Shown: in pieces, positions 1-64,000 of the stretch
How positions within the stretch are numbered: position 1 is the stretch's first letter
How the letters are laid out: every line of letters begins with the position of its first letter
From: an uncultured archaeon
Lineage (GTDB): Archaea; Thermoplasmatota; Thermoplasmata; Thermoplasmatales; Thermoplasmataceae
Reading direction: 5' to 3'
NCBI GenBank assembly: GCA_000965745.1
Contig: CP009479.1
Coordinates: 608,001 to 672,000 of the forward strand
Length of the DNA: 64,000 bases
Notes under the pieces: model-generated
Databases searched by the model: none
Told to the model about the DNA's origin: nothing
The model's input: the letters and a program-made list of their open reading frames with translations, nothing else
Program-made: the position numbers and the translations under genes

Positions 1-1002
1 TTGCTGTCCTTTCTTGCGCTTCCAAACTCTCTCATCTAGTATTTCGAAGAACTTATCTCTGATTGGCATAAAACCATAGGTAGTGAAGAACGGAGCAATG
101 TTCCAAACAGAATCGAACGAAGGAGTCAGTGCCTCTCTCAGCTTGTAAATGTCGCTTCTTATCTCGTCATCGTTTCTAGCCAGGATGTGCATTACAAGAT
201 CTATATCTCCTTCCGTCGCAGCGGCAAACTGCACCATCGGTTGCTTTTCCAAGGTCTCTTTCATCTCGTCTCTATTTGGTCTGTGAGGATAGTCTTCCGT
301 GAACTTTACAAACGCAATGTAGCTCAGGTATCCAAGCTTGTTTATGTCAAGTTCTGCGGTGTATCTCAGCCTGAACTTTTTATCGACATCGTTTAGAAGC
401 TTTCGTGCATTCTTCATGCTTGTACCTGCAATCTCTGCGAAGTGTTTTGTCGTGATCCGCCCGTTCATGGAGAGTGCCATCAAGGCTTTTCTCTCTTTAT
501 CAGAAGGAATCGGCAACTCAGGAAACCACTTTTCCCTGAGTCTTTCATACTTTCTCCCTTTGTATTGCGAAAGAAGCTTCTTCGCAAGGGCATATCCCGC
601 TTCGTAGCACTCTGGATCGAAGTCTCCCACTCTTGAAACAATCTGTCCTATCGCTTCGTCTATATTCGCACCTCGATCAATCAGAACTTTCGCTGAATTT
701 TCGTGCTCAAAGCACAAGGCCTCCGTGAGATACAATGTTCCATCATTCTCCTTGCCATTCGGGTCCATAGCGTAATGCGCAATCAGCCTGTCGACCGCCG
801 CACTCTCATCATTCATTAAAGCATCTTCCAACAGATCTTTCTTGGATTTCCAGTCTTCCCCATAGTACGCATCCTTCGCCTCGTCCAGTTCATGGTCAAG
901 ACTTGCAGTGTCCCTGAAGACCGCCTTTACAAGATCAAGAAGCTGGCACCCCTCAATCGGCTCATCGGGTTCAAAATGCCTTATTTTCCCCAAGCTCCGC
1001 AC
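1..1002 (-). CDS. Ankyrin-like repeat + Lrp/AsnC-type transcriptional regulator (runs off left edge; not in ORF track)
   Basis: Manual translation from GTG at 1002 is open to base 1. Contains DPNGKENDGTLYLTEALCFEHENSAKVLIDRGANID (ankyrin-like), then SDKERKALMALSMNGRITTKHFAEIAG (HTH) and YTAELDINKLGYLSYIAFVKF (Lrp linker/RAM). Confidence 0.7.
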   Translation of the reverse strand, partial: MRSLGKIRHFEPDEPIEGCQLLDLVKAVFRDTASLDHELDEAKDAYYGEDWKSKKDLLEDALMNDESAAVDRLIAHYAMDPNGKENDGTLYLTEALCFEHENSAKVLIDRGANIDEAIGQIVSRVGDFDPECYEAGYALAKKLLSQYKGRKYERLREKWFPELPIPSDKERKALMALSMNGRITTKHFAEIAGTSMKNARKLLNDVDKKFRLRYTAELDINKLGYLSYIAFVKFTEDYPHRPNRDEMKETLEKQPMVQFAAATEGDIDLVMHILARNDDEIRSDIYKLREALTPSFDSVWNIAPFFTTYGFMPIRDKFFEILDERVWKRKKGQQ

Positions 1003-1066
1003 CCTTCTATTATAGCCCTGCCTTCCAAATATTTATAACGTGCTATTTTTTCATTCCCCGGACACT

Positions 1067-1102
1067 GGTTAACCGCTAACCGTTATTCCAAGTGGGTTAA
1101 CC
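1067..1102. promoter_or_regulatory. GGTTAACC palindromes upstream of parA (candidate operator/centromere)
   Basis: GGTTAACC at 1067-1074 and 1095-1102, with a GCTAACC half-site between. The same core recurs at 2163-2172 just after the operon. Confidence 0.5.
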
Positions 1103-1134
1103 ATAAACTTATAACTCTTCGCTTACAAGCCTAA

Positions 1135-1890
1135 ATGATGATCATTTCAATCGCCAACCAGAAGGGAGGTTGCGGAAAGACGACGACCGCAGCGAACCTG
1201 GGAGCGTTGCTTGCGCAGAAGCACAAGGTTCTCCTGGTAGACGTCGATCCGCAGGGAAACCTGACCACACATTTTGGCATTAACAAAGCTGACCAGAAGC
1301 ATACGATATACGATGTGATGCTCAATGGCAGGATTGAGGAAGCAATCATTCGAAAGGACGGTGTGGACATCGTGCCCAGCACTATTGACCTTGCAGGCGC
1401 AGAGGTAGAGCTTTCAGGAAAAATAGGAAGAGAGTACATTCTAGACAACGAACTCAAGAGGATTGCTAGGAAATATGACTATGTTATCATAGATACGCCG
1501 CCCAGTCTGGGAATATTCACCATCAACTCGCTTGTTGCGTCAGATTATGTTCTGATACCAGTGCAGGCCGAGTTCTTCGCTTTAGAAGGATTGACACAAC
1601 TCATGAGAGTCGTAGAACTCGTGAACTCAAGGCTCTCAAGAAACCTGAAATTGCTTGGAATGCTCATAACGATGTTCAATTCCAGAACAAGATCGTCAAA
1701 GGAGATTCTTGAGGATGTCAGGAAACATTACTCGAAGAGCCTGCTTAAGACAGTTATACCCAGGAACGTGACCGTAACGGATTCCACCATGGCAGGTTCT
1801 CCTGTAGTGAGATATCGGAAAACCGCCCCCGCATCAAAGTCTTACGTTGCACTTGCAAAAGAAATTGAAAGAATGCTCAAGGTGAAATGA
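1135..1890 (+). CDS. parA: ParA/Soj family partition ATPase
   Basis: Deviant Walker A NQKGGCGKTTT, DVDPQGN, IIDTPPSLG, PVQAEFFALEG. Confidence 0.95.
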   Translation: MMIISIANQKGGCGKTTTAANLGALLAQKHKVLLVDVDPQGNLTTHFGINKADQKHTIYDVMLNGRIEEAIIRKDGVDIVPSTIDLAGAEVELSGKIGREYILDNELKRIARKYDYVIIDTPPSLGIFTINSLVASDYVLIPVQAEFFALEGLTQLMRVVELVNSRLSRNLKLLGMLITMFNSRTRSSKEILEDVRKHYSKSLLKTVIPRNVTVTDSTMAGSPVVRYRKTAPASKSYVALAKEIERMLKVK

Positions 1891-2162
1891 TGGCAGATAT
1901 CAAGAAGAGAGGTTTGGACAGCCTGATATCACAGAACTCACACTCTGATGCCGAGACGAATAGGCCAGAGGAGAGATTCATAAAGACGGTGGGCTTCAAA
2001 GTAACCGAGAAGCAGTACGAGACCTACAAAAGATACTCAAAGTACTTTGGTTCTGACGACCTTATTAAGAAATGGCGTTCTGATCTTGACAAGATAGAAC
2101 GGGAGAGGGGCAAGGACCTAGAAAGCGTGGAAACTGAAATCAGGAAACGGCTAACAAAGTAA
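1887..2162 (+). CDS. Small ParA partner (ParA-activating N-terminal peptide + probable ribbon-helix-helix)
   Basis: Overlaps the parA stop. KKRGLDSLI resembles the ParB N-terminal GRGLxALL peptide; TVGFKVTEKQY looks like an RHH beta strand. Confidence 0.65.
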   Translation: MMADIKKRGLDSLISQNSHSDAETNRPEERFIKTVGFKVTEKQYETYKRYSKYFGSDDLIKKWRSDLDKIERERGKDLESVETEIRKRLTK

Positions 2163-2172
2163 CGGTTAACCG
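2163..2172. promoter_or_regulatory. CGGTTAACCG palindrome directly after the par operon
   Basis: Perfect 10-bp palindrome abutting the stop codon, with the same core as the upstream sites. Confidence 0.45.
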
Positions 2173-2205
2173 AAAACCCCCTAAGTTCATAAAACTCAAA
2201 CTTGG

Positions 2206-2928
2206 TCATTTCATTAATGCACTTTGCCATCTCTTAAGAGCTTGTTCGAGTCGAAGTCTAAGAGCCTTATCATTCGTTTTTCTTGCTATATTCGTGACGA
2301 CCTGTTCAACGTCAGACTCGGTCGTGATAACACTACCTATGAGATTTCTTGTATTTGCTGACTTTGCCAACTCAACAAGTAATAGAAATTCTCTTTTGTT
2401 TTTTGCGATGACCTGGATTTCCGGGATCATGATTCTCACCTGACCGGGTAAGCTTGGAAAGGTAGCTTGAAGAGACAGACCCTCAGGTGTGTTCCAGAAG
2501 GCTCTTCTGAATTCCCTTTCCAAGTTGTAATTGGCTCTGGTACCCTTAAGAGTTCCTTCTAGACGGCTTTTCTCAATGATTTTTCTGCGTAAAAGACGTA
2601 TCTGCATGGGTAGAAGTGGATTGTTTGCGACTGGATCACCATGAACAGGTAAGTTATCAATCTGGAAATTTATTGTTTTAGCGAAATCTCGCAATGGCAT
2701 GGACCCCTTCAGTTGATTACATGCTAGACATGATGTCACATAGTTGATCATTTCGTCAGTGCCGTTTTCAGCTAAGGGTATCAGGTGATCTACTGTGATC
2801 TCCTCACGCGAAATCTTTTTTCCACAATATTGACAGGTAAAGTTATCTCTTGCGTATACTTCTTTTCTGACTTTCCACGGTATTCTATGCCTTCCAACTT
2901 TGTTTTTGTGCGTGAACCTGTCTTGCAT
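2206..2928 (-). CDS. HNH endonuclease with helical C-terminal extension
   Basis: RDNFTCQYCG...TVDHLIP...NYVTSCLACNQLKG. Confidence 0.9.
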   Translation of the reverse strand: MQDRFTHKNKVGRHRIPWKVRKEVYARDNFTCQYCGKKISREEITVDHLIPLAENGTDEMINYVTSCLACNQLKGSMPLRDFAKTINFQIDNLPVHGDPVANNPLLPMQIRLLRRKIIEKSRLEGTLKGTRANYNLEREFRRAFWNTPEGLSLQATFPSLPGQVRIMIPEIQVIAKNKREFLLLVELAKSANTRNLIGSVITTESDVEQVVTNIARKTNDKALRLRLEQALKRWQSALMK

Positions 2929-3009
2929 TTCCTGTACCCAAAACGAATCTGTCTTTTCACTTAAACCTTCATTTCACGTTTCTTTGGTAGCATAAGCATC
3001 TTGGTTTCC

Positions 3010-3094
3010 GTCACTAAACTTGTAATTTTAGTAACGCCACTAAACACTGGATTTTAATAACATATGCGTCCCTAAATTCTATGACTTAAATGAC
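3010..3094. promoter_or_regulatory. Candidate res site: three imperfect palindromic subsites upstream of the resolvase
   Basis: GTCACTAAA-N8-TTTAGTAAC (3010-3035), GCCACTAAA-N8-TTTAATAAC (3036-3061), GTCCCTAAA-N9-TTAAATGAC (3068-3094). Confidence 0.7.
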
Positions 3095-3695
3095 GCTCGC
3101 TTTTGCCTATGTTAGAGCCAGCACGCAGGAGGAGGTCAGGCAGGGCTCCAATGAGAGGCAGAAGGATGTAATCCGGCAGTACGCGGAACCCAGAAGATTT
3201 GAACTCGAATTCTTCGAAGACAGGGCAAAGTCAGGGAAGAACACCCAGAGACCGGACTTCGAGAGGATGCTGAAATCCCTTGATAAGAAACCCAAGGTGG
3301 TCATTGTGGCAAAGATAGACAGGTTTGCGCGATCACTTTCCGATCTCCTTAGAATGCTTGAGTTTCTGGGCCAGAATGGCATAGGATTCGTGAGCGTCAA
3401 TGACCCAGGCATTGATACCACCACACCCAATGGAAGGCTCCTGCTGCAAATTCTGGGCGCTTTCGCCGAATTTGAGAGGAATATGATCAATTCACGCACA
3501 AAGGCAGGAAGGGAACAAGCCATGAACAGGGGAGTCAAGTTCGGAAGACCTGCGCTAAAAACAAGGAATGGCAGCTTCATTGACAGACGAAAAGTTATCG
3601 AAATGAGACAGAAAGGCCTGTCCGCCAGAGCCATTGCAAAGTCCATGGAATGCTCTGTAACACCAATACTCAAAATACTAAAAGAAAATCTCTAA
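3090..3695 (+). CDS. Small serine recombinase (resolvase/invertase)
   Basis: YVRAST catalytic Ser, SGKNTQRP, KIDRFARS, AEFER, GVKFGRP, C-terminal HTH. Confidence 0.95.
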   Translation: MTLAFAYVRASTQEEVRQGSNERQKDVIRQYAEPRRFELEFFEDRAKSGKNTQRPDFERMLKSLDKKPKVVIVAKIDRFARSLSDLLRMLEFLGQNGIGFVSVNDPGIDTTTPNGRLLLQILGAFAEFERNMINSRTKAGREQAMNRGVKFGRPALKTRNGSFIDRRKVIEMRQKGLSARAIAKSMECSVTPILKILKENL

Positions 3696-3858
3696 TTCCA
3701 CGGGAAAGAGAGAGAGTCGCCGAACGCGTCAGCGTTCTTCTTATATAATATATACCTGATACAATGAACATTACATATTAAAAAAATGGAATTTTCCCTA
3801 ATTTTTAAAGCTTGAAACGAACAGAGAACTGGCCACTCGTTTTCTGACACTCTCTCTC
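3696..3858. other. Candidate Orc1/Cdc6-dependent replication origin
   Basis: ORB-like TTCCACGGGAAAGAGAGAGAG (3696-3716). Inverted repeat GAGAGAGAGT (3708-3717) / ACTCTCTCTC (3849-3858) flanks an AT-rich core directly upstream of cdc6. Confidence 0.45.
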
Positions 3859-3955
3859 AAAAGTCAATAACGACTGTTCTGCCACACTCAATGATTCGAC
3901 TCGTTCGTTACTTTTAATAATCTTACCAGTGAAGCATGATTGTGCAGGTGATCCA

Positions 3956-5041
3956 ATGGCAATGAAAGATCCCTATGCATTCTTCGACACCAAGGTAAAG
4001 CAGAGGGCAAAGGAGACCAGCAACATAAAGAATGCAATGCTCTTTGACATGGACTTCAAGCCAAACCAGATTCTAATCAGAAAGGAACTCGACAAGGTAA
4101 CGGATGACCTAGCTGATTATGTTAACCTGCACCTGCCGAGGCACATAATCATATACGGCTCCAAGGGCTCGGGCAAGACGCTCAGCGCCTTGATTATGGC
4201 CAGGGCCCTGAAAGAGAGCAAATCCGTGCCATATTACTACATAAACGTGAGGGAAAACCCAACCTCCATCAAAATATACCGCTATTTGACGAGGATTTCC
4301 AGCAGAGGTCATGACATCGACGAGGTGAAGAACAAATTCGACTCCCTGTTATCTGGAAAATCCATTGTCATACTGGACGAGGTTGATTTCCTGCAGGACT
4401 ATGACATCCTGTATCACATCACGAGACACACGAAAGCCAATCTTATCCTCTTGACTCAGAAAGTCTACTGGTACAAGGACATGAACGATGAGAGTGTTAA
4501 GAGTTCGCTTCAGCCGGACCACATAGTATTCCACGAGTACAACGCCGAAGAAATGCGAGAGATCCTGAAGATGAGGGCAGAGGAGGGCCTTAACAGATTT
4601 GACAAGGATGCCCTGGGGCTTCTCTCTGCCATGCTGGTAAGAGAATACAGAAGCGATGCAAGAATTGGAATCAAGGCGCTGGAAATCCTCGGAAGGATCA
4701 ATAAATGGACTGATGAAGCTGTGAGAGCAGCACTGAGACAGGCATATGTTGAAGTGGAAGGAGAAACCCTGAGGAATCTGGGTGACAGGGATTTAATCAT
4801 TCTCGCCTCCTTGATCAAGAATCAGGACACAAACAAGGCGTATACGGAAGTTACCAATGTCAATAACTTCCTGGTAAATGGGATGAGCAAGTCCACATTT
4901 TTCCAGAGCGTCAATTACCTTCAGAACCTTGGTCTTGTCACGCTGATAAAGAAGAAGATTGGTCGGTACTATACAATGGAATCGCAAATTTTATTATCCG
5001 ATGCGTCGATTGTATCTGTCGAGCTGAAAAAGAGGCTATAG
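3956..5041 (+). CDS. cdc6: Orc1/Cdc6-like AAA+ replication initiator (divergent, mobile-element type)
   Basis: Walker A GSKGSGKT, Walker B ILDEVD, YNAEEMREILKMRA, SDARIGI sensor, C-terminal wHTH. ATG 3956 follows a GGTGA SD. Confidence 0.85.
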   Translation: MAMKDPYAFFDTKVKQRAKETSNIKNAMLFDMDFKPNQILIRKELDKVTDDLADYVNLHLPRHIIIYGSKGSGKTLSALIMARALKESKSVPYYYINVRENPTSIKIYRYLTRISSRGHDIDEVKNKFDSLLSGKSIVILDEVDFLQDYDILYHITRHTKANLILLTQKVYWYKDMNDESVKSSLQPDHIVFHEYNAEEMREILKMRAEEGLNRFDKDALGLLSAMLVREYRSDARIGIKALEILGRINKWTDEAVRAALRQAYVEVEGETLRNLGDRDLIILASLIKNQDTNKAYTEVTNVNNFLVNGMSKSTFFQSVNYLQNLGLVTLIKKKIGRYYTMESQILLSDASIVSVELKKRL

Positions 5042-5042
5042 A

Positions 5043-8000
5043 ATGGAAAATGAGATTATCTTACGGGAAAATGTATATAAAAAAATTCTTACAATTGACG
5101 AAGCCAAAGGTGTTTACGAGCTATTCGGCACTTTGGGATTTCCCAAATCCGCAATACTGGACGCCTCTTCCAAAAGAAAAAAGTCCACATTCGAATTCAA
5201 GAAGGAAGATAATGAGAGGATTAAAGAAATATTCTCTGTGCTGAATCTGGATGAAAAACTCCCGGTTTTCCTTCTGGAAACAACTACATTGACGCCGTCT
5301 TTTATAAGGTCTGTCACAAATACATTTGACAAGCAGTATATTCAATACCTTCTTATTTTCACAGTTAAATACGATGATATCGTCTTTGTTTTCCCAGATA
5401 AGGAGAAGGTAGAGGCCGGGAAACACAAACTCAAACTGATCAAACTCAACGTTGACAAAGAAGACATAAAAACTAAGAAAATTTATTACAGCGTCATTGA
5501 GACTCTAGTGAATCTTAGATATGAAGATAAAGCAACTTGGAGAGACGTTTGGAGAAATTGGAAGAAAGCCTTCAGTGTAGAACGAGTGACAGAAGCCTTT
5601 TTTGACGATTACAAAGAGGTTTTCTTCAAATTAAGGAGCGAATTGCAGAAACAAAGGATTACCAGCAAAGAATCCCATGAATTTACCCTGCAATTCCTTA
5701 ACAGGATCATGTTTATTTATTTCATAACCAAGAAAGATTGGTTGGAAAAACCAAAGTTTGTTGATTGGTTATGGTCTACTTACAGGGGACTAGGCAAGTA
5801 CAACTCTAACGAATTTTATGAAAAATGGATCAAACAGGTATTCTTAAAAGCCTTCAATAATAGGGCGAATGAGATTGAGGGTTTGCCGGACGACGTGGTA
5901 AGGGTGATGTCCAGTGCACCCTACCTCAATGGTGGACTCTTCAGAGAAAACGGATTAGACAGCCTTAAGGTACTTATTACGGACAAGATGTTCCAGAAGA
6001 TTCTTGAATTCTTTGAATCGTACAATTTCACAATTAAAGAGGATATGCCATTAGAGTCAGAAGTTGCTGTAGACCCTCAGATGATCGGTTATGTATATGA
6101 GTCCCTAGCTAATGTTGCGGAGGAAATCTATGATAGGAACGATCTTGGTATCTTTTACACCCCCAGAGTTGAAGTAGATTTCATGTGCAGGAGGAGTATA
6201 GTTGAATTTTTGTCCAAAAACCTGTCAGAACTGCCAAAGGAAAAATTCTATCATCTCGTTTTTGACCCGGTTGAAGAGAGGGAAAGGATAGAAGGGTGGT
6301 TCACGAAGAATGAGCATTGGGGGAAACTTGAAGACACCCTGAATAATCTGTCAGTGGTTGACCCAGCATGTGGCTCAGGTGCCTTTTTAGTGGGTATGCT
6401 AAATGTTGTTTCTGACCTTTACAGGATGACCTACAAACACACTGGGAACAACAGTCTATCTGACTTTGCATTGAAGAACAGAGTGATTCAATATTCCTTG
6501 TATGGCGTGGACGTCATGCCCTGGGCAATTCATGCCGCCGAATTAAGACTCTGGCTTCAACTTATAGTAGAAACTGAGTTCAAAAAAGAAGATTTGAGAC
6601 AACACCCACTTTTGCCCAACTTGAATCTCAATTTGAGAGTCGGAGACTCTCTAGTTCAAGAGATAGGCGGTATTAGTTTCAATTTAAGAACTAACAACCT
6701 AAAGAATCACTTGAAGAGGAAGTTGGAGGACCTAAAACAGGAGAAAAGAAAGTACTTCGAAAACTCACCAACTGCGAAGTTTAAGACCCCGGAAGAGGTT
6801 AAGGAAGAAGAAGTCAGATTATTTGAAGAAATCATAGATGAAAGAGTTGAGAGTCTCGCAACCGACATACAAGTCTACGAACATAACATAAAAATGGCAA
6901 GGTCTCAGAAAACGCTTGCCGGAGAGCAAATAATAGATGAAAAGAAAGTTAAGGAGAACCAGGTTAGAATTGATTCAAATAATGATGAGATAAGAAAACT
7001 AATGGGTGTCAAAAGCCATTTAAGTGATCCTGAGAAGAAACCCTTTGTATGGGACATAGACTTTGCAGAGATTTTTGCAGACAAGGAAGGATTCGATATT
7101 GTCATCGGTAATCCACCCTACGTAACTAGAACTTATATCTCCCCCCCTAACAGATTGAAAAAGACGGTTACTAAAGAAGAAAGAGATGAATATAAGGACA
7201 AATTACTATTTTCTGTAAAGACGAGATTCCCAGTAGTTGACAATATAAGCAAGCAGAGTGACTATTATGTGTATTTCTATTTTCACGGATTAAGCCTCCT
7301 CAATGAAAATGGCACTTTTTGTTTTATAACTTCAAGTTCTTGGCTTGACGTACAGTACGGGAAAAATATGCAAGAGTTTCTGTGCAAGTTTGTTCCTATT
7401 TTGGCAATTTATGATAATCCTAAGAGAAGTTTTGCTCATGCTGATATAAACACCATAATAGCTCTTTTTGGGTCTCCCGTAATCACACAGAGATCATTGA
7501 ATGAGTGGATACCGGGAATGTCTGGAGGGAATAAGACTACTTGGCCAAGTATCAAAAATACTTGCAAATTTGTTATGTTTAAGAAACCTTTTGAGGAAGT
7601 ACTTTCATCTGAAAATCTCATAAGCATAGAGAAAGTTCAAGCAAGCCATTCGGGAATGGAGATGAGTCAATTAGCGAATGACGTAGTTAGTACCAACGAA
7701 TATAGGATATTTCCCATTAAACAAGAGGATCTCCTAAAAGATGGGTGGGAATATCCAGAGGATACTAAGAAAGATGTGTTCAAATCTGGCAATTATGAAG
7801 GCAATAAATGGGGTGGAAAATTCCTTAGGGCTCCTGACGTATTTTATCACAAGATAATAACAAAACTCAACTCTAGAATAAACGACAAAGCAAGAGTAAC
7901 CTTAGGCCTTACGTCAGGTTATAACCCGTTCTTTTACATAAAAAAGAACGAAATATCCAAGTTTGGGATTGAGCCAGAATTTCTAGAAGAATTAATTAAA

Positions 8001-8717
8001 TCTCCGAAAGACTGTAAAACCTTTGTTTTGAGTAAAAACTCATCTTTATGGTATGTATTGAATATTGAAAAGAGTAAAAATGAGCTCGCAGGAACAAATG
8101 TTCTTAAATACATCCTTGAAGGGGAAAAGGAGAGAATACATAAGAGGCCGTATTTCGATAACAAGGGCAAGGATAAATGGTACAAACTCAACATGATAAG
8201 TGCGACTTTGGTACAACCATACGATGTTAACATAAGGCATTTTACTGCGTTCAACAGCACTGGTGCTTGTGTTGACAAAAGACTAGTTTGTATTAATCCC
8301 GAAAAGAAATACGAGAAGGTTTTTTGGGCATATTTAAACTCGATAATTGGGATGTTGATGAAGGAGCTTTTTGGTAAGTCTTCCTTAGGAGAAGGGGCGC
8401 TGGATAACTCTGTAAAGGACGTTGAAAGAATTCCATTTTTCTCCAACAGTTTATTCAATAAGAGCGAATTGAAAATAGACGAGCTAATTAAGTCCTTAGG
8501 CAGAAGACAAATTATGACTGTTTTTGAAGAAGTAGGTATAGATCAATCAAAACCAATAAGAGAGCAAGAACCTAACCCTCTCCCCGATAGGGCAGAGCTT
8601 GACAACATTATATTCGATGAATTGGGACTGACTCAGGATGAGAGGAAGGAAGTGTACTGGTCAGTTTGCGAGTTAGTGAAGCAGAGAATAGACAAAGCCA
8701 GAAGCCTGAGGGATTAG
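5043..8717 (+). CDS. Large N6-adenine DNA methyltransferase with TRD (Eco57I/type IIG-like)
   Basis: YLNGGLF, GIFYTP, DPACGSGAF (motif I), GNPPY (motif IV). Confidence 0.9.
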   Translation: MENEIILRENVYKKILTIDEAKGVYELFGTLGFPKSAILDASSKRKKSTFEFKKEDNERIKEIFSVLNLDEKLPVFLLETTTLTPSFIRSVTNTFDKQYIQYLLIFTVKYDDIVFVFPDKEKVEAGKHKLKLIKLNVDKEDIKTKKIYYSVIETLVNLRYEDKATWRDVWRNWKKAFSVERVTEAFFDDYKEVFFKLRSELQKQRITSKESHEFTLQFLNRIMFIYFITKKDWLEKPKFVDWLWSTYRGLGKYNSNEFYEKWIKQVFLKAFNNRANEIEGLPDDVVRVMSSAPYLNGGLFRENGLDSLKVLITDKMFQKILEFFESYNFTIKEDMPLESEVAVDPQMIGYVYESLANVAEEIYDRNDLGIFYTPRVEVDFMCRRSIVEFLSKNLSELPKEKFYHLVFDPVEERERIEGWFTKNEHWGKLEDTLNNLSVVDPACGSGAFLVGMLNVVSDLYRMTYKHTGNNSLSDFALKNRVIQYSLYGVDVMPWAIHAAELRLWLQLIVETEFKKEDLRQHPLLPNLNLNLRVGDSLVQEIGGISFNLRTNNLKNHLKRKLEDLKQEKRKYFENSPTAKFKTPEEVKEEEVRLFEEIIDERVESLATDIQVYEHNIKMARSQKTLAGEQIIDEKKVKENQVRIDSNNDEIRKLMGVKSHLSDPEKKPFVWDIDFAEIFADKEGFDIVIGNPPYVTRTYISPPNRLKKTVTKEERDEYKDKLLFSVKTRFPVVDNISKQSDYYVYFYFHGLSLLNENGTFCFITSSSWLDVQYGKNMQEFLCKFVPILAIYDNPKRSFAHADINTIIALFGSPVITQRSLNEWIPGMSGGNKTTWPSIKNTCKFVMFKKPFEEVLSSENLISIEKVQASHSGMEMSQLANDVVSTNEYRIFPIKQEDLLKDGWEYPEDTKKDVFKSGNYEGNKWGGKFLRAPDVFYHKIITKLNSRINDKARVTLGLTSGYNPFFYIKKNEISKFGIEPEFLEELIKSPKDCKTFVLSKNSSLWYVLNIEKSKNELAGTNVLKYILEGEKERIHKRPYFDNKGKDKWYKLNMISATLVQPYDVNIRHFTAFNSTGACVDKRLVCINPEKKYEKVFWAYLNSIIGMLMKELFGKSSLGEGALDNSVKDVERIPFFSNSLFNKSELKIDELIKSLGRRQIMTVFEEVGIDQSKPIREQEPNPLPDRAELDNIIFDELGLTQDERKEVYWSVCELVKQRIDKARSLRD

Positions 8718-8718
8718 A

Positions 8719-9867
8719 GTGGCCAAAACATTTACCGTTGAGGTGGTTCCCCTGGTCTTAACCTGGTTGAGAACCAGTGCGGGTTGGGAAGTAGAGGAAG
8801 TTGCCAAGAAACTCCGCACATCTGTAGAAGTGGTAAAAGATCTGGAATCTGGAAAAAGGAATCCGACTATGGGCCAATTGAATATCCTTTCAGAAACCTA
8901 CAAAAGGCCAATTGCATCATTCTTTCTGTCAAAACCAAAGCAAGAGAGGCCGATGCCCAAAGATTACAGATTCCTACCCAACAAGACTAACATATTCGAC
9001 CGCAAAACCATCCTTGCCATCCGAAGAACCAGGAGTCTTCAGAATCTGAGCAAAGAACTGTCCCTTAATATCAATTATGCCACGGAGACTGAAATCAAAA
9101 AGTCAAGAATAACCGATAATCCAGAACTCATTGCTTCAGAGTACCGGGAGATATTGAATTTTGACATTGAAAAGCAAAGGAAGTTCAGAGACGCGTACAA
9201 GATGATGGGCCATCTAAGAGACGTGCTTGAAGACCTTAATATTCTGGTTTTTCAGTTCTCCATGCCGATTGAGGATGCAAGAGGATTTGCCTTAGCAGAT
9301 GAAACTCCAAACATTATAGTGATAAACTCGAAGGATAGCATCGAAGCTCGGTTGTTCACTTTAATGCATGAATTTGGACACATAATCCTAGGAGAGACCG
9401 TAATAGACCTCCCAGAAGAGTCTTTGCAGGCTAGAAGCAACATTGAGGCCTGGTGCAACTCTTTCTCATCGGCTTTCCTGTTGCCAAAGGAGGTTTCAAT
9501 TGATTTATTCAACAAAAGCAAGCATAATCTCACTGAGACGGACACCCTGAATACTCTGTCTAAGAGATATAAGGCAAGTAAGGCAGTTCTTCTGGTGAAG
9601 ATGGTAAATCTAAATTACATTTCAAGGCAAGAATTTGAGTCAGTGCTTGCCAGATACACTCCAAAGGAAACAAAAGTGGAGAAGAAAGAGAAGCAGGTTA
9701 TGGGAATGGCATCCGATCAGAGGTGCCTTTCAGAGGTGGGTAATAAATTCGTATCTCTCGTTGCCAATAACTTCGACAGGGAGTTCATAACTTACAATGA
9801 TGCCCTCAGCTTCTTATCCATAAAATCGAGAAACTTTGATAAAGTCCTGGCAAGAGCGAGAAAATGA
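8719..9867 (+). CDS. XRE-HTH + ImmA/IrrE Zn-metallopeptidase
   Basis: N-terminal HTH (VAKKLRTSVEVVKDLESG), RLFTLMHEFGH (HExxH), EAWCNSFSSAFLLP. Confidence 0.9.
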   Translation: MAKTFTVEVVPLVLTWLRTSAGWEVEEVAKKLRTSVEVVKDLESGKRNPTMGQLNILSETYKRPIASFFLSKPKQERPMPKDYRFLPNKTNIFDRKTILAIRRTRSLQNLSKELSLNINYATETEIKKSRITDNPELIASEYREILNFDIEKQRKFRDAYKMMGHLRDVLEDLNILVFQFSMPIEDARGFALADETPNIIVINSKDSIEARLFTLMHEFGHIILGETVIDLPEESLQARSNIEAWCNSFSSAFLLPKEVSIDLFNKSKHNLTETDTLNTLSKRYKASKAVLLVKMVNLNYISRQEFESVLARYTPKETKVEKKEKQVMGMASDQRCLSEVGNKFVSLVANNFDREFITYNDALSFLSIKSRNFDKVLARARK

Positions 9868-10355
9868 CTTCCAATAACTACATAATGGACACATCTTCGT
9901 TGGTAGAACTCAATAGACATAATCCAATAGATGTGTTTCCAAGTGTATGGAATAATTTGGAATCACTTTCAAAGAAAGGTCTCCTAGTGGCCCCGGCAGA
10001 GGTACTCTCAGAGGTTAAGGAAAGGGACGATGAGCTTGCATCCTGGGCAAAGAGGAATAACAGTATATTCCAACCGCCAACGAAGAAACAGATTGAAATA
10101 TTGAAGGACATATTAAAAAATTATCCGGCGTTAGTTAAAGAAGACAGAAAATACGATGCTGATGCCTGGGTGGTAGCACTTGCGGTAGAAATGGCTACGG
10201 GCTCTCAACAAACTCTGATCCAGATAAAAAGAATAGTTGTCACGGAAGAAAAGTTTCGTGGAGACAAAATAAGGATACCATATGTGTGCCAGAAGTACAG
10301 TATTGAATCCATCGGCATAATCGAGATGTTCAGGATAGAAGGGTGGAAATTCTAG
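9864..10355 (+). CDS. DUF4411-type PIN domain protein (putative toxin)
   Basis: MDTSSL, ADAWVVALA, VVTEE...IPYVC. Overlaps the stop of the ImmA-like gene, the usual pairing. Confidence 0.85.
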   Translation: MTSNNYIMDTSSLVELNRHNPIDVFPSVWNNLESLSKKGLLVAPAEVLSEVKERDDELASWAKRNNSIFQPPTKKQIEILKDILKNYPALVKEDRKYDADAWVVALAVEMATGSQQTLIQIKRIVVTEEKFRGDKIRIPYVCQKYSIESIGIIEMFRIEGWKF

Positions 10356-10364
10356 GGTGATGTT

Positions 10365-13300
10365 ATGGCGCTGCACAAAGAGATAATAGACAACAGTGAT
10401 GGCAATAAACTGGTCAGCTTCTTAAATGACGCACTGAAAGAAAATGGCAAAGGCAACTTTGACATTGCAACCGCTTTTTTTAACATAGGTGGTTTTGCCA
10501 TGATCAAGGATAGCCTTGACCAATCAGTAAAATTTAGACTCTTATTGGGCAAGGCACCAGAGATCCAGAACGATACAACCTTAGGAGATGTCTTACTTGA
10601 GGAGATAAAGAAAGAAGTGGAGGGATTTGACCTTTCAAAGGACTCCGATACAACTGTAAGGCTTTTTATCGAGTTCCTGAAACGAGACAACGTACAAGTG
10701 AGACTTTTTGAGAAATTTCTTCATGGAAAGGCCTATATTTTCGATGATCGGATAGTCATAGGCTCTTCCAATTTCACCGGTGCTGGACTTACTAGATATG
10801 GTGAGCTGAACACCTGGAGGCAGGAATCCCAGGCCATCTACGCCAGAAAAGAATGGTTTGACAAGTTTTGGGCTGAATCGATAGATTTCAAGAAGGATTT
10901 GATAGAGCTCCTCGAAAACTCAAGATTTGGCAGTAAAGAGTATTCCCCCTATGAAATTTACATAAAAACACTCTATGAAATGCAGAAAGAAGACATAAAG
11001 GAGGGACAAAAGGAAGAAAAGCCAAGTGGGATGCCTGAGACTAAAGTAAATTTAGCACAATTCCAAGAAGACGCCATAGCCAGAATATGGACCAGGATGA
11101 AGAAATATGGTGGATGCATAGTAGCGGACTCAGTAGGATTAGGTAAAACGTGGATCGCAAAGAAGGTCCTAGAGCAAATAGGTTACTATGAACGGAAAAA
11201 CATACTGGTTGTCTGCCCGGCTCAGCTTCGAGAGATGTGGAGAGGTGAGCTCAAGAAAATAGATACTAAAGAGAACATACTTTCACAGGAAGACCTTGCA
11301 TCGGAAAACTACCTAGAGAAAGCAAAAAGAACTCTTGGCGGACGCCTGGATAACGTAGAGTTAATTGTTGTCGACGAAAGCCATAACTTCAGGAATCCTT
11401 TGTCAAATAGATGGGAGAACTTTTTCTCTCTCGTGAACGATAACGTTTCAAGTTCGGGTAACAAGCCCTATATTTTGTTTCTTACAGCAACCCCAATCAA
11501 TAACACTCCTTGGGACCTTTATTGGCAAATTATGCTTCTCGTATTGATGGATAGATCCGCCTTTATCAAAGAGAACATACCAGATCTGTTCAAATACTTC
11601 AGAGAGGCCAAAGACAACCCTTCGCTGCTAAATGACCTCTTAAATGAGATATCTATCCGAAGAACCAGGGACTATATCATTGAAAACTATCCTGACGCAT
11701 ATATAGTCGTCGAGATGCCCAATGGTGAGTCTGAAGAGCGCAAGATTACATTCCCTAAACGAGTTCTTGAAAATGTCAATTACAAACTGGACACCGCGTA
11801 CAAGGGAATGTACAAGGAAATATCAGACACGCTTACCGAAAAACTTACCATGGCATATTACCGTATACTGGAATATAGGAAAGAAGGCGTCAAGACAGAG
11901 GAAGAGAGACTGGCTCTGGGAAGAATGATTGCTATAGGCGGCATCTTTAGGACGATATTGCTAAAGAGGTTGGAAAGCAGCGTAGATTCATTCAGAAAAA
12001 GTATATCCAACCACATTCAATTTCTTGAAAAGTTGAAACTCTACCTCAAAGTTGGAAAACTGCTGACCAAAGAGAGTTACATAAAGTACATGCTCAGGTC
12101 TTACGACGAATTGGAAGACGGAGATATAAGGGAGATTCTTGATGATTTCAAACTCGCTGAATATCGTATTGACGACCTGTTCCATGACATTGATATTGAT
12201 ATAGACTTGCTAAACAACATTTTGGGGAAGGTTAAGAAAATAAAACCTGCTGATGATTCAAAACTCAACGTACTAAAGGAAAAGCTCCTTGAGCTATCCA
12301 AAGATAAAGATGGACAGATTGTTCTTTTTACATATTATGCAGACACCCTCAACTACATTTATGAAGAAATTGCCAACGATAAACGGTTCTCAAAACTCAA
12401 AATAGAGGCCATATCTAGCTCTGGAACAACAAGCAAGAGCCCTGTTCAGCGCGAAGAGATAATTAAGAGATTTTTTGAGAAGAATGTCGACATCATACTC
12501 AGTACAGACGTTCTTTCTGAGGGCCAGAATCTTCAGACAGCAAAGTACCTGATCAATTACGACCTGCACTGGAACCCCACGAGAATGATACAAAGGGCAG
12601 GTAGGATTGACAGAATTGGCTCTCCATACATGGAGATATATGTTTACAATTTCTTCCCGGAAGATGAACTTGAAGAGCTCCTTAAGTTGGTGCAAGCTCT
12701 GCAAAGCAAGATTATCGATATAGATGATTCCGTGGGCCTCGATCAGACAGTTCTAGGGGAGGAGATACATCCAAAGGTTTTTGGCATAATTAGACGCATT
12801 AGAGGAAAGGATGAAAGACTGTTCACGGAATTAGAAGCAGACCTATTCGGTGGAGGAGAGCTTTTTTACCAACCCCTGAAAGATTTCCTGAAGGACAAGG
12901 GCGTAGAGGAGCTAGAAAAGATTCCATTCGGCGTATTTAGTGGGCTAAAGAAGGAAAGAATTTCTGGCATATTCTTCTACTACGAGTATGAGAACGACTT
13001 TCATTTCTGGTATTTGTATGATATCAAGACGGGTAGCACTCTGACAAGTAAGACTGACATTTTGGACTATATAAAATGCAAGAGGGATGAAGAACGCGAG
13101 ATTCCGTCTTTCTTTGAGAAGGTCTACGATACAAACAAGCTTATCCTGGAGGAGATTGAAAGAACATACAAAGAGATAGAGCTTAGCAACACGCAGGATT
13201 CACAGCTAAAGGAACTCAATAGGTCTAACAGTACTAAATTTATCAAGAAAATGATAGATGAAATTGAGATACAGTTAACTGAATACCTGTATGAGTATCC

Positions 13301-13547
13301 CAATGATACTTCAGTTGAGCATGTATGGGAACAGATCAAGTCAAAATTACTCTCCCTGCCACCCACAAAGAAAAGGCTTCAGGCCCTCAGACAAATATGG
13401 AAATCCTACAAGAAGGACAACGACTGGAAGAAGATGGTAGAAGAATTGGGCAACTTCATGACTGAAAAGGGCATTTTCAAGAAGACAGAGATAGAGCCAT
13501 TCGACGCTTCCAGGCTCAGATTGGTGACCATGGACTTCATCTCATAA
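10365..13547 (+). CDS. PLD nuclease-SNF2 helicase fusion
   Basis: HGKAYIFD...GSSNFT (HKD), ADSVGLGKT, VDESH, LTATP, SEGQNLQ, QRAGRIDR. Confidence 0.9.
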   Translation: MALHKEIIDNSDGNKLVSFLNDALKENGKGNFDIATAFFNIGGFAMIKDSLDQSVKFRLLLGKAPEIQNDTTLGDVLLEEIKKEVEGFDLSKDSDTTVRLFIEFLKRDNVQVRLFEKFLHGKAYIFDDRIVIGSSNFTGAGLTRYGELNTWRQESQAIYARKEWFDKFWAESIDFKKDLIELLENSRFGSKEYSPYEIYIKTLYEMQKEDIKEGQKEEKPSGMPETKVNLAQFQEDAIARIWTRMKKYGGCIVADSVGLGKTWIAKKVLEQIGYYERKNILVVCPAQLREMWRGELKKIDTKENILSQEDLASENYLEKAKRTLGGRLDNVELIVVDESHNFRNPLSNRWENFFSLVNDNVSSSGNKPYILFLTATPINNTPWDLYWQIMLLVLMDRSAFIKENIPDLFKYFREAKDNPSLLNDLLNEISIRRTRDYIIENYPDAYIVVEMPNGESEERKITFPKRVLENVNYKLDTAYKGMYKEISDTLTEKLTMAYYRILEYRKEGVKTEEERLALGRMIAIGGIFRTILLKRLESSVDSFRKSISNHIQFLEKLKLYLKVGKLLTKESYIKYMLRSYDELEDGDIREILDDFKLAEYRIDDLFHDIDIDIDLLNNILGKVKKIKPADDSKLNVLKEKLLELSKDKDGQIVLFTYYADTLNYIYEEIANDKRFSKLKIEAISSSGTTSKSPVQREEIIKRFFEKNVDIILSTDVLSEGQNLQTAKYLINYDLHWNPTRMIQRAGRIDRIGSPYMEIYVYNFFPEDELEELLKLVQALQSKIIDIDDSVGLDQTVLGEEIHPKVFGIIRRIRGKDERLFTELEADLFGGGELFYQPLKDFLKDKGVEELEKIPFGVFSGLKKERISGIFFYYEYENDFHFWYLYDIKTGSTLTSKTDILDYIKCKRDEEREIPSFFEKVYDTNKLILEEIERTYKEIELSNTQDSQLKELNRSNSTKFIKKMIDEIEIQLTEYLYEYPNDTSVEHVWEQIKSKLLSLPPTKKRLQALRQIWKSYKKDNDWKKMVEELGNFMTEKGIFKKTEIEPFDASRLRLVTMDFIS

Positions 13548-13582
13548 CTGCTTAATGCCGACGATCGTGTGAGGGTCCAATT

Positions 13583-13744
13583 CTATTGGCCCTTTGGGAT
13601 AGTATAGGTTTTATGCTCGCTCACATAGACATTAAAGTTGTTCCCGCACGATGAGCATTTATAGCGAGAAACCTCGAATACATTGAAAGACCATTTCTTC
13701 TTTGGAGAACTGTTATTTTCTTTTTCACACACCGGACACTTCAT
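13583..13744 (-). CDS. Small Zn-ribbon protein
   Basis: MKCPVC...YKCSSCG. Likely start is the ATG at 13744. Confidence 0.6.
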   Translation of the reverse strand: MKCPVCEKENNSSPKKKWSFNVFEVSRYKCSSCGNNFNVYVSEHKTYTIPKGQ

Positions 13745-13833
13745 TATTACGCTAGCTACCTTCACAACTAAAATCTTTCGATCTCGCAAACTGAGTCAAT
13801 TCAGGCTCATTGATATCCTCAATAATAGCTAAA

Positions 13834-14007
13834 TTAGAGTTCTTTTAAAAATTCCCTTGCTTTCCTGATCCTACCATTGTTGATGTCAGCCTCACTTCGC
13901 TCTAGCTGTTCCATCACATACTCATTGCTTAAGGTCTGAATAGTGGCCGCAAGGCCATTCAACCGGGATTTAGCTATGTTACCAAGCCTGAATCTGGGTG
14001 TTGCCAT
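13834..14007 (-). CDS. 57-aa orphan antitoxin-like peptide (not in ORF track)
   Basis: Manual translation MATPRFRLGNIAKSRLNGLAATIQTLSNEYVMEQLERSEADINNGRIRKAREFLKEL. The C-terminal half resembles archaeal RelB/Phd antitoxin tails. Confidence 0.5.
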   Translation of the reverse strand: MATPRFRLGNIAKSRLNGLAATIQTLSNEYVMEQLERSEADINNGRIRKAREFLKEL

Positions 14008-14056
14008 TACAATTCTTATATGATTTTAGATTTAAATCGTTTTTCGTGCTCAGTCT

Positions 14057-14460
14057 CAAATTCACCCCTATCCCCTCTTTTAGCCTTCGCCCATTACCAT
14101 GTGCCCTTCGCTCGCCTTCACGCCGAGCACAGGACCCCATGCTTCAACTCCAATCAAAATTCACCCCCTATCCCCTCTTTTGATTTCCGTCTCGCACTCT
14201 TCTTTGAAGAGCCCCTCATTCGCCTTGCTCATTCAGGGTAGTGTCCTGTGCTCGCCGCTCGTGGTGTATGTGTGGTGTTACACACCTTCGCTTCGCTTGG
14301 TGTTCCACACCACCCACCGCTAACGCTTACACCACTCGGTCTTGCTACGCAAGACTTCCGGCTCGCTTCGGGCACATTAGTCTCTCCTGCAGAGTGCAAT
14401 TTGAGGGGGACAGGGGAGGGGGATTTTAGACCGCACAATCTCGCTGCGCTCAGTGCGGGA
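14057..14460. repeat. Structured non-coding region with direct and inverted repeats and twin hairpins
   Basis: CAAA(A)TTCACCCC(C)TATCCCCTCTTTT at 14057-14081 and 14155-14181, an inverted relative at 14398-14427, GGTGTtacACACC and GGTGTtccACACC hairpins, and recurrent CGCTTCGCT-like motifs. Confidence 0.6.
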
Positions 14461-14518
14461 TAAAGACAGATACCAAATCAAAAAGAAGGTTTTTTAAGGA
14501 CTCATATGATTAAAGTTT

Positions 14519-14740
14519 ATGTATCCCCAAAGTGTAAAAGATGCTGTCAAGAAAATGCCACTAAACCGGAAAATCGATCTTGCTAATGCATTGCTCGACG
14601 CAGTGTTGAAGAAGAGAATCCAGGAGAAGGGAGAAGAACTAAGGAGCAGATTGGATATTCTTGAAAAAGAGCTTAATGAGAGATTCAACAAACAACTTGA
14701 CGACATGTTGGAGTCGTTGTTAGACAATCTGTCTGAATGA
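14519..14740 (+). CDS. Small helical/coiled-coil hypothetical protein
   Basis: ORF with charged helical composition. Confidence 0.6.
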   Translation: MYPQSVKDAVKKMPLNRKIDLANALLDAVLKKRIQEKGEELRSRLDILEKELNERFNKQLDDMLESLLDNLSE

Positions 14741-14811
14741 ATCAAGACTACAAACCAGACCCGATTTCGGGTTAACGAAAGTGATTTAAGCTCTCAAAGG
14801 GTAGCTTCTTT

Positions 14812-15450
14812 ATGGAGATTTTCCTGAGTCATTCAAGAAAAGACCTGAATCTCGTTAATACCGTGAAGAAGGCTCTTGGGCTCTTGGATTATCACACCAT
14901 CGTCTACGAAGATTTACCTGAAAACCTGAGACCAGGGAAAGACTTAGACAATATTAGAAATCTCATAAGTCAAAGTCAATTGGTTTTTTTGTTCTTGACA
15001 AGTAATGTAATTTCTTTAAAACACACCCTGACCTGGGTTCAGTATGAGGACCACGTTGCATCAATGTCTAACAAACCGGTGATAGTGTTCCAAGAACAAC
15101 TCCCTGTTTCAACAACCAGCTTTCCAATTTTGTACTTTACAGATGTAATTTCTTGGGTGGGGCCCTCAGCAGATCCTATGAAAATACAGGAAATTGCCAA
15201 ATCATTTAGATCGTCTGGAGCAGTGGTTAGAGCGGTAGCTGGAGGGGCTATCGGAGCAATTTTTGGGCCAATAGGTGCTCTACTTGGGGCACTAGTTGGT
15301 TTGGCGTCAACTCCTCAAAACCCATTGCAAAACATACCAACAGTCAAGTGCCCAAATTGCAAATATACGTTCAGGTATTGGGGCAATGAAAATACCTTGT
15401 TTTACTGTCCAAATTGCCTTAAAGAATGGTTATACAAAGGTAGGAGTTAA
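14812..15450 (+). CDS. TIR domain + glycine-zipper TM segment + Zn ribbon
   Basis: IFLSHSRKD start, WVQYE with conserved Glu, KPVIVF; GGAIGAIFGPIGALLGALVG; CPNC...CPNC. Confidence 0.8.
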   Translation: MEIFLSHSRKDLNLVNTVKKALGLLDYHTIVYEDLPENLRPGKDLDNIRNLISQSQLVFLFLTSNVISLKHTLTWVQYEDHVASMSNKPVIVFQEQLPVSTTSFPILYFTDVISWVGPSADPMKIQEIAKSFRSSGAVVRAVAGGAIGAIFGPIGALLGALVGLASTPQNPLQNIPTVKCPNCKYTFRYWGNENTLFYCPNCLKEWLYKGRS

Positions 15451-15451
15451 C

Positions 15452-15754
15452 ATGGTTGTTAGGGAATCTGTGGAAATAAAGGCACCGCCAGAGGAAGTTT
15501 ACAGTTTCTTGGCCAGCCTGAGCCTTAATGGATTGAAAGTATCACGTAAGATTCCGGAGATGAAAACTGTCATTATTTCTTCAGGATTATCACTATTCTC
15601 TTGGGGAGAAAGTATAGAGGCATCAGTTCAGTCGAGTCAAGCCGGATCGCTTGTTATATTAAGAGCCCAAGGGAAATCCCAACTAAACATTACTGCAGAT
15701 CCTAAAGCATTGTCTCAGAGAGTGAAAGATGCTTTGAAAGGGAGATTTGGCTAA
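15452..15754 (+). CDS. Small SRPBCC/START-like hypothetical protein
   Basis: ATG 1 nt after the TIR stop; ESVEIKAPPEEVYSFL and SLFSWGESIE motifs. Confidence 0.6.
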   Translation: MVVRESVEIKAPPEEVYSFLASLSLNGLKVSRKIPEMKTVIISSGLSLFSWGESIEASVQSSQAGSLVILRAQGKSQLNITADPKALSQRVKDALKGRFG

Positions 15755-15767
15755 GGTTAGTTTTTGG

Positions 15768-15805
15768 TATTCGCTTAAAACTTTAATCAAATCCCGACCG
15801 GTCCA
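15768..15805 (+). repeat. att-like 38-bp site, copy 1 (19-bp arm + tRNA-Ala 3' fragment)
   Basis: TATTCGCTTAAAACTTTAATCAAATCCCGACCGGTCCA. The last 19 nt read as T-loop remnant, T-stem, acceptor CCGGTCC and discriminator A. Confidence 0.85.
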
Positions 15806-15828
15806 CTAGTTTTTATTCATTGAGTTTT

Positions 15829-15903
15829 TATCACTGATAGATATTTAAGATATCTCTGTTAACGGATAATTATCAGTGATACATTAATAAAGTATCACTG
15901 AAT
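15829..15903. promoter_or_regulatory. TATCAnTGATA operator palindromes upstream of the type IV TA
   Basis: TATCACTGATA 15829-15839, TATCAGTGATA 15871-15881, TATCACTGAAT 15893-15903. Confidence 0.65.
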
Positions 15904-15915
15904 ACAGATACAAAA

Positions 15916-16947
15916 ATGGATGAAGATCTAGAACCAATTTATCAGTTTATACTTGAGAAACTCCGTATTTCACCTGATGCAAAAATAGACAGGTCGTATC
16001 CGATATCTATTGGAGAAAGAGAATTACTGATAGACTTAGCAATTAAGTCCAGAGGCACTTTGACGCTTGTTGAAATTAAGTCTAGAATAAATGAAGACAC
16101 TATATACAGAATATATGCTCTTTCGCACTTAATAAGCAAACAGTTGATGGGTAAGAAAGAGATAAGATTGGTTTGTGCTGGAAAATCACTGAAGTACAGC
16201 ACCCAGGAACTTGCCGCCAGGCTTGGTGTAGAAACCCTGCTCATCCCTCCAATATTGTATCAGTACTTGTCACCTATGGTAACTGCATCTAAGGTGAATG
16301 CTCCTTTCGAACACTTAAGAGCTAGTCCGTCAAAAATTACTTCCGAAAAGGCATGGAAAATTGTCTGTTCCCTACTGACTGATAAATCATCCAACATCCT
16401 TGCTATTTCTAAGAAAACCGGTGTTTCATATGGCTGGACAAACACTGTAATTCATAAACTTGAAGAATCTGGGATAGTAACGGTCAATTACAGCTTTAGA
16501 ATCAAAGACATAGATAAGCTTTTGAATTTGGTCTCGTGGGAAAGAGCCCTTGACGACCTGCTCTTGGAGACTGTAAACACAAATTTCAGCACTGCAACCC
16601 AGTGTATAAATGAAGTCGCGTTGAATCTAAACAGGCTCGGAATAGATTATGCTTTCACGGCCCATTCGTCTGCCGTTTCATATGGTTCTTCTATAATGAA
16701 GGAAGATACAGCATATATCTACCTCCCGAACCCATCCGACAAAGAAGTTATTAGGTCCTTTTCTGAAAGAGAAGCAGTTGGAATTCGCCTGAAGGTATAC
16801 GTACCCGAAAGAGATATCATGAAATCTTCCACCATGTTTAATGGCGTTCGGATTGTTGACGTGTGCCAGAACATACTGGACCTTGCAGGATTAGGTATGG
16901 ATGGACGGATTGCCGCAAAGGATCTGGTGAATAAGTGTGGTAAATGA
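15916..16947 (+). CDS. AbiEi-like antitoxin with N-terminal PD-(D/E)XK-like domain and wHTH
   Basis: IDLAIK...VEIKSR; ILAISKKTGVSYGWTNTVIHKLEESG wHTH; C-terminal QNILDLAGLG..GRIAA. Confidence 0.65.
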   Translation: MDEDLEPIYQFILEKLRISPDAKIDRSYPISIGERELLIDLAIKSRGTLTLVEIKSRINEDTIYRIYALSHLISKQLMGKKEIRLVCAGKSLKYSTQELAARLGVETLLIPPILYQYLSPMVTASKVNAPFEHLRASPSKITSEKAWKIVCSLLTDKSSNILAISKKTGVSYGWTNTVIHKLEESGIVTVNYSFRIKDIDKLLNLVSWERALDDLLLETVNTNFSTATQCINEVALNLNRLGIDYAFTAHSSAVSYGSSIMKEDTAYIYLPNPSDKEVIRSFSEREAVGIRLKVYVPERDIMKSSTMFNGVRIVDVCQNILDLAGLGMDGRIAAKDLVNKCGK

Positions 16948-17683
16948 AGAAGGTGGAGAGACCACTTTGGCCCGGGATTCATTCGAAGAGCTCAGGTACA
17001 TTTTCGACTGGAGCTCCGCTAACAGAAATTATAGGCCAGGTGATATCGTTCTCATAGGCGGATGGGCAGTCCACTCATTTAATCCTTGGAAATATTCACT
17101 CGATATCGATTTGATCGCAACTGGTCGTTTCAAGGATTCATTAAAAAGACATCTATACTCGACCCGGGATTACAGTAGAGAAAGGGATTCTGCAGGAAAT
17201 ACCTTGTTTCTAAAAAGTATAGACTCTGGAGATATTTATCTTGACTTTCTACCGAAAAAAGATCAATTCCACGGAACGGGCAAATTTCTCAATTTGATGA
17301 AAATAGAATACGAGACTGTTCCCAAAAATATTTCCCATTCCATTGAGCCTGAGTTCCAAGTCATAGTCCCAGAGATCTCAATGCTCCTCTTGCTAAAGTT
17401 AAAAGCGGCATGGGACAGATACTATGATTTATCGCTTGAAACTGCTCTGGACAAGGATCATTTGAACGAGAAGTTTACCAAGGATTGTGGCGACATCATT
17501 GCTTTACTTCAGAGTGATGCATTTCAGTTCGCCAGATTTGATTGGCTGTCTTCAATCATATCCAGATTTGATTTCTTGCGGACTTTCCTGGGGCAGGGAA
17601 TTATAGCGGATAATTCGGCTTTTGACCGTATTTCTCATAAGGAAGGCAAAGCGCTAATCAAAAGGTTATTGTCTCTTATTTGA
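16937..17683 (+). CDS. AbiEii-like nucleotidyltransferase
   Basis: VLIGGWAV...YSLDIDL NTase motif, LLLKLKAAWDR, KDCGDIIAL. Overlaps the upstream gene. Confidence 0.75.
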   Translation: MVNEEGGETTLARDSFEELRYIFDWSSANRNYRPGDIVLIGGWAVHSFNPWKYSLDIDLIATGRFKDSLKRHLYSTRDYSRERDSAGNTLFLKSIDSGDIYLDFLPKKDQFHGTGKFLNLMKIEYETVPKNISHSIEPEFQVIVPEISMLLLLKLKAAWDRYYDLSLETALDKDHLNEKFTKDCGDIIALLQSDAFQFARFDWLSSIISRFDFLRTFLGQGIIADNSAFDRISHKEGKALIKRLLSLI

Positions 17684-17732
17684 TGAAACTCTAAATGGAA
17701 TGGTTGCAAGAGTTATCATAGAGACCTAAAAG

Positions 17733-17770
17733 TATTCGCTTAAAACATTAAACAAATCCCGACCGGTCCA
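17733..17770 (+). repeat. att-like 38-bp site, copy 2
   Basis: TATTCGCTTAAAACATTAAACAAATCCCGACCGGTCCA (2 mismatches to copy 1). Confidence 0.85.
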
Positions 17771-18260
17771 TTTCATGTGCATAATTAGTATGCTTGTGAT
17801 AAATAGGATTATCATGGAGGTTAAGGGTCTTCAGTTTCCTTGTTTGTTTCATTTTGTCCAGCCTTTCTAACAGAATTGCGCGTCTCCCTGGTCCACAGGT
17901 AAACAAGTACGAACACAGTTATTGAGGGCACTATTAAGCCAATAATCCCTGTTTAATTGATCATAATTCAGGTCGAATTCATGCCCGCATTTTTGGCACT
18001 TCAAATGATGCTCCTAGCCCATGCTAATTCCTCTGGTGGATCATATGAAATAAGAATATATATCTCAACAGAAGATCCATAGGCTCCCTACACCATTTTA
18101 AGATTATTCTCCTTTCTATGGGGTACTGACCTCTTCAAGGTACCATCGGGTTTATGCCATGGAAATAGACCGTTATCTTGAGGATTCAGCAATTTTGGAG
18201 TGGGGTGAGCATAAGCTTCTATATAAAAAAACTTTATACTATCGTTTACCATAGATAACT

Positions 18261-18482
18261 GTGACAATTACAACAATACAGATAAAGGAAGAGACCAAGA
18301 AGACATTGCAGTCCATGAAATTACATCCAAGAGAGACTTACGAGGAAGTGATAGAAAGGATGCTGGAGGACCTTCGCGAACTTAATGAAGAAACCATAGC
18401 AGATATCGAGGAAGCTAGAAAGGAAATTGAATCCGGTAAATTCGTCACGCATGAGCAATTGAAAAAGGACCTTGGCCTCTGA
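18261..18482 (+). CDS. Antitoxin (archaeal RelB-like)
   Basis: TTIQIKEETKKTL...ETYEEVIERML...EIESGKFVTHEQLKKDLGL; coupled to relE. Confidence 0.85.
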   Translation: MTITTIQIKEETKKTLQSMKLHPRETYEEVIERMLEDLRELNEETIADIEEARKEIESGKFVTHEQLKKDLGL

Positions 18483-18736
18483 TGGAATACGAAATAATCT
18501 GGTCAATCAAGGCAGCAGGTCAGATGAGAAGTCTTGATAGGTCCGTTGCCAAAAGAATTCATGAAAAAGTGGACCAGCTTTATCAAAACCCGGAAAGATT
18601 TGTTGAGAAACTCGTCAGGTATCCTTATTACAGGCTTAGGGTGGGAGATTATCGTGTGATTCTTGACATCAAACATGAATCTGTTAGAATATTGATCCTA
18701 AAGGTAGGACCCAGAAGTAAAATATACGAGCGATAG
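18482..18736 (+). CDS. relE: RelE/StbE family toxin
   Basis: YRLRVGDYRVI...ILKVGPRSKIY. Confidence 0.9.
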   Translation: MEYEIIWSIKAAGQMRSLDRSVAKRIHEKVDQLYQNPERFVEKLVRYPYYRLRVGDYRVILDIKHESVRILILKVGPRSKIYER

Positions 18737-18750
18737 TAGAATCAGAATGG

Positions 18751-18788
18751 TATTCCCTTAAAACATTAATCAAATCCTGACCGGTCCA
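18751..18788 (+). repeat. att-like 38-bp site, copy 3
   Basis: TATTCCCTTAAAACATTAATCAAATCCTGACCGGTCCA (3 mismatches to copy 1). Confidence 0.85.
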
Positions 18789-18889
18789 TAATCCTATGAG
18801 CCCGAGTCTCAAGCATATGTTGACATAAATCCACAGATTAAGTTGAAAAGATTTAAAATATCCTCTTTTTCTAATCCCACTAGAGTTGG

Positions 18890-19360
18890 ATGGACCATCT
18901 GAATAAGATTATAGAGGAAGCTTGGAATCAACGGGACACCCCTGAAGTGTTTCTAAAGAAATTCCAGGAAGTATTCGAAGATTACAGCGAAAATGCTGTG
19001 TACTTGTTCGAATATGCAAGTGCTTTGGATTTCCTGGGGAAGGAGACTGAGGCAATTCCTCTATATCAAAGGGCCATAAAGATAGGGCTTTCAGGAAAAA
19101 TGAAAACTCAGGCTGAAATACAGTTGGGAAGTTCACTCAGTGTCACGGGCGAAAATGAAAGTGCCATATCTATCCTGAGCAGAGTACAGAAGGAAACGGG
19201 GGATCCTGCCGCCCTGTCATTCCTGTGCATTGCTCTGATCAGATCTGGAGAAACTAAGAAGTCGCTCAAGACTGCTCTCAATTTTATTCTGTCAAGCAAT
19301 CAGGGTCTATTGCCTGAATATGAGAGACCCCTTTCACAGTACCTTGATGAAATCGGTTGA
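18890..19360 (+). CDS. Tetratricopeptide repeat protein
   Basis: FEYASALDFLGKETEAIPLYQRAI, IQLGSSLSVTG. Confidence 0.8.
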   Translation: MDHLNKIIEEAWNQRDTPEVFLKKFQEVFEDYSENAVYLFEYASALDFLGKETEAIPLYQRAIKIGLSGKMKTQAEIQLGSSLSVTGENESAISILSRVQKETGDPAALSFLCIALIRSGETKKSLKTALNFILSSNQGLLPEYERPLSQYLDEIG

Positions 19361-19447
19361 TTTCTGATTCCGTCCGCCCATTCTGGCATATTGTAGCCAT
19401 TCATTTAGAGAAGTGCCAACAAATGACTTGTAAGACCGACGCAAAAA

Positions 19448-20350
19448 TCATCCTCTACCCTTTACTTCGCGATAAAGGTTTATGGATGCCGGGCTTGTTT
19501 TCCACATTTTGTTCAAGCGTATTCCTGGAAGTTCTCCCTGTTTAATTCTCAGTGCCAGGTATTTCGACGAGTAATCTGTACCGGAGGCTTCTCTTGCCTC
19601 TTTCAGGGTCAATAGGTTATCCTCTTCGGAACCCACCTTGTCGAGAACAAAGACAAGTGATCTTGCCATATTTGTTTCCAGAAACTCTGTTAATTTGCTC
19701 ACACCTTTACCATGAGCAGCCTCAAGCGCATCCAGATAAGAACCTCTGTCGTTAGGGAGAATGTGAATCAACGGCCAGTTGTGATTGAGGAAGTGTATAT
19801 TCAGCAGCAGTCTTCCGACTCTTCCATTTCCATCTGAAAAGGGATGGATTGACTCGAAACCGATGTGCATCTCTGCAGCCTGTGCGAAGATATCTTCACG
19901 CCCCATATCCATTGCCGCATAGTGCTTTTCCCATTCCCGAAGCAGTGAAATGAGCTTTTCAACTCTTGGGGGTGAATATCTTGAACCTGATATTCTGACA
20001 TTGACTTTCCTCCACTGACCTGCGTCAATAAGTATCCCATAAAAAATATGTCGGTGCAAATCCAATGCACTTTTCATGCTAACTTCACATATTCTTCCAC
20101 TTACAATTTCTGCCAAAGCGGATCGATGCTGGATAGTTTCAAGCAGATCTCTCACTGGGCGATCAGGAATAGTCATTCCACTTTCAATTACTCTGGTCAC
20201 TTCATCCAGGGTTAGAGTGTTACCCTCTATGGCATTAGTTCCCCAGGTATTGAGTATGAACGATTCTTGAAGGGTCTTCTCTGGCATATTGCGTAATGAG
20301 CCTCGATCCAACATCCTTTCCCTGAGTCTATTTAGTATGTGTCTATCCAT
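19448..20350 (-). CDS. Fic family protein with C-terminal HTH
   Basis: TNAIEGNTLT, HPFSDGNGRVGR. Likely start is the ATG at 20350. Confidence 0.9.
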   Translation of the reverse strand: MDRHILNRLRERMLDRGSLRNMPEKTLQESFILNTWGTNAIEGNTLTLDEVTRVIESGMTIPDRPVRDLLETIQHRSALAEIVSGRICEVSMKSALDLHRHIFYGILIDAGQWRKVNVRISGSRYSPPRVEKLISLLREWEKHYAAMDMGREDIFAQAAEMHIGFESIHPFSDGNGRVGRLLLNIHFLNHNWPLIHILPNDRGSYLDALEAAHGKGVSKLTEFLETNMARSLVFVLDKVGSEEDNLLTLKEAREASGTDYSSKYLALRIKQGELPGIRLNKMWKTSPASINLYREVKGRG

Positions 20351-20437
20351 TATCGATACAAATATACATATTAGATATTTAAACATATATGGAAAACTCA
20401 AATAATCTTATTAACTCCATATTAACCATCATTTTAA

Positions 20438-20707
20438 CAAAATTGAGCGGGAAATCCCCTTCCGAAAGGGAGGGAATGAAAGTGAACCTATCTGTATCAC
20501 AAACAGATGTAATTCCTGTTCGCTGGCAGACAGAAGTGAAAGTGGTCGGATAGCATATTGCTCCATGCATGCCTGCGTCCGTAAAGTCAGGTGGCTGAGC
20601 ATGGAGGACATAGTACCTTCGGGCCAAGGGGAATTCAAGCCTGTGGAGATTCCGCCAGCAACCTTTGAAGCAGGAAGCTCCCTGTGAAAGCTGGGAGAGG
20701 AGGTCAC
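20438..20707 (+). mobile_element. Non-autonomous IS200/IS605-derived mini-element, copy 1 (diverged)
   Basis: Preceded by TTTAA. LE CAAAATTGAGCG + hairpin; RE GAAGCAGGAAGCTCCC...GGGAGAGGAGGTCAC. Homologous to the copies at 50822 and 55592. Confidence 0.8.
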
Positions 20708-20720
20708 ATAGTTTCAAAGC

Positions 20721-21227
20721 TCAATCCAATGAAATCCTTTCCATCTCGTTTCCATTTACTGTTAGAAGCCCCTTAACCTCACAGGCTTTCGACAGTGTGT
20801 TGGTAACATAGCAGTCGGAGGCAGAAACTGATGCCAATTCCCTGATTTTCTCGACGTTTTCAGGCGATCTGATGTCAACGAAATATACTATCTCAGAGAA
20901 AGATCTTGGCCTGCTTACGCTGAATTTTCCCTCAACCCCTATGGTGAGGTGATCGATTACCAGATCTTTGGAGCCCGCGTGTTCTCCGTAGTGTATCATC
21001 TGGCACATGGCAAGGCTTGATACAAAATAAGCGAGAGGACTGGGCCCATTTTCATCTGATACCCAGGAAAATTCCTGATTGCCAGGACTGGCTCTGGAAA
21101 ATAGATTGTTACCCTTGCTCACTGTGACACTGACATTTGAAAAAACATCTCCTTTCTTATCAAATTTTGAGAATTTTTCCATCCTTTCCTTCATTCTCTG
21201 TTTGAAGTCTCCGTCAAACTGTACCAT
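20721..21227 (-). CDS. OsmC-like protein
   Basis: GPSPLAYFVSSLAMC...DCYVTNTL. Confidence 0.8.
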   Translation of the reverse strand: MVQFDGDFKQRMKERMEKFSKFDKKGDVFSNVSVTVSKGNNLFSRASPGNQEFSWVSDENGPSPLAYFVSSLAMCQMIHYGEHAGSKDLVIDHLTIGVEGKFSVSRPRSFSEIVYFVDIRSPENVEKIRELASVSASDCYVTNTLSKACEVKGLLTVNGNEMERISLD

Positions 21228-21296
21228 GCCACTGAAATTTGGATTGGTTCTTAATTCCTCACCGTCAACCGTTGACGCAAGCCGGCCTTTTTGGTC

Positions 21297-21983
21297 TCAA
21301 ACAGTAACAATCCTGCCAAGGGCTGTTATCTCTACTTCCATTCTTCCCCTGGCCTTTCTGTTTACGGACACAAGCCCAAGATCGATGAGACCCTGAGAAT
21401 CGTCAGTGCCATTCATGTGCCTGCTGATAAGGGATTTTTCAAGCCCCGTTAATTCCGAGAGCTGCTCAAGGCTATCCACCTTGCCTTTCATCCTTGACAG
21501 TGCACTTAATATAGAAAGCTTGGTCTCAGACAATATCTTCTGGTATCCCAGCTTCATGATGGGCAGCATATGCACACCCGATTGATCCACCCAGAAAGCT
21601 CTTATGCCAAAAATAAAAGCAGAGGAAATGGCGGTGCACGACAGGAGTTTCCCTCCTTCGGTAACATTCATGAAAATGTCCTCATACTCCTGGCTATGCT
21701 CCTTATACACTGATTTTACGGCGTCGAGGACCTCATTGAGTTCCCCCGATTCTATCATCACCTCATCAACCTGGGCCATAAGGGCTCCTGAGACCTGCTC
21801 CATAAAACCATTGAACGGAACGTCATTCACGGGGATGCTTTTCCCATGGACCCGTTCGTGAATTATTACAATCTTGTCCAGAGGAAGATGCCTTATTCCG
21901 GATCTTATCCCTGTATAAGACTGCCCGTCTGTATATATGGCGATCTGAAGGGTCTTTTTCTGTAAGCCGGCCTCATCTGCCAT
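21297..21983 (-). CDS. CARF + wHTH transcriptional regulator (Csa3/DUF6293-like)
   Basis: N-terminal Rossmann-like fold, FMNVTEGGKLLS motif, C-terminal SLEQLSELTGLEKSLISRH...LIDLGLV...ITALG. Confidence 0.7.
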   Translation of the reverse strand: MADEAGLQKKTLQIAIYTDGQSYTGIRSGIRHLPLDKIVIIHERVHGKSIPVNDVPFNGFMEQVSGALMAQVDEVMIESGELNEVLDAVKSVYKEHSQEYEDIFMNVTEGGKLLSCTAISSAFIFGIRAFWVDQSGVHMLPIMKLGYQKILSETKLSILSALSRMKGKVDSLEQLSELTGLEKSLISRHMNGTDDSQGLIDLGLVSVNRKARGRMEVEITALGRIVTV

Positions 21984-22223
21984 GGTTCTTAGGAAGCAAT
22001 CAGTGTTTATAGACATGTGTTCGCATCAAGGGAGGTAATACTAACTTTCCCCAGCAACCGTTGGTGGGTAATTTATTCTATCTTAGGTATGCATATCCAG
22101 CGTGTATTGACAAGAGAAGTCTTCCGGCTTAACACTTATTTTGAATCCCGTTACGACTTCATATTAGCAACCGTTGACGGAATTGGCTTATATATACTTC
22201 CAAAATCTGAAAATCAGATAAAA

Positions 22224-22820
22224 ATGACAGAAAACAGATGTGATGTGTGCGGTATGTCCTTTGGCTCGAAAGAGAGCCTGATGGAACATGCAAAAATGCA
22301 CATGGGATCGGGAAATACAAGAACGGGACCAGGGAAGCTGACAACAAGGGGTGTAATAACCTCATCCGTGGTTGGAGGAATTCTTGGTGGAATAGTAATG
22401 CTCATAGTCCTAATGGTTGGTGCAATGGGAATGGGGCTTTCGGCCACAACTTTTGCAATGGTTATGGGCATGGGCCTTGGCGCTTCAATGGGAGCGGCGA
22501 CGGCTGTTGGAGTAGTCAGCCATTTTGTTGTTGCAATAGTGGCAGGAGGCATATTTGGGGCAATCGTTTCATTTGTGAAACCTCTTGGCCTTAAAACAGC
22601 AGGTAGAGCACCTATTCTGGGTTTAGTGTTTGGCATAGTAATGTTCCTGGTGTTCTTCCTTCCAATGGCGATGGCGGTATTTGCACCTGTAATGATGCAC
22701 CTGATGGATCCAAAGGCTGCAATGATGCTACCAGATGTACTGGTGACAGGATTCATAGGTCACATCCTGTTCGGTCTCGTACTTGGAACAGTGGCATTTT
22801 ACTTTGGAAGAAAATTTTAA
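22224..22820 (+). CDS. C2H2 Zn finger + Met/Gly-rich multi-pass membrane protein
   Basis: CDVCGMSFGSKESLMEHAKMH, then about four hydrophobic helices with intramembrane His. Likely start is the ATG at 22224. Confidence 0.75.
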   Translation: MTENRCDVCGMSFGSKESLMEHAKMHMGSGNTRTGPGKLTTRGVITSSVVGGILGGIVMLIVLMVGAMGMGLSATTFAMVMGMGLGASMGAATAVGVVSHFVVAIVAGGIFGAIVSFVKPLGLKTAGRAPILGLVFGIVMFLVFFLPMAMAVFAPVMMHLMDPKAAMMLPDVLVTGFIGHILFGLVLGTVAFYFGRKF

Positions 22821-22863
22821 ATTATCAAACATAATTTTTTAATATTTAAAATAAAGATCATGA

Positions 22864-24225
22864 GTGATTGAAATGACAGCAAAATACGACTTAATAATCA
22901 TAGGATCAGGATCAGCTTCCACTACCACAGCGTTCAGGGCACTGAAAGCAGGAAAGAAAATTGCAGTGATAGACCAGAAGCCAATCGGAGGAACATGCGC
23001 CCTCAGGGGATGTGATCCCAAAAAGGTCATGGTAGGTGTTACCGATTCCCTGGAGCATGCAAAACGACTCCAGGGATACGGCATATCTGATTTTAAGGGA
23101 GAACTCAACTGGGACGAGCTCATGAAGTTCAAGAGCTCCTTTACCGAGCCAATGTCCAAGAAAATAGAGGAAAGCCTCGTTAAAAGTGGTATTGATGTGC
23201 ACAGAGGGAGGGCGAAATTTATCAAGCCTGATACGCTCGAAGTTGAAGGAAAACCACTGGAAGCCGAAAAATTCCTGATATCCTCAGGAGTGAAGGCAGC
23301 AACTCTCAATTTTCCTGGTTCAGAGTACCTGATAGATAATGAGGAGTTTCTGAACCTTCCCTCACTGCCGAAGAACCTGGTGTTCATCGGCGGGGGATAC
23401 ATTTCGGTTGAATTCGCCAGTATAGCAAGAAAAGCTGGCTCGGAGGCAACTATAATACAGCACTCAGACAGGATACTGGTCAACTTTGACAAAGAAGTTG
23501 CTGAAGTCCTTTCCAAGCAGTTGAAAGATTCGGGTATAAGGACTCTGACAAGCAGCTCAGTGAAGGAGATACAGAAGTCAGGGGGCAAATATGAAATACG
23601 CCTTGCAAAGGACGGAAAGGAGCATTCCATTACAGCAGATCTTGTTGTTCATGGTGCGGGCAGAGAATTTGATTCAGACATGGGACTTGAAGTTGGACAG
23701 GTGAAATGGTCCAGAAAAGGAGTGGCAGTAAATGAATATCTCCAGAGTGTGTCGAATCCCAGGGTTTATGCTGCTGGAGATTCCGCTGATACTTCAGGAC
23801 CAAAGCTGACACCGATTGCGGTTATGGAAGGCAACATAGCAGCAGAGAACATCATAAACGGAAATTCCGTGAAGGCAAATTACACAGGGATTCCTACGTC
23901 CGTCTTCTCCTCTCCGCCATTGGCAATGGTTGGAATCACTGAGGAGGGTGCTTCCAGGAAAGGTATTAAGACAACTGTGAAAAAAGGGGAGATGACATCC
24001 TGGTATAATTCCAGGAGGAGAATGGTGCCAAGTTCATTCTATAAGATCATCATGAATGAGGACTCCAGCAAAATTCTGGGTGCACACATTCTTGGTGAAA
24101 ATTCAGAGGAAACCATTAATATCTTCGCCCTTGCAATAAGGCTTGGCATCGATGTGAAAACACTACTCTCGATACCTTACACCTATCCATCGGATACGAA
24201 CGACATTAGATACATGATCGGGTAA
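22864..24225 (+). CDS. Pyridine nucleotide-disulfide oxidoreductase (glutathione reductase-like)
   Basis: GSGSAS, GGTCALRGCDPKK, GGGYI, YAAGD. Confidence 0.9.
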   Translation: MIEMTAKYDLIIIGSGSASTTTAFRALKAGKKIAVIDQKPIGGTCALRGCDPKKVMVGVTDSLEHAKRLQGYGISDFKGELNWDELMKFKSSFTEPMSKKIEESLVKSGIDVHRGRAKFIKPDTLEVEGKPLEAEKFLISSGVKAATLNFPGSEYLIDNEEFLNLPSLPKNLVFIGGGYISVEFASIARKAGSEATIIQHSDRILVNFDKEVAEVLSKQLKDSGIRTLTSSSVKEIQKSGGKYEIRLAKDGKEHSITADLVVHGAGREFDSDMGLEVGQVKWSRKGVAVNEYLQSVSNPRVYAAGDSADTSGPKLTPIAVMEGNIAAENIINGNSVKANYTGIPTSVFSSPPLAMVGITEEGASRKGIKTTVKKGEMTSWYNSRRRMVPSSFYKIIMNEDSSKILGAHILGENSEETINIFALAIRLGIDVKTLLSIPYTYPSDTNDIRYMIG

Positions 24226-24292
24226 ATCCTGCATTCAATATCTATTGCCGAACAACTCCATTTTTTTTGTATTGCGGGAAGTGTGTATTTGA

Positions 24293-24330
24293 TAATAGAT
24301 TAAAATTTTGATCAAATCCCGACCGCCTCT
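24293..24330 (+). repeat. att-like site, copy 4 (degenerate)
   Basis: TAATAGATTAAAATTTTGATCAAATCCCGACCGCCTCT aligns ungapped to copy 1; ATCAAATCCCGACCG is intact. Confidence 0.7.
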
Positions 24331-24339
24331 GAATGTGAT

Positions 24340-24660
24340 TTATTGCAAAGGGGGAAAACCGTACGGGTGTGATTCTCCGTCAGGATATGAAGCGCCCAGT
24401 TTTCTGAAAGCGCCCATTCTGGCTGGAAGTCTGCCCGGATGGCCAAACTGGCACCAGCCGACCATGTCTTTGCTATCGTACACTAGTGCAGAGTGCGGAG
24501 CTTTCCATCCTTGACAAGCTTCTTCTCATACTCCCTGGTGTTTTGGGCAGCCTGTTCATAAATCCCTGGTTTTCGGTGGAAGGAAACACACCAGCAACCA
24601 CCCCAAATCCCGTTGTGCTTTTTCGTGGTTCTGGCCAAATCAGGCCACCATTAATGAGTG
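24340..24660 (-). pseudogene. GNAT acetyltransferase pseudogene
   Basis: Fragments KHNGIWGGCWCVSFH...EKKLVKDG and ALVYDSKDMVGWCQFG lie in different frames. Ends approximate. Confidence 0.6.
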
Positions 24661-24734
24661 AGAACAACTAATTTGCCTTTTCCAAACTAAGGCTCTGAGT
24701 TTGGAATTATATGAAATCTCAACTACAATTGAGG

Positions 24735-25718
24735 TTAAGTTAGCCTAAGATCTACTCCCATCTTCCTCGATAGGTTCGGGAGATCCTGCACAACATAGAA
24801 GAAAGCCATCCAGGACCATTCACCCCATCGTCTCATTCCCTCAGCTTTTACCTTTTCAACCGCCTCCCTGTTGTTCTCCGGCTTCTTACCGAAAAACAGC
24901 TTGCCAAAAACCTCAGCCGACCAGACATCTATGGGGAACCCCCCATGCGGGCTGATTATGTCTGCGGAGTAATCCCCTATTCCCGGCAACCCGATAAGTG
25001 CCTTCCTGGCCTCCCCGGGACTCATTTCCGCGAGTTGCTGCATCGATGGGAATTTCTCCTCTGAAAGCTTTTTTGCAAGTTTTACTATGTGCTTTGCCCT
25101 ATACCCGACTTTGCATTTTCTTGCTAGCTCGCTCTCTTCGATTGAGGAAATTCTTTCCGGAACTGGCCATGCAGAAACCTGTCTGTCATCGAATTCGGCT
25201 GCCTCGCCATAGTTTTGAATGAAAGAAGCCATCATCTCATTGCTTCTCTTAAGAGGGGCCATCTGAAGAAGTATAGCAAGCACAGCCTCAGGGAAAACAG
25301 ATGGTGGAATTCCGTCATGCATTCCATAAAGGTCGTCCACCGCATGCTTCAGTATGTCGTCCTTCCTTGCCATTTCATAAAATCCGCTAAGGTCCTGCTC
25401 TGCCCCCAGGGCTTCCTTGATAACATCAATAAGGAATTTCGTATGAGATATAGCCAGTTCTTCAATGGAAAATACCTGCACACTCACCACCGGGTTGCTG
25501 ATATTTCCCTCCGACCACATTTTAACCCCAATCAGGGTGGAAGAAACCTTGGTGGCTGACCACAGTGTACCGTTCTCGAATATTTCGAAGGGCGTAAAGA
25601 ATGACCATCCTGCAGGATTCTTTACTGTAAGGCTGAAATCAAAAGGTGCTGTCGGTTTCAGTGAGAACTCAAAAATGTGGGAAAGAGGCGTCACAACTAA
25701 GGAGATGTTGTACTCCAT
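24735..25718 (-). CDS. HhH-GPD superfamily DNA glycosylase (AlkA/Ogg-like)
   Basis: KVGYRAKHI, LIGLPGIGDYSADII, FPIDVW. Confidence 0.85.
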   Translation of the reverse strand: MEYNISLVVTPLSHIFEFSLKPTAPFDFSLTVKNPAGWSFFTPFEIFENGTLWSATKVSSTLIGVKMWSEGNISNPVVSVQVFSIEELAISHTKFLIDVIKEALGAEQDLSGFYEMARKDDILKHAVDDLYGMHDGIPPSVFPEAVLAILLQMAPLKRSNEMMASFIQNYGEAAEFDDRQVSAWPVPERISSIEESELARKCKVGYRAKHIVKLAKKLSEEKFPSMQQLAEMSPGEARKALIGLPGIGDYSADIISPHGGFPIDVWSAEVFGKLFFGKKPENNREAVEKVKAEGMRRWGEWSWMAFFYVVQDLPNLSRKMGVDLRLT

Positions 25719-25795
25719 TGTATTGTTTTTGCTACTCCGCTTGAATGTGCCTGTTCATCGTGCTTGATGGTTCGGGCCATTTCTACCATACTGTC

Positions 25796-26201
25796 TTATT
25801 GCTCCTGGGACATCAGCATCCACCTGATTCCGTAACGATCATCCAGCATAGCGTAGAATCCGCCCCAAAACGGTTTCTCTACAGGCGTTATCACTTCCCT
25901 CCCTCTGAAAGGGTTTCTAAAAGGTTCCTCATTGTTTTCTCATCTTCATACTCGTTACTGATAGAGATCACACTGCAAGACCAAGCTTGTAAGAGGCGAA
26001 TGTATCCATTGCAAACAGCTCAAGATCACCGTTTTTCAGGCTTGAATGTATTATATTCTTCATATCAGGCGGTACCTCTTCCTCCATCGGCGACCCACCT
26101 GCCATCATTGTGTTAAGTACTCCCCCAAAGCAGTTTTTTTAGAAGTCCATGGCCTCTTCGCATGTGCCGCCAAAAGTCAGATGTGGAACTAATTCCTTCA
26201 T
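25796..26201 (-). pseudogene. VOC/PhnB-like pseudogene
   Basis: MKELVPHLTFGGTCEEAMDF*KNCFGG...IIHSSL...PFWGGFYAMLDDRYGIRWML, with an in-frame stop and frameshifts. Confidence 0.7.
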
Positions 26202-26299
26202 ATAAAACCAAGTTCAATTCGTACATATAGTATATTTTAACAGTAATTCTCATCAGTGAAAGTTGAGTTTTATAGCCACCCGGTCCATGATTTTTATGC

Positions 26300-27178
26300 A
26301 TGAGAAAATTTTCAGTTTCGAGTGGTTCACGCAAATTAAATGCCCTGGAAACCGGTGCTTCCAGAGGAATCCCTGTTTTCTTTCTTCATCCGGCTCCAGG
26401 CTCAAGAGTCATGTATAAACCCCAGGTTGATAACGCAAATAATACCGGTGTAAGGCTTATCAGTTACAGCAGGCCTGGTTATGGAGGTTCGGAAAGGGAG
26501 GAGGGGAGAAATATTTCAGGCGCGGCAGAGGATGTTCTGGCAATAGCGGACGATCTTGGCATTGAGAGGTTTGGTGTCATAGGATATGCAGAAGGAGCGC
26601 CGCACGCACTCTCCTGCGCTGCCAGAGAACCTGAACGTGTAGTTGCAATTTCAGCAATTTCGGGATACGCCCCCTTCAATGCTGAAGGCTTTGATTTCTT
26701 TGCAGGAATGGGTGATTATGCCACAAAGGATTTCAATATGCTTCTAAATAAAGATCAGAAATGGGAGGAGAGCAATCTCCAGGCAGTTGAGACGCTCAGG
26801 CAATCCACAAGGGATCGGTTGGTGCAACTCATAGGTTCCATGTATTCGGAGGCGGATGCCAAGGCTGTTTCAGATGATCTCGTAGATTTTATGATCGACA
26901 GCGTCCTAGATGGCTGCTCTGAAGGTATAGACGGTGTCAGGGAGGATAGGCTGGCCCTTACCAGGCTATGGGGTTTTGATGTGGGTTCAATCAGGGTCCC
27001 CACACAAATATGGCATGGAGAACAGGATACAGTTGTTCCAATACAGCACAGCCAATGGCTGGCCTCAGAAATTCCAGGCGCCGAAGTCCACCTAGAAGGA
27101 GATGAGGGGCACCTGTCAACATTTGTCAACAACATTAATGATGTCCAGCAATGGATAAGATCAGAGTTTGAAAAATAG
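26300..27178 (+). CDS. Alpha/beta hydrolase fold protein (nucleophile Ser replaced by Ala)
   Basis: HPAPGSR, SRPGYGGS, GYAEGAPHAL, WHGEQDTVVP, EGHLS. Confidence 0.85.
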   Translation: MRKFSVSSGSRKLNALETGASRGIPVFFLHPAPGSRVMYKPQVDNANNTGVRLISYSRPGYGGSEREEGRNISGAAEDVLAIADDLGIERFGVIGYAEGAPHALSCAAREPERVVAISAISGYAPFNAEGFDFFAGMGDYATKDFNMLLNKDQKWEESNLQAVETLRQSTRDRLVQLIGSMYSEADAKAVSDDLVDFMIDSVLDGCSEGIDGVREDRLALTRLWGFDVGSIRVPTQIWHGEQDTVVPIQHSQWLASEIPGAEVHLEGDEGHLSTFVNNINDVQQWIRSEFEK

Positions 27179-27329
27179 ACGGATGAGAATGGACAATAAT
27201 TCAGGGATTTGTGGCTTGGGCCCTTCCCAGCGTCATGCATACGGGGCAAAAGCCATATATTGCGCCTTCAGAATGTTTATTTAATTTTGTTAACTAAAAC
27301 GTTTATAAATTAATAATCATTTTAATTTT

Positions 27330-27998
27330 ATGAGTACAGAAAGAGCTGCCTTCATAACTGGAGGTACGTCTGGACTGGGCAACTCTCTGGTGAGATTGTT
27401 TCTTGACAATGGCTGGAAAGTTGCCACCTGTGGAAGGAGGAAAAACCTCCTGGATGAGCTCGCCCGGGATCACGGAGATGATCTGCTTGCACTGGCATGC
27501 GACATTAGATTTGACAACCACCTTGATTCAGTAATTGAGCGAATTGAAGAAAAGTGGGGGAGCATCGACCTTATAGTGCTGAATGCCGGGGAGGTTGGTC
27601 CGGTTCCACTTCCGGAGGTGTATGGAACAACCTTGATGGACTTGAGGAAGACTATGGAAACAAATTTCTTTGCCAATTTCAATATAATCAGGAAATTTGC
27701 AGGCCTGATGAAAAATCCATCTCTCATTGCCCATATCACCTCAGATGCTTCTTCATCACCTTATCCGGGCTGGGGAGCATACGGAAGTTCCAAGGCTGCA
27801 ATGGATCAGCTAATCAGGATACTGGATGAGGAGTCAAAGTGTTCGGGCATAAACGCTTTCTCTTTCGATCCGGGAGACATGAGAACAGAAATGCACAGAA
27901 AGGCCATTCCAGAGGATGATCCGGATTCGTTAAAGGAGCCTGATGTTTCAGCTCTTGAGCTTTTCTCAATTGTTGAGAAGAAACTGGGTGTGAGATAG
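27330..27998 (+). CDS. Short-chain dehydrogenase/reductase
   Basis: TGGTSGLG, NAG, YGSSKAA. Confidence 0.9.
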   Translation: MSTERAAFITGGTSGLGNSLVRLFLDNGWKVATCGRRKNLLDELARDHGDDLLALACDIRFDNHLDSVIERIEEKWGSIDLIVLNAGEVGPVPLPEVYGTTLMDLRKTMETNFFANFNIIRKFAGLMKNPSLIAHITSDASSSPYPGWGAYGSSKAAMDQLIRILDEESKCSGINAFSFDPGDMRTEMHRKAIPEDDPDSLKEPDVSALELFSIVEKKLGVR

Positions 27999-29054
27999 AT
28001 GGTTTTTCCAGGCGCGGATGGAGTAACGAGTGTTCCTGAATCCCATCTGCCCGCAGGCTTTCTTGGGGGTAGAAGGGACGGGGTGAAACTCCTGGTTGTT
28101 GACAGGAAGGGGGGAGCCATATCATCGGATATTTTCATGAATCTGTCAGAATACATCAATGAAGGGGATCTGCTCGTTGTAAACAACAGCAGGATCATCA
28201 AGGCATCATTAAGTGCTTACTTCCCCAGGCTGGGTAAATATGGGGACTTTAATTTTGGTACCAGCCGGAAAGGTGGTATGGTTCTTGCCGAGCCAAGGCC
28301 AAAGGAGTTGAACAGAGATCTCCGTGCAAATGATGAGGTTCAGCTCATAGGGCCCGATGTTTCGGCAAAGCTTATACGGAAACATGAGGAGTTTGAGCGT
28401 TTCTGGTGGATTGATCCAGGTGTCGATGGAAATAACCTCATGACTGTCATGAAGAGTTATGGAAAGCCCATAACCTATAGCCATGTTGCATTCCCTGTTT
28501 CCGAAGACGAATATCTGACAGAGTTTTCCAGGGTACCGGGTTCTGTGGAGCCTCCATCGGCTGGCATACCGTTCACTGAGGAAGTTTTGGATGATGTTGA
28601 AGGGGCAGGAGCAGAAATTGCCGAGTTGACACTCCACTGTAACCTCGGGTCCCTCGAGTTTTTTGAATTCAGCAAAAAGGAAAGGCTTCTGAATGAGGAA
28701 TATAGCATTCCAGGAAGAACTCTGAGAAAAATGGTGGAAACAAGGAGCAATGGTGGAAGGGTAATAGCAGTGGGGACGACTGTCGTCAGGGCTCTTGAGT
28801 CATACGCTTTGGAAAATAGTATCGATTACAGGGAAGAAGGTTCATATGAAGGTTCGACAGATATTTTCATAAAGAGAGGTTTTAACTTCAGGGCAGTTGA
28901 TGGACTGATAACAGGAATGCATGATGGTGGGAGTTCTCACATCGATATGATATCCGCCCTAGTAGGTCCAGAAATGCTTCAGACTGCATACGGGCTTGCT
29001 GTCCAGTGGGGATACCTGTGGCACGAGTTTGGCGATATGACGATGATACTGTAG
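27999..29054 (+). CDS. QueA-like protein (SAM:tRNA ribosyltransferase-isomerase family paralogue)
   Basis: GDLLVVNNSR, PGSVEPPSAG.PFT, VIAVGTTVVRALES, DGLITGMH...SSH, YLWHEFGD. Confidence 0.85.
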   Translation: MVFPGADGVTSVPESHLPAGFLGGRRDGVKLLVVDRKGGAISSDIFMNLSEYINEGDLLVVNNSRIIKASLSAYFPRLGKYGDFNFGTSRKGGMVLAEPRPKELNRDLRANDEVQLIGPDVSAKLIRKHEEFERFWWIDPGVDGNNLMTVMKSYGKPITYSHVAFPVSEDEYLTEFSRVPGSVEPPSAGIPFTEEVLDDVEGAGAEIAELTLHCNLGSLEFFEFSKKERLLNEEYSIPGRTLRKMVETRSNGGRVIAVGTTVVRALESYALENSIDYREEGSYEGSTDIFIKRGFNFRAVDGLITGMHDGGSSHIDMISALVGPEMLQTAYGLAVQWGYLWHEFGDMTMIL

Positions 29055-29099
29055 CGATTGTACCAAAATTAGCTAATATCTATTAATATTTCAACAGCA

Positions 29100-29606
29100 A
29101 TGAAAAATTCACTGAAGATAGCTGCAGGAGTTGTTGCTGCAATAGCAATAGCCTCCGGCGCTTTTTTTGCTCTGAATTACAATAACAGCAGCGGAACGTT
29201 GAAAGTGTATGTGCATGATCTGCCTGCAACGAACGTCAGCAGTGTTTACATTACATTCTCAGAAATTTCGATTCATGGAAACCAGAGCGGTTGGAAGAAT
29301 TATTCAATAGGGCATGAAACTGTGAATATACTGGGGACAGCTTCCAGCAGTTCCACATTGCTGAAATCAGTAACACTCAACGCTGAGAAATACACAATGA
29401 TAAGGCTCTACATACAGACAGTGAACGTCACGATTGGTGGAAAGAATATCACATTCAACATGTCATCTCCATACGCATTCATAAACCACCCGTTTGATGT
29501 GAAATCAAATTCATCAACCACGATCAATTTCGATTTCCACTTGAACAAGGACCTGAACTTGAATTCTAAAGTATTCACTCCAAATATAGGATATTCAATT
29601 TCATAA
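29100..29606 (+). CDS. Secreted/membrane-anchored DUF4382-like protein
   Basis: N-terminal signal; GTLKVYVHDLP...VYITFSEISIH; beta-rich. Confidence 0.7.
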   Translation: MKNSLKIAAGVVAAIAIASGAFFALNYNNSSGTLKVYVHDLPATNVSSVYITFSEISIHGNQSGWKNYSIGHETVNILGTASSSSTLLKSVTLNAEKYTMIRLYIQTVNVTIGGKNITFNMSSPYAFINHPFDVKSNSSTTINFDFHLNKDLNLNSKVFTPNIGYSIS

Positions 29607-29723
29607 GTTCCATAATTTTTAACCGGTTGATGAGGGGGCCTTCCTCTTTCAACATATTTTGGCTCACATGTAAAATATGCTGAAAACATATAATATTCCA
29701 GAAACAATTCATGGGTGATAACA

Positions 29724-29891
29724 ATGCCAATTGATATTCAGAAGCGCATGAAGGTCCAGGCAGAACTTGCATACACGAATGAGAGGATCGCCCAGATCAG
29801 GGCAAACATAGATGAGCAGGGATATAACAAATACGAATACGATAACCTGGTAAAAAAGAGAGAGGAATTATTGAACCAATTGAATGCATGA
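29724..29891 (+). CDS. 55-aa coiled-coil hypothetical protein (not in ORF track)
   Basis: GGTGA SD, then MPIDIQKRMKVQAELAYTNERIAQIRANIDEQGYNKYEYDNLVKKREELLNQLNA. Confidence 0.6.
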   Translation: MPIDIQKRMKVQAELAYTNERIAQIRANIDEQGYNKYEYDNLVKKREELLNQLNA

Positions 29892-29913
29892 TAGGGGGAG
29901 AGGGGTGTATTTC

Positions 29914-30999
29914 CTATGGAACCATTTTTGGCCTGGACACCTTCGAGTTGAATTTCTTACCCCTGATTTCGATCTCAACTTCAGTACCTGCTTTCATGAA
30001 TTTCATGTCAATAAATCCGAGACCAATCCCCTTCTTCAATACGGGAGAAAGGGTTCCGCTTGTTATTTTTCCAACATCTTTTCCGTCGGATAATATCCTG
30101 CACTCTTCTCTGGGTATTCCTCTGTCATCAATTATGAATCCCCTGAATCTCAACTTAGATTTGTCCTTGCTCTCAAGGGCTTTTTCTTTTCCTACAAAAT
30201 CATGATCTATATCCATGATGAAGGATATTGAACATTCATAGGGCGTTCTGTTTCTGTTGAAATCATGGCCGGAAAGGAGCATGCCTTTCTCCATTCTGAG
30301 TGTATCCCTGGCTCCAAGGCCACAAGGAAGCCCGTTGTACTTTTTCATAAAACCCATGAGTTTATCCCAAAGGTCACCTGCATATTCATTTGGAAGTATG
30401 AATTCCACTCCACTTTCTCCAGTGTAACCTGTTCCGGAAACAATCATCTTCCTGTTCTTTGTCATAGGGTTTTCGAATTCTATGTCTACCTGATAAAAAG
30501 TAAAAGCTTCCGGTAGATGATATCCCATTTCCTTAAGAATGTTTTCACTATCAGGTCCCTGGAGAGCAATGCTGGAAAGTTTGTATGAATAATTCTCAAC
30601 CTCTATCTCAAAACCTTCCTTATGCTCATCAATCCATTCAAGAATCTGTTCTGTAGGACCGGCATTCGGGACGAAGAAGAACTCATTCTCACTCAACCTG
30701 TAGATAATTGTATCATCAATAATACATCCATTTTCATCCAGAAAAGCTGTGTATACACATTTCCCATCCTCGAGCTTTGATGCTCTTGTGGGCAGTATGT
30801 AGTCAACAAATGCAGAAGCATCCTTTCCTTTGATGGCAACATCTCCCATATGCGATACATCAAAAATTCCAGCGTGATTTCTCACTGCCATGTGTTCATC
30901 CATTATCCTCGTGTACTGGAGAGGCATATCCCACCCAGAAAACTCAGTCATTTTAGCTCCCGTTTCTATATGTTTATCAAAAAGTGCCGTTTTCTTCAT
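29914..30999 (-). CDS. gcvT: Glycine cleavage system aminomethyltransferase T
   Basis: FSGWDMPLQY, GIFDVSHMG, TGYTGESGVE, GLGARDTLRMEKG. Confidence 0.95.
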   Translation of the reverse strand: MKKTALFDKHIETGAKMTEFSGWDMPLQYTRIMDEHMAVRNHAGIFDVSHMGDVAIKGKDASAFVDYILPTRASKLEDGKCVYTAFLDENGCIIDDTIIYRLSENEFFFVPNAGPTEQILEWIDEHKEGFEIEVENYSYKLSSIALQGPDSENILKEMGYHLPEAFTFYQVDIEFENPMTKNRKMIVSGTGYTGESGVEFILPNEYAGDLWDKLMGFMKKYNGLPCGLGARDTLRMEKGMLLSGHDFNRNRTPYECSISFIMDIDHDFVGKEKALESKDKSKLRFRGFIIDDRGIPREECRILSDGKDVGKITSGTLSPVLKKGIGLGFIDMKFMKAGTEVEIEIRGKKFNSKVSRPKMVP

Positions 31000-31017
31000 G
31001 CTACCACCCACGGTCTG

Positions 31018-31623
31018 TTATGTTCCAGTGGAAGAGTACCCCCCTCCCCCTATAATATCAGTAAACAGCTTGTGTATTCTTATATCTTGCGTGAGCTCAG
31101 GGTGAAATGTCATACCAAGTATATTTCCACTCCGAACCATTATTGCGTTTCCTTCATGTTCTGAAAGAACCTCTGCATTTTCAACTGATTCTATAACAGG
31201 AGCCCTGATGAACACAGCCTTGAATCTTCCCAGCCCTTTTATCTCAACCTCGTCAATGAATGAATTGATCTGCCTTCCGTACGCATTCCTGTTGATCCTC
31301 ACATCAAGAGCCCCCATCCCCTCAACACGTTCATCGCCTGTATCCCTTGACAGCAAAATTACGCCTGCGCATGTTCCCATGACTGGCAGGCCCCTTTCAA
31401 TCCTCTCTTTAATCAGATCATATATTGAATACTGTTTCAGGAGCTTGTAAATTGTAGTGCTTTCCCCTCCGGGTATTATGAGGCCGTCTATCCCCTCAAG
31501 ATCTTCTTTCTTCCTGATCAGCCTCACACTGATTTCCATACCTTCCTCCCTCGAAAGCCGTTGCAGGATGTCTGAATGTTCAGACACATCACCCTGGAAG
31601 CCTACAATTCCAATAATCACCAT
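31018..31623 (-). CDS. pdxT: PLP synthase glutaminase subunit
   Basis: IPGGESTTI, GTCAG, RNAYGRQ, FIRAP, FHPEL. Confidence 0.95.
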   Translation of the reverse strand: MVIIGIVGFQGDVSEHSDILQRLSREEGMEISVRLIRKKEDLEGIDGLIIPGGESTTIYKLLKQYSIYDLIKERIERGLPVMGTCAGVILLSRDTGDERVEGMGALDVRINRNAYGRQINSFIDEVEIKGLGRFKAVFIRAPVIESVENAEVLSEHEGNAIMVRSGNILGMTFHPELTQDIRIHKLFTDIIGGGGYSSTGT

Positions 31624-31654
31624 TCTGAATTTATTACAGTGTAATATTGTTTTT

Positions 31655-33151
31655 CTAACCCTTTCTCGACAGGAGAAGCCTTCTTGTGTAGTAGTACAGT
31701 GCAGCAGACCCTGCTATCAATACGACTGCAATGAGCCCATGTTCCTGGTAAAACGGAACATAAGCGAAATTATGATCCACTGATATCCCATACCCTAGAT
31801 TGGCAAGTGTAGTTCCGGAAGACCCCGTTGAGTTATATGGCCTTTCATTCAGGGGAATCTGGAACACCATTGGAAACAGCGATGATACAGTGGTTATGCC
31901 ATGATATGTTGCTGGACCAAAGTCATAGGTTTCAGGCATCAGGTTCATAATGGCCGGGCTGAACGTAAGGGGAGCCCTCTCAATACTTCCGCCGCTGTAT
32001 GCCTCGTTGAAATTAAAAAAATCAAGGGGCAGGTTGGATTCCTGCACAAGCCTGTTCAATGCAGGGAGCTTCCAGTTAAAGTCTATGAATGCCAGGATAG
32101 ATGTATGGCTCAACACTGTTTTTGAGACGTAATTTTCCTTGGCGTATGGAGAAATCACAATCAAGGGTACCCTGAATCCGAGCTGATGCCCGGCAACAAC
32201 CGGTGGCGGTACATGATCATAATAACCCCCACCCTCGTCGTAGTTGATGAATATGGCTGTTGAATTCCACTCAGGGCTGTGCATTATCTTGTTTACCGTG
32301 TATAGAAGCCACAATTCCCCTGCAAGCATGTTGTATGAGGGATGCTGGCTGTATTTCTCAGCACCTGCATGTATGGGCATCAGCCATGATACTGACGGAA
32401 GGGTGTTGTTTGCCAGCTGGCTGTAGAAAGTGCTCCAGTTCCGTAAGTTTGAAGAATAATCTCCTATGTTGTGGATGAGTGACATCGGGCTCATAATTCT
32501 ATCAGTGCTGTTGAGGTAATATCCCCACGTTATGTTGTTTGAGGACAGCTGGTGAAATACAGTCTGGTTGTATGAAATGTAAGGAGGCGGACCATAATCG
32601 TTTATTACAGGGGAGAATCCGGCAAGTCCGAAAAGCCTGTTGGGGACGGTCTCACTGAGAATGCTGCTGAAATACATATCTCCGAGTGCATACTGCTGAG
32701 CCATCACCCACTCCACTGCCATCTGTGAGGCAGTGAAATATTTGAGGGAATTGGGGCCGGAGTTCTTTAGAAAACCATTCATTTTACCGTTGTTCCAGTC
32801 AAGGTGATATGCACTGTAGCCTTCCTCAGGGTTTCCCGTGGAAAATGAGCCATTGGCCACAGGGGTAAGACTCTCGGTCATGTTTCCCGGAAGCAGGTTC
32901 ACAGGCCTGGTTATTGAGGATATCAGGGACTGGTTGGATGCATTCTGGTCGAGAGGGTACTTACCGAAAATATTATCGAAACTGTGGTTTTCCATCGTTA
33001 TTATTATCACATGCTTTATAGGGGTCGATGTTCCACCTGATTCAGCTGCTGCAACTGGAATGGAGAGCGTCCATGAAAGAAGCACCAAAACCATGGAGAG
33101 AACAAGGATTCTTGTTCCCGCAGTTCCATGCCTGCGCGGCCCATTTGTCAT
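31655..33151 (-). CDS. Secreted phosphoesterase / phospholipase C family, C-terminal TM anchor
   Basis: ENHSFDN, TVPNR, YDEGGGYYDHVPPP, GFRVP. Confidence 0.9.
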   Translation of the reverse strand: MTNGPRRHGTAGTRILVLSMVLVLLSWTLSIPVAAAESGGTSTPIKHVIIITMENHSFDNIFGKYPLDQNASNQSLISSITRPVNLLPGNMTESLTPVANGSFSTGNPEEGYSAYHLDWNNGKMNGFLKNSGPNSLKYFTASQMAVEWVMAQQYALGDMYFSSILSETVPNRLFGLAGFSPVINDYGPPPYISYNQTVFHQLSSNNITWGYYLNSTDRIMSPMSLIHNIGDYSSNLRNWSTFYSQLANNTLPSVSWLMPIHAGAEKYSQHPSYNMLAGELWLLYTVNKIMHSPEWNSTAIFINYDEGGGYYDHVPPPVVAGHQLGFRVPLIVISPYAKENYVSKTVLSHTSILAFIDFNWKLPALNRLVQESNLPLDFFNFNEAYSGGSIERAPLTFSPAIMNLMPETYDFGPATYHGITTVSSLFPMVFQIPLNERPYNSTGSSGTTLANLGYGISVDHNFAYVPFYQEHGLIAVVLIAGSAALYYYTRRLLLSRKG

Positions 33152-33735
33152 TTCCCACCCATCCCTGAACCACCGGGTTTCTTAAGTATGGCATGCCTGA
33201 AAATGACTGTTGAAGCAAAAAATAAGAAAATTTCTGCAGAAAGTGCTATAAGTGGAAGATTGGAATAATTCATGTAAGTGTATATATAGAAGAGCACAAA
33301 GAAAACAGCGGGGGACCCGCTGCCCATAGAGATGAAGTGCATGACGGAAAGTATACTGCCTCTCAGCTCACCGGCAACTTTTGAGATCGAGTGAGCCACA
33401 AGAGCATTTGACGACATATTGAAAAACGCCAGTATCCCGAACTCTTCAATTGGCATTGCAGGAGACTCCTTGATTATCGCATACGCCAGAAGTGCTGCCG
33501 CGGCAGATATTGTGAAGAGTACCGGTCCTGCAGGCATATTAGACCTTGCAGAAACGAGTCCTGTGGCAGAAAAAACAAAACCCCCGGCAACCAGGGCGCC
33601 GAGAAGAACAATGATCTGCAGAGATGCGCCGATGGAGTATATGAGTCCAATTACGAGAAACAGTGAAAATGGGACAACACCATTCATCATGAATCCCACT
33701 GCAAGAAGAGGAATTATGATTCTGTTTCTGCCCAT
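33148..33735 (-). CDS. Membrane protein
   Basis: About six hydrophobic segments; overlaps both neighbours. Confidence 0.65.
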   Translation of the reverse strand: MGRNRIIIPLLAVGFMMNGVVPFSLFLVIGLIYSIGASLQIIVLLGALVAGGFVFSATGLVSARSNMPAGPVLFTISAAAALLAYAIIKESPAMPIEEFGILAFFNMSSNALVAHSISKVAGELRGSILSVMHFISMGSGSPAVFFVLFYIYTYMNYSNLPLIALSAEIFLFFASTVIFRHAILKKPGGSGMGGK

Positions 33736-35084
33736 GTTACACCAACAGCTCCTGTGCTTCGAAAAGCATCCTTCACAACCTTCTCAACCGAACCCAGATT
33801 CAAAGGATCGTATATTGTGGTACCATCCCGCCTCCTTAGAATATCTTCCGGGAAAAGTGCGCACTCATTAATGATGTATTCCCGGAACGGATTCCCGCTT
33901 TCTGGCCTTCTGTAATCCATAACCGGAAGATTGCTCGTTCTTATGCGTATTCCGCAGAACTTCCCAACCTCCCTGGCAATCTTCCTGGAAGCATGCCTGA
34001 AATCTGTGAGTTTTACTCCTGCCACCGATATCATTCTTCCATGGGTAAATATTGAAAAATCCCGCGATATTCTGTCAGGGTTGTCTCCCCTTCCCAGTAG
34101 GGGCCTGATCCCGCTGTATTTGGCCAGCACATTATTTCTGGAAAGATTGGGAAACAGCCTTTTTACACTGTTAACGATATAATCAACATCATCATTTTCA
34201 ACAGACAGGTCAGAAGGGCCTCTGACCAGGCTTTCTGTCGTGCCTATAATTGCTACTGAATCCCTTGGAATAACAAACATCTGTCTCCTGTCAATGTGTG
34301 ACCTGAATGTTATTGCCCTTTCCGCGGGAACATCTTTCTTATCGAAAACAAGGTGGACCCCCTTGCTAAGTTTAAGCGGTATATTGATTTCCGGCTTGTA
34401 GAGACTGAGAACTTTGTTTATCCATGGACCGGTACAGTTTACCACAACGTCTGCAGTGATAGAAAATTCTCTCCCGCCTGTATTGTCTCTGAGGGTGACC
34501 TCAACACCATCTTTTCTGTCACTGAATGATACTGCTTCAGTGTAGTTCAGGCAATAAGCCCCCCTGTCATGTGCTGACACTATATTGTAAATGACAAGTC
34601 TCGAATCATCAGTAACACCATCATAATAATGAAAAAAGCCCTTTACCGATCTTTCATACTCGCCGTTGTTTCTTTTCATCCTGGGAATTTCAGGCTTCCC
34701 TCCCAGCAGAGAGTAGAGAAAGAGCCCCAGGCGCATATATGACGGGGACCAGGAATAATTGTCAATCAGAATGTCAAAATCCAGCCTCTTGACAATGTCT
34801 GTGTTCTCAATAAGGTAGTTCCTCTCTCTAAGAAGATCTCTGGTGAGTTTTACATGCCCTTGGGCAAGGTACCTTATGCCGCCATGGATTAGCTTCGATG
34901 AACCGGAACTTGTTCCGGAGGCAAAATCCCCCTTCTCGACAAGAACAGTCTCCACTTTGTTATGGGACAGCAGGTTTGCAAGACCCGCCCCGACTATGCC
35001 TCCACCGATTATGAGGCATGTCACGTGCCTGCCGTTGAGGTTTTTGATATCGTCCTTTCTGGTTCTGTAAGAGAATTCCACCAT
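33714..35084 (-). CDS. glpD: FAD-dependent glycerol-3-phosphate dehydrogenase
   Basis: GGGIVGAG, DFASGTSSGSSKLIHGGIRYL, SKGVH, SGIRPL. Confidence 0.85.
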   Translation of the reverse strand: MVEFSYRTRKDDIKNLNGRHVTCLIIGGGIVGAGLANLLSHNKVETVLVEKGDFASGTSSGSSKLIHGGIRYLAQGHVKLTRDLLRERNYLIENTDIVKRLDFDILIDNYSWSPSYMRLGLFLYSLLGGKPEIPRMKRNNGEYERSVKGFFHYYDGVTDDSRLVIYNIVSAHDRGAYCLNYTEAVSFSDRKDGVEVTLRDNTGGREFSITADVVVNCTGPWINKVLSLYKPEINIPLKLSKGVHLVFDKKDVPAERAITFRSHIDRRQMFVIPRDSVAIIGTTESLVRGPSDLSVENDDVDYIVNSVKRLFPNLSRNNVLAKYSGIRPLLGRGDNPDRISRDFSIFTHGRMISVAGVKLTDFRHASRKIAREVGKFCGIRIRTSNLPVMDYRRPESGNPFREYIINECALFPEDILRRRDGTTIYDPLNLGSVEKVVKDAFRSTGAVGVTWAETES

Positions 35085-35182
35085 TTTTCAGCTTCAACAT
35101 GAAGTCTGACATTTACTTTTAACTTTATCCAACTGCACAGTTATTTAGTTGAATAAAACTGATGAAAAATCGGACAGGGGCC

Positions 35183-35542
35183 TTATTTCCTGCCCTCTTT
35201 TCCAACATACCTGACCTCGAAGGTAAGGCAGCCACTATCTGTAATCCATGGCCCATGGGGCATTCCAGGAGGCCTGCAGGCAAACATTCCCTTCGTGAAG
35301 GTCTTGTTCAATGTCAGGTCGTGAATGTACCCTTCAAGGATGTATACCTCTTCCCAGACATCGTGCCTCAGTATGCCGTTGGGGCTGGTATCAGTCCCGG
35401 GCTCAAACTTCAGGATCCTAGAGACAACGCCGCTCTCATGATCGCGTGCAAGTATTCTTTCGTAGAGCCCTTCTGCCCTTCCTTCACACTTCGTCCATTC
35501 TACTGTTGTACTGTCATAAAATTCGTACTCCGGTTTTGACAT
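35183..35542 (-). CDS. Cupin (ChrR-like)
   Basis: HDVWEEVYILEG, CRPPGMPHGPW. Confidence 0.85.
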   Translation of the reverse strand: MSKPEYEFYDSTTVEWTKCEGRAEGLYERILARDHESGVVSRILKFEPGTDTSPNGILRHDVWEEVYILEGYIHDLTLNKTFTKGMFACRPPGMPHGPWITDSGCLTFEVRYVGKEGRK

Positions 35543-37014
35543 CAGTTTTTCCCTCCTTTTTCACTCGCCCCGGTTGAGAAGTCATAGTTGTGCATGAAGC
35601 TGTCCACCATTTCTACTGGTTCGTCATACCCATAATTTCTGAACGAGTAGTTCTTTGCCACAAAAGGCGCTCCTGCGTAAAACATCTCATACTGATGGTG
35701 CCTTCCCGCGAATTCTGATCCTATCACATCCCATGCAAGCCTGAACAGTTTGATTCTTTCCTCAGATGTTGCGTTAGAGGACCTTATGTAAGTGGATATG
35801 TCATCCCTGGTCTCAGGGTTGATCATTTCATGGATGCTGGAAGGGAGCTGAAGGACTCCTGCCCCACACAACTCTCTCAGAATATGGAGGGCTCTTGGAT
35901 AGAGGTCGGCCTGCATTCCCATTGCACCGTACAGGAACCTCGGGTTGGGTGAAATCACTCCAGCGGGGCGCTCCATAGCTGTGGACTCTGACGCCTGCAC
36001 CATGCCTTCAACAATGGATGACAGTGATGCAAGCTCACCCAGTTTTTCGACGACTCCCGGTATCTTGTCTATGCCATTCATGGCTGTCACCTTTCTGGCA
36101 ATCCCTATCAGGAACTTCATTTTCACTGACAGCCGAATCTGGGCCTGATTGTTTCCGAGAACGTGGGCAGCAGTTTCGAAAAACTGGGCCTGAAGCAGTG
36201 AAATGTCCCGGTAAACAAACACATTCTCCCAAGGCACAAAGACATCGTCAAAAACAAGGAAGGCGTCAGACTCATCGAATCTCGTTGACATTGGATAGTC
36301 AAACGTTCCAGACTTATCGACCGCGTATGGTTTTCTGCAGTACAGCTTCAGCCCCTTTGCGTTTACTGGCAGAGCAAAGGAAAGGGCATAGTCTTCGTCT
36401 CCGGGCTTCAACGGTGGTATGCAGCTGACAAAAATATAGTCAGATACCGCTGATCCTGTTCCAAGCATCTGGGCTCCCCTGATCACAATGCCTTTGTCAT
36501 TCTCTGAAAGCACTCCTACCTGGGTAAACCTGTTTTCCTGATCCTGGGCTGTTTTGCTCCTGTCATTTTGCGGAGGTATGATCGCATAGGTGACGTAAAG
36601 GTCCTCAGATACAACCTTGTGGTAGAAATTTATGACATTATCTGCAAATTCAGGTTTTCCTCTTGCGAAAACTTCCGGTTTTCCTGCGAATCCAGCAAGA
36701 AAACCTCCCACATGGTCAGGGCTGCGCCCAACAAAACCTGCTGTGAGCTTGGCCCATTTGTAGATTGCCTCGTGCCTGTCTGCCTGGTCCTGCTTGGTTC
36801 TAGGGATAATGAAGACATTGTTGCCCTCTGAACCCCACTCGGTTTTGAAAATCATGCCATTATCAGGATCAGAGCTGAAATCATACATCCCGGACAGTGT
36901 CTCTATTATCCCTTTGAATGCAGGATGCTCTCTAACGTCTGATACTTCAATCCCGTTGATGTATACTTTTCGTCCATCATTCAGCGAATCAACATACTCT
37001 TTTCCAGTTCTCAT
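35542..37014 (-). CDS. HpaB-family two-component flavin monooxygenase, oxygenase subunit
   Basis: MRTGKEYVDSLNDGR, GRSPDH, RFDESD, EFAGRHHQYEMFYAG. Confidence 0.9.
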   Translation of the reverse strand: MRTGKEYVDSLNDGRKVYINGIEVSDVREHPAFKGIIETLSGMYDFSSDPDNGMIFKTEWGSEGNNVFIIPRTKQDQADRHEAIYKWAKLTAGFVGRSPDHVGGFLAGFAGKPEVFARGKPEFADNVINFYHKVVSEDLYVTYAIIPPQNDRSKTAQDQENRFTQVGVLSENDKGIVIRGAQMLGTGSAVSDYIFVSCIPPLKPGDEDYALSFALPVNAKGLKLYCRKPYAVDKSGTFDYPMSTRFDESDAFLVFDDVFVPWENVFVYRDISLLQAQFFETAAHVLGNNQAQIRLSVKMKFLIGIARKVTAMNGIDKIPGVVEKLGELASLSSIVEGMVQASESTAMERPAGVISPNPRFLYGAMGMQADLYPRALHILRELCGAGVLQLPSSIHEMINPETRDDISTYIRSSNATSEERIKLFRLAWDVIGSEFAGRHHQYEMFYAGAPFVAKNYSFRNYGYDEPVEMVDSFMHNYDFSTGASEKGGKN

Positions 37015-37020
37015 AAACCA

Positions 37021-37689
37021 TCAATCCCCGATTTTTACAGTGTAGCTGTGATGAAGAACGGCTCCGGTCGAAGGCACTCTCAGCTCTACCTCAAATTCAT
37101 CTCCATACACAAAATTGCCAGCAAGCAGCGGCAACGTGCCCAGAAACAGGACTGAATTCTCAAGGCTCACGTCAACTGTTGATTTCAGCTCTTTAAGGAG
37201 ATCCGGTATGTCCATGATCTGAGAAACACTCCCTTCCTGGTATTTCACCATTCCCGAGCCCGTTTTTACCCAGCTCCTTATCTCGATGCTATCCCACACG
37301 CTCTTCAGGCTGCCGTATTCCATCACGTCACAGGATATGGGTTTCTGGCAGGAAGACTTGCTCTCAGCTATGCTCTCCTTCTCTACATCTCTCGCTGTAT
37401 GGTCGCTTCCTACACCGATGAACAGCTCACCTTTCACATTTATGAGCACAGGCTCAACCTCACCTGAAGATTCCCTGCTGCTTACAGTGATTCTATCAAA
37501 GGTTGAAACAAGATCAGGATTGAGCACAAAGAATGCCGGGACCCTTTCCGGGACTGGGACCCCTATGTCGGCAAGCTCCTTTATGTGCCGTTCCGTGCTA
37601 GCCCTGTCTTTTCCGGTGAAACCGGCTATGATAAGTGATGACGGCTTGAAATCAAGTGTTCTGTCCCTTCCCATGACATTTAGTTTCAT
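37021..37689 (-). CDS. DUF2848 (FAH-like) protein
   Basis: IAGFTGKD...HIKEL, SSGEVEP, GVGSDHTAR. Confidence 0.8.
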   Translation of the reverse strand: MKLNVMGRDRTLDFKPSSLIIAGFTGKDRASTERHIKELADIGVPVPERVPAFFVLNPDLVSTFDRITVSSRESSGEVEPVLINVKGELFIGVGSDHTARDVEKESIAESKSSCQKPISCDVMEYGSLKSVWDSIEIRSWVKTGSGMVKYQEGSVSQIMDIPDLLKELKSTVDVSLENSVLFLGTLPLLAGNFVYGDEFEVELRVPSTGAVLHHSYTVKIGD

Positions 37690-38035
37690 TGAGGCTCAAT
37701 CAGCTGATTATATTTAAAATTCCTATGCACCCTTACTGTAGGGCTAATCTGCCTATTCCGGCAAGCTCTGGCAATGTTAATATATGTGCGTTGAAGTAAG
37801 AAAAATTGTGGGAGTGAAAGCTGGATACATGAAAGAAACAGTGATAATTTCATACCGGAATAATGTCAACTGCATCTCGTCGGGTTACTTTTTATTATAA
37901 TGGCAAAAGTTCCAAACCGCCAGGAAAATGCCTAAAAAACTATTTTTTTGAAGCCTTGCAGCATCTTCGATCTTAAAATTTTAATAGGTATATTATGACG
38001 GCAACTATTTTATATATCCTACCTGTTCGCGACGC

Positions 38036-39379
38036 ATGGGAAGTCAAGACGCAATCTCTAACGAGAAATTTACGTCGACTAACGGAGCCCAGGTATACGT
38101 GTCGTTTTTCTCTTACACGTTTGATATACTGAGCTTCATTAGTATAATCTTCGTCATCCCGTACATCCACAACCTGATCTATCCTTCGCCCAATCTGGGG
38201 GTATCATTGCTGGTGACATGGGGTGGCGTAGCAGCAGGGTCTTTGACTAGACCGCTAGGTGCGGCAATATTCGGACCCTCAGGAGACAACAGAGGAAGAA
38301 AGAGAATGCTGTATATCACGATCACAGGATCAGCGATATTCACCGCAGCTCTCGCTGGACTACCGACATACGCACAGGTTGGTATATTATCGCCTGTCAT
38401 ATTTGTCGCGCTGAGGCTTATAGCCGGATTCTTCATTGGCGGTCTGATAGCTGGAGGACTTGTGTTCTCGGCTGAGAACCTGCCAGAGCGTTTCAGGGGT
38501 CTAATGACCGGTTTCGCTGAGTCCGGTGGAAGCTGGGCACATGTTATCGGATCAGCATGGCTGCTGATGACCACAATTGCATTCACCGGCGCGGCATACG
38601 CTGCATTCGGATGGAGAGTAATGTTCCTTGTAGCCTTACTGCCCTTAGTAGTGGTTATTCCTGTTCTATACAAGATACCGGAATCAGAGATATTTGCCAT
38701 ATCCAAGAAGAAGGGTAAAGTAAAGGGCAAAGCACTGAGAAGACTCTTCACAACACCAAAGGTAAGGGGAGTATTTGCTCTCTCACTGATATCATCCATC
38801 GGTCTTCTCGGATTTGACAACCTTACTGAGAACACTTTCCCAACTTTCCTGAAACAGGTTAATAACCTGGTGCCGAGCCACCTTGCATTCATTGTGCTCG
38901 TAGGGGCGGCATTCGGTGTTATAGGATCTGTTCTTGGAGGTGCCCTCTCGCAGAAGATAGGCAGGAAGCCGCTTGCAATCGGTGGTGGAGTTGTCTTGAT
39001 GATTATCAGTGTCCTCTTCGTTTACCTTGGAAATATACCGGGAACATTGGTGGACAGGATAATTCTGACACTTATACCGTTCTACTTCTTTGCCTCAATA
39101 AGCAAAGCAGACCTGAGCCTGTATCTTAACGAGGCCTTCCCCACGGATCTTAGGGCCAGTGGACTTGGTCTAAACTGGAATATAGGATACGGTCTGGCAG
39201 GCATATGGCCTTTGATTATCAGTGGTTTCATAGCAGTCTACGGCATAACTGTATTCCCGCTTGCCCAGGCTGTTGCAGTAGGAATCCTTGCTGCTTTCTA
39301 CACAGTCTCTTCAATATTCATGAAAGAGACCAAGGGAAACATCAGCTCGGAAAGATCGCAACTGGAAGCAGAGGCCTGA
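38036..39379 (+). CDS. MFS transporter (metabolite:H+ symporter-like)
   Basis: RPLGAAIFG..GDNRGRK, about 12 TM. Confidence 0.9.
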   Translation: MGSQDAISNEKFTSTNGAQVYVSFFSYTFDILSFISIIFVIPYIHNLIYPSPNLGVSLLVTWGGVAAGSLTRPLGAAIFGPSGDNRGRKRMLYITITGSAIFTAALAGLPTYAQVGILSPVIFVALRLIAGFFIGGLIAGGLVFSAENLPERFRGLMTGFAESGGSWAHVIGSAWLLMTTIAFTGAAYAAFGWRVMFLVALLPLVVVIPVLYKIPESEIFAISKKKGKVKGKALRRLFTTPKVRGVFALSLISSIGLLGFDNLTENTFPTFLKQVNNLVPSHLAFIVLVGAAFGVIGSVLGGALSQKIGRKPLAIGGGVVLMIISVLFVYLGNIPGTLVDRIILTLIPFYFFASISKADLSLYLNEAFPTDLRASGLGLNWNIGYGLAGIWPLIISGFIAVYGITVFPLAQAVAVGILAAFYTVSSIFMKETKGNISSERSQLEAEA

Positions 39380-39474
39380 TTCAGGCCGCAAAAATCTTTT
39401 TAACAAAAACCAACTTTTTATTTCTTTTGGAATTTATCAGGGAAGCTCAGACATTGTTGTGCAATAAAGAAAGG

Positions 39475-39969
39475 TTATTGGGTAAGGCCAACTGTGCTCT
39501 TGAACCCTCTTTTGTGGTAAACAAGCGCATGCTCATCGTTCAGCACCGTTGCTTTCTCCACTTCTCCGACAAAGAGGAAATGATCAGCGATCTCCTCCTC
39601 CTTGTAAAGAGAGCATTCTATAGAGCCAAGTGCATCGTCAAGAACTGGGACGCCATTGCCGTTCAGGTGATATTTGATGCCTGAAAACTTGTCATCGCTC
39701 TTGTCGTTTGCAAAAATTTTGGCCTCATCTTCCTGCCCTTCCCTCAGAATATTTACCACAAACTTCTTTGTCTGCCTGACGGCCTTCGCTGTCCTGCTCT
39801 CAGTCGTTATAAAAAGGCCTATAAGGGGTGGATTAAGAGAGACAGATGTGAATGAATTCATTGTCCCTCCACAGTATTCTCCATCCAACAGGGATGTTAC
39901 TACTGTCACTCCCGTGGGGTATCTTCTAAGAACCTCTTTAAGATCTTCTCCCGGTTTGTTGTCAGTCAT
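39475..39969 (-). CDS. Flavin reductase (HpaC-like)
   Basis: YPTGVTVVT, NSFTSVSLNPP, DHFLFVGEV. Confidence 0.9.
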   Translation of the reverse strand: MTDNKPGEDLKEVLRRYPTGVTVVTSLLDGEYCGGTMNSFTSVSLNPPLIGLFITTESRTAKAVRQTKKFVVNILREGQEDEAKIFANDKSDDKFSGIKYHLNGNGVPVLDDALGSIECSLYKEEEIADHFLFVGEVEKATVLNDEHALVYHKRGFKSTVGLTQ

Positions 39970-40144
39970 TTCGATTTCTCCTTTTCAATGGAAGTCAGCC
40001 TGAGTAACTTTCCCACTTATTTAATATGAATGGTACTAACTGTCATGGCTACCCAGGCGAACACAATCGTTGCATTGAGGCTTCATTTTAAAGTGTTTTG
40101 TGAATCTGAAACCAACAAGCAGTCAATGAGGGTTACTGGGGGAC

Positions 40145-40861
40145 TCAGTAAACTGTGCCCTTTTTCTCCAGCCTGGTCACGAAGTATCCCCAGTCTATGC
40201 CGCTGACTTCTTCTCTTATGTCCTTGGTGTCAGTTCTTCTTACCCTGTCATGGTCATATTCAACGATAGAGCCAAGAGCCGAAGCCATATACTGCTTCTT
40301 TGCAGCCCTCTCGAGAGAGGCTGCGGTTATCACAACATCTTCTATGCTTTCACCAACAACGAAAGCTCCATGCCCCCGGTGAAGGACAGCTTTGCTTTTC
40401 CCGAGTGCTTGGGCCATCCTGTACCCCATTTCTTTAGTGTTCACGAACAGCGGGAGCCCATCAAATACAGGCAAGCCGTCTATGAACAGGAATGAATCCC
40501 TAGTTGACATCTGGAGTTTGCTGTCTGTTATTTCAAGAAGGTTTGCATAGAAGGAATGCATATGCAATGCTGCCTTCACATCCCTCCTCACTTGAAAAAC
40601 CTCACTGTAGAAATAGAACTCATGCATTGATTCCGGGTAACTCCCCTCGAGGACATTTCCATCATAATCTATTGTAACTATATCTGAGGCAGTGCAGTCT
40701 GCTATTGACCTCTGAAAATCATGGAGGTGGCCAGGAATCAGTATCTTTCCTTCTTCAAGCTTGTAAGCTACATGACCTCTTCCAAGCTCTGTCAGGTTCT
40801 CGTTGACAATTATTCTGTTGGCCATAGCCAGCTTCTGTCTCAATCCTTCTTCAACAGGCAT
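40145..40861 (-). CDS. Class II aldolase/adducin family (possible aromatic dicarboxylate decarboxylase)
   Basis: GHVAY, HMHS, HRGHGAFVVG. Confidence 0.85.
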   Translation of the reverse strand: MPVEEGLRQKLAMANRIIVNENLTELGRGHVAYKLEEGKILIPGHLHDFQRSIADCTASDIVTIDYDGNVLEGSYPESMHEFYFYSEVFQVRRDVKAALHMHSFYANLLEITDSKLQMSTRDSFLFIDGLPVFDGLPLFVNTKEMGYRMAQALGKSKAVLHRGHGAFVVGESIEDVVITAASLERAAKKQYMASALGSIVEYDHDRVRRTDTKDIREEVSGIDWGYFVTRLEKKGTVY

Positions 40862-40976
40862 AGATTCAAAGTAAGAATCTCTCTATTAAATACTTGTCCA
40901 ACGAAATCCCCGTTTATGTACAAATGCAGCTAAACGTTCTCTGTAAAAAATGGAAAAAAAAAATCGTTCAAACGCT

Positions 40977-41750
40977 TCAGAGCGCTTTCTTTATCTCTGG
41001 AAGAAGAATCTTTACCAGCTCTTCAGGGTCCTCGATCATTGGATAGTGTCCGAAACCTGGAAGGGCCATATATCTTGCATTCCTGATCTGGTTGGCAGTC
41101 TCTGAAGCCATCCTTTCCGTGACTACCGGGTCTTCTTCGCCTCTTATGAGAAGAACATCCGTGTCGATTTTCCCGAGTTCTGCAGTAATGTCAAAATTGT
41201 TCCAGGCAAGCAGATCAGTCACGTAAATATCCCTGTTGTTGGAGCTTCTTATCCAGAGGAGTTCCTCAATTGCCTGTTTGCTTGATCTTGTCCCGCAGAA
41301 GTCGAAAGCTCTCTCCACATCGCCAGGGACAGTCTTCAGTATGGTTTCCTCTTCAAACGTATGTGTTTTTCCGGCCCCTTCAATAACAGCGGCAAGCTTC
41401 ACCTTCTTTCCAAGCAGTCTTGCGAGCTGCAGCGAGATCACAGCCCCCACTGAGCAGCCAACAACTATGACCTGCTTGTAACCCTGGCTCTCTATGAATT
41501 TTGCAACAGTGTTTGTGTAGTAAGAAACATTTACACGTGTCTTTCTCCATCCTGCCCATGGCCAGGATTTGCCGTGTCCAGGGAGATCGACAATGATTGA
41601 TGTAAATTTCTCTGGCAGAAGATCTACGAAATGTTTCCAGATCCTCCCGTCTGTCCCGGCAGTATGTATAAAAATAACAGGCGTTCCTTTACCGGATGTT
41701 TCATAATAAAACCTCAGGCCGTTAATGTCGGCATAGTGCCCCTCGCTCAT
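40977..41750 (-). CDS. Alpha/beta hydrolase
   Basis: HTAGTDG, DLPGHGKS, GCSVG, GHYPMIE. Confidence 0.9.
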   Translation of the reverse strand: MSEGHYADINGLRFYYETSGKGTPVIFIHTAGTDGRIWKHFVDLLPEKFTSIIVDLPGHGKSWPWAGWRKTRVNVSYYTNTVAKFIESQGYKQVIVVGCSVGAVISLQLARLLGKKVKLAAVIEGAGKTHTFEEETILKTVPGDVERAFDFCGTRSSKQAIEELLWIRSSNNRDIYVTDLLAWNNFDITAELGKIDTDVLLIRGEEDPVVTERMASETANQIRNARYMALPGFGHYPMIEDPEELVKILLPEIKKAL

Positions 41751-41854
41751 TGGTTTCGATCTTGCCAAGATATATAGAAGTTATCCAAGAAATGCTCCAT
41801 AATAGGCTATATTAACGTGTTTCTAATCAAATATTTTATATACACCGTGTTTTT

Positions 41855-43159
41855 ATGCCAACGCTTATGGAATCCAATATCAGCTACACTAGAAACGAGA
41901 GATATGGGGCACTTGGTGGCATTCTTTTTGGTCACTTCAGTGACGGTTATGATCTGGTTCTGATCAGTTATCTGTTCTTCCCCATGGCTCACGAATTCCA
42001 TACAGGTATTCCCCAGATTGCGCTTGCTTTGACAATAAGCCTCGTGTTTTCTGCGCTCGGGGGAGTTGTGTTTGGTTGGTTTGCCGACAGGTTTGGAAGG
42101 AAAAAGGGACTTATACTTTCTCTCGCAATATTTGGTCTGTCAACTCTTTTGACAGCAGGCATAAATTCCCTTTGGCAGTTGTATCTGCTCCGTGCAATAG
42201 AGGGAATAGGAATTGGCGGTGAATGGGGAATAGGATTCGCCCAGATTACGGAAGTATGGTCGCCTAAGACAAGGGCAACAGGAGGGGGTATCCTTCAAGC
42301 TGTCTTCATTATAGGATCTATAACAGGAGCATTTACTGCTGGATACACCCTTCAGGCTTACGGCTTTTCTCTTGGATGGAGATATGCATTCGTAATAGCT
42401 GGAGTAGTGGCTCTGATAGGTATAGCTGTTGTACAGCTTATAATGCCTGAGTCAAAATTCTGGAAGGATTACGACAGCAAGAGAAGGAAGGGAGAACTTC
42501 CGAAGGACTATGACATCAGGTCCCCGCTCATTCAGATTTTTTCAAAGAAGGTCAGAAGATGGACACTCTTCTCACTCCTGATAGGTGGCGCCAACCTGTT
42601 CATATACTTCTCATATGCGAGCTTCATGCCAACTCTTCTTGGAACTCTCAGCGTACCAATCGCCGATTACACTCTTATACTGGTCTTGGGTCAGGCGATA
42701 GCAGTTCCATTCTACTGGTTGAATGGATACTTTGCTGACAGATTCGGGAGGAAATCCTCAGCCATTGGTTACGGAATAATCTACATAATTGCGGTAGTAT
42801 CATTCATGGGGGCAAATATATTGAAGACCCCATACCTCATGCTAGTGGCTTTCCCGTTGTTCTATACATACACTTTTGTCTCAATAGGGCAGGGAGTATC
42901 GGGAGAGTACGGTGTCTGGTACAGCGAACATTTCCCAACAAAGATGAGATCAACCGCAACCAATTTCGGTTATATGGTTGGAAGGGGTTTTGCTGGGGGT
43001 CTTGCACCAATAGTCATTCCCCTGATAGCCGCGAGCCTGGGAGGGTTGAGCCATCTTGGAATAGCGATGTCAATTGCAATGCTTGTAGGGGTAATTGTCC
43101 AGTTTATTGGCTTCTTCGGCCTCAAGGAAACAAAGGGAACAGAGGTTACAACCCTCTAA
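41855..43159 (+). CDS. MFS transporter (aromatic acid/sialate-like)
   Basis: ADRFGRK, GIGGEW, FPTKMR. Confidence 0.9.
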   Translation: MPTLMESNISYTRNERYGALGGILFGHFSDGYDLVLISYLFFPMAHEFHTGIPQIALALTISLVFSALGGVVFGWFADRFGRKKGLILSLAIFGLSTLLTAGINSLWQLYLLRAIEGIGIGGEWGIGFAQITEVWSPKTRATGGGILQAVFIIGSITGAFTAGYTLQAYGFSLGWRYAFVIAGVVALIGIAVVQLIMPESKFWKDYDSKRRKGELPKDYDIRSPLIQIFSKKVRRWTLFSLLIGGANLFIYFSYASFMPTLLGTLSVPIADYTLILVLGQAIAVPFYWLNGYFADRFGRKSSAIGYGIIYIIAVVSFMGANILKTPYLMLVAFPLFYTYTFVSIGQGVSGEYGVWYSEHFPTKMRSTATNFGYMVGRGFAGGLAPIVIPLIAASLGGLSHLGIAMSIAMLVGVIVQFIGFFGLKETKGTEVTTL

Positions 43160-43745
43160 TTTTTTTATTTCAGCACGAAATTTCCAAAACCCATTCTTAT
43201 TTTTGTTTGTGAATTTATGCCTCCTTAATTTTCAACCATAATTATAGAAGTATGATATATATAAAAAAAGAAAGGCATTTGTAAAAAAGTTGCCAAGGAA
43301 AAATACATAATCTTTACGTTGTCTTATAACAATGAACTGGCCAATCTTTTGGCTCAGCTATGGCGTCATGATGGTCCTTGGAATATATATTGCCTAGGAT
43401 TATTCATATTATCGAAAAGCTGAAGGGGTGGATTTCTCCCCCTTTGGTTGGGGTCAGTGGGATATAGGGTGGAGATATACAAAAGAACATTGGAAAGTTA
43501 GCCTGGTTCTTGTATTCTTTTGGGCTATTTGTATGTATGAACTAATTTCCTTATTCAGTTGAAATTGACGCGATACCAGGAGCGTGTCGGAAGACTCCTT
43601 TAAGCGCATAAAACGGGCAGGGTCGAACTTCGATAATCGTCATTTCCACTCAACACATTATAAAGGGCCTTCTGAACCTACTTTTCTATTTTAAAGCGGG
43701 ATTCACAGCACAAGCTATAAGTAGGAACTATTCTTAGCACCGCAA

Positions 43746-44390
43746 ATGGCGAGCATGGACTTCAAAAAGAAGGAGCTTCACACAGCACTGGACCCATCCA
43801 GAACTGCACTTCTCATAGTAGACATGCAGAATGATTTTGTAAAGGATGAGGGTTACCTCGGGCAGAGGAAACATGGGATTGATGTTGTTCAGGAGACAAT
43901 CCCTGTCATAAAGAGGCTGCTGGAACATTTCAGGAACAACGGCCTTATGGTGGTTTATACAGAGACCGTTCACATGAGGTACACAAATTCCCTGAACTGG
44001 GTCAGCAGGTCTGCTGAAAAATCACTTGACCCAATGATATGCAAGAGTGGAACCTGGGGTGCTGAAACCATACCGGAGCTCAAGCCCCTTGAGAACGAGC
44101 CTGTCATACAGAAACACAGGTACGATGCATTCATGGACACTGATCTCCACGTTGTTCTCAGGTCAAACAACATCTCAAACCTGGTAATTGTCGGTACGCA
44201 GACAAACCTGTGCGTTGAGAGCACTGCGAGGCACGCATACATGATGGACTACATGACTATCATGGTGAGTGACGGGGTCTCAACACCGGAAACAGAATAT
44301 CAGGCACCGTTGCTGAAGAATTTTTCGGAAAATTTCGGTTATGTTATGTCTGCTGAAGAAGTGCTTCAGGAACTGAAAAAGCAAAATTAA
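43746..44390 (+). CDS. Isochorismatase-family cysteine hydrolase (RutB-like)
   Basis: VDMQNDF, KHRYDAF, GTQTNLCVESTAR. Confidence 0.9.
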   Translation: MASMDFKKKELHTALDPSRTALLIVDMQNDFVKDEGYLGQRKHGIDVVQETIPVIKRLLEHFRNNGLMVVYTETVHMRYTNSLNWVSRSAEKSLDPMICKSGTWGAETIPELKPLENEPVIQKHRYDAFMDTDLHVVLRSNNISNLVIVGTQTNLCVESTARHAYMMDYMTIMVSDGVSTPETEYQAPLLKNFSENFGYVMSAEEVLQELKKQN

Positions 44391-44409
44391 GTGAAAAATT
44401 GGAGAATGA

Positions 44410-46017
44410 TCAGATTTCTCCGAGTATGTCTTTTTTAACCCTCTTCTTGGCGAGTTCCTCACCAATCTTGAAATGTTCCCCATTCAGGACCATTCTTGCG
44501 TATCTGTCATACTCATCTGACCACTTTTCAAGATTGTATCCATGCCAGGGCTGCTTCAGGCTCAATTCTGGAAGATCAAGGCTCTCCCATATCTCTTTGG
44601 CTTTGAGCATGTACTCCTTCTTAGGCAGAGAAGTCGGGGGGTAATCGGTCTTCCTCGTCGCGTCTATCAGAATTGCTGACGCTTCCCTGTATCCGCTGTT
44701 AGCATCGCTCTGTCCCTTTACAAACACAGACGGGTCCAGGTGGGCAGTCTTACCCTTAATCAGCTGCATGTCCCTGTGGGGCTGCATTCTGAAACTAAGA
44801 GCCCAGTTGACTGAGTCAGGATCGAAAGGATCAATATCGTCATCCACTGCTATGAACACCTTCCCGATGTCTGCTGCATATCCCGATGCACACACCAGTG
44901 CACGCATTGCGTCAGTGGGCGCATCCTTCTTTATCTGAACCACACAGTACTGCCAGCTTCCGCTGGATTCGTGGAATGCCACCTTTGTAACATTTGGCAG
45001 ACCGCAGTCATTCCTGAGGAACTTAGTGAAGGCGCTTCCATATGCCACCTGCCTCAGCTTGCTGCTCTCACTGGGCGGGAACTGGCTGATAATCGTCTGA
45101 AATATGGGCTTATCCTTCCTGTGGGTAACTGCTGTTATCTCCATTACAGGGCACCACTGGCTCTCAACATCAGCAGCTACGTAACCGGTATATTCACCAA
45201 ATGGAGTCTGGGGCTCGAAGTCCTCAACAGAAACCTTCCCCTCAATGATATATTCAGCGTTTGCGGGCACATATAGGTCAACGGTCTTGCATTTGACAAC
45301 ATCAATCGGCTCTCCTGCGAGACCACCTGAAACAGCGAACTCATCAAGCCCGTACGGGACCTTGGAAGCTGCCGTGTACTGCACATATGGGGGACCGCCT
45401 ATCACTATTGCCGCATCCAGGGTCTTGGAACCATTAGAGGCAGCTTTCCTTAGATGCATGAAACCATGGCTTCCCCTGTGGACTTCCCAGAGTATCTTCC
45501 TCGGGCCGAAAATCTGCCCGGAGTATGTTCCTGCATTCTGAATCCCCGTCTCAACGTCCTTCGTCACGAACGCCGTAGTTGTCCTGACCTGGCAGCTGTA
45601 TCCCGGTATCTCCACAGGAAGCGGTATATCGCTCAGGCCCTTGGCATCAAGGTCCTTTCCGGTAACTACAACTTCCTGGACTTTTGCATCTGTGACAACT
45701 CTTGGCTCAATCGGGCTCTCAATAGCTTCTGTAAACCTGTCGGAGACCTTGTCCGGCTCGCATTCCATACCAGCTGCATACACATCAATAGAGCTGGAAA
45801 GGACGCCGGTGGTCACGGCACCATCATAGTGCCTTCCCTTGGAATCATATACGTTTGTGAAGAGAAACCCTTTCCTCTGCTTTTCAGGCAGGCCTTTGAA
45901 CTGAAGCCTTACCAGGGGCATGAGTTCAGTTTCAAGTTGAATCTCCTTGTCAATTTCAGTAAGGAGGTTTCTTTTCTTGAGTTCTGAGAGATATTCTCTC
46001 AAATCGTGATATACCAT
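44410..46017 (-). CDS. UbiD family protein, long clade, non-canonical active site
   Basis: YHDLREYL, VPANAEYIIEG, VDDDIDP. Motifs read NAGTYS and EPQTPFGE. Confidence 0.9.
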   Translation of the reverse strand: MVYHDLREYLSELKKRNLLTEIDKEIQLETELMPLVRLQFKGLPEKQRKGFLFTNVYDSKGRHYDGAVTTGVLSSSIDVYAAGMECEPDKVSDRFTEAIESPIEPRVVTDAKVQEVVVTGKDLDAKGLSDIPLPVEIPGYSCQVRTTTAFVTKDVETGIQNAGTYSGQIFGPRKILWEVHRGSHGFMHLRKAASNGSKTLDAAIVIGGPPYVQYTAASKVPYGLDEFAVSGGLAGEPIDVVKCKTVDLYVPANAEYIIEGKVSVEDFEPQTPFGEYTGYVAADVESQWCPVMEITAVTHRKDKPIFQTIISQFPPSESSKLRQVAYGSAFTKFLRNDCGLPNVTKVAFHESSGSWQYCVVQIKKDAPTDAMRALVCASGYAADIGKVFIAVDDDIDPFDPDSVNWALSFRMQPHRDMQLIKGKTAHLDPSVFVKGQSDANSGYREASAILIDATRKTDYPPTSLPKKEYMLKAKEIWESLDLPELSLKQPWHGYNLEKWSDEYDRYARMVLNGEHFKIGEELAKKRVKKDILGEI

Positions 46018-46189
46018 GGCCCGGGAACACAGGTTCGCTAAAAAAAATTTCTAATAGTGGAAGAAGCATTTTCCGCTTTACGTAAATTTCCTGGCATATG
46101 GGGGTCCCATGATTTAACAAACGAAGATTTTCTCTATCCAATTTCAAGCGATTCGAGATTAATCCCTTTAAGACCCTCATTATTAATTC

Positions 46190-46500
46190 TATAATTCCAA
46201 TCCCAATTCCAGCTAATCCGCATGTGTGTATCATGAATGGACCCATCGCTGCAATTTCCTACATGCAATCTAGGAATGCGATCTGACTGTTTATCCCATG
46301 GAGGTCCAACTGTCCGTCTCTCCTTGATAGTGCCTGGAAGCTTGGTATTTCCTTAAAGCCGATAGGGGGAAGTTATTCCTCAAGTCCGGTTAGGAATATC
46401 CCTGTAAACCTGTATGAGATGCCGAATAACTGGAGCAGTAAAAGAATCTTCAGTATCTGGCGATCAGACTACTTCCTCTTCCTCACATCATGGCAAACTG
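46190..46500 (-). pseudogene. Decayed transposase remnant (DDE/IS5-like)
   Basis: Fragments DRQILKI...LQLFGISYR and KEIPSFQALSRR.GQLDLHGIN...FMIHTC broken by stops and frameshifts. Family resemblance from memory; ends approximate. Confidence 0.4.
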
Positions 46501-46650
46501 TATTGTCGATAATTCACACATTCAATTATGTAAATAATGATCGACATTTACCTGGCTCTTCATGAAACCTGAGACCCCATATTGGTACAAATTAAACATC
46601 AGCCAGCCTCCTACGCATTATTTTATAAGTCGAAAATTCATTATAGCCGT

Positions 46651-47334
46651 GTGCACCAGCAGTGGGACGACATTGTAAGCGAAAAAGAGAGAGAGATTAT
46701 ACGGAAAGGCGGCTACGGAAACAGAAAAGACCTGGGCCGTAAGCCTGCACTGATAGTCATAGACGCCCAGTATAACTTTTTTGGAGACAGGAGCCCGACA
46801 CTTGAACAGATGGAAAAGTACCCCACAGGCGTGGGTTCAAAAGCATGGGAATCTCTGGATAAGTCGGTATCTCTGATAAAGGCAGCCAGAATAGCAAAGA
46901 TACCTGTAATATACACCAGATATGTGGCACAGAAATCAGGCAGGTCTCATGAGAGCAAGATGAAGAGAGACCATGCTAAATTTCAACCTGAATCGAAAGG
47001 CTCACAGATCGTGAAGGAAATGGCTCCCATGGGAGACGAAGTGGTCATCGACAAGCAATATGCAAGCGCCTTTTTTGGGACATCACTTATAAATCATCTG
47101 GTAAGCGGAGGGGCAGATACGCTGCTGTTCATTGGTGGAACTACCAGCGGATGTGTCCGTACAAGTGCCATTGACGCATCAAACTATGGCTTCAACTCAG
47201 TGATTGTGGAGGACTGCGTCTTCGACAGGCTTGAAGTTTCACACAAGGTTGCTCTTCTTGATGTGTGGATGAAATACGGAACACTTGTAACACATGAACA
47301 GGCCCTGGATTACTTCAATACGTTTCTCAGGTGA
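46651..47334 (+). CDS. Isochorismatase-family amidase (maleamate/N-carbamoylsarcosine amidase-like)
   Basis: KPALIVIDAQ, KQYASAFFGT, GGTTSGCVRTSAIDA. Confidence 0.88.
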   Translation: MHQQWDDIVSEKEREIIRKGGYGNRKDLGRKPALIVIDAQYNFFGDRSPTLEQMEKYPTGVGSKAWESLDKSVSLIKAARIAKIPVIYTRYVAQKSGRSHESKMKRDHAKFQPESKGSQIVKEMAPMGDEVVIDKQYASAFFGTSLINHLVSGGADTLLFIGGTTSGCVRTSAIDASNYGFNSVIVEDCVFDRLEVSHKVALLDVWMKYGTLVTHEQALDYFNTFLR

Positions 47335-47579
47335 TAGTTTATTACCAGACATTCCCGTACATATTCAGGTGTGGGTTTGGGGAAGTTGGAGTTAATAGCA
47401 GAGCAGAAGCACTTTGGCTCCCCTTTCGTTGTAGCATACGACGAAGAGGGTGAGAGATTTCCGCATGTGGCAAGCATACTCGTCCCAAGGAAAAAATTCG
47501 AAGGCGTCGAAGTTCCCAAAAAAAATAAGGGTGGTAATTGAGTGGGAATAAAAAAACCAGTGTAAATATCATGTTTTGA

Positions 47580-49037
47580 TTAAGATTTCTTGAAAAGGTC
47601 AGGCCACTTGTCGTGCACTTTCCGGTCTGTGTCAGGATCTGCCTTCACAACGTCCGGGAATGTCTTCTTCATTATCTTCTCGAAGGGCTTTACGGCCATG
47701 ACTATTGCCCTCGATGCGGTATACTCAAGCAGGTCCTTTCCTTCTTCGTGCTTTGCAATAGGATCAAGTGGAGTTCCCATGGTGTTCCTGACGATGTCAA
47801 TTCCAGACGCAGGATCATTTCTGCTGCACATTGCCCATACAACCTCGTTCAGGTTGGATGGGTCTATGTCATCATCCACAACTACTGTGTATCGCCCTGC
47901 AACATTTCCAGGCCTGCTCTGGGATGCTATGTGCCCCGCCATTACCGCGTGCCCGCCAAACATCTGCTTAACAGAAACAGCTGTGAACGCTCTGGAATAC
48001 CCTTCTTCATGGCACCATACTCCTTTGACGCCAGCCACTCCGGAACCTTCGAGGGCATTCCAGATCAGGGAGGCCCTGATTGGGCATCTATAGTAGGAAT
48101 AATCATAGGGGGGCTTGCCTGCACATGTGCCCATAAGTATGGGCCTGTTTCTGTAGTAGACCGCTTCAATCTTGATCACTGGATTGGACATTTTTCCACC
48201 GGCATAGTACCCCATGAATTCGCCAAGCGGCCCTTCGTCGGTCCTCTCTCCCGTGATGTAACCTTCAACTGCAATCTCACTGTCAGCAGGGATCGGAAGG
48301 CCGGTCACAGGACCTTTGAAGGTATGAACAGGCTTTTCCCTGACAGCCCCAAGGAAGTTGTACTCTGACATACCCTCAGGAACTTCATTGCTGGAAAACA
48401 GGTTGAGGCCAGGATTGTGGCCAAATGAAAGTGCAATGGGTGCGGGTTTGCCGGAATCTAGGTTTTTCTCTACATGTGATCTTCCATGCCTTGAGGCCTC
48501 CATTAGAATGGCCAGCCTCTTTGAGTCCTTCACCATAACCCTGTAGGTTCCCACATTGACCCATCCTGACTCAGGGTCCCTTGTTATTACGGCATCGGCT
48601 GTGCCGATATACCTGCCGCCGTCATTATGGAACCACTTTGGCACAGGAAACTTGAAGAAGTCAATCCGGTCTCCCTTGTCGACATTTTCCATTGTGGGTG
48701 GGTTATCAACCATTACAGGAGCGTATTTCTCATATCCTTTCTCCACGTTTCTCAGTTTTTCCCTTATGGCAGTTGTAAGCTCCAGGTTGTTCAGGTTACT
48801 GTCAAGGTCCAGTGCAGTCGAAACCCTTCTGGAGTCCAGGAGAGCCCCGGTGAGAACCCTGAAGCCCTCAGGATACCCCGGTATCTTGTCAAACAGCAGG
48901 GTGTATTTGTTCCTCTTTGCGTTTGCATCGGTGATGGCACCAATTTCCAAATCCCAGCTGGCACCTTCCACTTTCCTGAGCAACCCCAATTTCTCTATTC
49001 TCTCAATAAATTCCCTTAGGTCATAACTTGAACTCAA
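47580..49037 (-). CDS. UbiD family (de)carboxylase, canonical motif
   Basis: DGGRYIGT, NVGTYR, EGPLGEFMGYY. Confidence 0.92.
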   Translation of the reverse strand: MSSSYDLREFIERIEKLGLLRKVEGASWDLEIGAITDANAKRNKYTLLFDKIPGYPEGFRVLTGALLDSRRVSTALDLDSNLNNLELTTAIREKLRNVEKGYEKYAPVMVDNPPTMENVDKGDRIDFFKFPVPKWFHNDGGRYIGTADAVITRDPESGWVNVGTYRVMVKDSKRLAILMEASRHGRSHVEKNLDSGKPAPIALSFGHNPGLNLFSSNEVPEGMSEYNFLGAVREKPVHTFKGPVTGLPIPADSEIAVEGYITGERTDEGPLGEFMGYYAGGKMSNPVIKIEAVYYRNRPILMGTCAGKPPYDYSYYRCPIRASLIWNALEGSGVAGVKGVWCHEEGYSRAFTAVSVKQMFGGHAVMAGHIASQSRPGNVAGRYTVVVDDDIDPSNLNEVVWAMCSRNDPASGIDIVRNTMGTPLDPIAKHEEGKDLLEYTASRAIVMAVKPFEKIMKKTFPDVVKADPDTDRKVHDKWPDLFKKS

Positions 49038-49198
49038 CTCGCCACACCTTCAGCGATTATGGTATTTCTTTTTAAAACGGTTTCGTCCTTTTGAGGTTCT
49101 CAATAACACCGGGAACGGCTCATATGCATAATCTCTTTAATGCTATACGTGGCACGCAGAAAACCAAAGGATTTATACATGCAATTTCATAAAGTGCT

Positions 49199-50800
49199 AT
49201 GGCAGAGTATTACAGGGATTTGAGTGACTATCTGGCCGCATTGGAGAAGGCAGATAAGCTGTACAGAATCGACCGCCCTGTTGAAAAAGAGACTGAGCTT
49301 ACGCCTCTTGTCAGGCTTCAGTACAGGGGTTTACCAGACGAACAGAGAAAAGGATTTCTTTTCAACAACGTGAAGGATGCAAAGGGAAGAAACTATGATA
49401 TTAAAGTGGCAACAGGAATATATGCATCATCAATGGAAATTTATGCTCTCGGCCTGAAGGCTGAGCCAACCAAGGAATCCATTCAGGAAAAATGGGTAAA
49501 TGCGCAACTTCATCCCGTTGAACCCGAAATGGTTGACCATGCGCCAGTCCAGGACAATGTTTTTGAGGGAGACCAGCTCCTTGAGGACGGGAAGGGCCTG
49601 GAAGCATTGCCTATTCCAATAGAGGTCCCTGGGTTCAGTGGCCAGATAAGGACCAGCACGCAGGTCATCACAAGAGACCCCGAGACCGGAATAAGGAACA
49701 TGGGCAACTACTCTGCTCACGTTTTTGGCAAAGACAAGATGCTGTGGGAAATAAACCGGGGAAACCAGGGTTTTATCCACTACAACAAGTGGAAGAAGCT
49801 TGGCAAGCCTATGCCTGCTGCAATCGTGGTTGGCGGAGTACCCTCTTACTTCTACACTGCATCTGCCAAGATTCCATACGGGGTTGACGAGCTTTCCATT
49901 GCCGGAGGCTTTTCAGGTGAGCCGGTCAAGCTTGTTAAGGCAAAGACCGTTGACATGGAAGTGCCTGCAGATGCAGACATAGTCGTTGAAGGCCTCATTT
50001 CAACTGAGAAGATGGAGCCCGGAAACGCATTTGGCGAATACACAGGGTACATGGCTACAGACGTCTGGCTGAGGCCGGTTTTCAATGTTACAGCCGTCAC
50101 AATGAGGAAAAAGCCAACTTTTGTGCACATAATGAGCCAGTTCCCGCCGAGCGAGAGCAGCAAGGTGAGGCTTGTCTCTTCGGACAACGTATACCTGAAG
50201 TTCCTCAGGCACGATGCAAAGGTGCCCGGTGTTCTTGACGTGGCATGGCACGAGATGAGCCAGGCGCAGTGGTGTGTTGTCAAGATCAAGAAGGTCAACA
50301 AGTCCCATCCCTGGCAGATACTGAACCTGCTTTCAGGATATGATACCAGGTGGGGGAAGTTCTTCATCGTGGTGGATGAGGATATAGATCCGAGATCACT
50401 TGATTCTGTCATATGGGCAATGAGCTGGAGAGTGCAGCCAGCCAGGGACATGAGAATAATCCAGGGAAAGGTTCCGGGCCTCGATCCTTCGGCTTACAGC
50501 CCCGGAGCATCCCACGAGGAGAAGGAATTTCCCGGAGGCGTGGGAAGCTCAGCAGTCCTTATTGATGCCACGATAAAGTATCCGTACCCTCCAACCTCAC
50601 TTCCGAGGAAGGAATATATGGAAAAAGCCCTGGAAATATGGAAGGAGCTCAAGCTGCCGCAACTCAATCTGGTGGCTCCGTGGTACGGCTATGAACTTGG
50701 CTACTGGCCTGACGAGTTCAGGCAGGATGCGGAGGACCTGGTAAAGGGTGAGCACTACAAGATCGGAGAGAGGCTTTCCAAAAAAGAACTGAAAGATTAA
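49199..50800 (+). CDS. UbiD family protein, long clade, non-canonical active site
   Basis: Close paralogue of 44410-46017. Motifs read NMGNYS and EPGNAFGE. Confidence 0.9.
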   Translation: MAEYYRDLSDYLAALEKADKLYRIDRPVEKETELTPLVRLQYRGLPDEQRKGFLFNNVKDAKGRNYDIKVATGIYASSMEIYALGLKAEPTKESIQEKWVNAQLHPVEPEMVDHAPVQDNVFEGDQLLEDGKGLEALPIPIEVPGFSGQIRTSTQVITRDPETGIRNMGNYSAHVFGKDKMLWEINRGNQGFIHYNKWKKLGKPMPAAIVVGGVPSYFYTASAKIPYGVDELSIAGGFSGEPVKLVKAKTVDMEVPADADIVVEGLISTEKMEPGNAFGEYTGYMATDVWLRPVFNVTAVTMRKKPTFVHIMSQFPPSESSKVRLVSSDNVYLKFLRHDAKVPGVLDVAWHEMSQAQWCVVKIKKVNKSHPWQILNLLSGYDTRWGKFFIVVDEDIDPRSLDSVIWAMSWRVQPARDMRIIQGKVPGLDPSAYSPGASHEEKEFPGGVGSSAVLIDATIKYPYPPTSLPRKEYMEKALEIWKELKLPQLNLVAPWYGYELGYWPDEFRQDAEDLVKGEHYKIGERLSKKELKD

Positions 50801-50821
50801 TCAGTTCCTTTCCATTTTTAA

Positions 50822-51092
50822 CAAAATTGAGCGTGAATTCCCCTTCCGAAAGGGAGGGGATGAAAGCGAAATCTTTTTCTATTTTCCAGAAATAATACGT
50901 TGCTCACCAGCAGACAGAATGGAAGAAGGGTCGGATAACGTGTAGCTCCATGCGTGCCTGCGTCCGTAAAGTCGAATGGATTAGTGTGGAGGGCAAAGTA
51001 CCCTCGGGCCTGAGGGAATTCATGCCTGCGGAGGTTCCGCTGGTAACCGTCGAAGCAGGAAGCCCCTTTCGAAGGATAGGGGAGGAGGTCAC
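50822..51092 (+). mobile_element. Non-autonomous IS200/IS605-derived mini-element, copy 2
   Basis: TTTAA|CAAAATTGAGCG...GAAGCAGGAAGCCCCTTTCGAAGGATAGGGGAGGAGGTCAC; 271 bp. Confidence 0.85.
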
Positions 51093-51105
51093 CTGGTGCA
51101 TCAAA

Positions 51106-51621
51106 ATGTCCCAAAATCTCGGCAGCAAACTTCCGGACAAGACGTTCAATTCCCTGAAATTTTCAAACGAAACAAGAACTAACAGCGCGATTTTCCTGTT
51201 GACTAAAGACGGTGAATCATTCCCCCACGTAGCGCTACTGTCTCCATACCAGGTGGTGGCAGTAAACAGGGTGAAGCTACTCGTGGCAGTCCATTCCGCT
51301 TCCAGAAGCTGCGCGTTTCTGGCATCAGACGGAAAGGGGACTCTCATACTCCAGCTTGAACCCGCAGTGCAGTATGTCAAGTGCAGATTTTCGGAATCGG
51401 ATGACAAGGGATACTCATCAGGGGAATACGGTGAAAAACTGTTCAATGCAACCCCACTGGAAATCCTGGAGGATTACTCTGACAAAGCGCCATTTGTTTC
51501 AGAACTCAGATTTGATGAAACAAACACCTACGGCCCATACTCCGAAGGTTTCGGCAGGCTCAAGAAGATAGCGGAAGAAGACACCGGAAGGGAATGGCCT
51601 AGTCCTCTCCCCACTCCTTAA
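51106..51621 (+). CDS. FMN-binding split-barrel (PNPOx-like) protein, candidate prFMN maturase
   Basis: LLTKDGESFPHVALLSP...SRS..FL..DGKGTL. Lies between ubiD and ubiX. Start ATG 51106; the track ORF extension is mini-element sequence. Confidence 0.7.
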   Translation: MSQNLGSKLPDKTFNSLKFSNETRTNSAIFLLTKDGESFPHVALLSPYQVVAVNRVKLLVAVHSASRSCAFLASDGKGTLILQLEPAVQYVKCRFSESDDKGYSSGEYGEKLFNATPLEILEDYSDKAPFVSELRFDETNTYGPYSEGFGRLKKIAEEDTGREWPSPLPTP

Positions 51622-52165
51622 GTAGATCCGTCTTGACGCCAATCATGTTCAGGACCCTTCCCACAGTAAGGTCCACCATATTCTCTATGTCACTTATCTT
51701 GAAGTAAAGTGGAGGCAGCGGTGGCATTATTGTTCCCCCGGCCTCAGTAATCTGTACCATATTCCTGAGATGTATCAGGTTAAGGGGAGTCTCCCTCGCA
51801 AGAAGGATCAGGGGCCTCCTCTCCTTCAGTGTTACCATGGCAGCTCTTGCAACAAGGTTCTGCTCAAAGCCGGTCGCAATGGCAGAAAGCGTTTTCATGG
51901 AACACGGGGCAACGATCATGCCCTCGGTCTGGAATGACCCGCTAGCTATGGACGCTGTGAACTCATATTCGCCGTATACGTGATCCGCAAGCTCCTTGAG
52001 TTTGTCGGCTTCAAGGCCCGTTTCTATTTTTAGAGTCTTCTCAGCCCCATTGCTGACCACAAGGTGGGTTTCGGCATCAGTCTTGTTTCTGCAGGCCAGT
52101 AGCAGCCTGTATCCATAAATCGCACCCGTCGAGCCGGTAACGGCCACAACTATCTTCTTTGTCAT
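51599..52165 (-). CDS. ubiX: Flavin prenyltransferase
   Basis: VTGSTGAIYG, IASGSF, APCSMKTL, LKERR, RETPL. Confidence 0.95.
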   Translation of the reverse strand: MTKKIVVAVTGSTGAIYGYRLLLACRNKTDAETHLVVSNGAEKTLKIETGLEADKLKELADHVYGEYEFTASIASGSFQTEGMIVAPCSMKTLSAIATGFEQNLVARAAMVTLKERRPLILLARETPLNLIHLRNMVQITEAGGTIMPPLPPLYFKISDIENMVDLTVGRVLNMIGVKTDLLKEWGED

Positions 52166-52254
52166 TAGCGCACCTTTTGCTTGTACGGGTCTGAATCAAC
52201 CCGATAATAGATAAACTCTCCCTATTTCAGGCGTATAAAAATAAAAAAATGAGG

Positions 52255-53073
52255 TTATTTTGTTGTTATCGCTATCGGCCTGAATGGAGAGCCCGTAGCA
52301 CCCTTGAACTTCAGTGGAAGCCCGATGAACAGGAACTCGTAGACCTTGTCCCTGGAGAGCTCTTCCAGGAATATATTCTCTATTATGTATATTCCTTTCT
52401 TTGCAAGAAGTATCAAGTGGCCTGGAAGTTTTGACTTTGTCTCCGGGTCAGGGTCGTGGGGGACATCCCATGCAAGATTGTCTGAACCAACGGCAAATAC
52501 CTTGTCCTGCAGATATTCACTCACTTCCTTTGAAACTCCAGCCGCATTCATGTATTTGCCCTGCTCATTCCAGTACTTTCCGTATCCGGTTCTCACCAGG
52601 ACAACATCATCCTTTCCGAAGGTCACTCCTTCCTTCTCCACCGCTTTCTTGAACTCTTCAAGGGTTATCTCATGGTTCTCATCCAGCGGATCCCTGACAA
52701 ATGCAGCCACATCAATGAGAACGCCTTTCCTGACCATTGCCGGGAGCTCTTCGGCACCGAGTTTCGTGTACCCCCACGGAGTCTCGACTTCGGGCGTGAC
52801 TTTTGTACCGTCATAGAACGTCATGTCCGAGGCCTGATGGCATAGTGCATCTATGTGGGTCCCGGACTGGTCCGTCATGATGATGAGCCCCGAGGAGCTG
52901 GTCCTTGGGCCTGTCTTGTCAGGAGTGTAGTAGTTCTCGTGATGTCTGTACAGGAAATAATTCAACCCGGGTTTGACAGGATCAAACGCAGGCATTCCGG
53001 GGTATCTAACGTGCTCAAGGTCATACACCTTGTTTCCGTTTCCTGCTATCTTCAATAAATCAGCTATCGTCAT
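52255..53073 (-). CDS. Cyclase / kynurenine formamidase family metal hydrolase
   Basis: QSGTHIDALCH, VRTG, GSDN, IIEN, GATGSPFRP. Likely start is the ATG at 53073. Confidence 0.88.
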   Translation of the reverse strand: MTIADLLKIAGNGNKVYDLEHVRYPGMPAFDPVKPGLNYFLYRHHENYYTPDKTGPRTSSSGLIIMTDQSGTHIDALCHQASDMTFYDGTKVTPEVETPWGYTKLGAEELPAMVRKGVLIDVAAFVRDPLDENHEITLEEFKKAVEKEGVTFGKDDVVLVRTGYGKYWNEQGKYMNAAGVSKEVSEYLQDKVFAVGSDNLAWDVPHDPDPETKSKLPGHLILLAKKGIYIIENIFLEELSRDKVYEFLFIGLPLKFKGATGSPFRPIAITTK

Positions 53074-53086
53074 GAAAAACATCTCC

Positions 53087-53530
53087 TTACTGCTTAACCG
53101 CAGATTTGTTCTCAAGCTTGGATGAAGCCTTAATTTCGATTGCCATGTAGTCTGAATCAGAGGAAGCTGCTGCTGTATGCGCCATTCCTCTGGGAATATA
53201 GAGCATCTCGCCGGCGTTGAGCTGGTATTCGCCATTCTCTGTCTTCCATGTGGCCTGGCCCTTTACGCAGATGATAACCTCATCAAAGTCCATGTTCCTG
53301 TGCCAGAAAGGCATTACCGCCCTCCTCTTTGAAAGCTCTATGCTCACTCCGTCTCCCACAAGAAGCTTCATCGGCGGGCCGTCAGGCTTCTCCATGTTCG
53401 GGGGGTTAAGGCTGCCGTATTTTATAACTTCAGATTTTGCATCTATTTTGAATGCTTCAGGCTCCTTTGCCCTTTCAAACAAAACGTTGACTCCCTTTGA
53501 AGTCAGTTTCTCCTTTACTGTGTCAGACAC
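53087..53530 (-). CDS. Cupin (dioxygenase-like)
   Basis: PFWHRNMDFDEVII...YIPRGMAH. Confidence 0.8.
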   Translation of the reverse strand: MSDTVKEKLTSKGVNVLFERAKEPEAFKIDAKSEVIKYGSLNPPNMEKPDGPPMKLLVGDGVSIELSKRRAVMPFWHRNMDFDEVIICVKGQATWKTENGEYQLNAGEMLYIPRGMAHTAAASSDSDYMAIEIKASSKLENKSAVKQ

Positions 53531-53672
53531 TGTTATTCACCGAGTCGCAATCATGTTTTATCTAAAATTATTTACGTATGCGATTTTCGTATGAATTCCG
53601 CGAAGATGCAATTCTTTTGGGTTGATAAGGGCAAGAAGGGATGAGGTTAATCACCCAACCTGAACAGGAGAC

Positions 53673-54485
53673 TTACGAAATTTCCGAAAGGGATTCCGTG
53701 ACTGCCTTGGAGAAAGCATCAGGGCTGGAAATACTGGGAATGTGGTCAGCACAATCTATGAAGACAAGTTTAGAAGATTTCAGGCGCCCATGGATTGCAC
53801 GGTCAACCTCAACCATCCCCTTGCGGTCTTCTTTCCCAACAATTATCAACACAGGCATTTCAAGCATTTCTAGCCTCTTGAAGGCAGGAGGTTCCGGTGA
53901 TAACTGAAACCTGTCAACGTCCTCTTCCTCAGAATTCACATTCTCCTCAGCTATGTCCAGTACATGTTTCCTAACATCACCCGAGAGCTTATGGGTCCAG
54001 TAATCCACATCGATGGCGGCTGCATCCCTGTATTTACCTTTATTCCTGAGCTCAATATATCTCTCTTCAAGAGATCCGAGATCACCCCAGAGCTCATTCT
54101 CATCCCCCTCAATTTCAACTCCTCTCACCCCCGAATTCACAAGTACAAGGGCAGATACTCGGCCAGGAAATTCAACTGCGAAGTCAAGCGCGATTCTACC
54201 TCCGTTTGAGACCCCCAATATTGTGGCCCTGTCTATGTTCAGATTGTCCAGAATAGCCTTGAGATCCTTGAAGTCGGAATATTCTTCACTGGCCTTGCTT
54301 GATTTTCCAAATCCGCGAACATCATACCTGATTAACCGGCGGCCTTTTCCAAGAGCCTCCATCTGATTATCCCACATGCGGCTGTCCAGGTAGCCCGCAT
54401 GTACCAGGACCAGTGGCTCGCCTGATCCGAGGTCTTCATAGTATATACTTGCATTTTCAGCATTAATATAGCCAGTGCTCACCAA
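53673..54485 (-). CDS. Alpha/beta hydrolase
   Basis: YDVRGFGKS, GVSNGG, DHIP. Confidence 0.9.
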   Translation of the reverse strand: MVSTGYINAENASIYYEDLGSGEPLVLVHAGYLDSRMWDNQMEALGKGRRLIRYDVRGFGKSSKASEEYSDFKDLKAILDNLNIDRATILGVSNGGRIALDFAVEFPGRVSALVLVNSGVRGVEIEGDENELWGDLGSLEERYIELRNKGKYRDAAAIDVDYWTHKLSGDVRKHVLDIAEENVNSEEEDVDRFQLSPEPPAFKRLEMLEMPVLIIVGKEDRKGMVEVDRAIHGRLKSSKLVFIDCADHIPSISSPDAFSKAVTESLSEIS

Positions 54486-54600
54486 TTCCTATGCAAAAGG
54501 CAGTATATTCTTCATCTGTAGCAGCAGGAATGACACCAAACACCCCTTCTCTGCAACACAAAAGAAAAAAATTTGAACCAAAGCAGATTCTCCAAGGGCA

Positions 54601-55572
54601 ATGAAAAACATCGACATCCATTCACACATGTTGCATTCTTCTTCGATAGAACAACTGGGAGGGGAGATAAACCAGATTGAAAACAGTCCTCTTTACGCCA
54701 TAAATGTGCTGGGAAAGAAAGTGGCTCCTATGCCCAAGGGGTTTTTTGACACTGATGCACGAATCAGCGAAATAGCTGAAATGGGAATAGAAGGGCAGAT
54801 TATATCACCTACCCACCACCTCTTCATGTATGACAAGGACGCATCATCTGCAGCCAAATCAGCGAGAATCCAGAATGAGGGAATCAGCAGGGTCTGTTCA
54901 GAACACAGTGGCAGGTTTGCGGGAAATGCAACACTCCCGATGCAGGACGCGAAGCACGCCCTGGATGAGCTTGAATATGCATATTCCAAGCTCGAAATGA
55001 AAGGCATAGAGATAGGCACAAACATAAACGGCAGGAACCTGGATGATGAGAGCCTCTTCCCGGTTTACGAAAGAGCGCAGGAACTTGGAATGCCAATATT
55101 TGTCCACCCCAACGATTTCATGGCAAAGGAGAGGCTATCAAAATACTACATGGGGATAGTTGTGGGAACACTTGCTGAGACCACTGTGGCAGTGAGCAGC
55201 CTTCTTCTGGGAAACGTATTCGGGAAGTTCCAGAAATTGAAGATGGTATTCTGCCATGGCGGAGGCGCAATACCCTACCAGATCGGAAGGCTCCAGCATG
55301 CAGTGGACATACGTGAGGAGCTCAAGGACGCGAATGTGGACATATCAAAAGGTATCAGGAACATACTCTTTGACTCTGTAGTGTTCACACCAGAGGCACT
55401 TGATTTCCTGATAAAGGAAACTGGAGAAGACAACGTTGTTCTCGGTACGGATTATCCGTTCAACATGGGCAACTGGAATTCAGCAAAGGACCTTCAGAAC
55501 CTTTCAACAATCAGTGAAACAACAAGAAACAAGGTTATGCTTGAAAACACGAAGAAACTGTACGGACTCTGA
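54601..55572 (+). CDS. Amidohydrolase_2 family decarboxylase (ACMSD-like)
   Basis: IDIHSH, IFVHP, CHGGG.IP..IGRL, LGTDYPF. Confidence 0.88.
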   Translation: MKNIDIHSHMLHSSSIEQLGGEINQIENSPLYAINVLGKKVAPMPKGFFDTDARISEIAEMGIEGQIISPTHHLFMYDKDASSAAKSARIQNEGISRVCSEHSGRFAGNATLPMQDAKHALDELEYAYSKLEMKGIEIGTNINGRNLDDESLFPVYERAQELGMPIFVHPNDFMAKERLSKYYMGIVVGTLAETTVAVSSLLLGNVFGKFQKLKMVFCHGGGAIPYQIGRLQHAVDIREELKDANVDISKGIRNILFDSVVFTPEALDFLIKETGEDNVVLGTDYPFNMGNWNSAKDLQNLSTISETTRNKVMLENTKKLYGL

Positions 55573-55591
55573 TCCGTTTTCCATTTTTTAA

Positions 55592-55862
55592 CAAAATTGA
55601 GCGGAAAATCCCCTTCCGAAAGGGAGGGGATGAAAGCGAAATCTTTTCCTATTTTCCAGAAATAACACGTGGCTCACCAGCAGACAGAATGGAAGAAGGG
55701 TCGGATAACGTGTAGCTCCATGCGTTCCTGTGTCCGTAAAGTCGAATGGATTAGTGTGGAGGGCAAAGTACCCCCGGGCCGGAGGGAATTCATGCCTGCG
55801 GAGGTTGCGCTGGTAACCGTGGAAGCAGGAAGCCCCTTTCGAAGGATAGGGGAGGAGGTCAC
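55592..55862 (+). mobile_element. Non-autonomous IS200/IS605-derived mini-element, copy 3
   Basis: TTTAA|CAAAATTGAGCG...GGAGGAGGTCAC; 271 bp; near-identical to copy 2. Confidence 0.85.
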
Positions 55863-55922
55863 AAAAAGAATGGCCTGGTCAATTAAATAAATATAAAAAT
55901 ATAATAAACGTGGTACTAAACT

Positions 55923-56402
55923 TCACTTCTTCTGGGCAAAGTACTTTCTCTGAGCGTCCTGTACTGCGTCAACGATCTGCTGATACCCGGTGCACATACA
56001 GTAATTCCCATGCAGCTTTTCCCTGATCTCCTCTCTTGTCATCTCCTCGTTGTTCCTGATGAGATAGTTTGTCATCATAAGGAAACCCGATGTGCAGTAC
56101 CCGCACTGAAGGGCGAACTTCTCCCTGAAGGACTCCTGCTCAATGCTCAGCTCTCCGTTCGGCCCTTCAAGCCCTTCTACCGTCTTTAGGTTTGCACCCT
56201 GAGCCTGGACAGCCAGTATCTGGCAGGACTTCACGGGTTTCCCATCCCACTGGATAGTGCATGCTCCGCAGTGGCCAGTGTCACAACCTATGTGCGTCCC
56301 CTTGAGTTTCAATACATCCCGTATGAAATGCACGAGCAGCATCCTCGGCTCAGTCTCACCCGAATATTCCTTTCCATTTATTGTAAGATTCACAGTAACC
56401 AT
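55923..56402 (-). CDS. Mo-hydroxylase small [2Fe-2S] subunit (CoxS-like)
   Basis: GCDTGHCGACT, QCGYCT, CMCTGY. Confidence 0.93.
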   Translation of the reverse strand: MVTVNLTINGKEYSGETEPRMLLVHFIRDVLKLKGTHIGCDTGHCGACTIQWDGKPVKSCQILAVQAQGANLKTVEGLEGPNGELSIEQESFREKFALQCGYCTSGFLMMTNYLIRNNEEMTREEIREKLHGNYCMCTGYQQIVDAVQDAQRKYFAQKK

Positions 56403-56414
56403 TGTTATTCCTCC

Positions 56415-57266
56415 TTACTCAATTAACTCCTTTATCACTCTTGCTAGCATCATTTTCAGCGAGTATTTCCTGTACTCCTCTCCTCCATGGATATCCGAAA
56501 TCGGGGTGAGAGCGTCAACAGTCTCTGATATGGAAGTTTGGAGGTCCACTGAATCTTTCTTCTTCCCCTTAAGGGCAGACTCAAGGCTCTTTAACCTCTC
56601 AGGCCCATCCGTAAGTGCTCCAGCTGCAATTCTAAGTTCTTCTATGCTTCCGTCCGAAGCAGTTCTGGCAATAGCTGCCACCGAAACTACTGCAAAGTCA
56701 GCCTTTCTCCGCGCATACTTCTCCACATGGTATTGATCTGTGCTCTTCGGGACTATTATCTCCACAGCTATCTCATCTTCCCTTGCATCAGTCTCGTAGG
56801 GCCCTTTGATGAAATCTTCTATCCTCACGGTTCTCCTTCCTTCTTTGGAAAGAAGGACAATGCTTGCTTCAAGAACGAACATAGTGGGTGGATAGTCTGC
56901 AGAGGGGTCTGCTTCACATATGCTTCCACCAATTGTCCCCCTGTTTCTTATCTGTATATCTCCTATGTTTTCAGCCGTGGAAGCAAGAATTGGCGCATTT
57001 TCCCTGATAAGCCCGTTCTCTATTACTTCAAAATGGGTCACCATTGCGCCGATTCTGAGATTCCCGCCTTCATCAAGCTTCACCTGCTTCAGTTCTGGAA
57101 TAGCTCCAAGATCTATCAGGCAGGCAGGCTCATAAAAACGGAGCTTGAGCATAGGCATCAGGCTCTGCCCTCCAGCTATGACTTTTGGCTCTTCAACGGT
57201 CTTCATCAATTCTAGGGCCTCGTCGAGAGTTTTTGGCCTGTAGTACTCGAATTCAGTGGGATACAT
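56415..57266 (-). CDS. Mo-hydroxylase FAD subunit (CoxM-like)
   Basis: AGGQSLMP, IRNRGTIGGS, ADPSAD. Confidence 0.93.
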   Translation of the reverse strand: MYPTEFEYYRPKTLDEALELMKTVEEPKVIAGGQSLMPMLKLRFYEPACLIDLGAIPELKQVKLDEGGNLRIGAMVTHFEVIENGLIRENAPILASTAENIGDIQIRNRGTIGGSICEADPSADYPPTMFVLEASIVLLSKEGRRTVRIEDFIKGPYETDAREDEIAVEIIVPKSTDQYHVEKYARRKADFAVVSVAAIARTASDGSIEELRIAAGALTDGPERLKSLESALKGKKKDSVDLQTSISETVDALTPISDIHGGEEYRKYSLKMMLARVIKELIE

Positions 57267-59725
57267 CAGTTTGCCCCTCCTGTGAGTTTCTTGTATTCAT
57301 CAGTATCCTTGACCATCTCCCAAAGCTTTTCAGGCTTTATTGGAAGCTCGCTTATCTTAACGCCAAATGGCTTAAGTGCATCTTCAACTGCTCCTGCTAT
57401 GGCCCCCAGGGATGTTATTGCCCCTCCCTCGCCTACGGCTTTAGTTCCGAATACGGTGTTTGGTGCCGGGGACTCCATTTCATCAAGCTTTATCTCAGGA
57501 GACTCCATTGCAGTTGGCTTCATGTATTCTGCGAATGTAAGCGACAGGTTATTGCCCTGTTCGTCGAAGAGAAACTCTTCATAGAGTGCACCACCTATTC
57601 CGCTTACGGTTGAACCTATGGCCATGCCGTCCACGATTCCGGGGTTTATGACTTTGCCTGCGTCATGAACTATGGAGTAATCGAGAATCTTCACGTTCCA
57701 GTTCTCGGGTGAAACTTCTACAAGGCATATGTGGGTCGAATTTGAGTGTGTCAGCTGAACGTTAAAATCATCTCTGTGGAATGGCTTGGCAGTCTTGTTC
57801 ACGTAAGATGCCGTTATCTTAAGTCCAGGGTCCTGATCCTTGGGGAATGAGAGCAATCTGCCGTAGGAGATCTTTGCGAGTTCCTTGACACCAACCAGCT
57901 TCTCTGAATCCGATTTCCTGAAAACATGTCCTTCTGCTATATCCAGGTCTTCCACATTCTCCTTCTTTAGCGATGCTGCAATCGCAAGGATCTTCTCCTT
58001 CAGCAGTGTGGCCGCCTTCATCACTGCTCCAAGGTAAACATCATTGAACGCGTTTGAGTAGGTCCCTGCGTATGTCAGATGCCCATGCACGGAGTCATAC
58101 CAGCCATCTACAATGATGTCCTCAGGCTCAAGGCCAAACACATCTGATACTACCTGCGCAATGGTGGTTACATGTCCTGTTCCAATCTCAGGGCCGTTCA
58201 TGTTAACCTTCACGGTTCCGTCGGCTACCATTTCAACTGTTGCCATCTGGCCAGCACCGTTGTAGTCAGGGTCTCCCTCCTTTGAAAGGAAGTAATATCC
58301 AAGGTTGGAAGTACCGGGTTCTATGCCGCAGGCGATTCCAATTCCCACGTATCTGCCTTCTTTCCTGAGCTTTTCCTGCAGCTTCAGCTTTTCATGGTAT
58401 TCTGAAAAGTTGAGCGCTCTTCTGAAATTCTCGGGATAGTTTCCGCTCTCGTATACTTCACCTGAAAATGTGGTATATGGCATTTTCTCGGCAGGAACAA
58501 AATTCTTCTCCCTGATAATTGTCCTGTCGATGCCAAGGGCGTCCGCACTCTTGTCCATCATTCTTTCAAGGGCGAAGGACATGAATGGCTTCCCGACTCC
58601 TCTGTCCTGAACTATAGGTGGATCATTGGTGGCGACAGAATGGTACGAGTAGTCGAGGTTTCTTATTTCGTAAACGCCACACATGTTTGCAAACTTGATC
58701 AGCGAATAAAGAGCAGCAACATATGGCCAGTTTCCATCTGCCTGCCAGTCTGTAAGGCGTGCTCCGAGTATCTTTCCGTCTTTTCTGAGGGCAAATTCAG
58801 CATCCATAAACCCTCTCGGCCTGTGGAATGCGTACAGGCTTTCTGTCCTGGTCTGAACCCACTTTACGGGTTTGCCCGTCAGCTTGCTAAGGAGCGAGAC
58901 CAGTGCAACGTACTGCCAGATAGCGAGCTTGTTGCCAAATCCTCCTCCCACCTGCGGCACTATCAGCCTGATCTTCGACTGCGGAATCTTGATCGTGCTT
59001 TCTATGGACCCTACCGTTCTTCCAGGCTGCTGATCGCTCGCATAGGCGAGAAGCTCGTCTCTAGTCTGGTCATAAAACGCGCTGGTCACAAAGGTCTCAA
59101 GCGGTGTTGATGCGTACCTGTGGATCCGTATCCTGTCCTTAACTATCTTATCTGCCTCCTTGAAAGCCTTTTCCGTATCCCCGAACTTGAAGTGATCTTC
59201 TATGAGCTGGTTGGTCCCTATCTCAGGATAGATGAGCTCAGATTCTTTTTTCATGGCATCTTCTATTGTAGCTACCACAGGAAGCGGGTCATATTCAACA
59301 TCAATGAGGTCGATCGCGTCCGCTGCAATGTACTTCGTCTTGGCTACAACGGCAACAACAGGCTCTCCCATGTACCTTACTTTGTCCACTGCGAGTATGT
59401 AGTGTGATGTTGGTGATTTCGTTGCAGCTCTTGACTTCATAGGGTTTGTGATCTTTTTCACTTCTTCCCCTGTCAGAACATATATCACGCCGGGTAGCTC
59501 AAGAGCCTTGGAAATGTCGATGTTTTTTATCTTTGCATGCGCAAACGGGCTGAAATGGAAAGCAGCGTAATGCTGGTCGGCGAACTCAATATCGTCAGCA
59601 TACCCTCCTTTTCCTCTAATAATTTTCAGGTCCTCAATGCGCGGAACAGCTTTTCCTACACTGCCTGACTTTTTGCCATCTTCTGAATAAACGAGAGTCT
59701 GGGCAGACGAATTTGAACCTTGCAT
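57266..59725 (-). CDS. Mo-hydroxylase large molybdopterin subunit (xanthine dehydrogenase/CoxL superfamily)
   Basis: RIED, GGGFGNK, QDRGVGK active-site loop, DAGKVINP, KAVGEGG. Start approximate. Confidence 0.92.
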   Translation of the reverse strand: MQGSNSSAQTLVYSEDGKKSGSVGKAVPRIEDLKIIRGKGGYADDIEFADQHYAAFHFSPFAHAKIKNIDISKALELPGVIYVLTGEEVKKITNPMKSRAATKSPTSHYILAVDKVRYMGEPVVAVVAKTKYIAADAIDLIDVEYDPLPVVATIEDAMKKESELIYPEIGTNQLIEDHFKFGDTEKAFKEADKIVKDRIRIHRYASTPLETFVTSAFYDQTRDELLAYASDQQPGRTVGSIESTIKIPQSKIRLIVPQVGGGFGNKLAIWQYVALVSLLSKLTGKPVKWVQTRTESLYAFHRPRGFMDAEFALRKDGKILGARLTDWQADGNWPYVAALYSLIKFANMCGVYEIRNLDYSYHSVATNDPPIVQDRGVGKPFMSFALERMMDKSADALGIDRTIIREKNFVPAEKMPYTTFSGEVYESGNYPENFRRALNFSEYHEKLKLQEKLRKEGRYVGIGIACGIEPGTSNLGYYFLSKEGDPDYNGAGQMATVEMVADGTVKVNMNGPEIGTGHVTTIAQVVSDVFGLEPEDIIVDGWYDSVHGHLTYAGTYSNAFNDVYLGAVMKAATLLKEKILAIAASLKKENVEDLDIAEGHVFRKSDSEKLVGVKELAKISYGRLLSFPKDQDPGLKITASYVNKTAKPFHRDDFNVQLTHSNSTHICLVEVSPENWNVKILDYSIVHDAGKVINPGIVDGMAIGSTVSGIGGALYEEFLFDEQGNNLSLTFAEYMKPTAMESPEIKLDEMESPAPNTVFGTKAVGEGGAITSLGAIAGAVEDALKPFGVKISELPIKPEKLWEMVKDTDEYKKLTGGAN

Positions 59726-60002
59726 ATTGGCTGAAGGTAACACCCCTAATCTTTAAAATCTTTCGATGTAAGCGATTACGGAATCAGTATTAAAACGCGT
59801 CTGTGTCACAATTTCATAGATGCTATAACTGACCCTATCGTGCTACGAACTGACATTCGGGGCAGGATGTATATCGATTACAGAATTCGAATTTTACATA
59901 AGAATGGGTGAATACATAAGGCATTGTTTAAATAATTGTTTGTGAGAATGAATATTTTCTAGAACAAATGAATAAATACTGTCAATCTTTGACTCATGCT
60001 AG

Positions 60003-61304
60003 ATGGAGACAGACATTTCCTATACAAAGGCTGAGAAAAGCAAGACTTATGTCGGGGCAACACTGGGTTATCTGTTTGATGGGTACAACCTACTTCTTAC
60101 CACTTTTCTGGTTGTAACTCTAGCAACATATTTCGGTGTGACCCCTAAGGCGATAGTCTTTGCAATAACCCTCGCCCTTGTCGGATCCGTCATCGGAGGA
60201 ATTTTTTTCGGATGGCTGGCAGACAGAATAGGGCGGAGGACTACACTGCTCGTAACGATAGTTCTCTTCGGAATAGCTACAATCATTACCGGAACAAGTC
60301 GGACCCTCGACGAGTTCTATCTGCTCCAGTTCATAGCTGGAATCGGAGTAGGGGGAGAATGGGGCGTCGGCTTCTCGATGCTGAACGAAGCCTGGGGGAC
60401 AAAGTCGAGAGGTCTTGCGGGAGGTTTCCTGCAGGCAATGTTCCCTGCCGGCGGTCTGCTAGGGGCTGTCACAGCAGGAGTCATGCTGGGAGCCTATGGA
60501 GGAGATCTTGGTTGGAGATATTCCTATTATTTCGTGGGTATACTCTCCTTGGTTTTACTGGCCTTCAGGTTCTTCGTCCCGGAATCAAAAGTATGGAAGG
60601 CACAGGTTAAGGCCAAATTGGAAGGAAAGAACGCGAATGAGCTTTTGATGAAATCTCCACTTTCAGAGATATTCTCGAAGGAAACACTTAGATGGACCAT
60701 TTTCGGAACTCTGATGGTGTTCGGTTTCATGTTCTTCTTTTACTCCGGTCAGGTATTCTACCCCACGTTTTTCAAAACTGTTGGCCAGGTTCCGGATGTG
60801 AGCGTGACCCTGATTGTTACAATCGGGTCAGTTCTGGGAATCATTGCAGAAGTTGTCATCGGTGGAAGCAACGACCTCCTTGGAAGGAAAAAATCGGGGA
60901 TCATATTTGGTGTGATCTCGATTATTGTTGTCTTCCCATTCCTGTATACAGCAATGAACCCGACCATTTTCAGCGGAATAGGGTCTTACCCCTCATTCTA
61001 CACATACGGTCTTCTGTACTTCTTCCAGGCAAGCTATGCTGCACTGTTTGGTGTATGGCTAGGTGAGCATTATCCAACGAGGATGCGTGCAACGGGCTCA
61101 AACTTCTGCTATATGGTCGGAAGAGGTTTCGGCGGCGGTCTTGCACCTATCATAGTACCCATACTCGCGGTCAGCGTGGGAGGTCTTGGAGTGAGCATGT
61201 CCATAGGAATGATAATTGGTGCTGTAGTGATGACCATTGGTGCCCTTGGCCTCAAGGAAACAAAGGGCGTGAAGATAACAGAAGTCGACGCGGCCAGCGC
61301 ATAA
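60003..61304 (+). CDS. MFS transporter (paralogue of 41855-43159)
   Basis: ADRIGRR, GVGGEW, YPTRMRATG.NF.YMVGRG. Confidence 0.9.
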   Translation: METDISYTKAEKSKTYVGATLGYLFDGYNLLLTTFLVVTLATYFGVTPKAIVFAITLALVGSVIGGIFFGWLADRIGRRTTLLVTIVLFGIATIITGTSRTLDEFYLLQFIAGIGVGGEWGVGFSMLNEAWGTKSRGLAGGFLQAMFPAGGLLGAVTAGVMLGAYGGDLGWRYSYYFVGILSLVLLAFRFFVPESKVWKAQVKAKLEGKNANELLMKSPLSEIFSKETLRWTIFGTLMVFGFMFFFYSGQVFYPTFFKTVGQVPDVSVTLIVTIGSVLGIIAEVVIGGSNDLLGRKKSGIIFGVISIIVVFPFLYTAMNPTIFSGIGSYPSFYTYGLLYFFQASYAALFGVWLGEHYPTRMRATGSNFCYMVGRGFGGGLAPIIVPILAVSVGGLGVSMSIGMIIGAVVMTIGALGLKETKGVKITEVDAASA

Positions 61305-61416
61305 GAATCATTTACTAACCAACAAATTTTTTTCCCTCTCATTATATTGAAATAAGCTTTTGAGGAATACGCGCTAAAAAACTAATTATCTGTTAGTATT
61401 TTCAGATCGGTTTCTG

Positions 61417-62880
61417 ATGGTGCAATGGGCAGATTTAAGGGAATGGATAGAACTCGCTGACAAACTTGGTGAACTTAAGGTTCTGAAGGGAGTGGACCCA
61501 AAACTGGAATTGTCTGCAATAGCTCAGATCAACGCAAGGAACCAGGGGCCAGCTCTCCTTTTCGACGATGTTAAAGGATATGAAAACACAGGATTCAGGG
61601 TGCTTAGTAACTCAGTATCAAACCTCAATCTTTTCAATCTTACTTTCGGAGGCAAAACCGGCCTCTCTCTAAAAGAGACTATAGAGGGCCTGATGGGGAA
61701 ACCGAATGAGTGGCAGCTCAATAGCAAGGATTATCAGGTCAAGTATGTAGAAAATGGTCCGGTAATGGAGAATGTTGAGGAAGGAGAGGGTGTTGATCTC
61801 ACTAAATTTCCTACCCCAATTTGGCATGACAAGGACGGGGGGCCATTTATTGGCACTGGTGTCGCTGTGATAACCAGGGACCCTGAGACAGGGGTAATAA
61901 ATTCCGGGTCATACAGGGCGCAGTTGCATGAAAAAAACATTGTCGGCATAAACGCAGAAAGAGGAAAACACGGAGCTTTCCACAGGGACAAATACTACAG
62001 CAGGGATGAGCCAATGCCCGTTGTCATGGTTTTCGGCCCGGATCCTCTGATGTACATTCTGGCAGGAAGTGAAATTCCAACAGGGATATCGGAGCTCGAG
62101 TATCAGGGAGCCGTCCAGGGCAAGAGTATTACAGCGGTGAAAGGAAAGTATACTAGGCTACCCATACCATCAAATGCTGAAATTGTGATAGAAGGTTTCA
62201 CTTACCCCGGAAAAACGAAACTGGAAGGGCCGCACGGTGAATGGACTGGATATTACGCCAGTGATGCCAAAGAGAAACCGTACGTCGAGGTAAAGGCTGT
62301 TTATTACAGAAACAACCCTATAATCCTTGGGGCAGCAATGTCAAAGGGAAGCTACAATGATCACGCTTTCTGGAGAAGCATCATGAGGTCTGCGCTGGTG
62401 TATGATGAGATGGTGAAAAACGGAATCCAGGGGATAAAGGGGGTGTACTCGCCTCCTTTTGGAGTTGGCAGGCAATTTATCACCGTATCAATCAAGCAGT
62501 CCTATCCGGGCCACGCTACAGAAGCAGGATATCTCGCCTCACAGACAAGGAGTGCCGCCTATATGGGCAAATGGGTCGTGGTTGTTGACGATGACGTGAA
62601 TCCGTACGATATGGACGATGTCCTATGGGCCATGTGCAGCAGGGCTGACCCATCCGAAACAGGCATAATCAGAAAGGCTTGGGCGAGCGGCGTTGATCCT
62701 CTGAGGCCAAAGGATGTCCCCGCATCCAAACACACAAATTCCAGGGGAATAATATTCGCGGTTGTTCCCTATGAAAGGATGGACAACTTCTCTGAAACCT
62801 GCATTGCATCTGATGACACAAGGAGGGAAACCTTCGAAAAGTGGTCAGAAGAACTGAATGGCAGATGGGACAAATATTGA
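61417..62880 (+). CDS. UbiD family (de)carboxylase, canonical motif
   Basis: DGGPFIGT, NSGSYR, EGPHGEWTGYY. Confidence 0.92.
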   Translation: MVQWADLREWIELADKLGELKVLKGVDPKLELSAIAQINARNQGPALLFDDVKGYENTGFRVLSNSVSNLNLFNLTFGGKTGLSLKETIEGLMGKPNEWQLNSKDYQVKYVENGPVMENVEEGEGVDLTKFPTPIWHDKDGGPFIGTGVAVITRDPETGVINSGSYRAQLHEKNIVGINAERGKHGAFHRDKYYSRDEPMPVVMVFGPDPLMYILAGSEIPTGISELEYQGAVQGKSITAVKGKYTRLPIPSNAEIVIEGFTYPGKTKLEGPHGEWTGYYASDAKEKPYVEVKAVYYRNNPIILGAAMSKGSYNDHAFWRSIMRSALVYDEMVKNGIQGIKGVYSPPFGVGRQFITVSIKQSYPGHATEAGYLASQTRSAAYMGKWVVVVDDDVNPYDMDDVLWAMCSRADPSETGIIRKAWASGVDPLRPKDVPASKHTNSRGIIFAVVPYERMDNFSETCIASDDTRRETFEKWSEELNGRWDKY

Positions 62881-62895
62881 TTCCTTCAGGGAAGA

Positions 62896-64000
62896 TTACC
62901 TTCTTCTCTTTCCCCGGAATAGCAACAATCCGCCAGCTGCCCCTGCTATTGCCACAGAAGCTCCGACTGCGAGAATCTCCTCATGAAGAACTGATACGCT
63001 GTGGTAATCAACTTTTATCGAAGTATTTCCCCTGACTTCCATGCTGCCGGTCAATGATCCATAATATCCGGGTTCAGGCGAAGCGGAGTAATTTATTTCT
63101 GCATTACCTAGGTCGAAGCTGATCGTCCCTGTATTCGAGTATCTGGTCACTCCATTTACTGTAACGTGCCATAATGTCCCTATCGGAAGCCCGTTTTCTG
63201 TGAAGGCAATATCATTGCCCTCAACAGGGTAAATGAATGACAGGCTGTTTGAACCATGGTTTCCAACCGCCAGGACTCCGTTCGAACTGTCGTAAGACAG
63301 TGCATATGGCTGGGAACCGACCTGGAGGTTCTGAACAACTTTGTTTGAGGAGGCGTCAATTACTGAAACATTGGAAGAATCAGTATTTGCAACAAATATA
63401 TTTCCTGTTCCATTAGCAACTTCTATCCCTGAGGGGGAGTAGCCGACATTGATTTTCCCGGTAAATGCCTGGGTGGTCCCATCAATCACATCAACTTGGT
63501 TCAACCCCTGGTTGGTCACGTAAACATTGTTTCCATGCGGGCTTACAGCAATATCATATGGTGATCCGCCTATGGTTATGTTTTTCACAAATTGACCGGT
63601 TCCCGGGCTGAATACCGATACAATGCCCCCCAGGGGGTATGAAATGTAGATGTATCCGTTGTGCGTGTCGAATGCGATTCCGAAGGGTCCAAACCTGAGC
63701 GGAAGCCTGTAGGAAACATTGAATGTTGTGAGGTTAACGGCCACAAGGCTCTTAGGCCCCTGCACTGTTACGAACATTGTGTCGTTAAGAGGGCAGTAAG
63801 CCATATATTGGGGATAAGAACCTACAGACACATTTCGGGTAACACCAGTAGTCAAATTCCATTCTGTAAGGTTATTGCTTCCGGGGAGAAGGTAAAGGTT
63901 CCTGTTGTTTGGGCCAAAACTGAGTGAAGAGGTAAAACTTCCGGGGGAAGAATGCACGCCAGTAACAAATGAACTCTCGTTCACGGAGTAGATGCTGTTA
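62896..64000 (-). CDS. YVTN/YncE beta-propeller surface protein with thermopsin-like C-terminal domain and TM anchor (5' end beyond window)
   Basis: VGxxP...YVTN repeats, FTENGLPIGTLWHVTVNG, C-terminal TM + RGKRRR. Frame is open to the window edge. Confidence 0.85.
   Translation of the reverse strand, partial: NSIYSVNESSFVTGVHSSPGSFTSSLSFGPNNRNLYLLPGSNNLTEWNLTTGVTRNVSVGSYPQYMAYCPLNDTMFVTVQGPKSLVAVNLTTFNVSYRLPLRFGPFGIAFDTHNGYIYISYPLGGIVSVFSPGTGQFVKNITIGGSPYDIAVSPHGNNVYVTNQGLNQVDVIDGTTQAFTGKINVGYSPSGIEVANGTGNIFVANTDSSNVSVIDASSNKVVQNLQVGSQPYALSYDSSNGVLAVGNHGSNSLSFIYPVEGNDIAFTENGLPIGTLWHVTVNGVTRYSNTGTISFDLGNAEINYSASPEPGYYGSLTGSMEVRGNTSIKVDYHSVSVLHEEILAVGASVAIAGAAGGLLLFRGKRRR

Follow-up and report, generated by a model that had tools for sequence, protein, structure and literature searches.

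How does a row of small gene cassettes, each closed by the same short repeat, come to stand behind a tRNA gene? The question is raised by 64,000 nucleotides from the genome of an acid-loving archaeon of the Thermoplasmatales, hereafter the window, where four direct repeats delimit modules without an integrase. An initial annotation had read them as an integron-like array, in which cassettes are added one after another at tRNA-Ala by an integrase acting in trans. We followed the repeat, the cassettes and the neighbouring mobile element through the genome and through the related genera of the order.

The repeat and the element that it ends

Matching copies of the repeat lie at 15768, 17733 and 18751 (none in 100 shuffles) and a degenerate one at 24293. 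Their profile scores (69.9, 64.9, 65.8 and 22.0), their spacings (1965, 1018 and 5542 bp) and their distances from the upstream stop codon (13, 49, 14 and 67 bp) confirm the four copies and the gaps initially described. The repeat itself is real but had been measured one base short: 39 bp rather than 38, with one extra G at the left. On the plus strand, the sites thus span 15767–15805, 17732–17770, 18750–18788 and 24292–24330, the core match of the fourth ending at position 34 of 39. Each combines a 20-bp element arm, P (15767–15786 in site 1), with a core of 19 nt (15787–15805) identical to the 3' end of both tRNA-Ala(TGC), at C1:602393-602464, and tRNA-Ala(CGC), at 390292-390363. Both tRNAs carry G3:U70, and the proposed origin from tRNA-Ala holds. 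Each repeat is an attR-type site. In the 2.23-Mb genome, the only other profile hits of at least 14 are three copies at the second tRNA-Ala locus. No hairpin shared by three of the sites was found (z from +0.6 to −2.3), Rfam had no match in 13500-26500, and a search of IMG/VR for the site returned none.

Site 1 is the right end (attR) of an intact 21.3-kb integrative element. An integrase had been expected left of the window, and one lies there: tRNA-Ala(TGC), an inverted arm (P') and a 429-aa tyrosine integrase are found 5.5 kb to the left, together with an ATPase (C1:602393-607145). Because copy 1 ends an element whose integrase adjoins tRNA-Ala(TGC), the integrase is here in cis; recent transfers, moreover, are element-linked or multi-cassette blocks, and the action in trans first proposed is not borne out. 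The right 15.8 kb of this plasmid-like element (1–15805, plus strand) encode ParA (1135-1890), an HNH protein (2206-2928), a resolvase (3090-3695), a protein labelled Cdc6-like from sequence features and AAA hits only (3929-5041), a type IIG-like restriction-modification protein (5043-8717), an HTH-M78/DUF4411 pair (8719-10355), a PLD-SNF2 helicase (10365-13547) and a TIR protein (14812-15450). A conserved non-coding region with direct and inverted repeats, to which no strand is assigned (13830–14463), is a candidate replication or transfer origin.

The element backbone is common to 10 other elements, and a second element with its array occupies tRNA-Ala(CGC) in the same genome. By site anatomy, integrase and backbone, plasmid-like elements of 15-25 kb sit at the 3' end of tRNA-Ala(TGC) or (CGC) in the Thermoplasmatales, and P' follows 12 full tRNA-Ala genes. 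As in other tRNA-targeting elements, a duplicated tRNA 3' end flanks the element, and the integrase adjoining the att site is of the R-K-(H/Y)xxR-H-Y type, with R152, K196, Y270-x-x-R273, H300 and Y308 invariant in 13 homologues, many of which match PF00589. Its AlphaFold model is poor (pLDDT 53), a PDB search gave only a non-significant match to XerA, and a search of PLSDB for the integrase gave none. The 592-aa ATPase of the element matches a conjugal-transfer ATPase model far below its cut-off (E 8e-9), and the scanned ORFs yielded no recognisable relaxase.

Of the 169 genomes of the order, 80 contain the site (reversed control, 0), with its P arm conserved throughout. Sequence 3' of the sites had been called unconserved, which is largely so, except for a weak conservation of the first four bases (T 83%, T 71%, C 43%, T 64%). 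The suggested age gradient persists as a weak trend: site decay rises with distance from the tRNA in 17 of 23 arrays, which are not independent (Wilcoxon P=0.026). Rare site variants shared at positions 21-28 follow the upstream cassette 13 times and the downstream one 3 times, while those at positions 29 and 36 mostly follow the downstream cassette. This points to a crossover near the core centre, mapped on high-identity pairs only, the all-pairs test being saturated.

The cassettes in the window and in the order

The first cassette, K2 (15806–17770, plus strand), measures 1965 bp, ends in site 2 and has the same ends in other genera. Its two genes, for a 343-aa HTH-bearing protein (15916-16947) and a 248-aa nucleotidyltransferase (16937-17683), are a probable type IV toxin-antitoxin pair; the AbiEii-like label of the latter is a lead only, the protein having no match in Pfam, NCBIfam or PADLOC. 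The second, a 1018-bp toxin-antitoxin cassette (17771–18788, plus strand), encodes an antitoxin (18261-18482) and a RelE/ParE toxin (18482-18736); among 24 related loci, 13 have its right end fixed relative to the site, and its left part is variable. The 5.5 kb that follow had been taken for a single unit, which they are not. They begin with cassette K14 (18789–20430, plus strand), encoding a TPR protein (18890-19360, plus strand) and a Fic protein (19448-20401, minus strand). Its left boundary is identical in five other loci; its right site is lost here, and relatives have one 140-190 bp further right. The expected place is occupied by an IS200/IS605-type (TnpB) element with an internal deletion, a multi-copy repeat of 278 bp without assigned strand (20430–20707, or about 20405-20707); its left end has matches about 1.4 kb before two TnpB domains. 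An old module, likewise unstranded (20708–24330), then runs to site 4 with genes for OsmC (20721-21227) and a CARF-like HTH protein (21297-22016), both on the minus strand, and for a zinc-finger membrane protein (22017-22820) and a pyridine nucleotide-disulphide oxidoreductase (22864-24225), both on the plus strand. In one relative (L200), a weak site occupies the position of site 4. Beyond site 4 lies an HhH-GPD glycosylase gene (24735–25718, minus strand); since its homologues in other genomes are found within or next to cassette arrays, the array probably reaches beyond 24330.

Across the order, 23 cassette families of fixed length were recognised, such as K2 (1963-1967 bp in six genera) and K3 (710-711 bp in four). 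In 14 other genomes K2 begins exactly where the core ends, five times directly behind a full tRNA. Modules are mostly 0.7-3.5 kb long (median 1.7 kb), in arrays of up to about 11. As initially described, the cassettes are small and free of the element integrase (0 of 160 modules); backbone parts of the element occur in 7 of the 160, and an unrelated archaeal phage integrase in one. Toxin-antitoxin-type genes occur in 87 of the 152 modules of up to 5 kb and, from known toxin-antitoxin biology, probably keep cassettes from being lost. Content and order vary between genomes: both neighbours differ in 71 of the 74 cross-genus cassette pairs with both flanks. Because the same cassettes, with end points identical to the base, recur in other orders in many related genera, we regard them as one shared gene-swapping system. 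Entry next to the tRNA is likewise supported, with 19 full tRNA-Ala genes passing directly into a cassette start, a count that leaves aside four apparent sites with only half a tRNA, from the anticodon loop onwards.

These data bear on the alternative of tandem island decay, in which every module would be what is left, no longer mobile, of a large element of its own. Some modules do correspond to element right ends or begin at apparent internal pseudo-sites: an 8.0-kb module of the closed genome G013 matches the final 7.9 kb of a G032 element at 84% identity, backbone parts persist in the seven modules, and the RelBE modules are alike at the right end, not the left. However, neither a base-exact left boundary in many genera nor the clean removal of P' and integrase from all 160 modules is expected of independent decay, and the core lies directly upstream in 247 of the 268 distinct contexts of a cassette start. 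Fixed ends and changing neighbours largely refute decay as a full explanation, and we hold it to be very improbable.

How the cassettes may travel

The account that we favour, with some reserve, is a shuttle in which the element would carry distal cassettes between hosts and drop them behind the tRNA; its steps (excision, transfer, pseudo-site use) are read from sequence patterns. The element family enters tRNA-Ala(TGC) and (CGC) at their 3' ends by means of its tyrosine integrase, with an attP made of P, core and P', in which P and P' form an inverted repeat. The core tolerates any following DNA, and therefore every cassette end (P and core) would be a usable attR. The element would integrate ahead of a resident array; occasional excision at a distal site would take the first cassettes to a new host, and excision at its own attR would leave them behind the tRNA. 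Repeated rounds would stack and reshuffle cassettes among genera. A new left boundary would come from a crossover at a short GGTCCA-T pseudo-site in the cargo, with everything left of the crossover deleted.

Cross-genus matches of at least 95% consist of an element with a cassette, blocks of two to three cassettes, or element right ends, in a small set that is partly of MAG bins, possibly mis-binned. In three genera, one and the same decayed site joins K20 to the element (13.3 kb at 97%), and the closed genomes G013 and G027 have it in common at 97.7%. Other genomes have arrays without an element, and two closed ones, G130 and G151, in which cassettes stand behind tRNA-Ala without any closely related integrase (best E 1e-138 and 74% identity), agree with the shuttle. 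In one clear case, a 1533-bp cassette begins mid-frame in an arginase gene, at codons G-T-G-P-Y, and the gene is longer in three other arrays, which suggests that new boundaries can arise at short pseudo-sites; a second candidate, K8 within K21, is ambiguous. Among old cassettes, shuffling has gone too far to separate pick-up from free circles.

A different route, compatible with the shuttle, is that single-cassette circles with one P and core site enter the tRNA singly, served by an integrase from elsewhere. Such circles could form by standard chemistry from a cassette between tRNA and element and re-enter at attL. The almost complete shuffling of neighbours would suit them, as would cassettes lying between the tRNA and an integrase remnant in G027 and a 763-bp cassette duplicated unchanged in G013, within an 11-module array without element (the element sits at the other tRNA-Ala); the right side of that duplicate disagrees with the mapped crossover, which counts against the shuttle. 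On the other hand, a hidden P' arm at cassette starts was rejected (P=0.33 against control), and without it excision between two sites would have one arm type only. Neither do recent cross-genus transfers consist of lone cassettes that have changed both neighbours, nor, with backbone parts in so few modules, do cassettes bring transfer genes of their own. We consider this route rather unlikely. Equally doubtful is its extension to an independently evolved archaeal capture system, whose integrase would make cassettes at 6-7-bp pseudo-sites and move them as free circles among tRNA-Ala arrays; if true, such capture would sustain a cassette pool shared by the whole order.

Circle and excision junctions were sought in the Logan contigs of four runs, where contigs break at the repeat and the joints are short or foreign-lettered, from other copies. 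No circle junction was found in these assembled contigs, and the addition of free cassettes one by one, as first envisaged, is not upheld. One attP-like metagenome contig is compatible with a circle or a tandem. In two runs of one study, the depth of near-identical contigs was about 46 and 24 on the element against about 150-160 and 67-85 on the cassettes and flank, and a third run had no contig left of site 1; these depths fit loss of the element with the cassettes left, are no measure of the share of cells and are not counted as evidence.

Homologous or microhomology recombination between arrays, through the 39-bp sites and shared cassettes, would leave to the integrase only the seeding of sites. 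The G013 duplicate could be gene conversion, and many decayed sites still flank shuffled cassettes. Yet homologous exchange would not need the P arm, which is conserved across the order, cassettes stand directly behind tRNAs that have only 19 bp in common with the site, and sites tend to be better preserved close to the tRNA, all of which makes this explanation improbable. For the shuttle, the sequence pattern also fits the co-excision and transfer of cassettes with an adjacent element.

Relation to known systems

The tRNA-Ala array shares with integrons, archaeal ones included (Ghaly 2022, 10.1101/2022.02.06.479319), small discrete cassettes, shuffled in arrays, each closed by a recombination site and rich in toxin-antitoxin genes, and integron arrays without an integrase exist. 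It is nevertheless not an integron, as IntI, folded attC sites and co-oriented ORFs are all lacking. The best NCBIfam match of the integrase is archaeal XerA (38 bits), and in a TIGR02249 search of the genome it was not among the matches listed, none of which passed the cut-off. Instead of a structure-recognised attC hairpin, there is a double-strand type site of fixed sequence, ending in the tRNA 3' end, and the integrase belongs to a mobile element. Genes occupy either strand and have upstream regions of their own: 55% of 482 ORFs, a count that includes some spurious ones, are on the array strand, and whole cassette families are on the opposite one.

The closest known systems are CIME accretion and the ssrA islands of Dehalococcoides. 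CIMEs, as described in a review (PMC5704250) that draws on Pavlovic 2004 and Bellanger 2011 for the accretion of CIMEs, ICEs and IMEs, are integrase-less units in tandem at a target-gene end, capable of co-excision and transfer with a neighbour. Stacked units without integration or transfer genes and gene capture by site-specific accretion are common to both. In the CIMEs described, decayed elements retain both attL and attR and form short tandems, whereas here the right site is kept, P' is absent at the left, arrays reach about 11 units, and identical units are in circulation across many genera of one order of archaea. The Dehalococcoides islands (McMurdie 2011, PMC3146451) resemble our arrays in their many direct 3'-end repeats, each with a conserved upstream motif, in tandem units with and without an integration module, and in the cis-mobilization proposed for them. 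They differ by a serine recombinase (DsiB), a tmRNA target and large rdhA islands in one genus, against a tyrosine integrase, tRNA-Ala and small toxin-antitoxin-rich cassettes here; no duplicate islands within a strain were reported (PMC3146451).

Additive islands of Alteromonas (PMC4898812) and tycheposon islands of Prochlorococcus (10.1101/2020.12.28.424599) likewise build up at tRNAs: repeats of part of the tRNA mark their cassettes, different species have nearly the same ones, and the newest material stands beside the tRNA. Only some cassettes keep the repeat there, a conserved element arm at every junction is not described in the sections consulted, and tycheposons, unlike our cassettes, carry their own integrase (10.1101/2020.12.28.424599). 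In the literature searched on Thermoplasmatales and archaeal tRNA cassette arrays, which covered few subscription journals, we found no description of this system; papers on Thermoplasmatales genomic islands (PMC5155288, PMC12302457) mention tRNAs, integrases and toxin-antitoxin genes, and in the parts consulted the site and cassette structure are absent.

An integron-like array seems here to run on ordinary tRNA-integration chemistry, and the locus shows a route by which an ordinary tRNA integrase can build such arrays. Cultured hosts with closed genomes carry the system, and its 39-bp site offers an easy way to mine cassette genes of unknown function. For the Thermoplasmatales, the shuttle would provide a concrete mechanism for an accessory pool of toxin-antitoxin, restriction, metal and redox genes across genera.

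The attachment site and its element

In this closed 2.23-Mb genome (window at C1:608001-672000), the initial annotation had described a repeat with close copies at window positions 15768, 17733 and 18751, and a degenerate fourth copy at 24293. All four are present (shuffled sequences gave no match to the three close ones), with the gaps to upstream stop codons and the copy spacings as described, and ARAGORN upheld the tRNA-Ala origin proposed for them, placing genes that terminate in the 19-nt core both 5.5 kb to the left of the window (tRNA-Ala(TGC)) and at 390292 (tRNA-Ala(CGC)). Directly behind both genes comes the inverted arm P', in which the first 20 bp of the site (arm P) stand in reverse complement, and then a 429-aa ORF, the integrase expected to the left of the window. 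Its residues R152, K196, Y270-x-x-R273, H300 and Y308 constitute the tyrosine recombinase set and are invariant in 13 homologues; homologues carry the labels Cuniculiplasma, Ferroplasma and Acidiplasma, from which we assume that the host belongs to the Thermoplasmatales. Since P' and an integrase ORF with these residues stand behind the tRNA, tRNA plus P' represents attL and copy 1 attR, with an integrative element of 21.3 kb between them. Copies 2-4 are additional attR-type sites (P plus core), and no trace of P' past two bases was found downstream of the core. P and P' are symmetric around the core centre, and rare variants mostly track the upstream cassette at positions 21-28 and the downstream cassette at positions 29 and 36, a split that would place the crossover near this centre; one duplicate in genome G013 contradicts the position.

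The element encodes the integrase, a small membrane protein, an ATPase, ParA, a resolvase, a Cdc6-like protein and defence cargo, and its backbone is common to ten further elements. A conserved non-coding region (window 13830-14463; 17-bp direct repeat 100 bp apart, nested inverted repeats), kept in nearly all elements and five integrase-less modules, is a possible replication or transfer origin. The cargo at 5043-13547 resembles a defence locus (type IIG-like RM protein, HTH-M78 peptidase and DUF4411 pair, PLD-SNF2 helicase), and the right end (14812-15754) holds a TIR-domain protein with a C-terminal zinc ribbon and a weak ThsB-like match, and a small protein of no recognised family. The same layout recurs at tRNA-Ala(CGC) (C1:390292-410633, regions L002 and L003), where a second element of this family (17.5 kb, integrase 95% identical) precedes two modules, a VapBC cassette of 711 bp and an ATPase/antitoxin module of 2042 bp.

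Other tRNA-Ala traces were observed. A third integrase (C1:1502414-1503709; 40% identical) lies about 8.7 kb from tRNA-Ala(GGC) (C1:1511165-1511236); just upstream of this integrase is a 15-bp match to the 3' end of that tRNA, and there are no P-type cassette sites nearby. Inside arrays, tRNA-Ala 3' halves start at the anticodon loop (regions L047, G018:C11; L085, G138:C77; L067, G010:C18; L055; L069), some after a conserved stretch; with one PF16795 match among module proteins, they point to a second, SSV1-type integrase family that may use the same tRNA. One 11-module array (G013 C1:895001-930000, L055-L056) carries a 763-bp VapBC cassette duplicated without change; a decayed tRNA fragment bearing the same two mutations in its core precedes the second copy.

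Discrete cassettes across the order

Among 169 genomes from the order, 80 contain the site, representing 22 of 37 genera, and single genomes have as many as 13 copies; a reversed-site control gave zero matches in the 169. We cut 174 site-to-site modules out of 80 fetched regions. Fourteen begin with P'; among the 160 without P' (median 1.7 kb), none contains the element's integrase and seven contain other backbone parts. RelBE, VapBC/PIN or AbiEii-like genes are present in 87 of 152 small modules; by known TA biology, TA genes probably protect cassettes against loss.

Twenty-three families of near-fixed length take in 67 modules. K2, the window's first module and a probable type IV TA pair from a single lead, has a length of 1963-1967 bp across six genera. 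In 14 other genomes it begins precisely where the core ends, five times directly behind a full tRNA-Ala. Neighbours differ on both sides in 71 of the 74 cross-genus pairs with both flanks, in agreement with the integrase-free cassettes of varying content and order initially proposed. The core lies upstream in 247 of 268 distinct cassette-start contexts, and a decayed site in most of the remainder. Discreteness, fixed starts and changing neighbours largely refute the alternative that modules are merely stumps of large elements decaying in place. The suggested age gradient is partly retained: site quality drops with distance in 17 of 23 arrays, but the trend is weak.

Module 2 encodes RelBE; its left part is variable, and 13 of 24 related loci keep the right end fixed relative to the site. 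The 5.5-kb third module has the genes described, but is a composite of the TPR/Fic cassette K14 and an older OsmC/CARF-like/redox block. In place of the right site of K14, the window has a decayed arm and a 278-bp non-autonomous IS200/IS605-type remnant (20430-20707; also at 50815-51092 and 55585-55862, with about ten long copies in the genome), whose left end is common to TnpB-encoding elements. In other genomes, the glycosylase gene seen past site 4 is likewise part of arrays.

Proposed movement and birth of cassettes

In lambda-type att logic, attL may recombine with any downstream attR-type site. The element would thereby excise either on its own or together with the first n cassettes, and could pick up, transfer and drop off cassettes. 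Such a shuttle, which we consider fairly probable, would explain cassettes directly behind tRNAs, their occurrence in any order, and the arrays of closed genomes G130 and G151, where a close integrase is absent. In the sample selected by our searches, a cassette starts directly after 19 full tRNA-Ala genes and an element after 12. The most recent cross-genus sharing also fits, as it involves blocks of two or three cassettes, element right ends and, in three genera, the element joined to cassette K20 through one and the same decayed site. Movement as free cassette circles seems rather unlikely and is conceivable above all where a cassette sits between tRNA and element (G027); no free-circle junction was seen in contigs of four runs (which break at the repeat), IMG/VR or metagenome contigs, the last including one attP-like contig, either circle or tandem.

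For the origin of cassettes, a 1533-bp cassette in G001 has its start within the reading frame of an arginase gene, where a GGTCCA-T motif matches the core's last bases. A longer form is present in three other arrays, and a G145 module begins at the same arginase point, behind a tRNA end. This one case shows, at the level of sequence, an apparent cassette birth at a pseudo-site; with a frequency of about one per 10 kb on each strand, such motifs are numerous enough to account for about 100 different starts. Right ends of elements also make up some large modules, so stumps do supply cassettes, which then circulate.

Relation to known systems

Identification as an integron failed on IntI, attC fold and gene co-orientation (criteria of 10.1101/2022.02.06.479319), leaving the proposed likeness at the level of array behaviour only. 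CIME accretion and cis-mobilization (PMC5704250) are among the closest known systems. The ssrA islands of Dehalococcoides, 15 of them without an integration module, share a motif preceding each repeat (PMC3146451), and the additive islands of Alteromonas (PMC4898812) and tycheposon islands are also near. The passages searched in papers on Thermoplasmatales islands mention neither site nor cassettes, and the system is apparently undescribed in the literature searched. This array system, whose anatomy, distribution, fixed ends and shuffling we demonstrate, is real and widespread, and represents a form of tRNA-site accretion with unusually small, discrete cassettes shared across the order.
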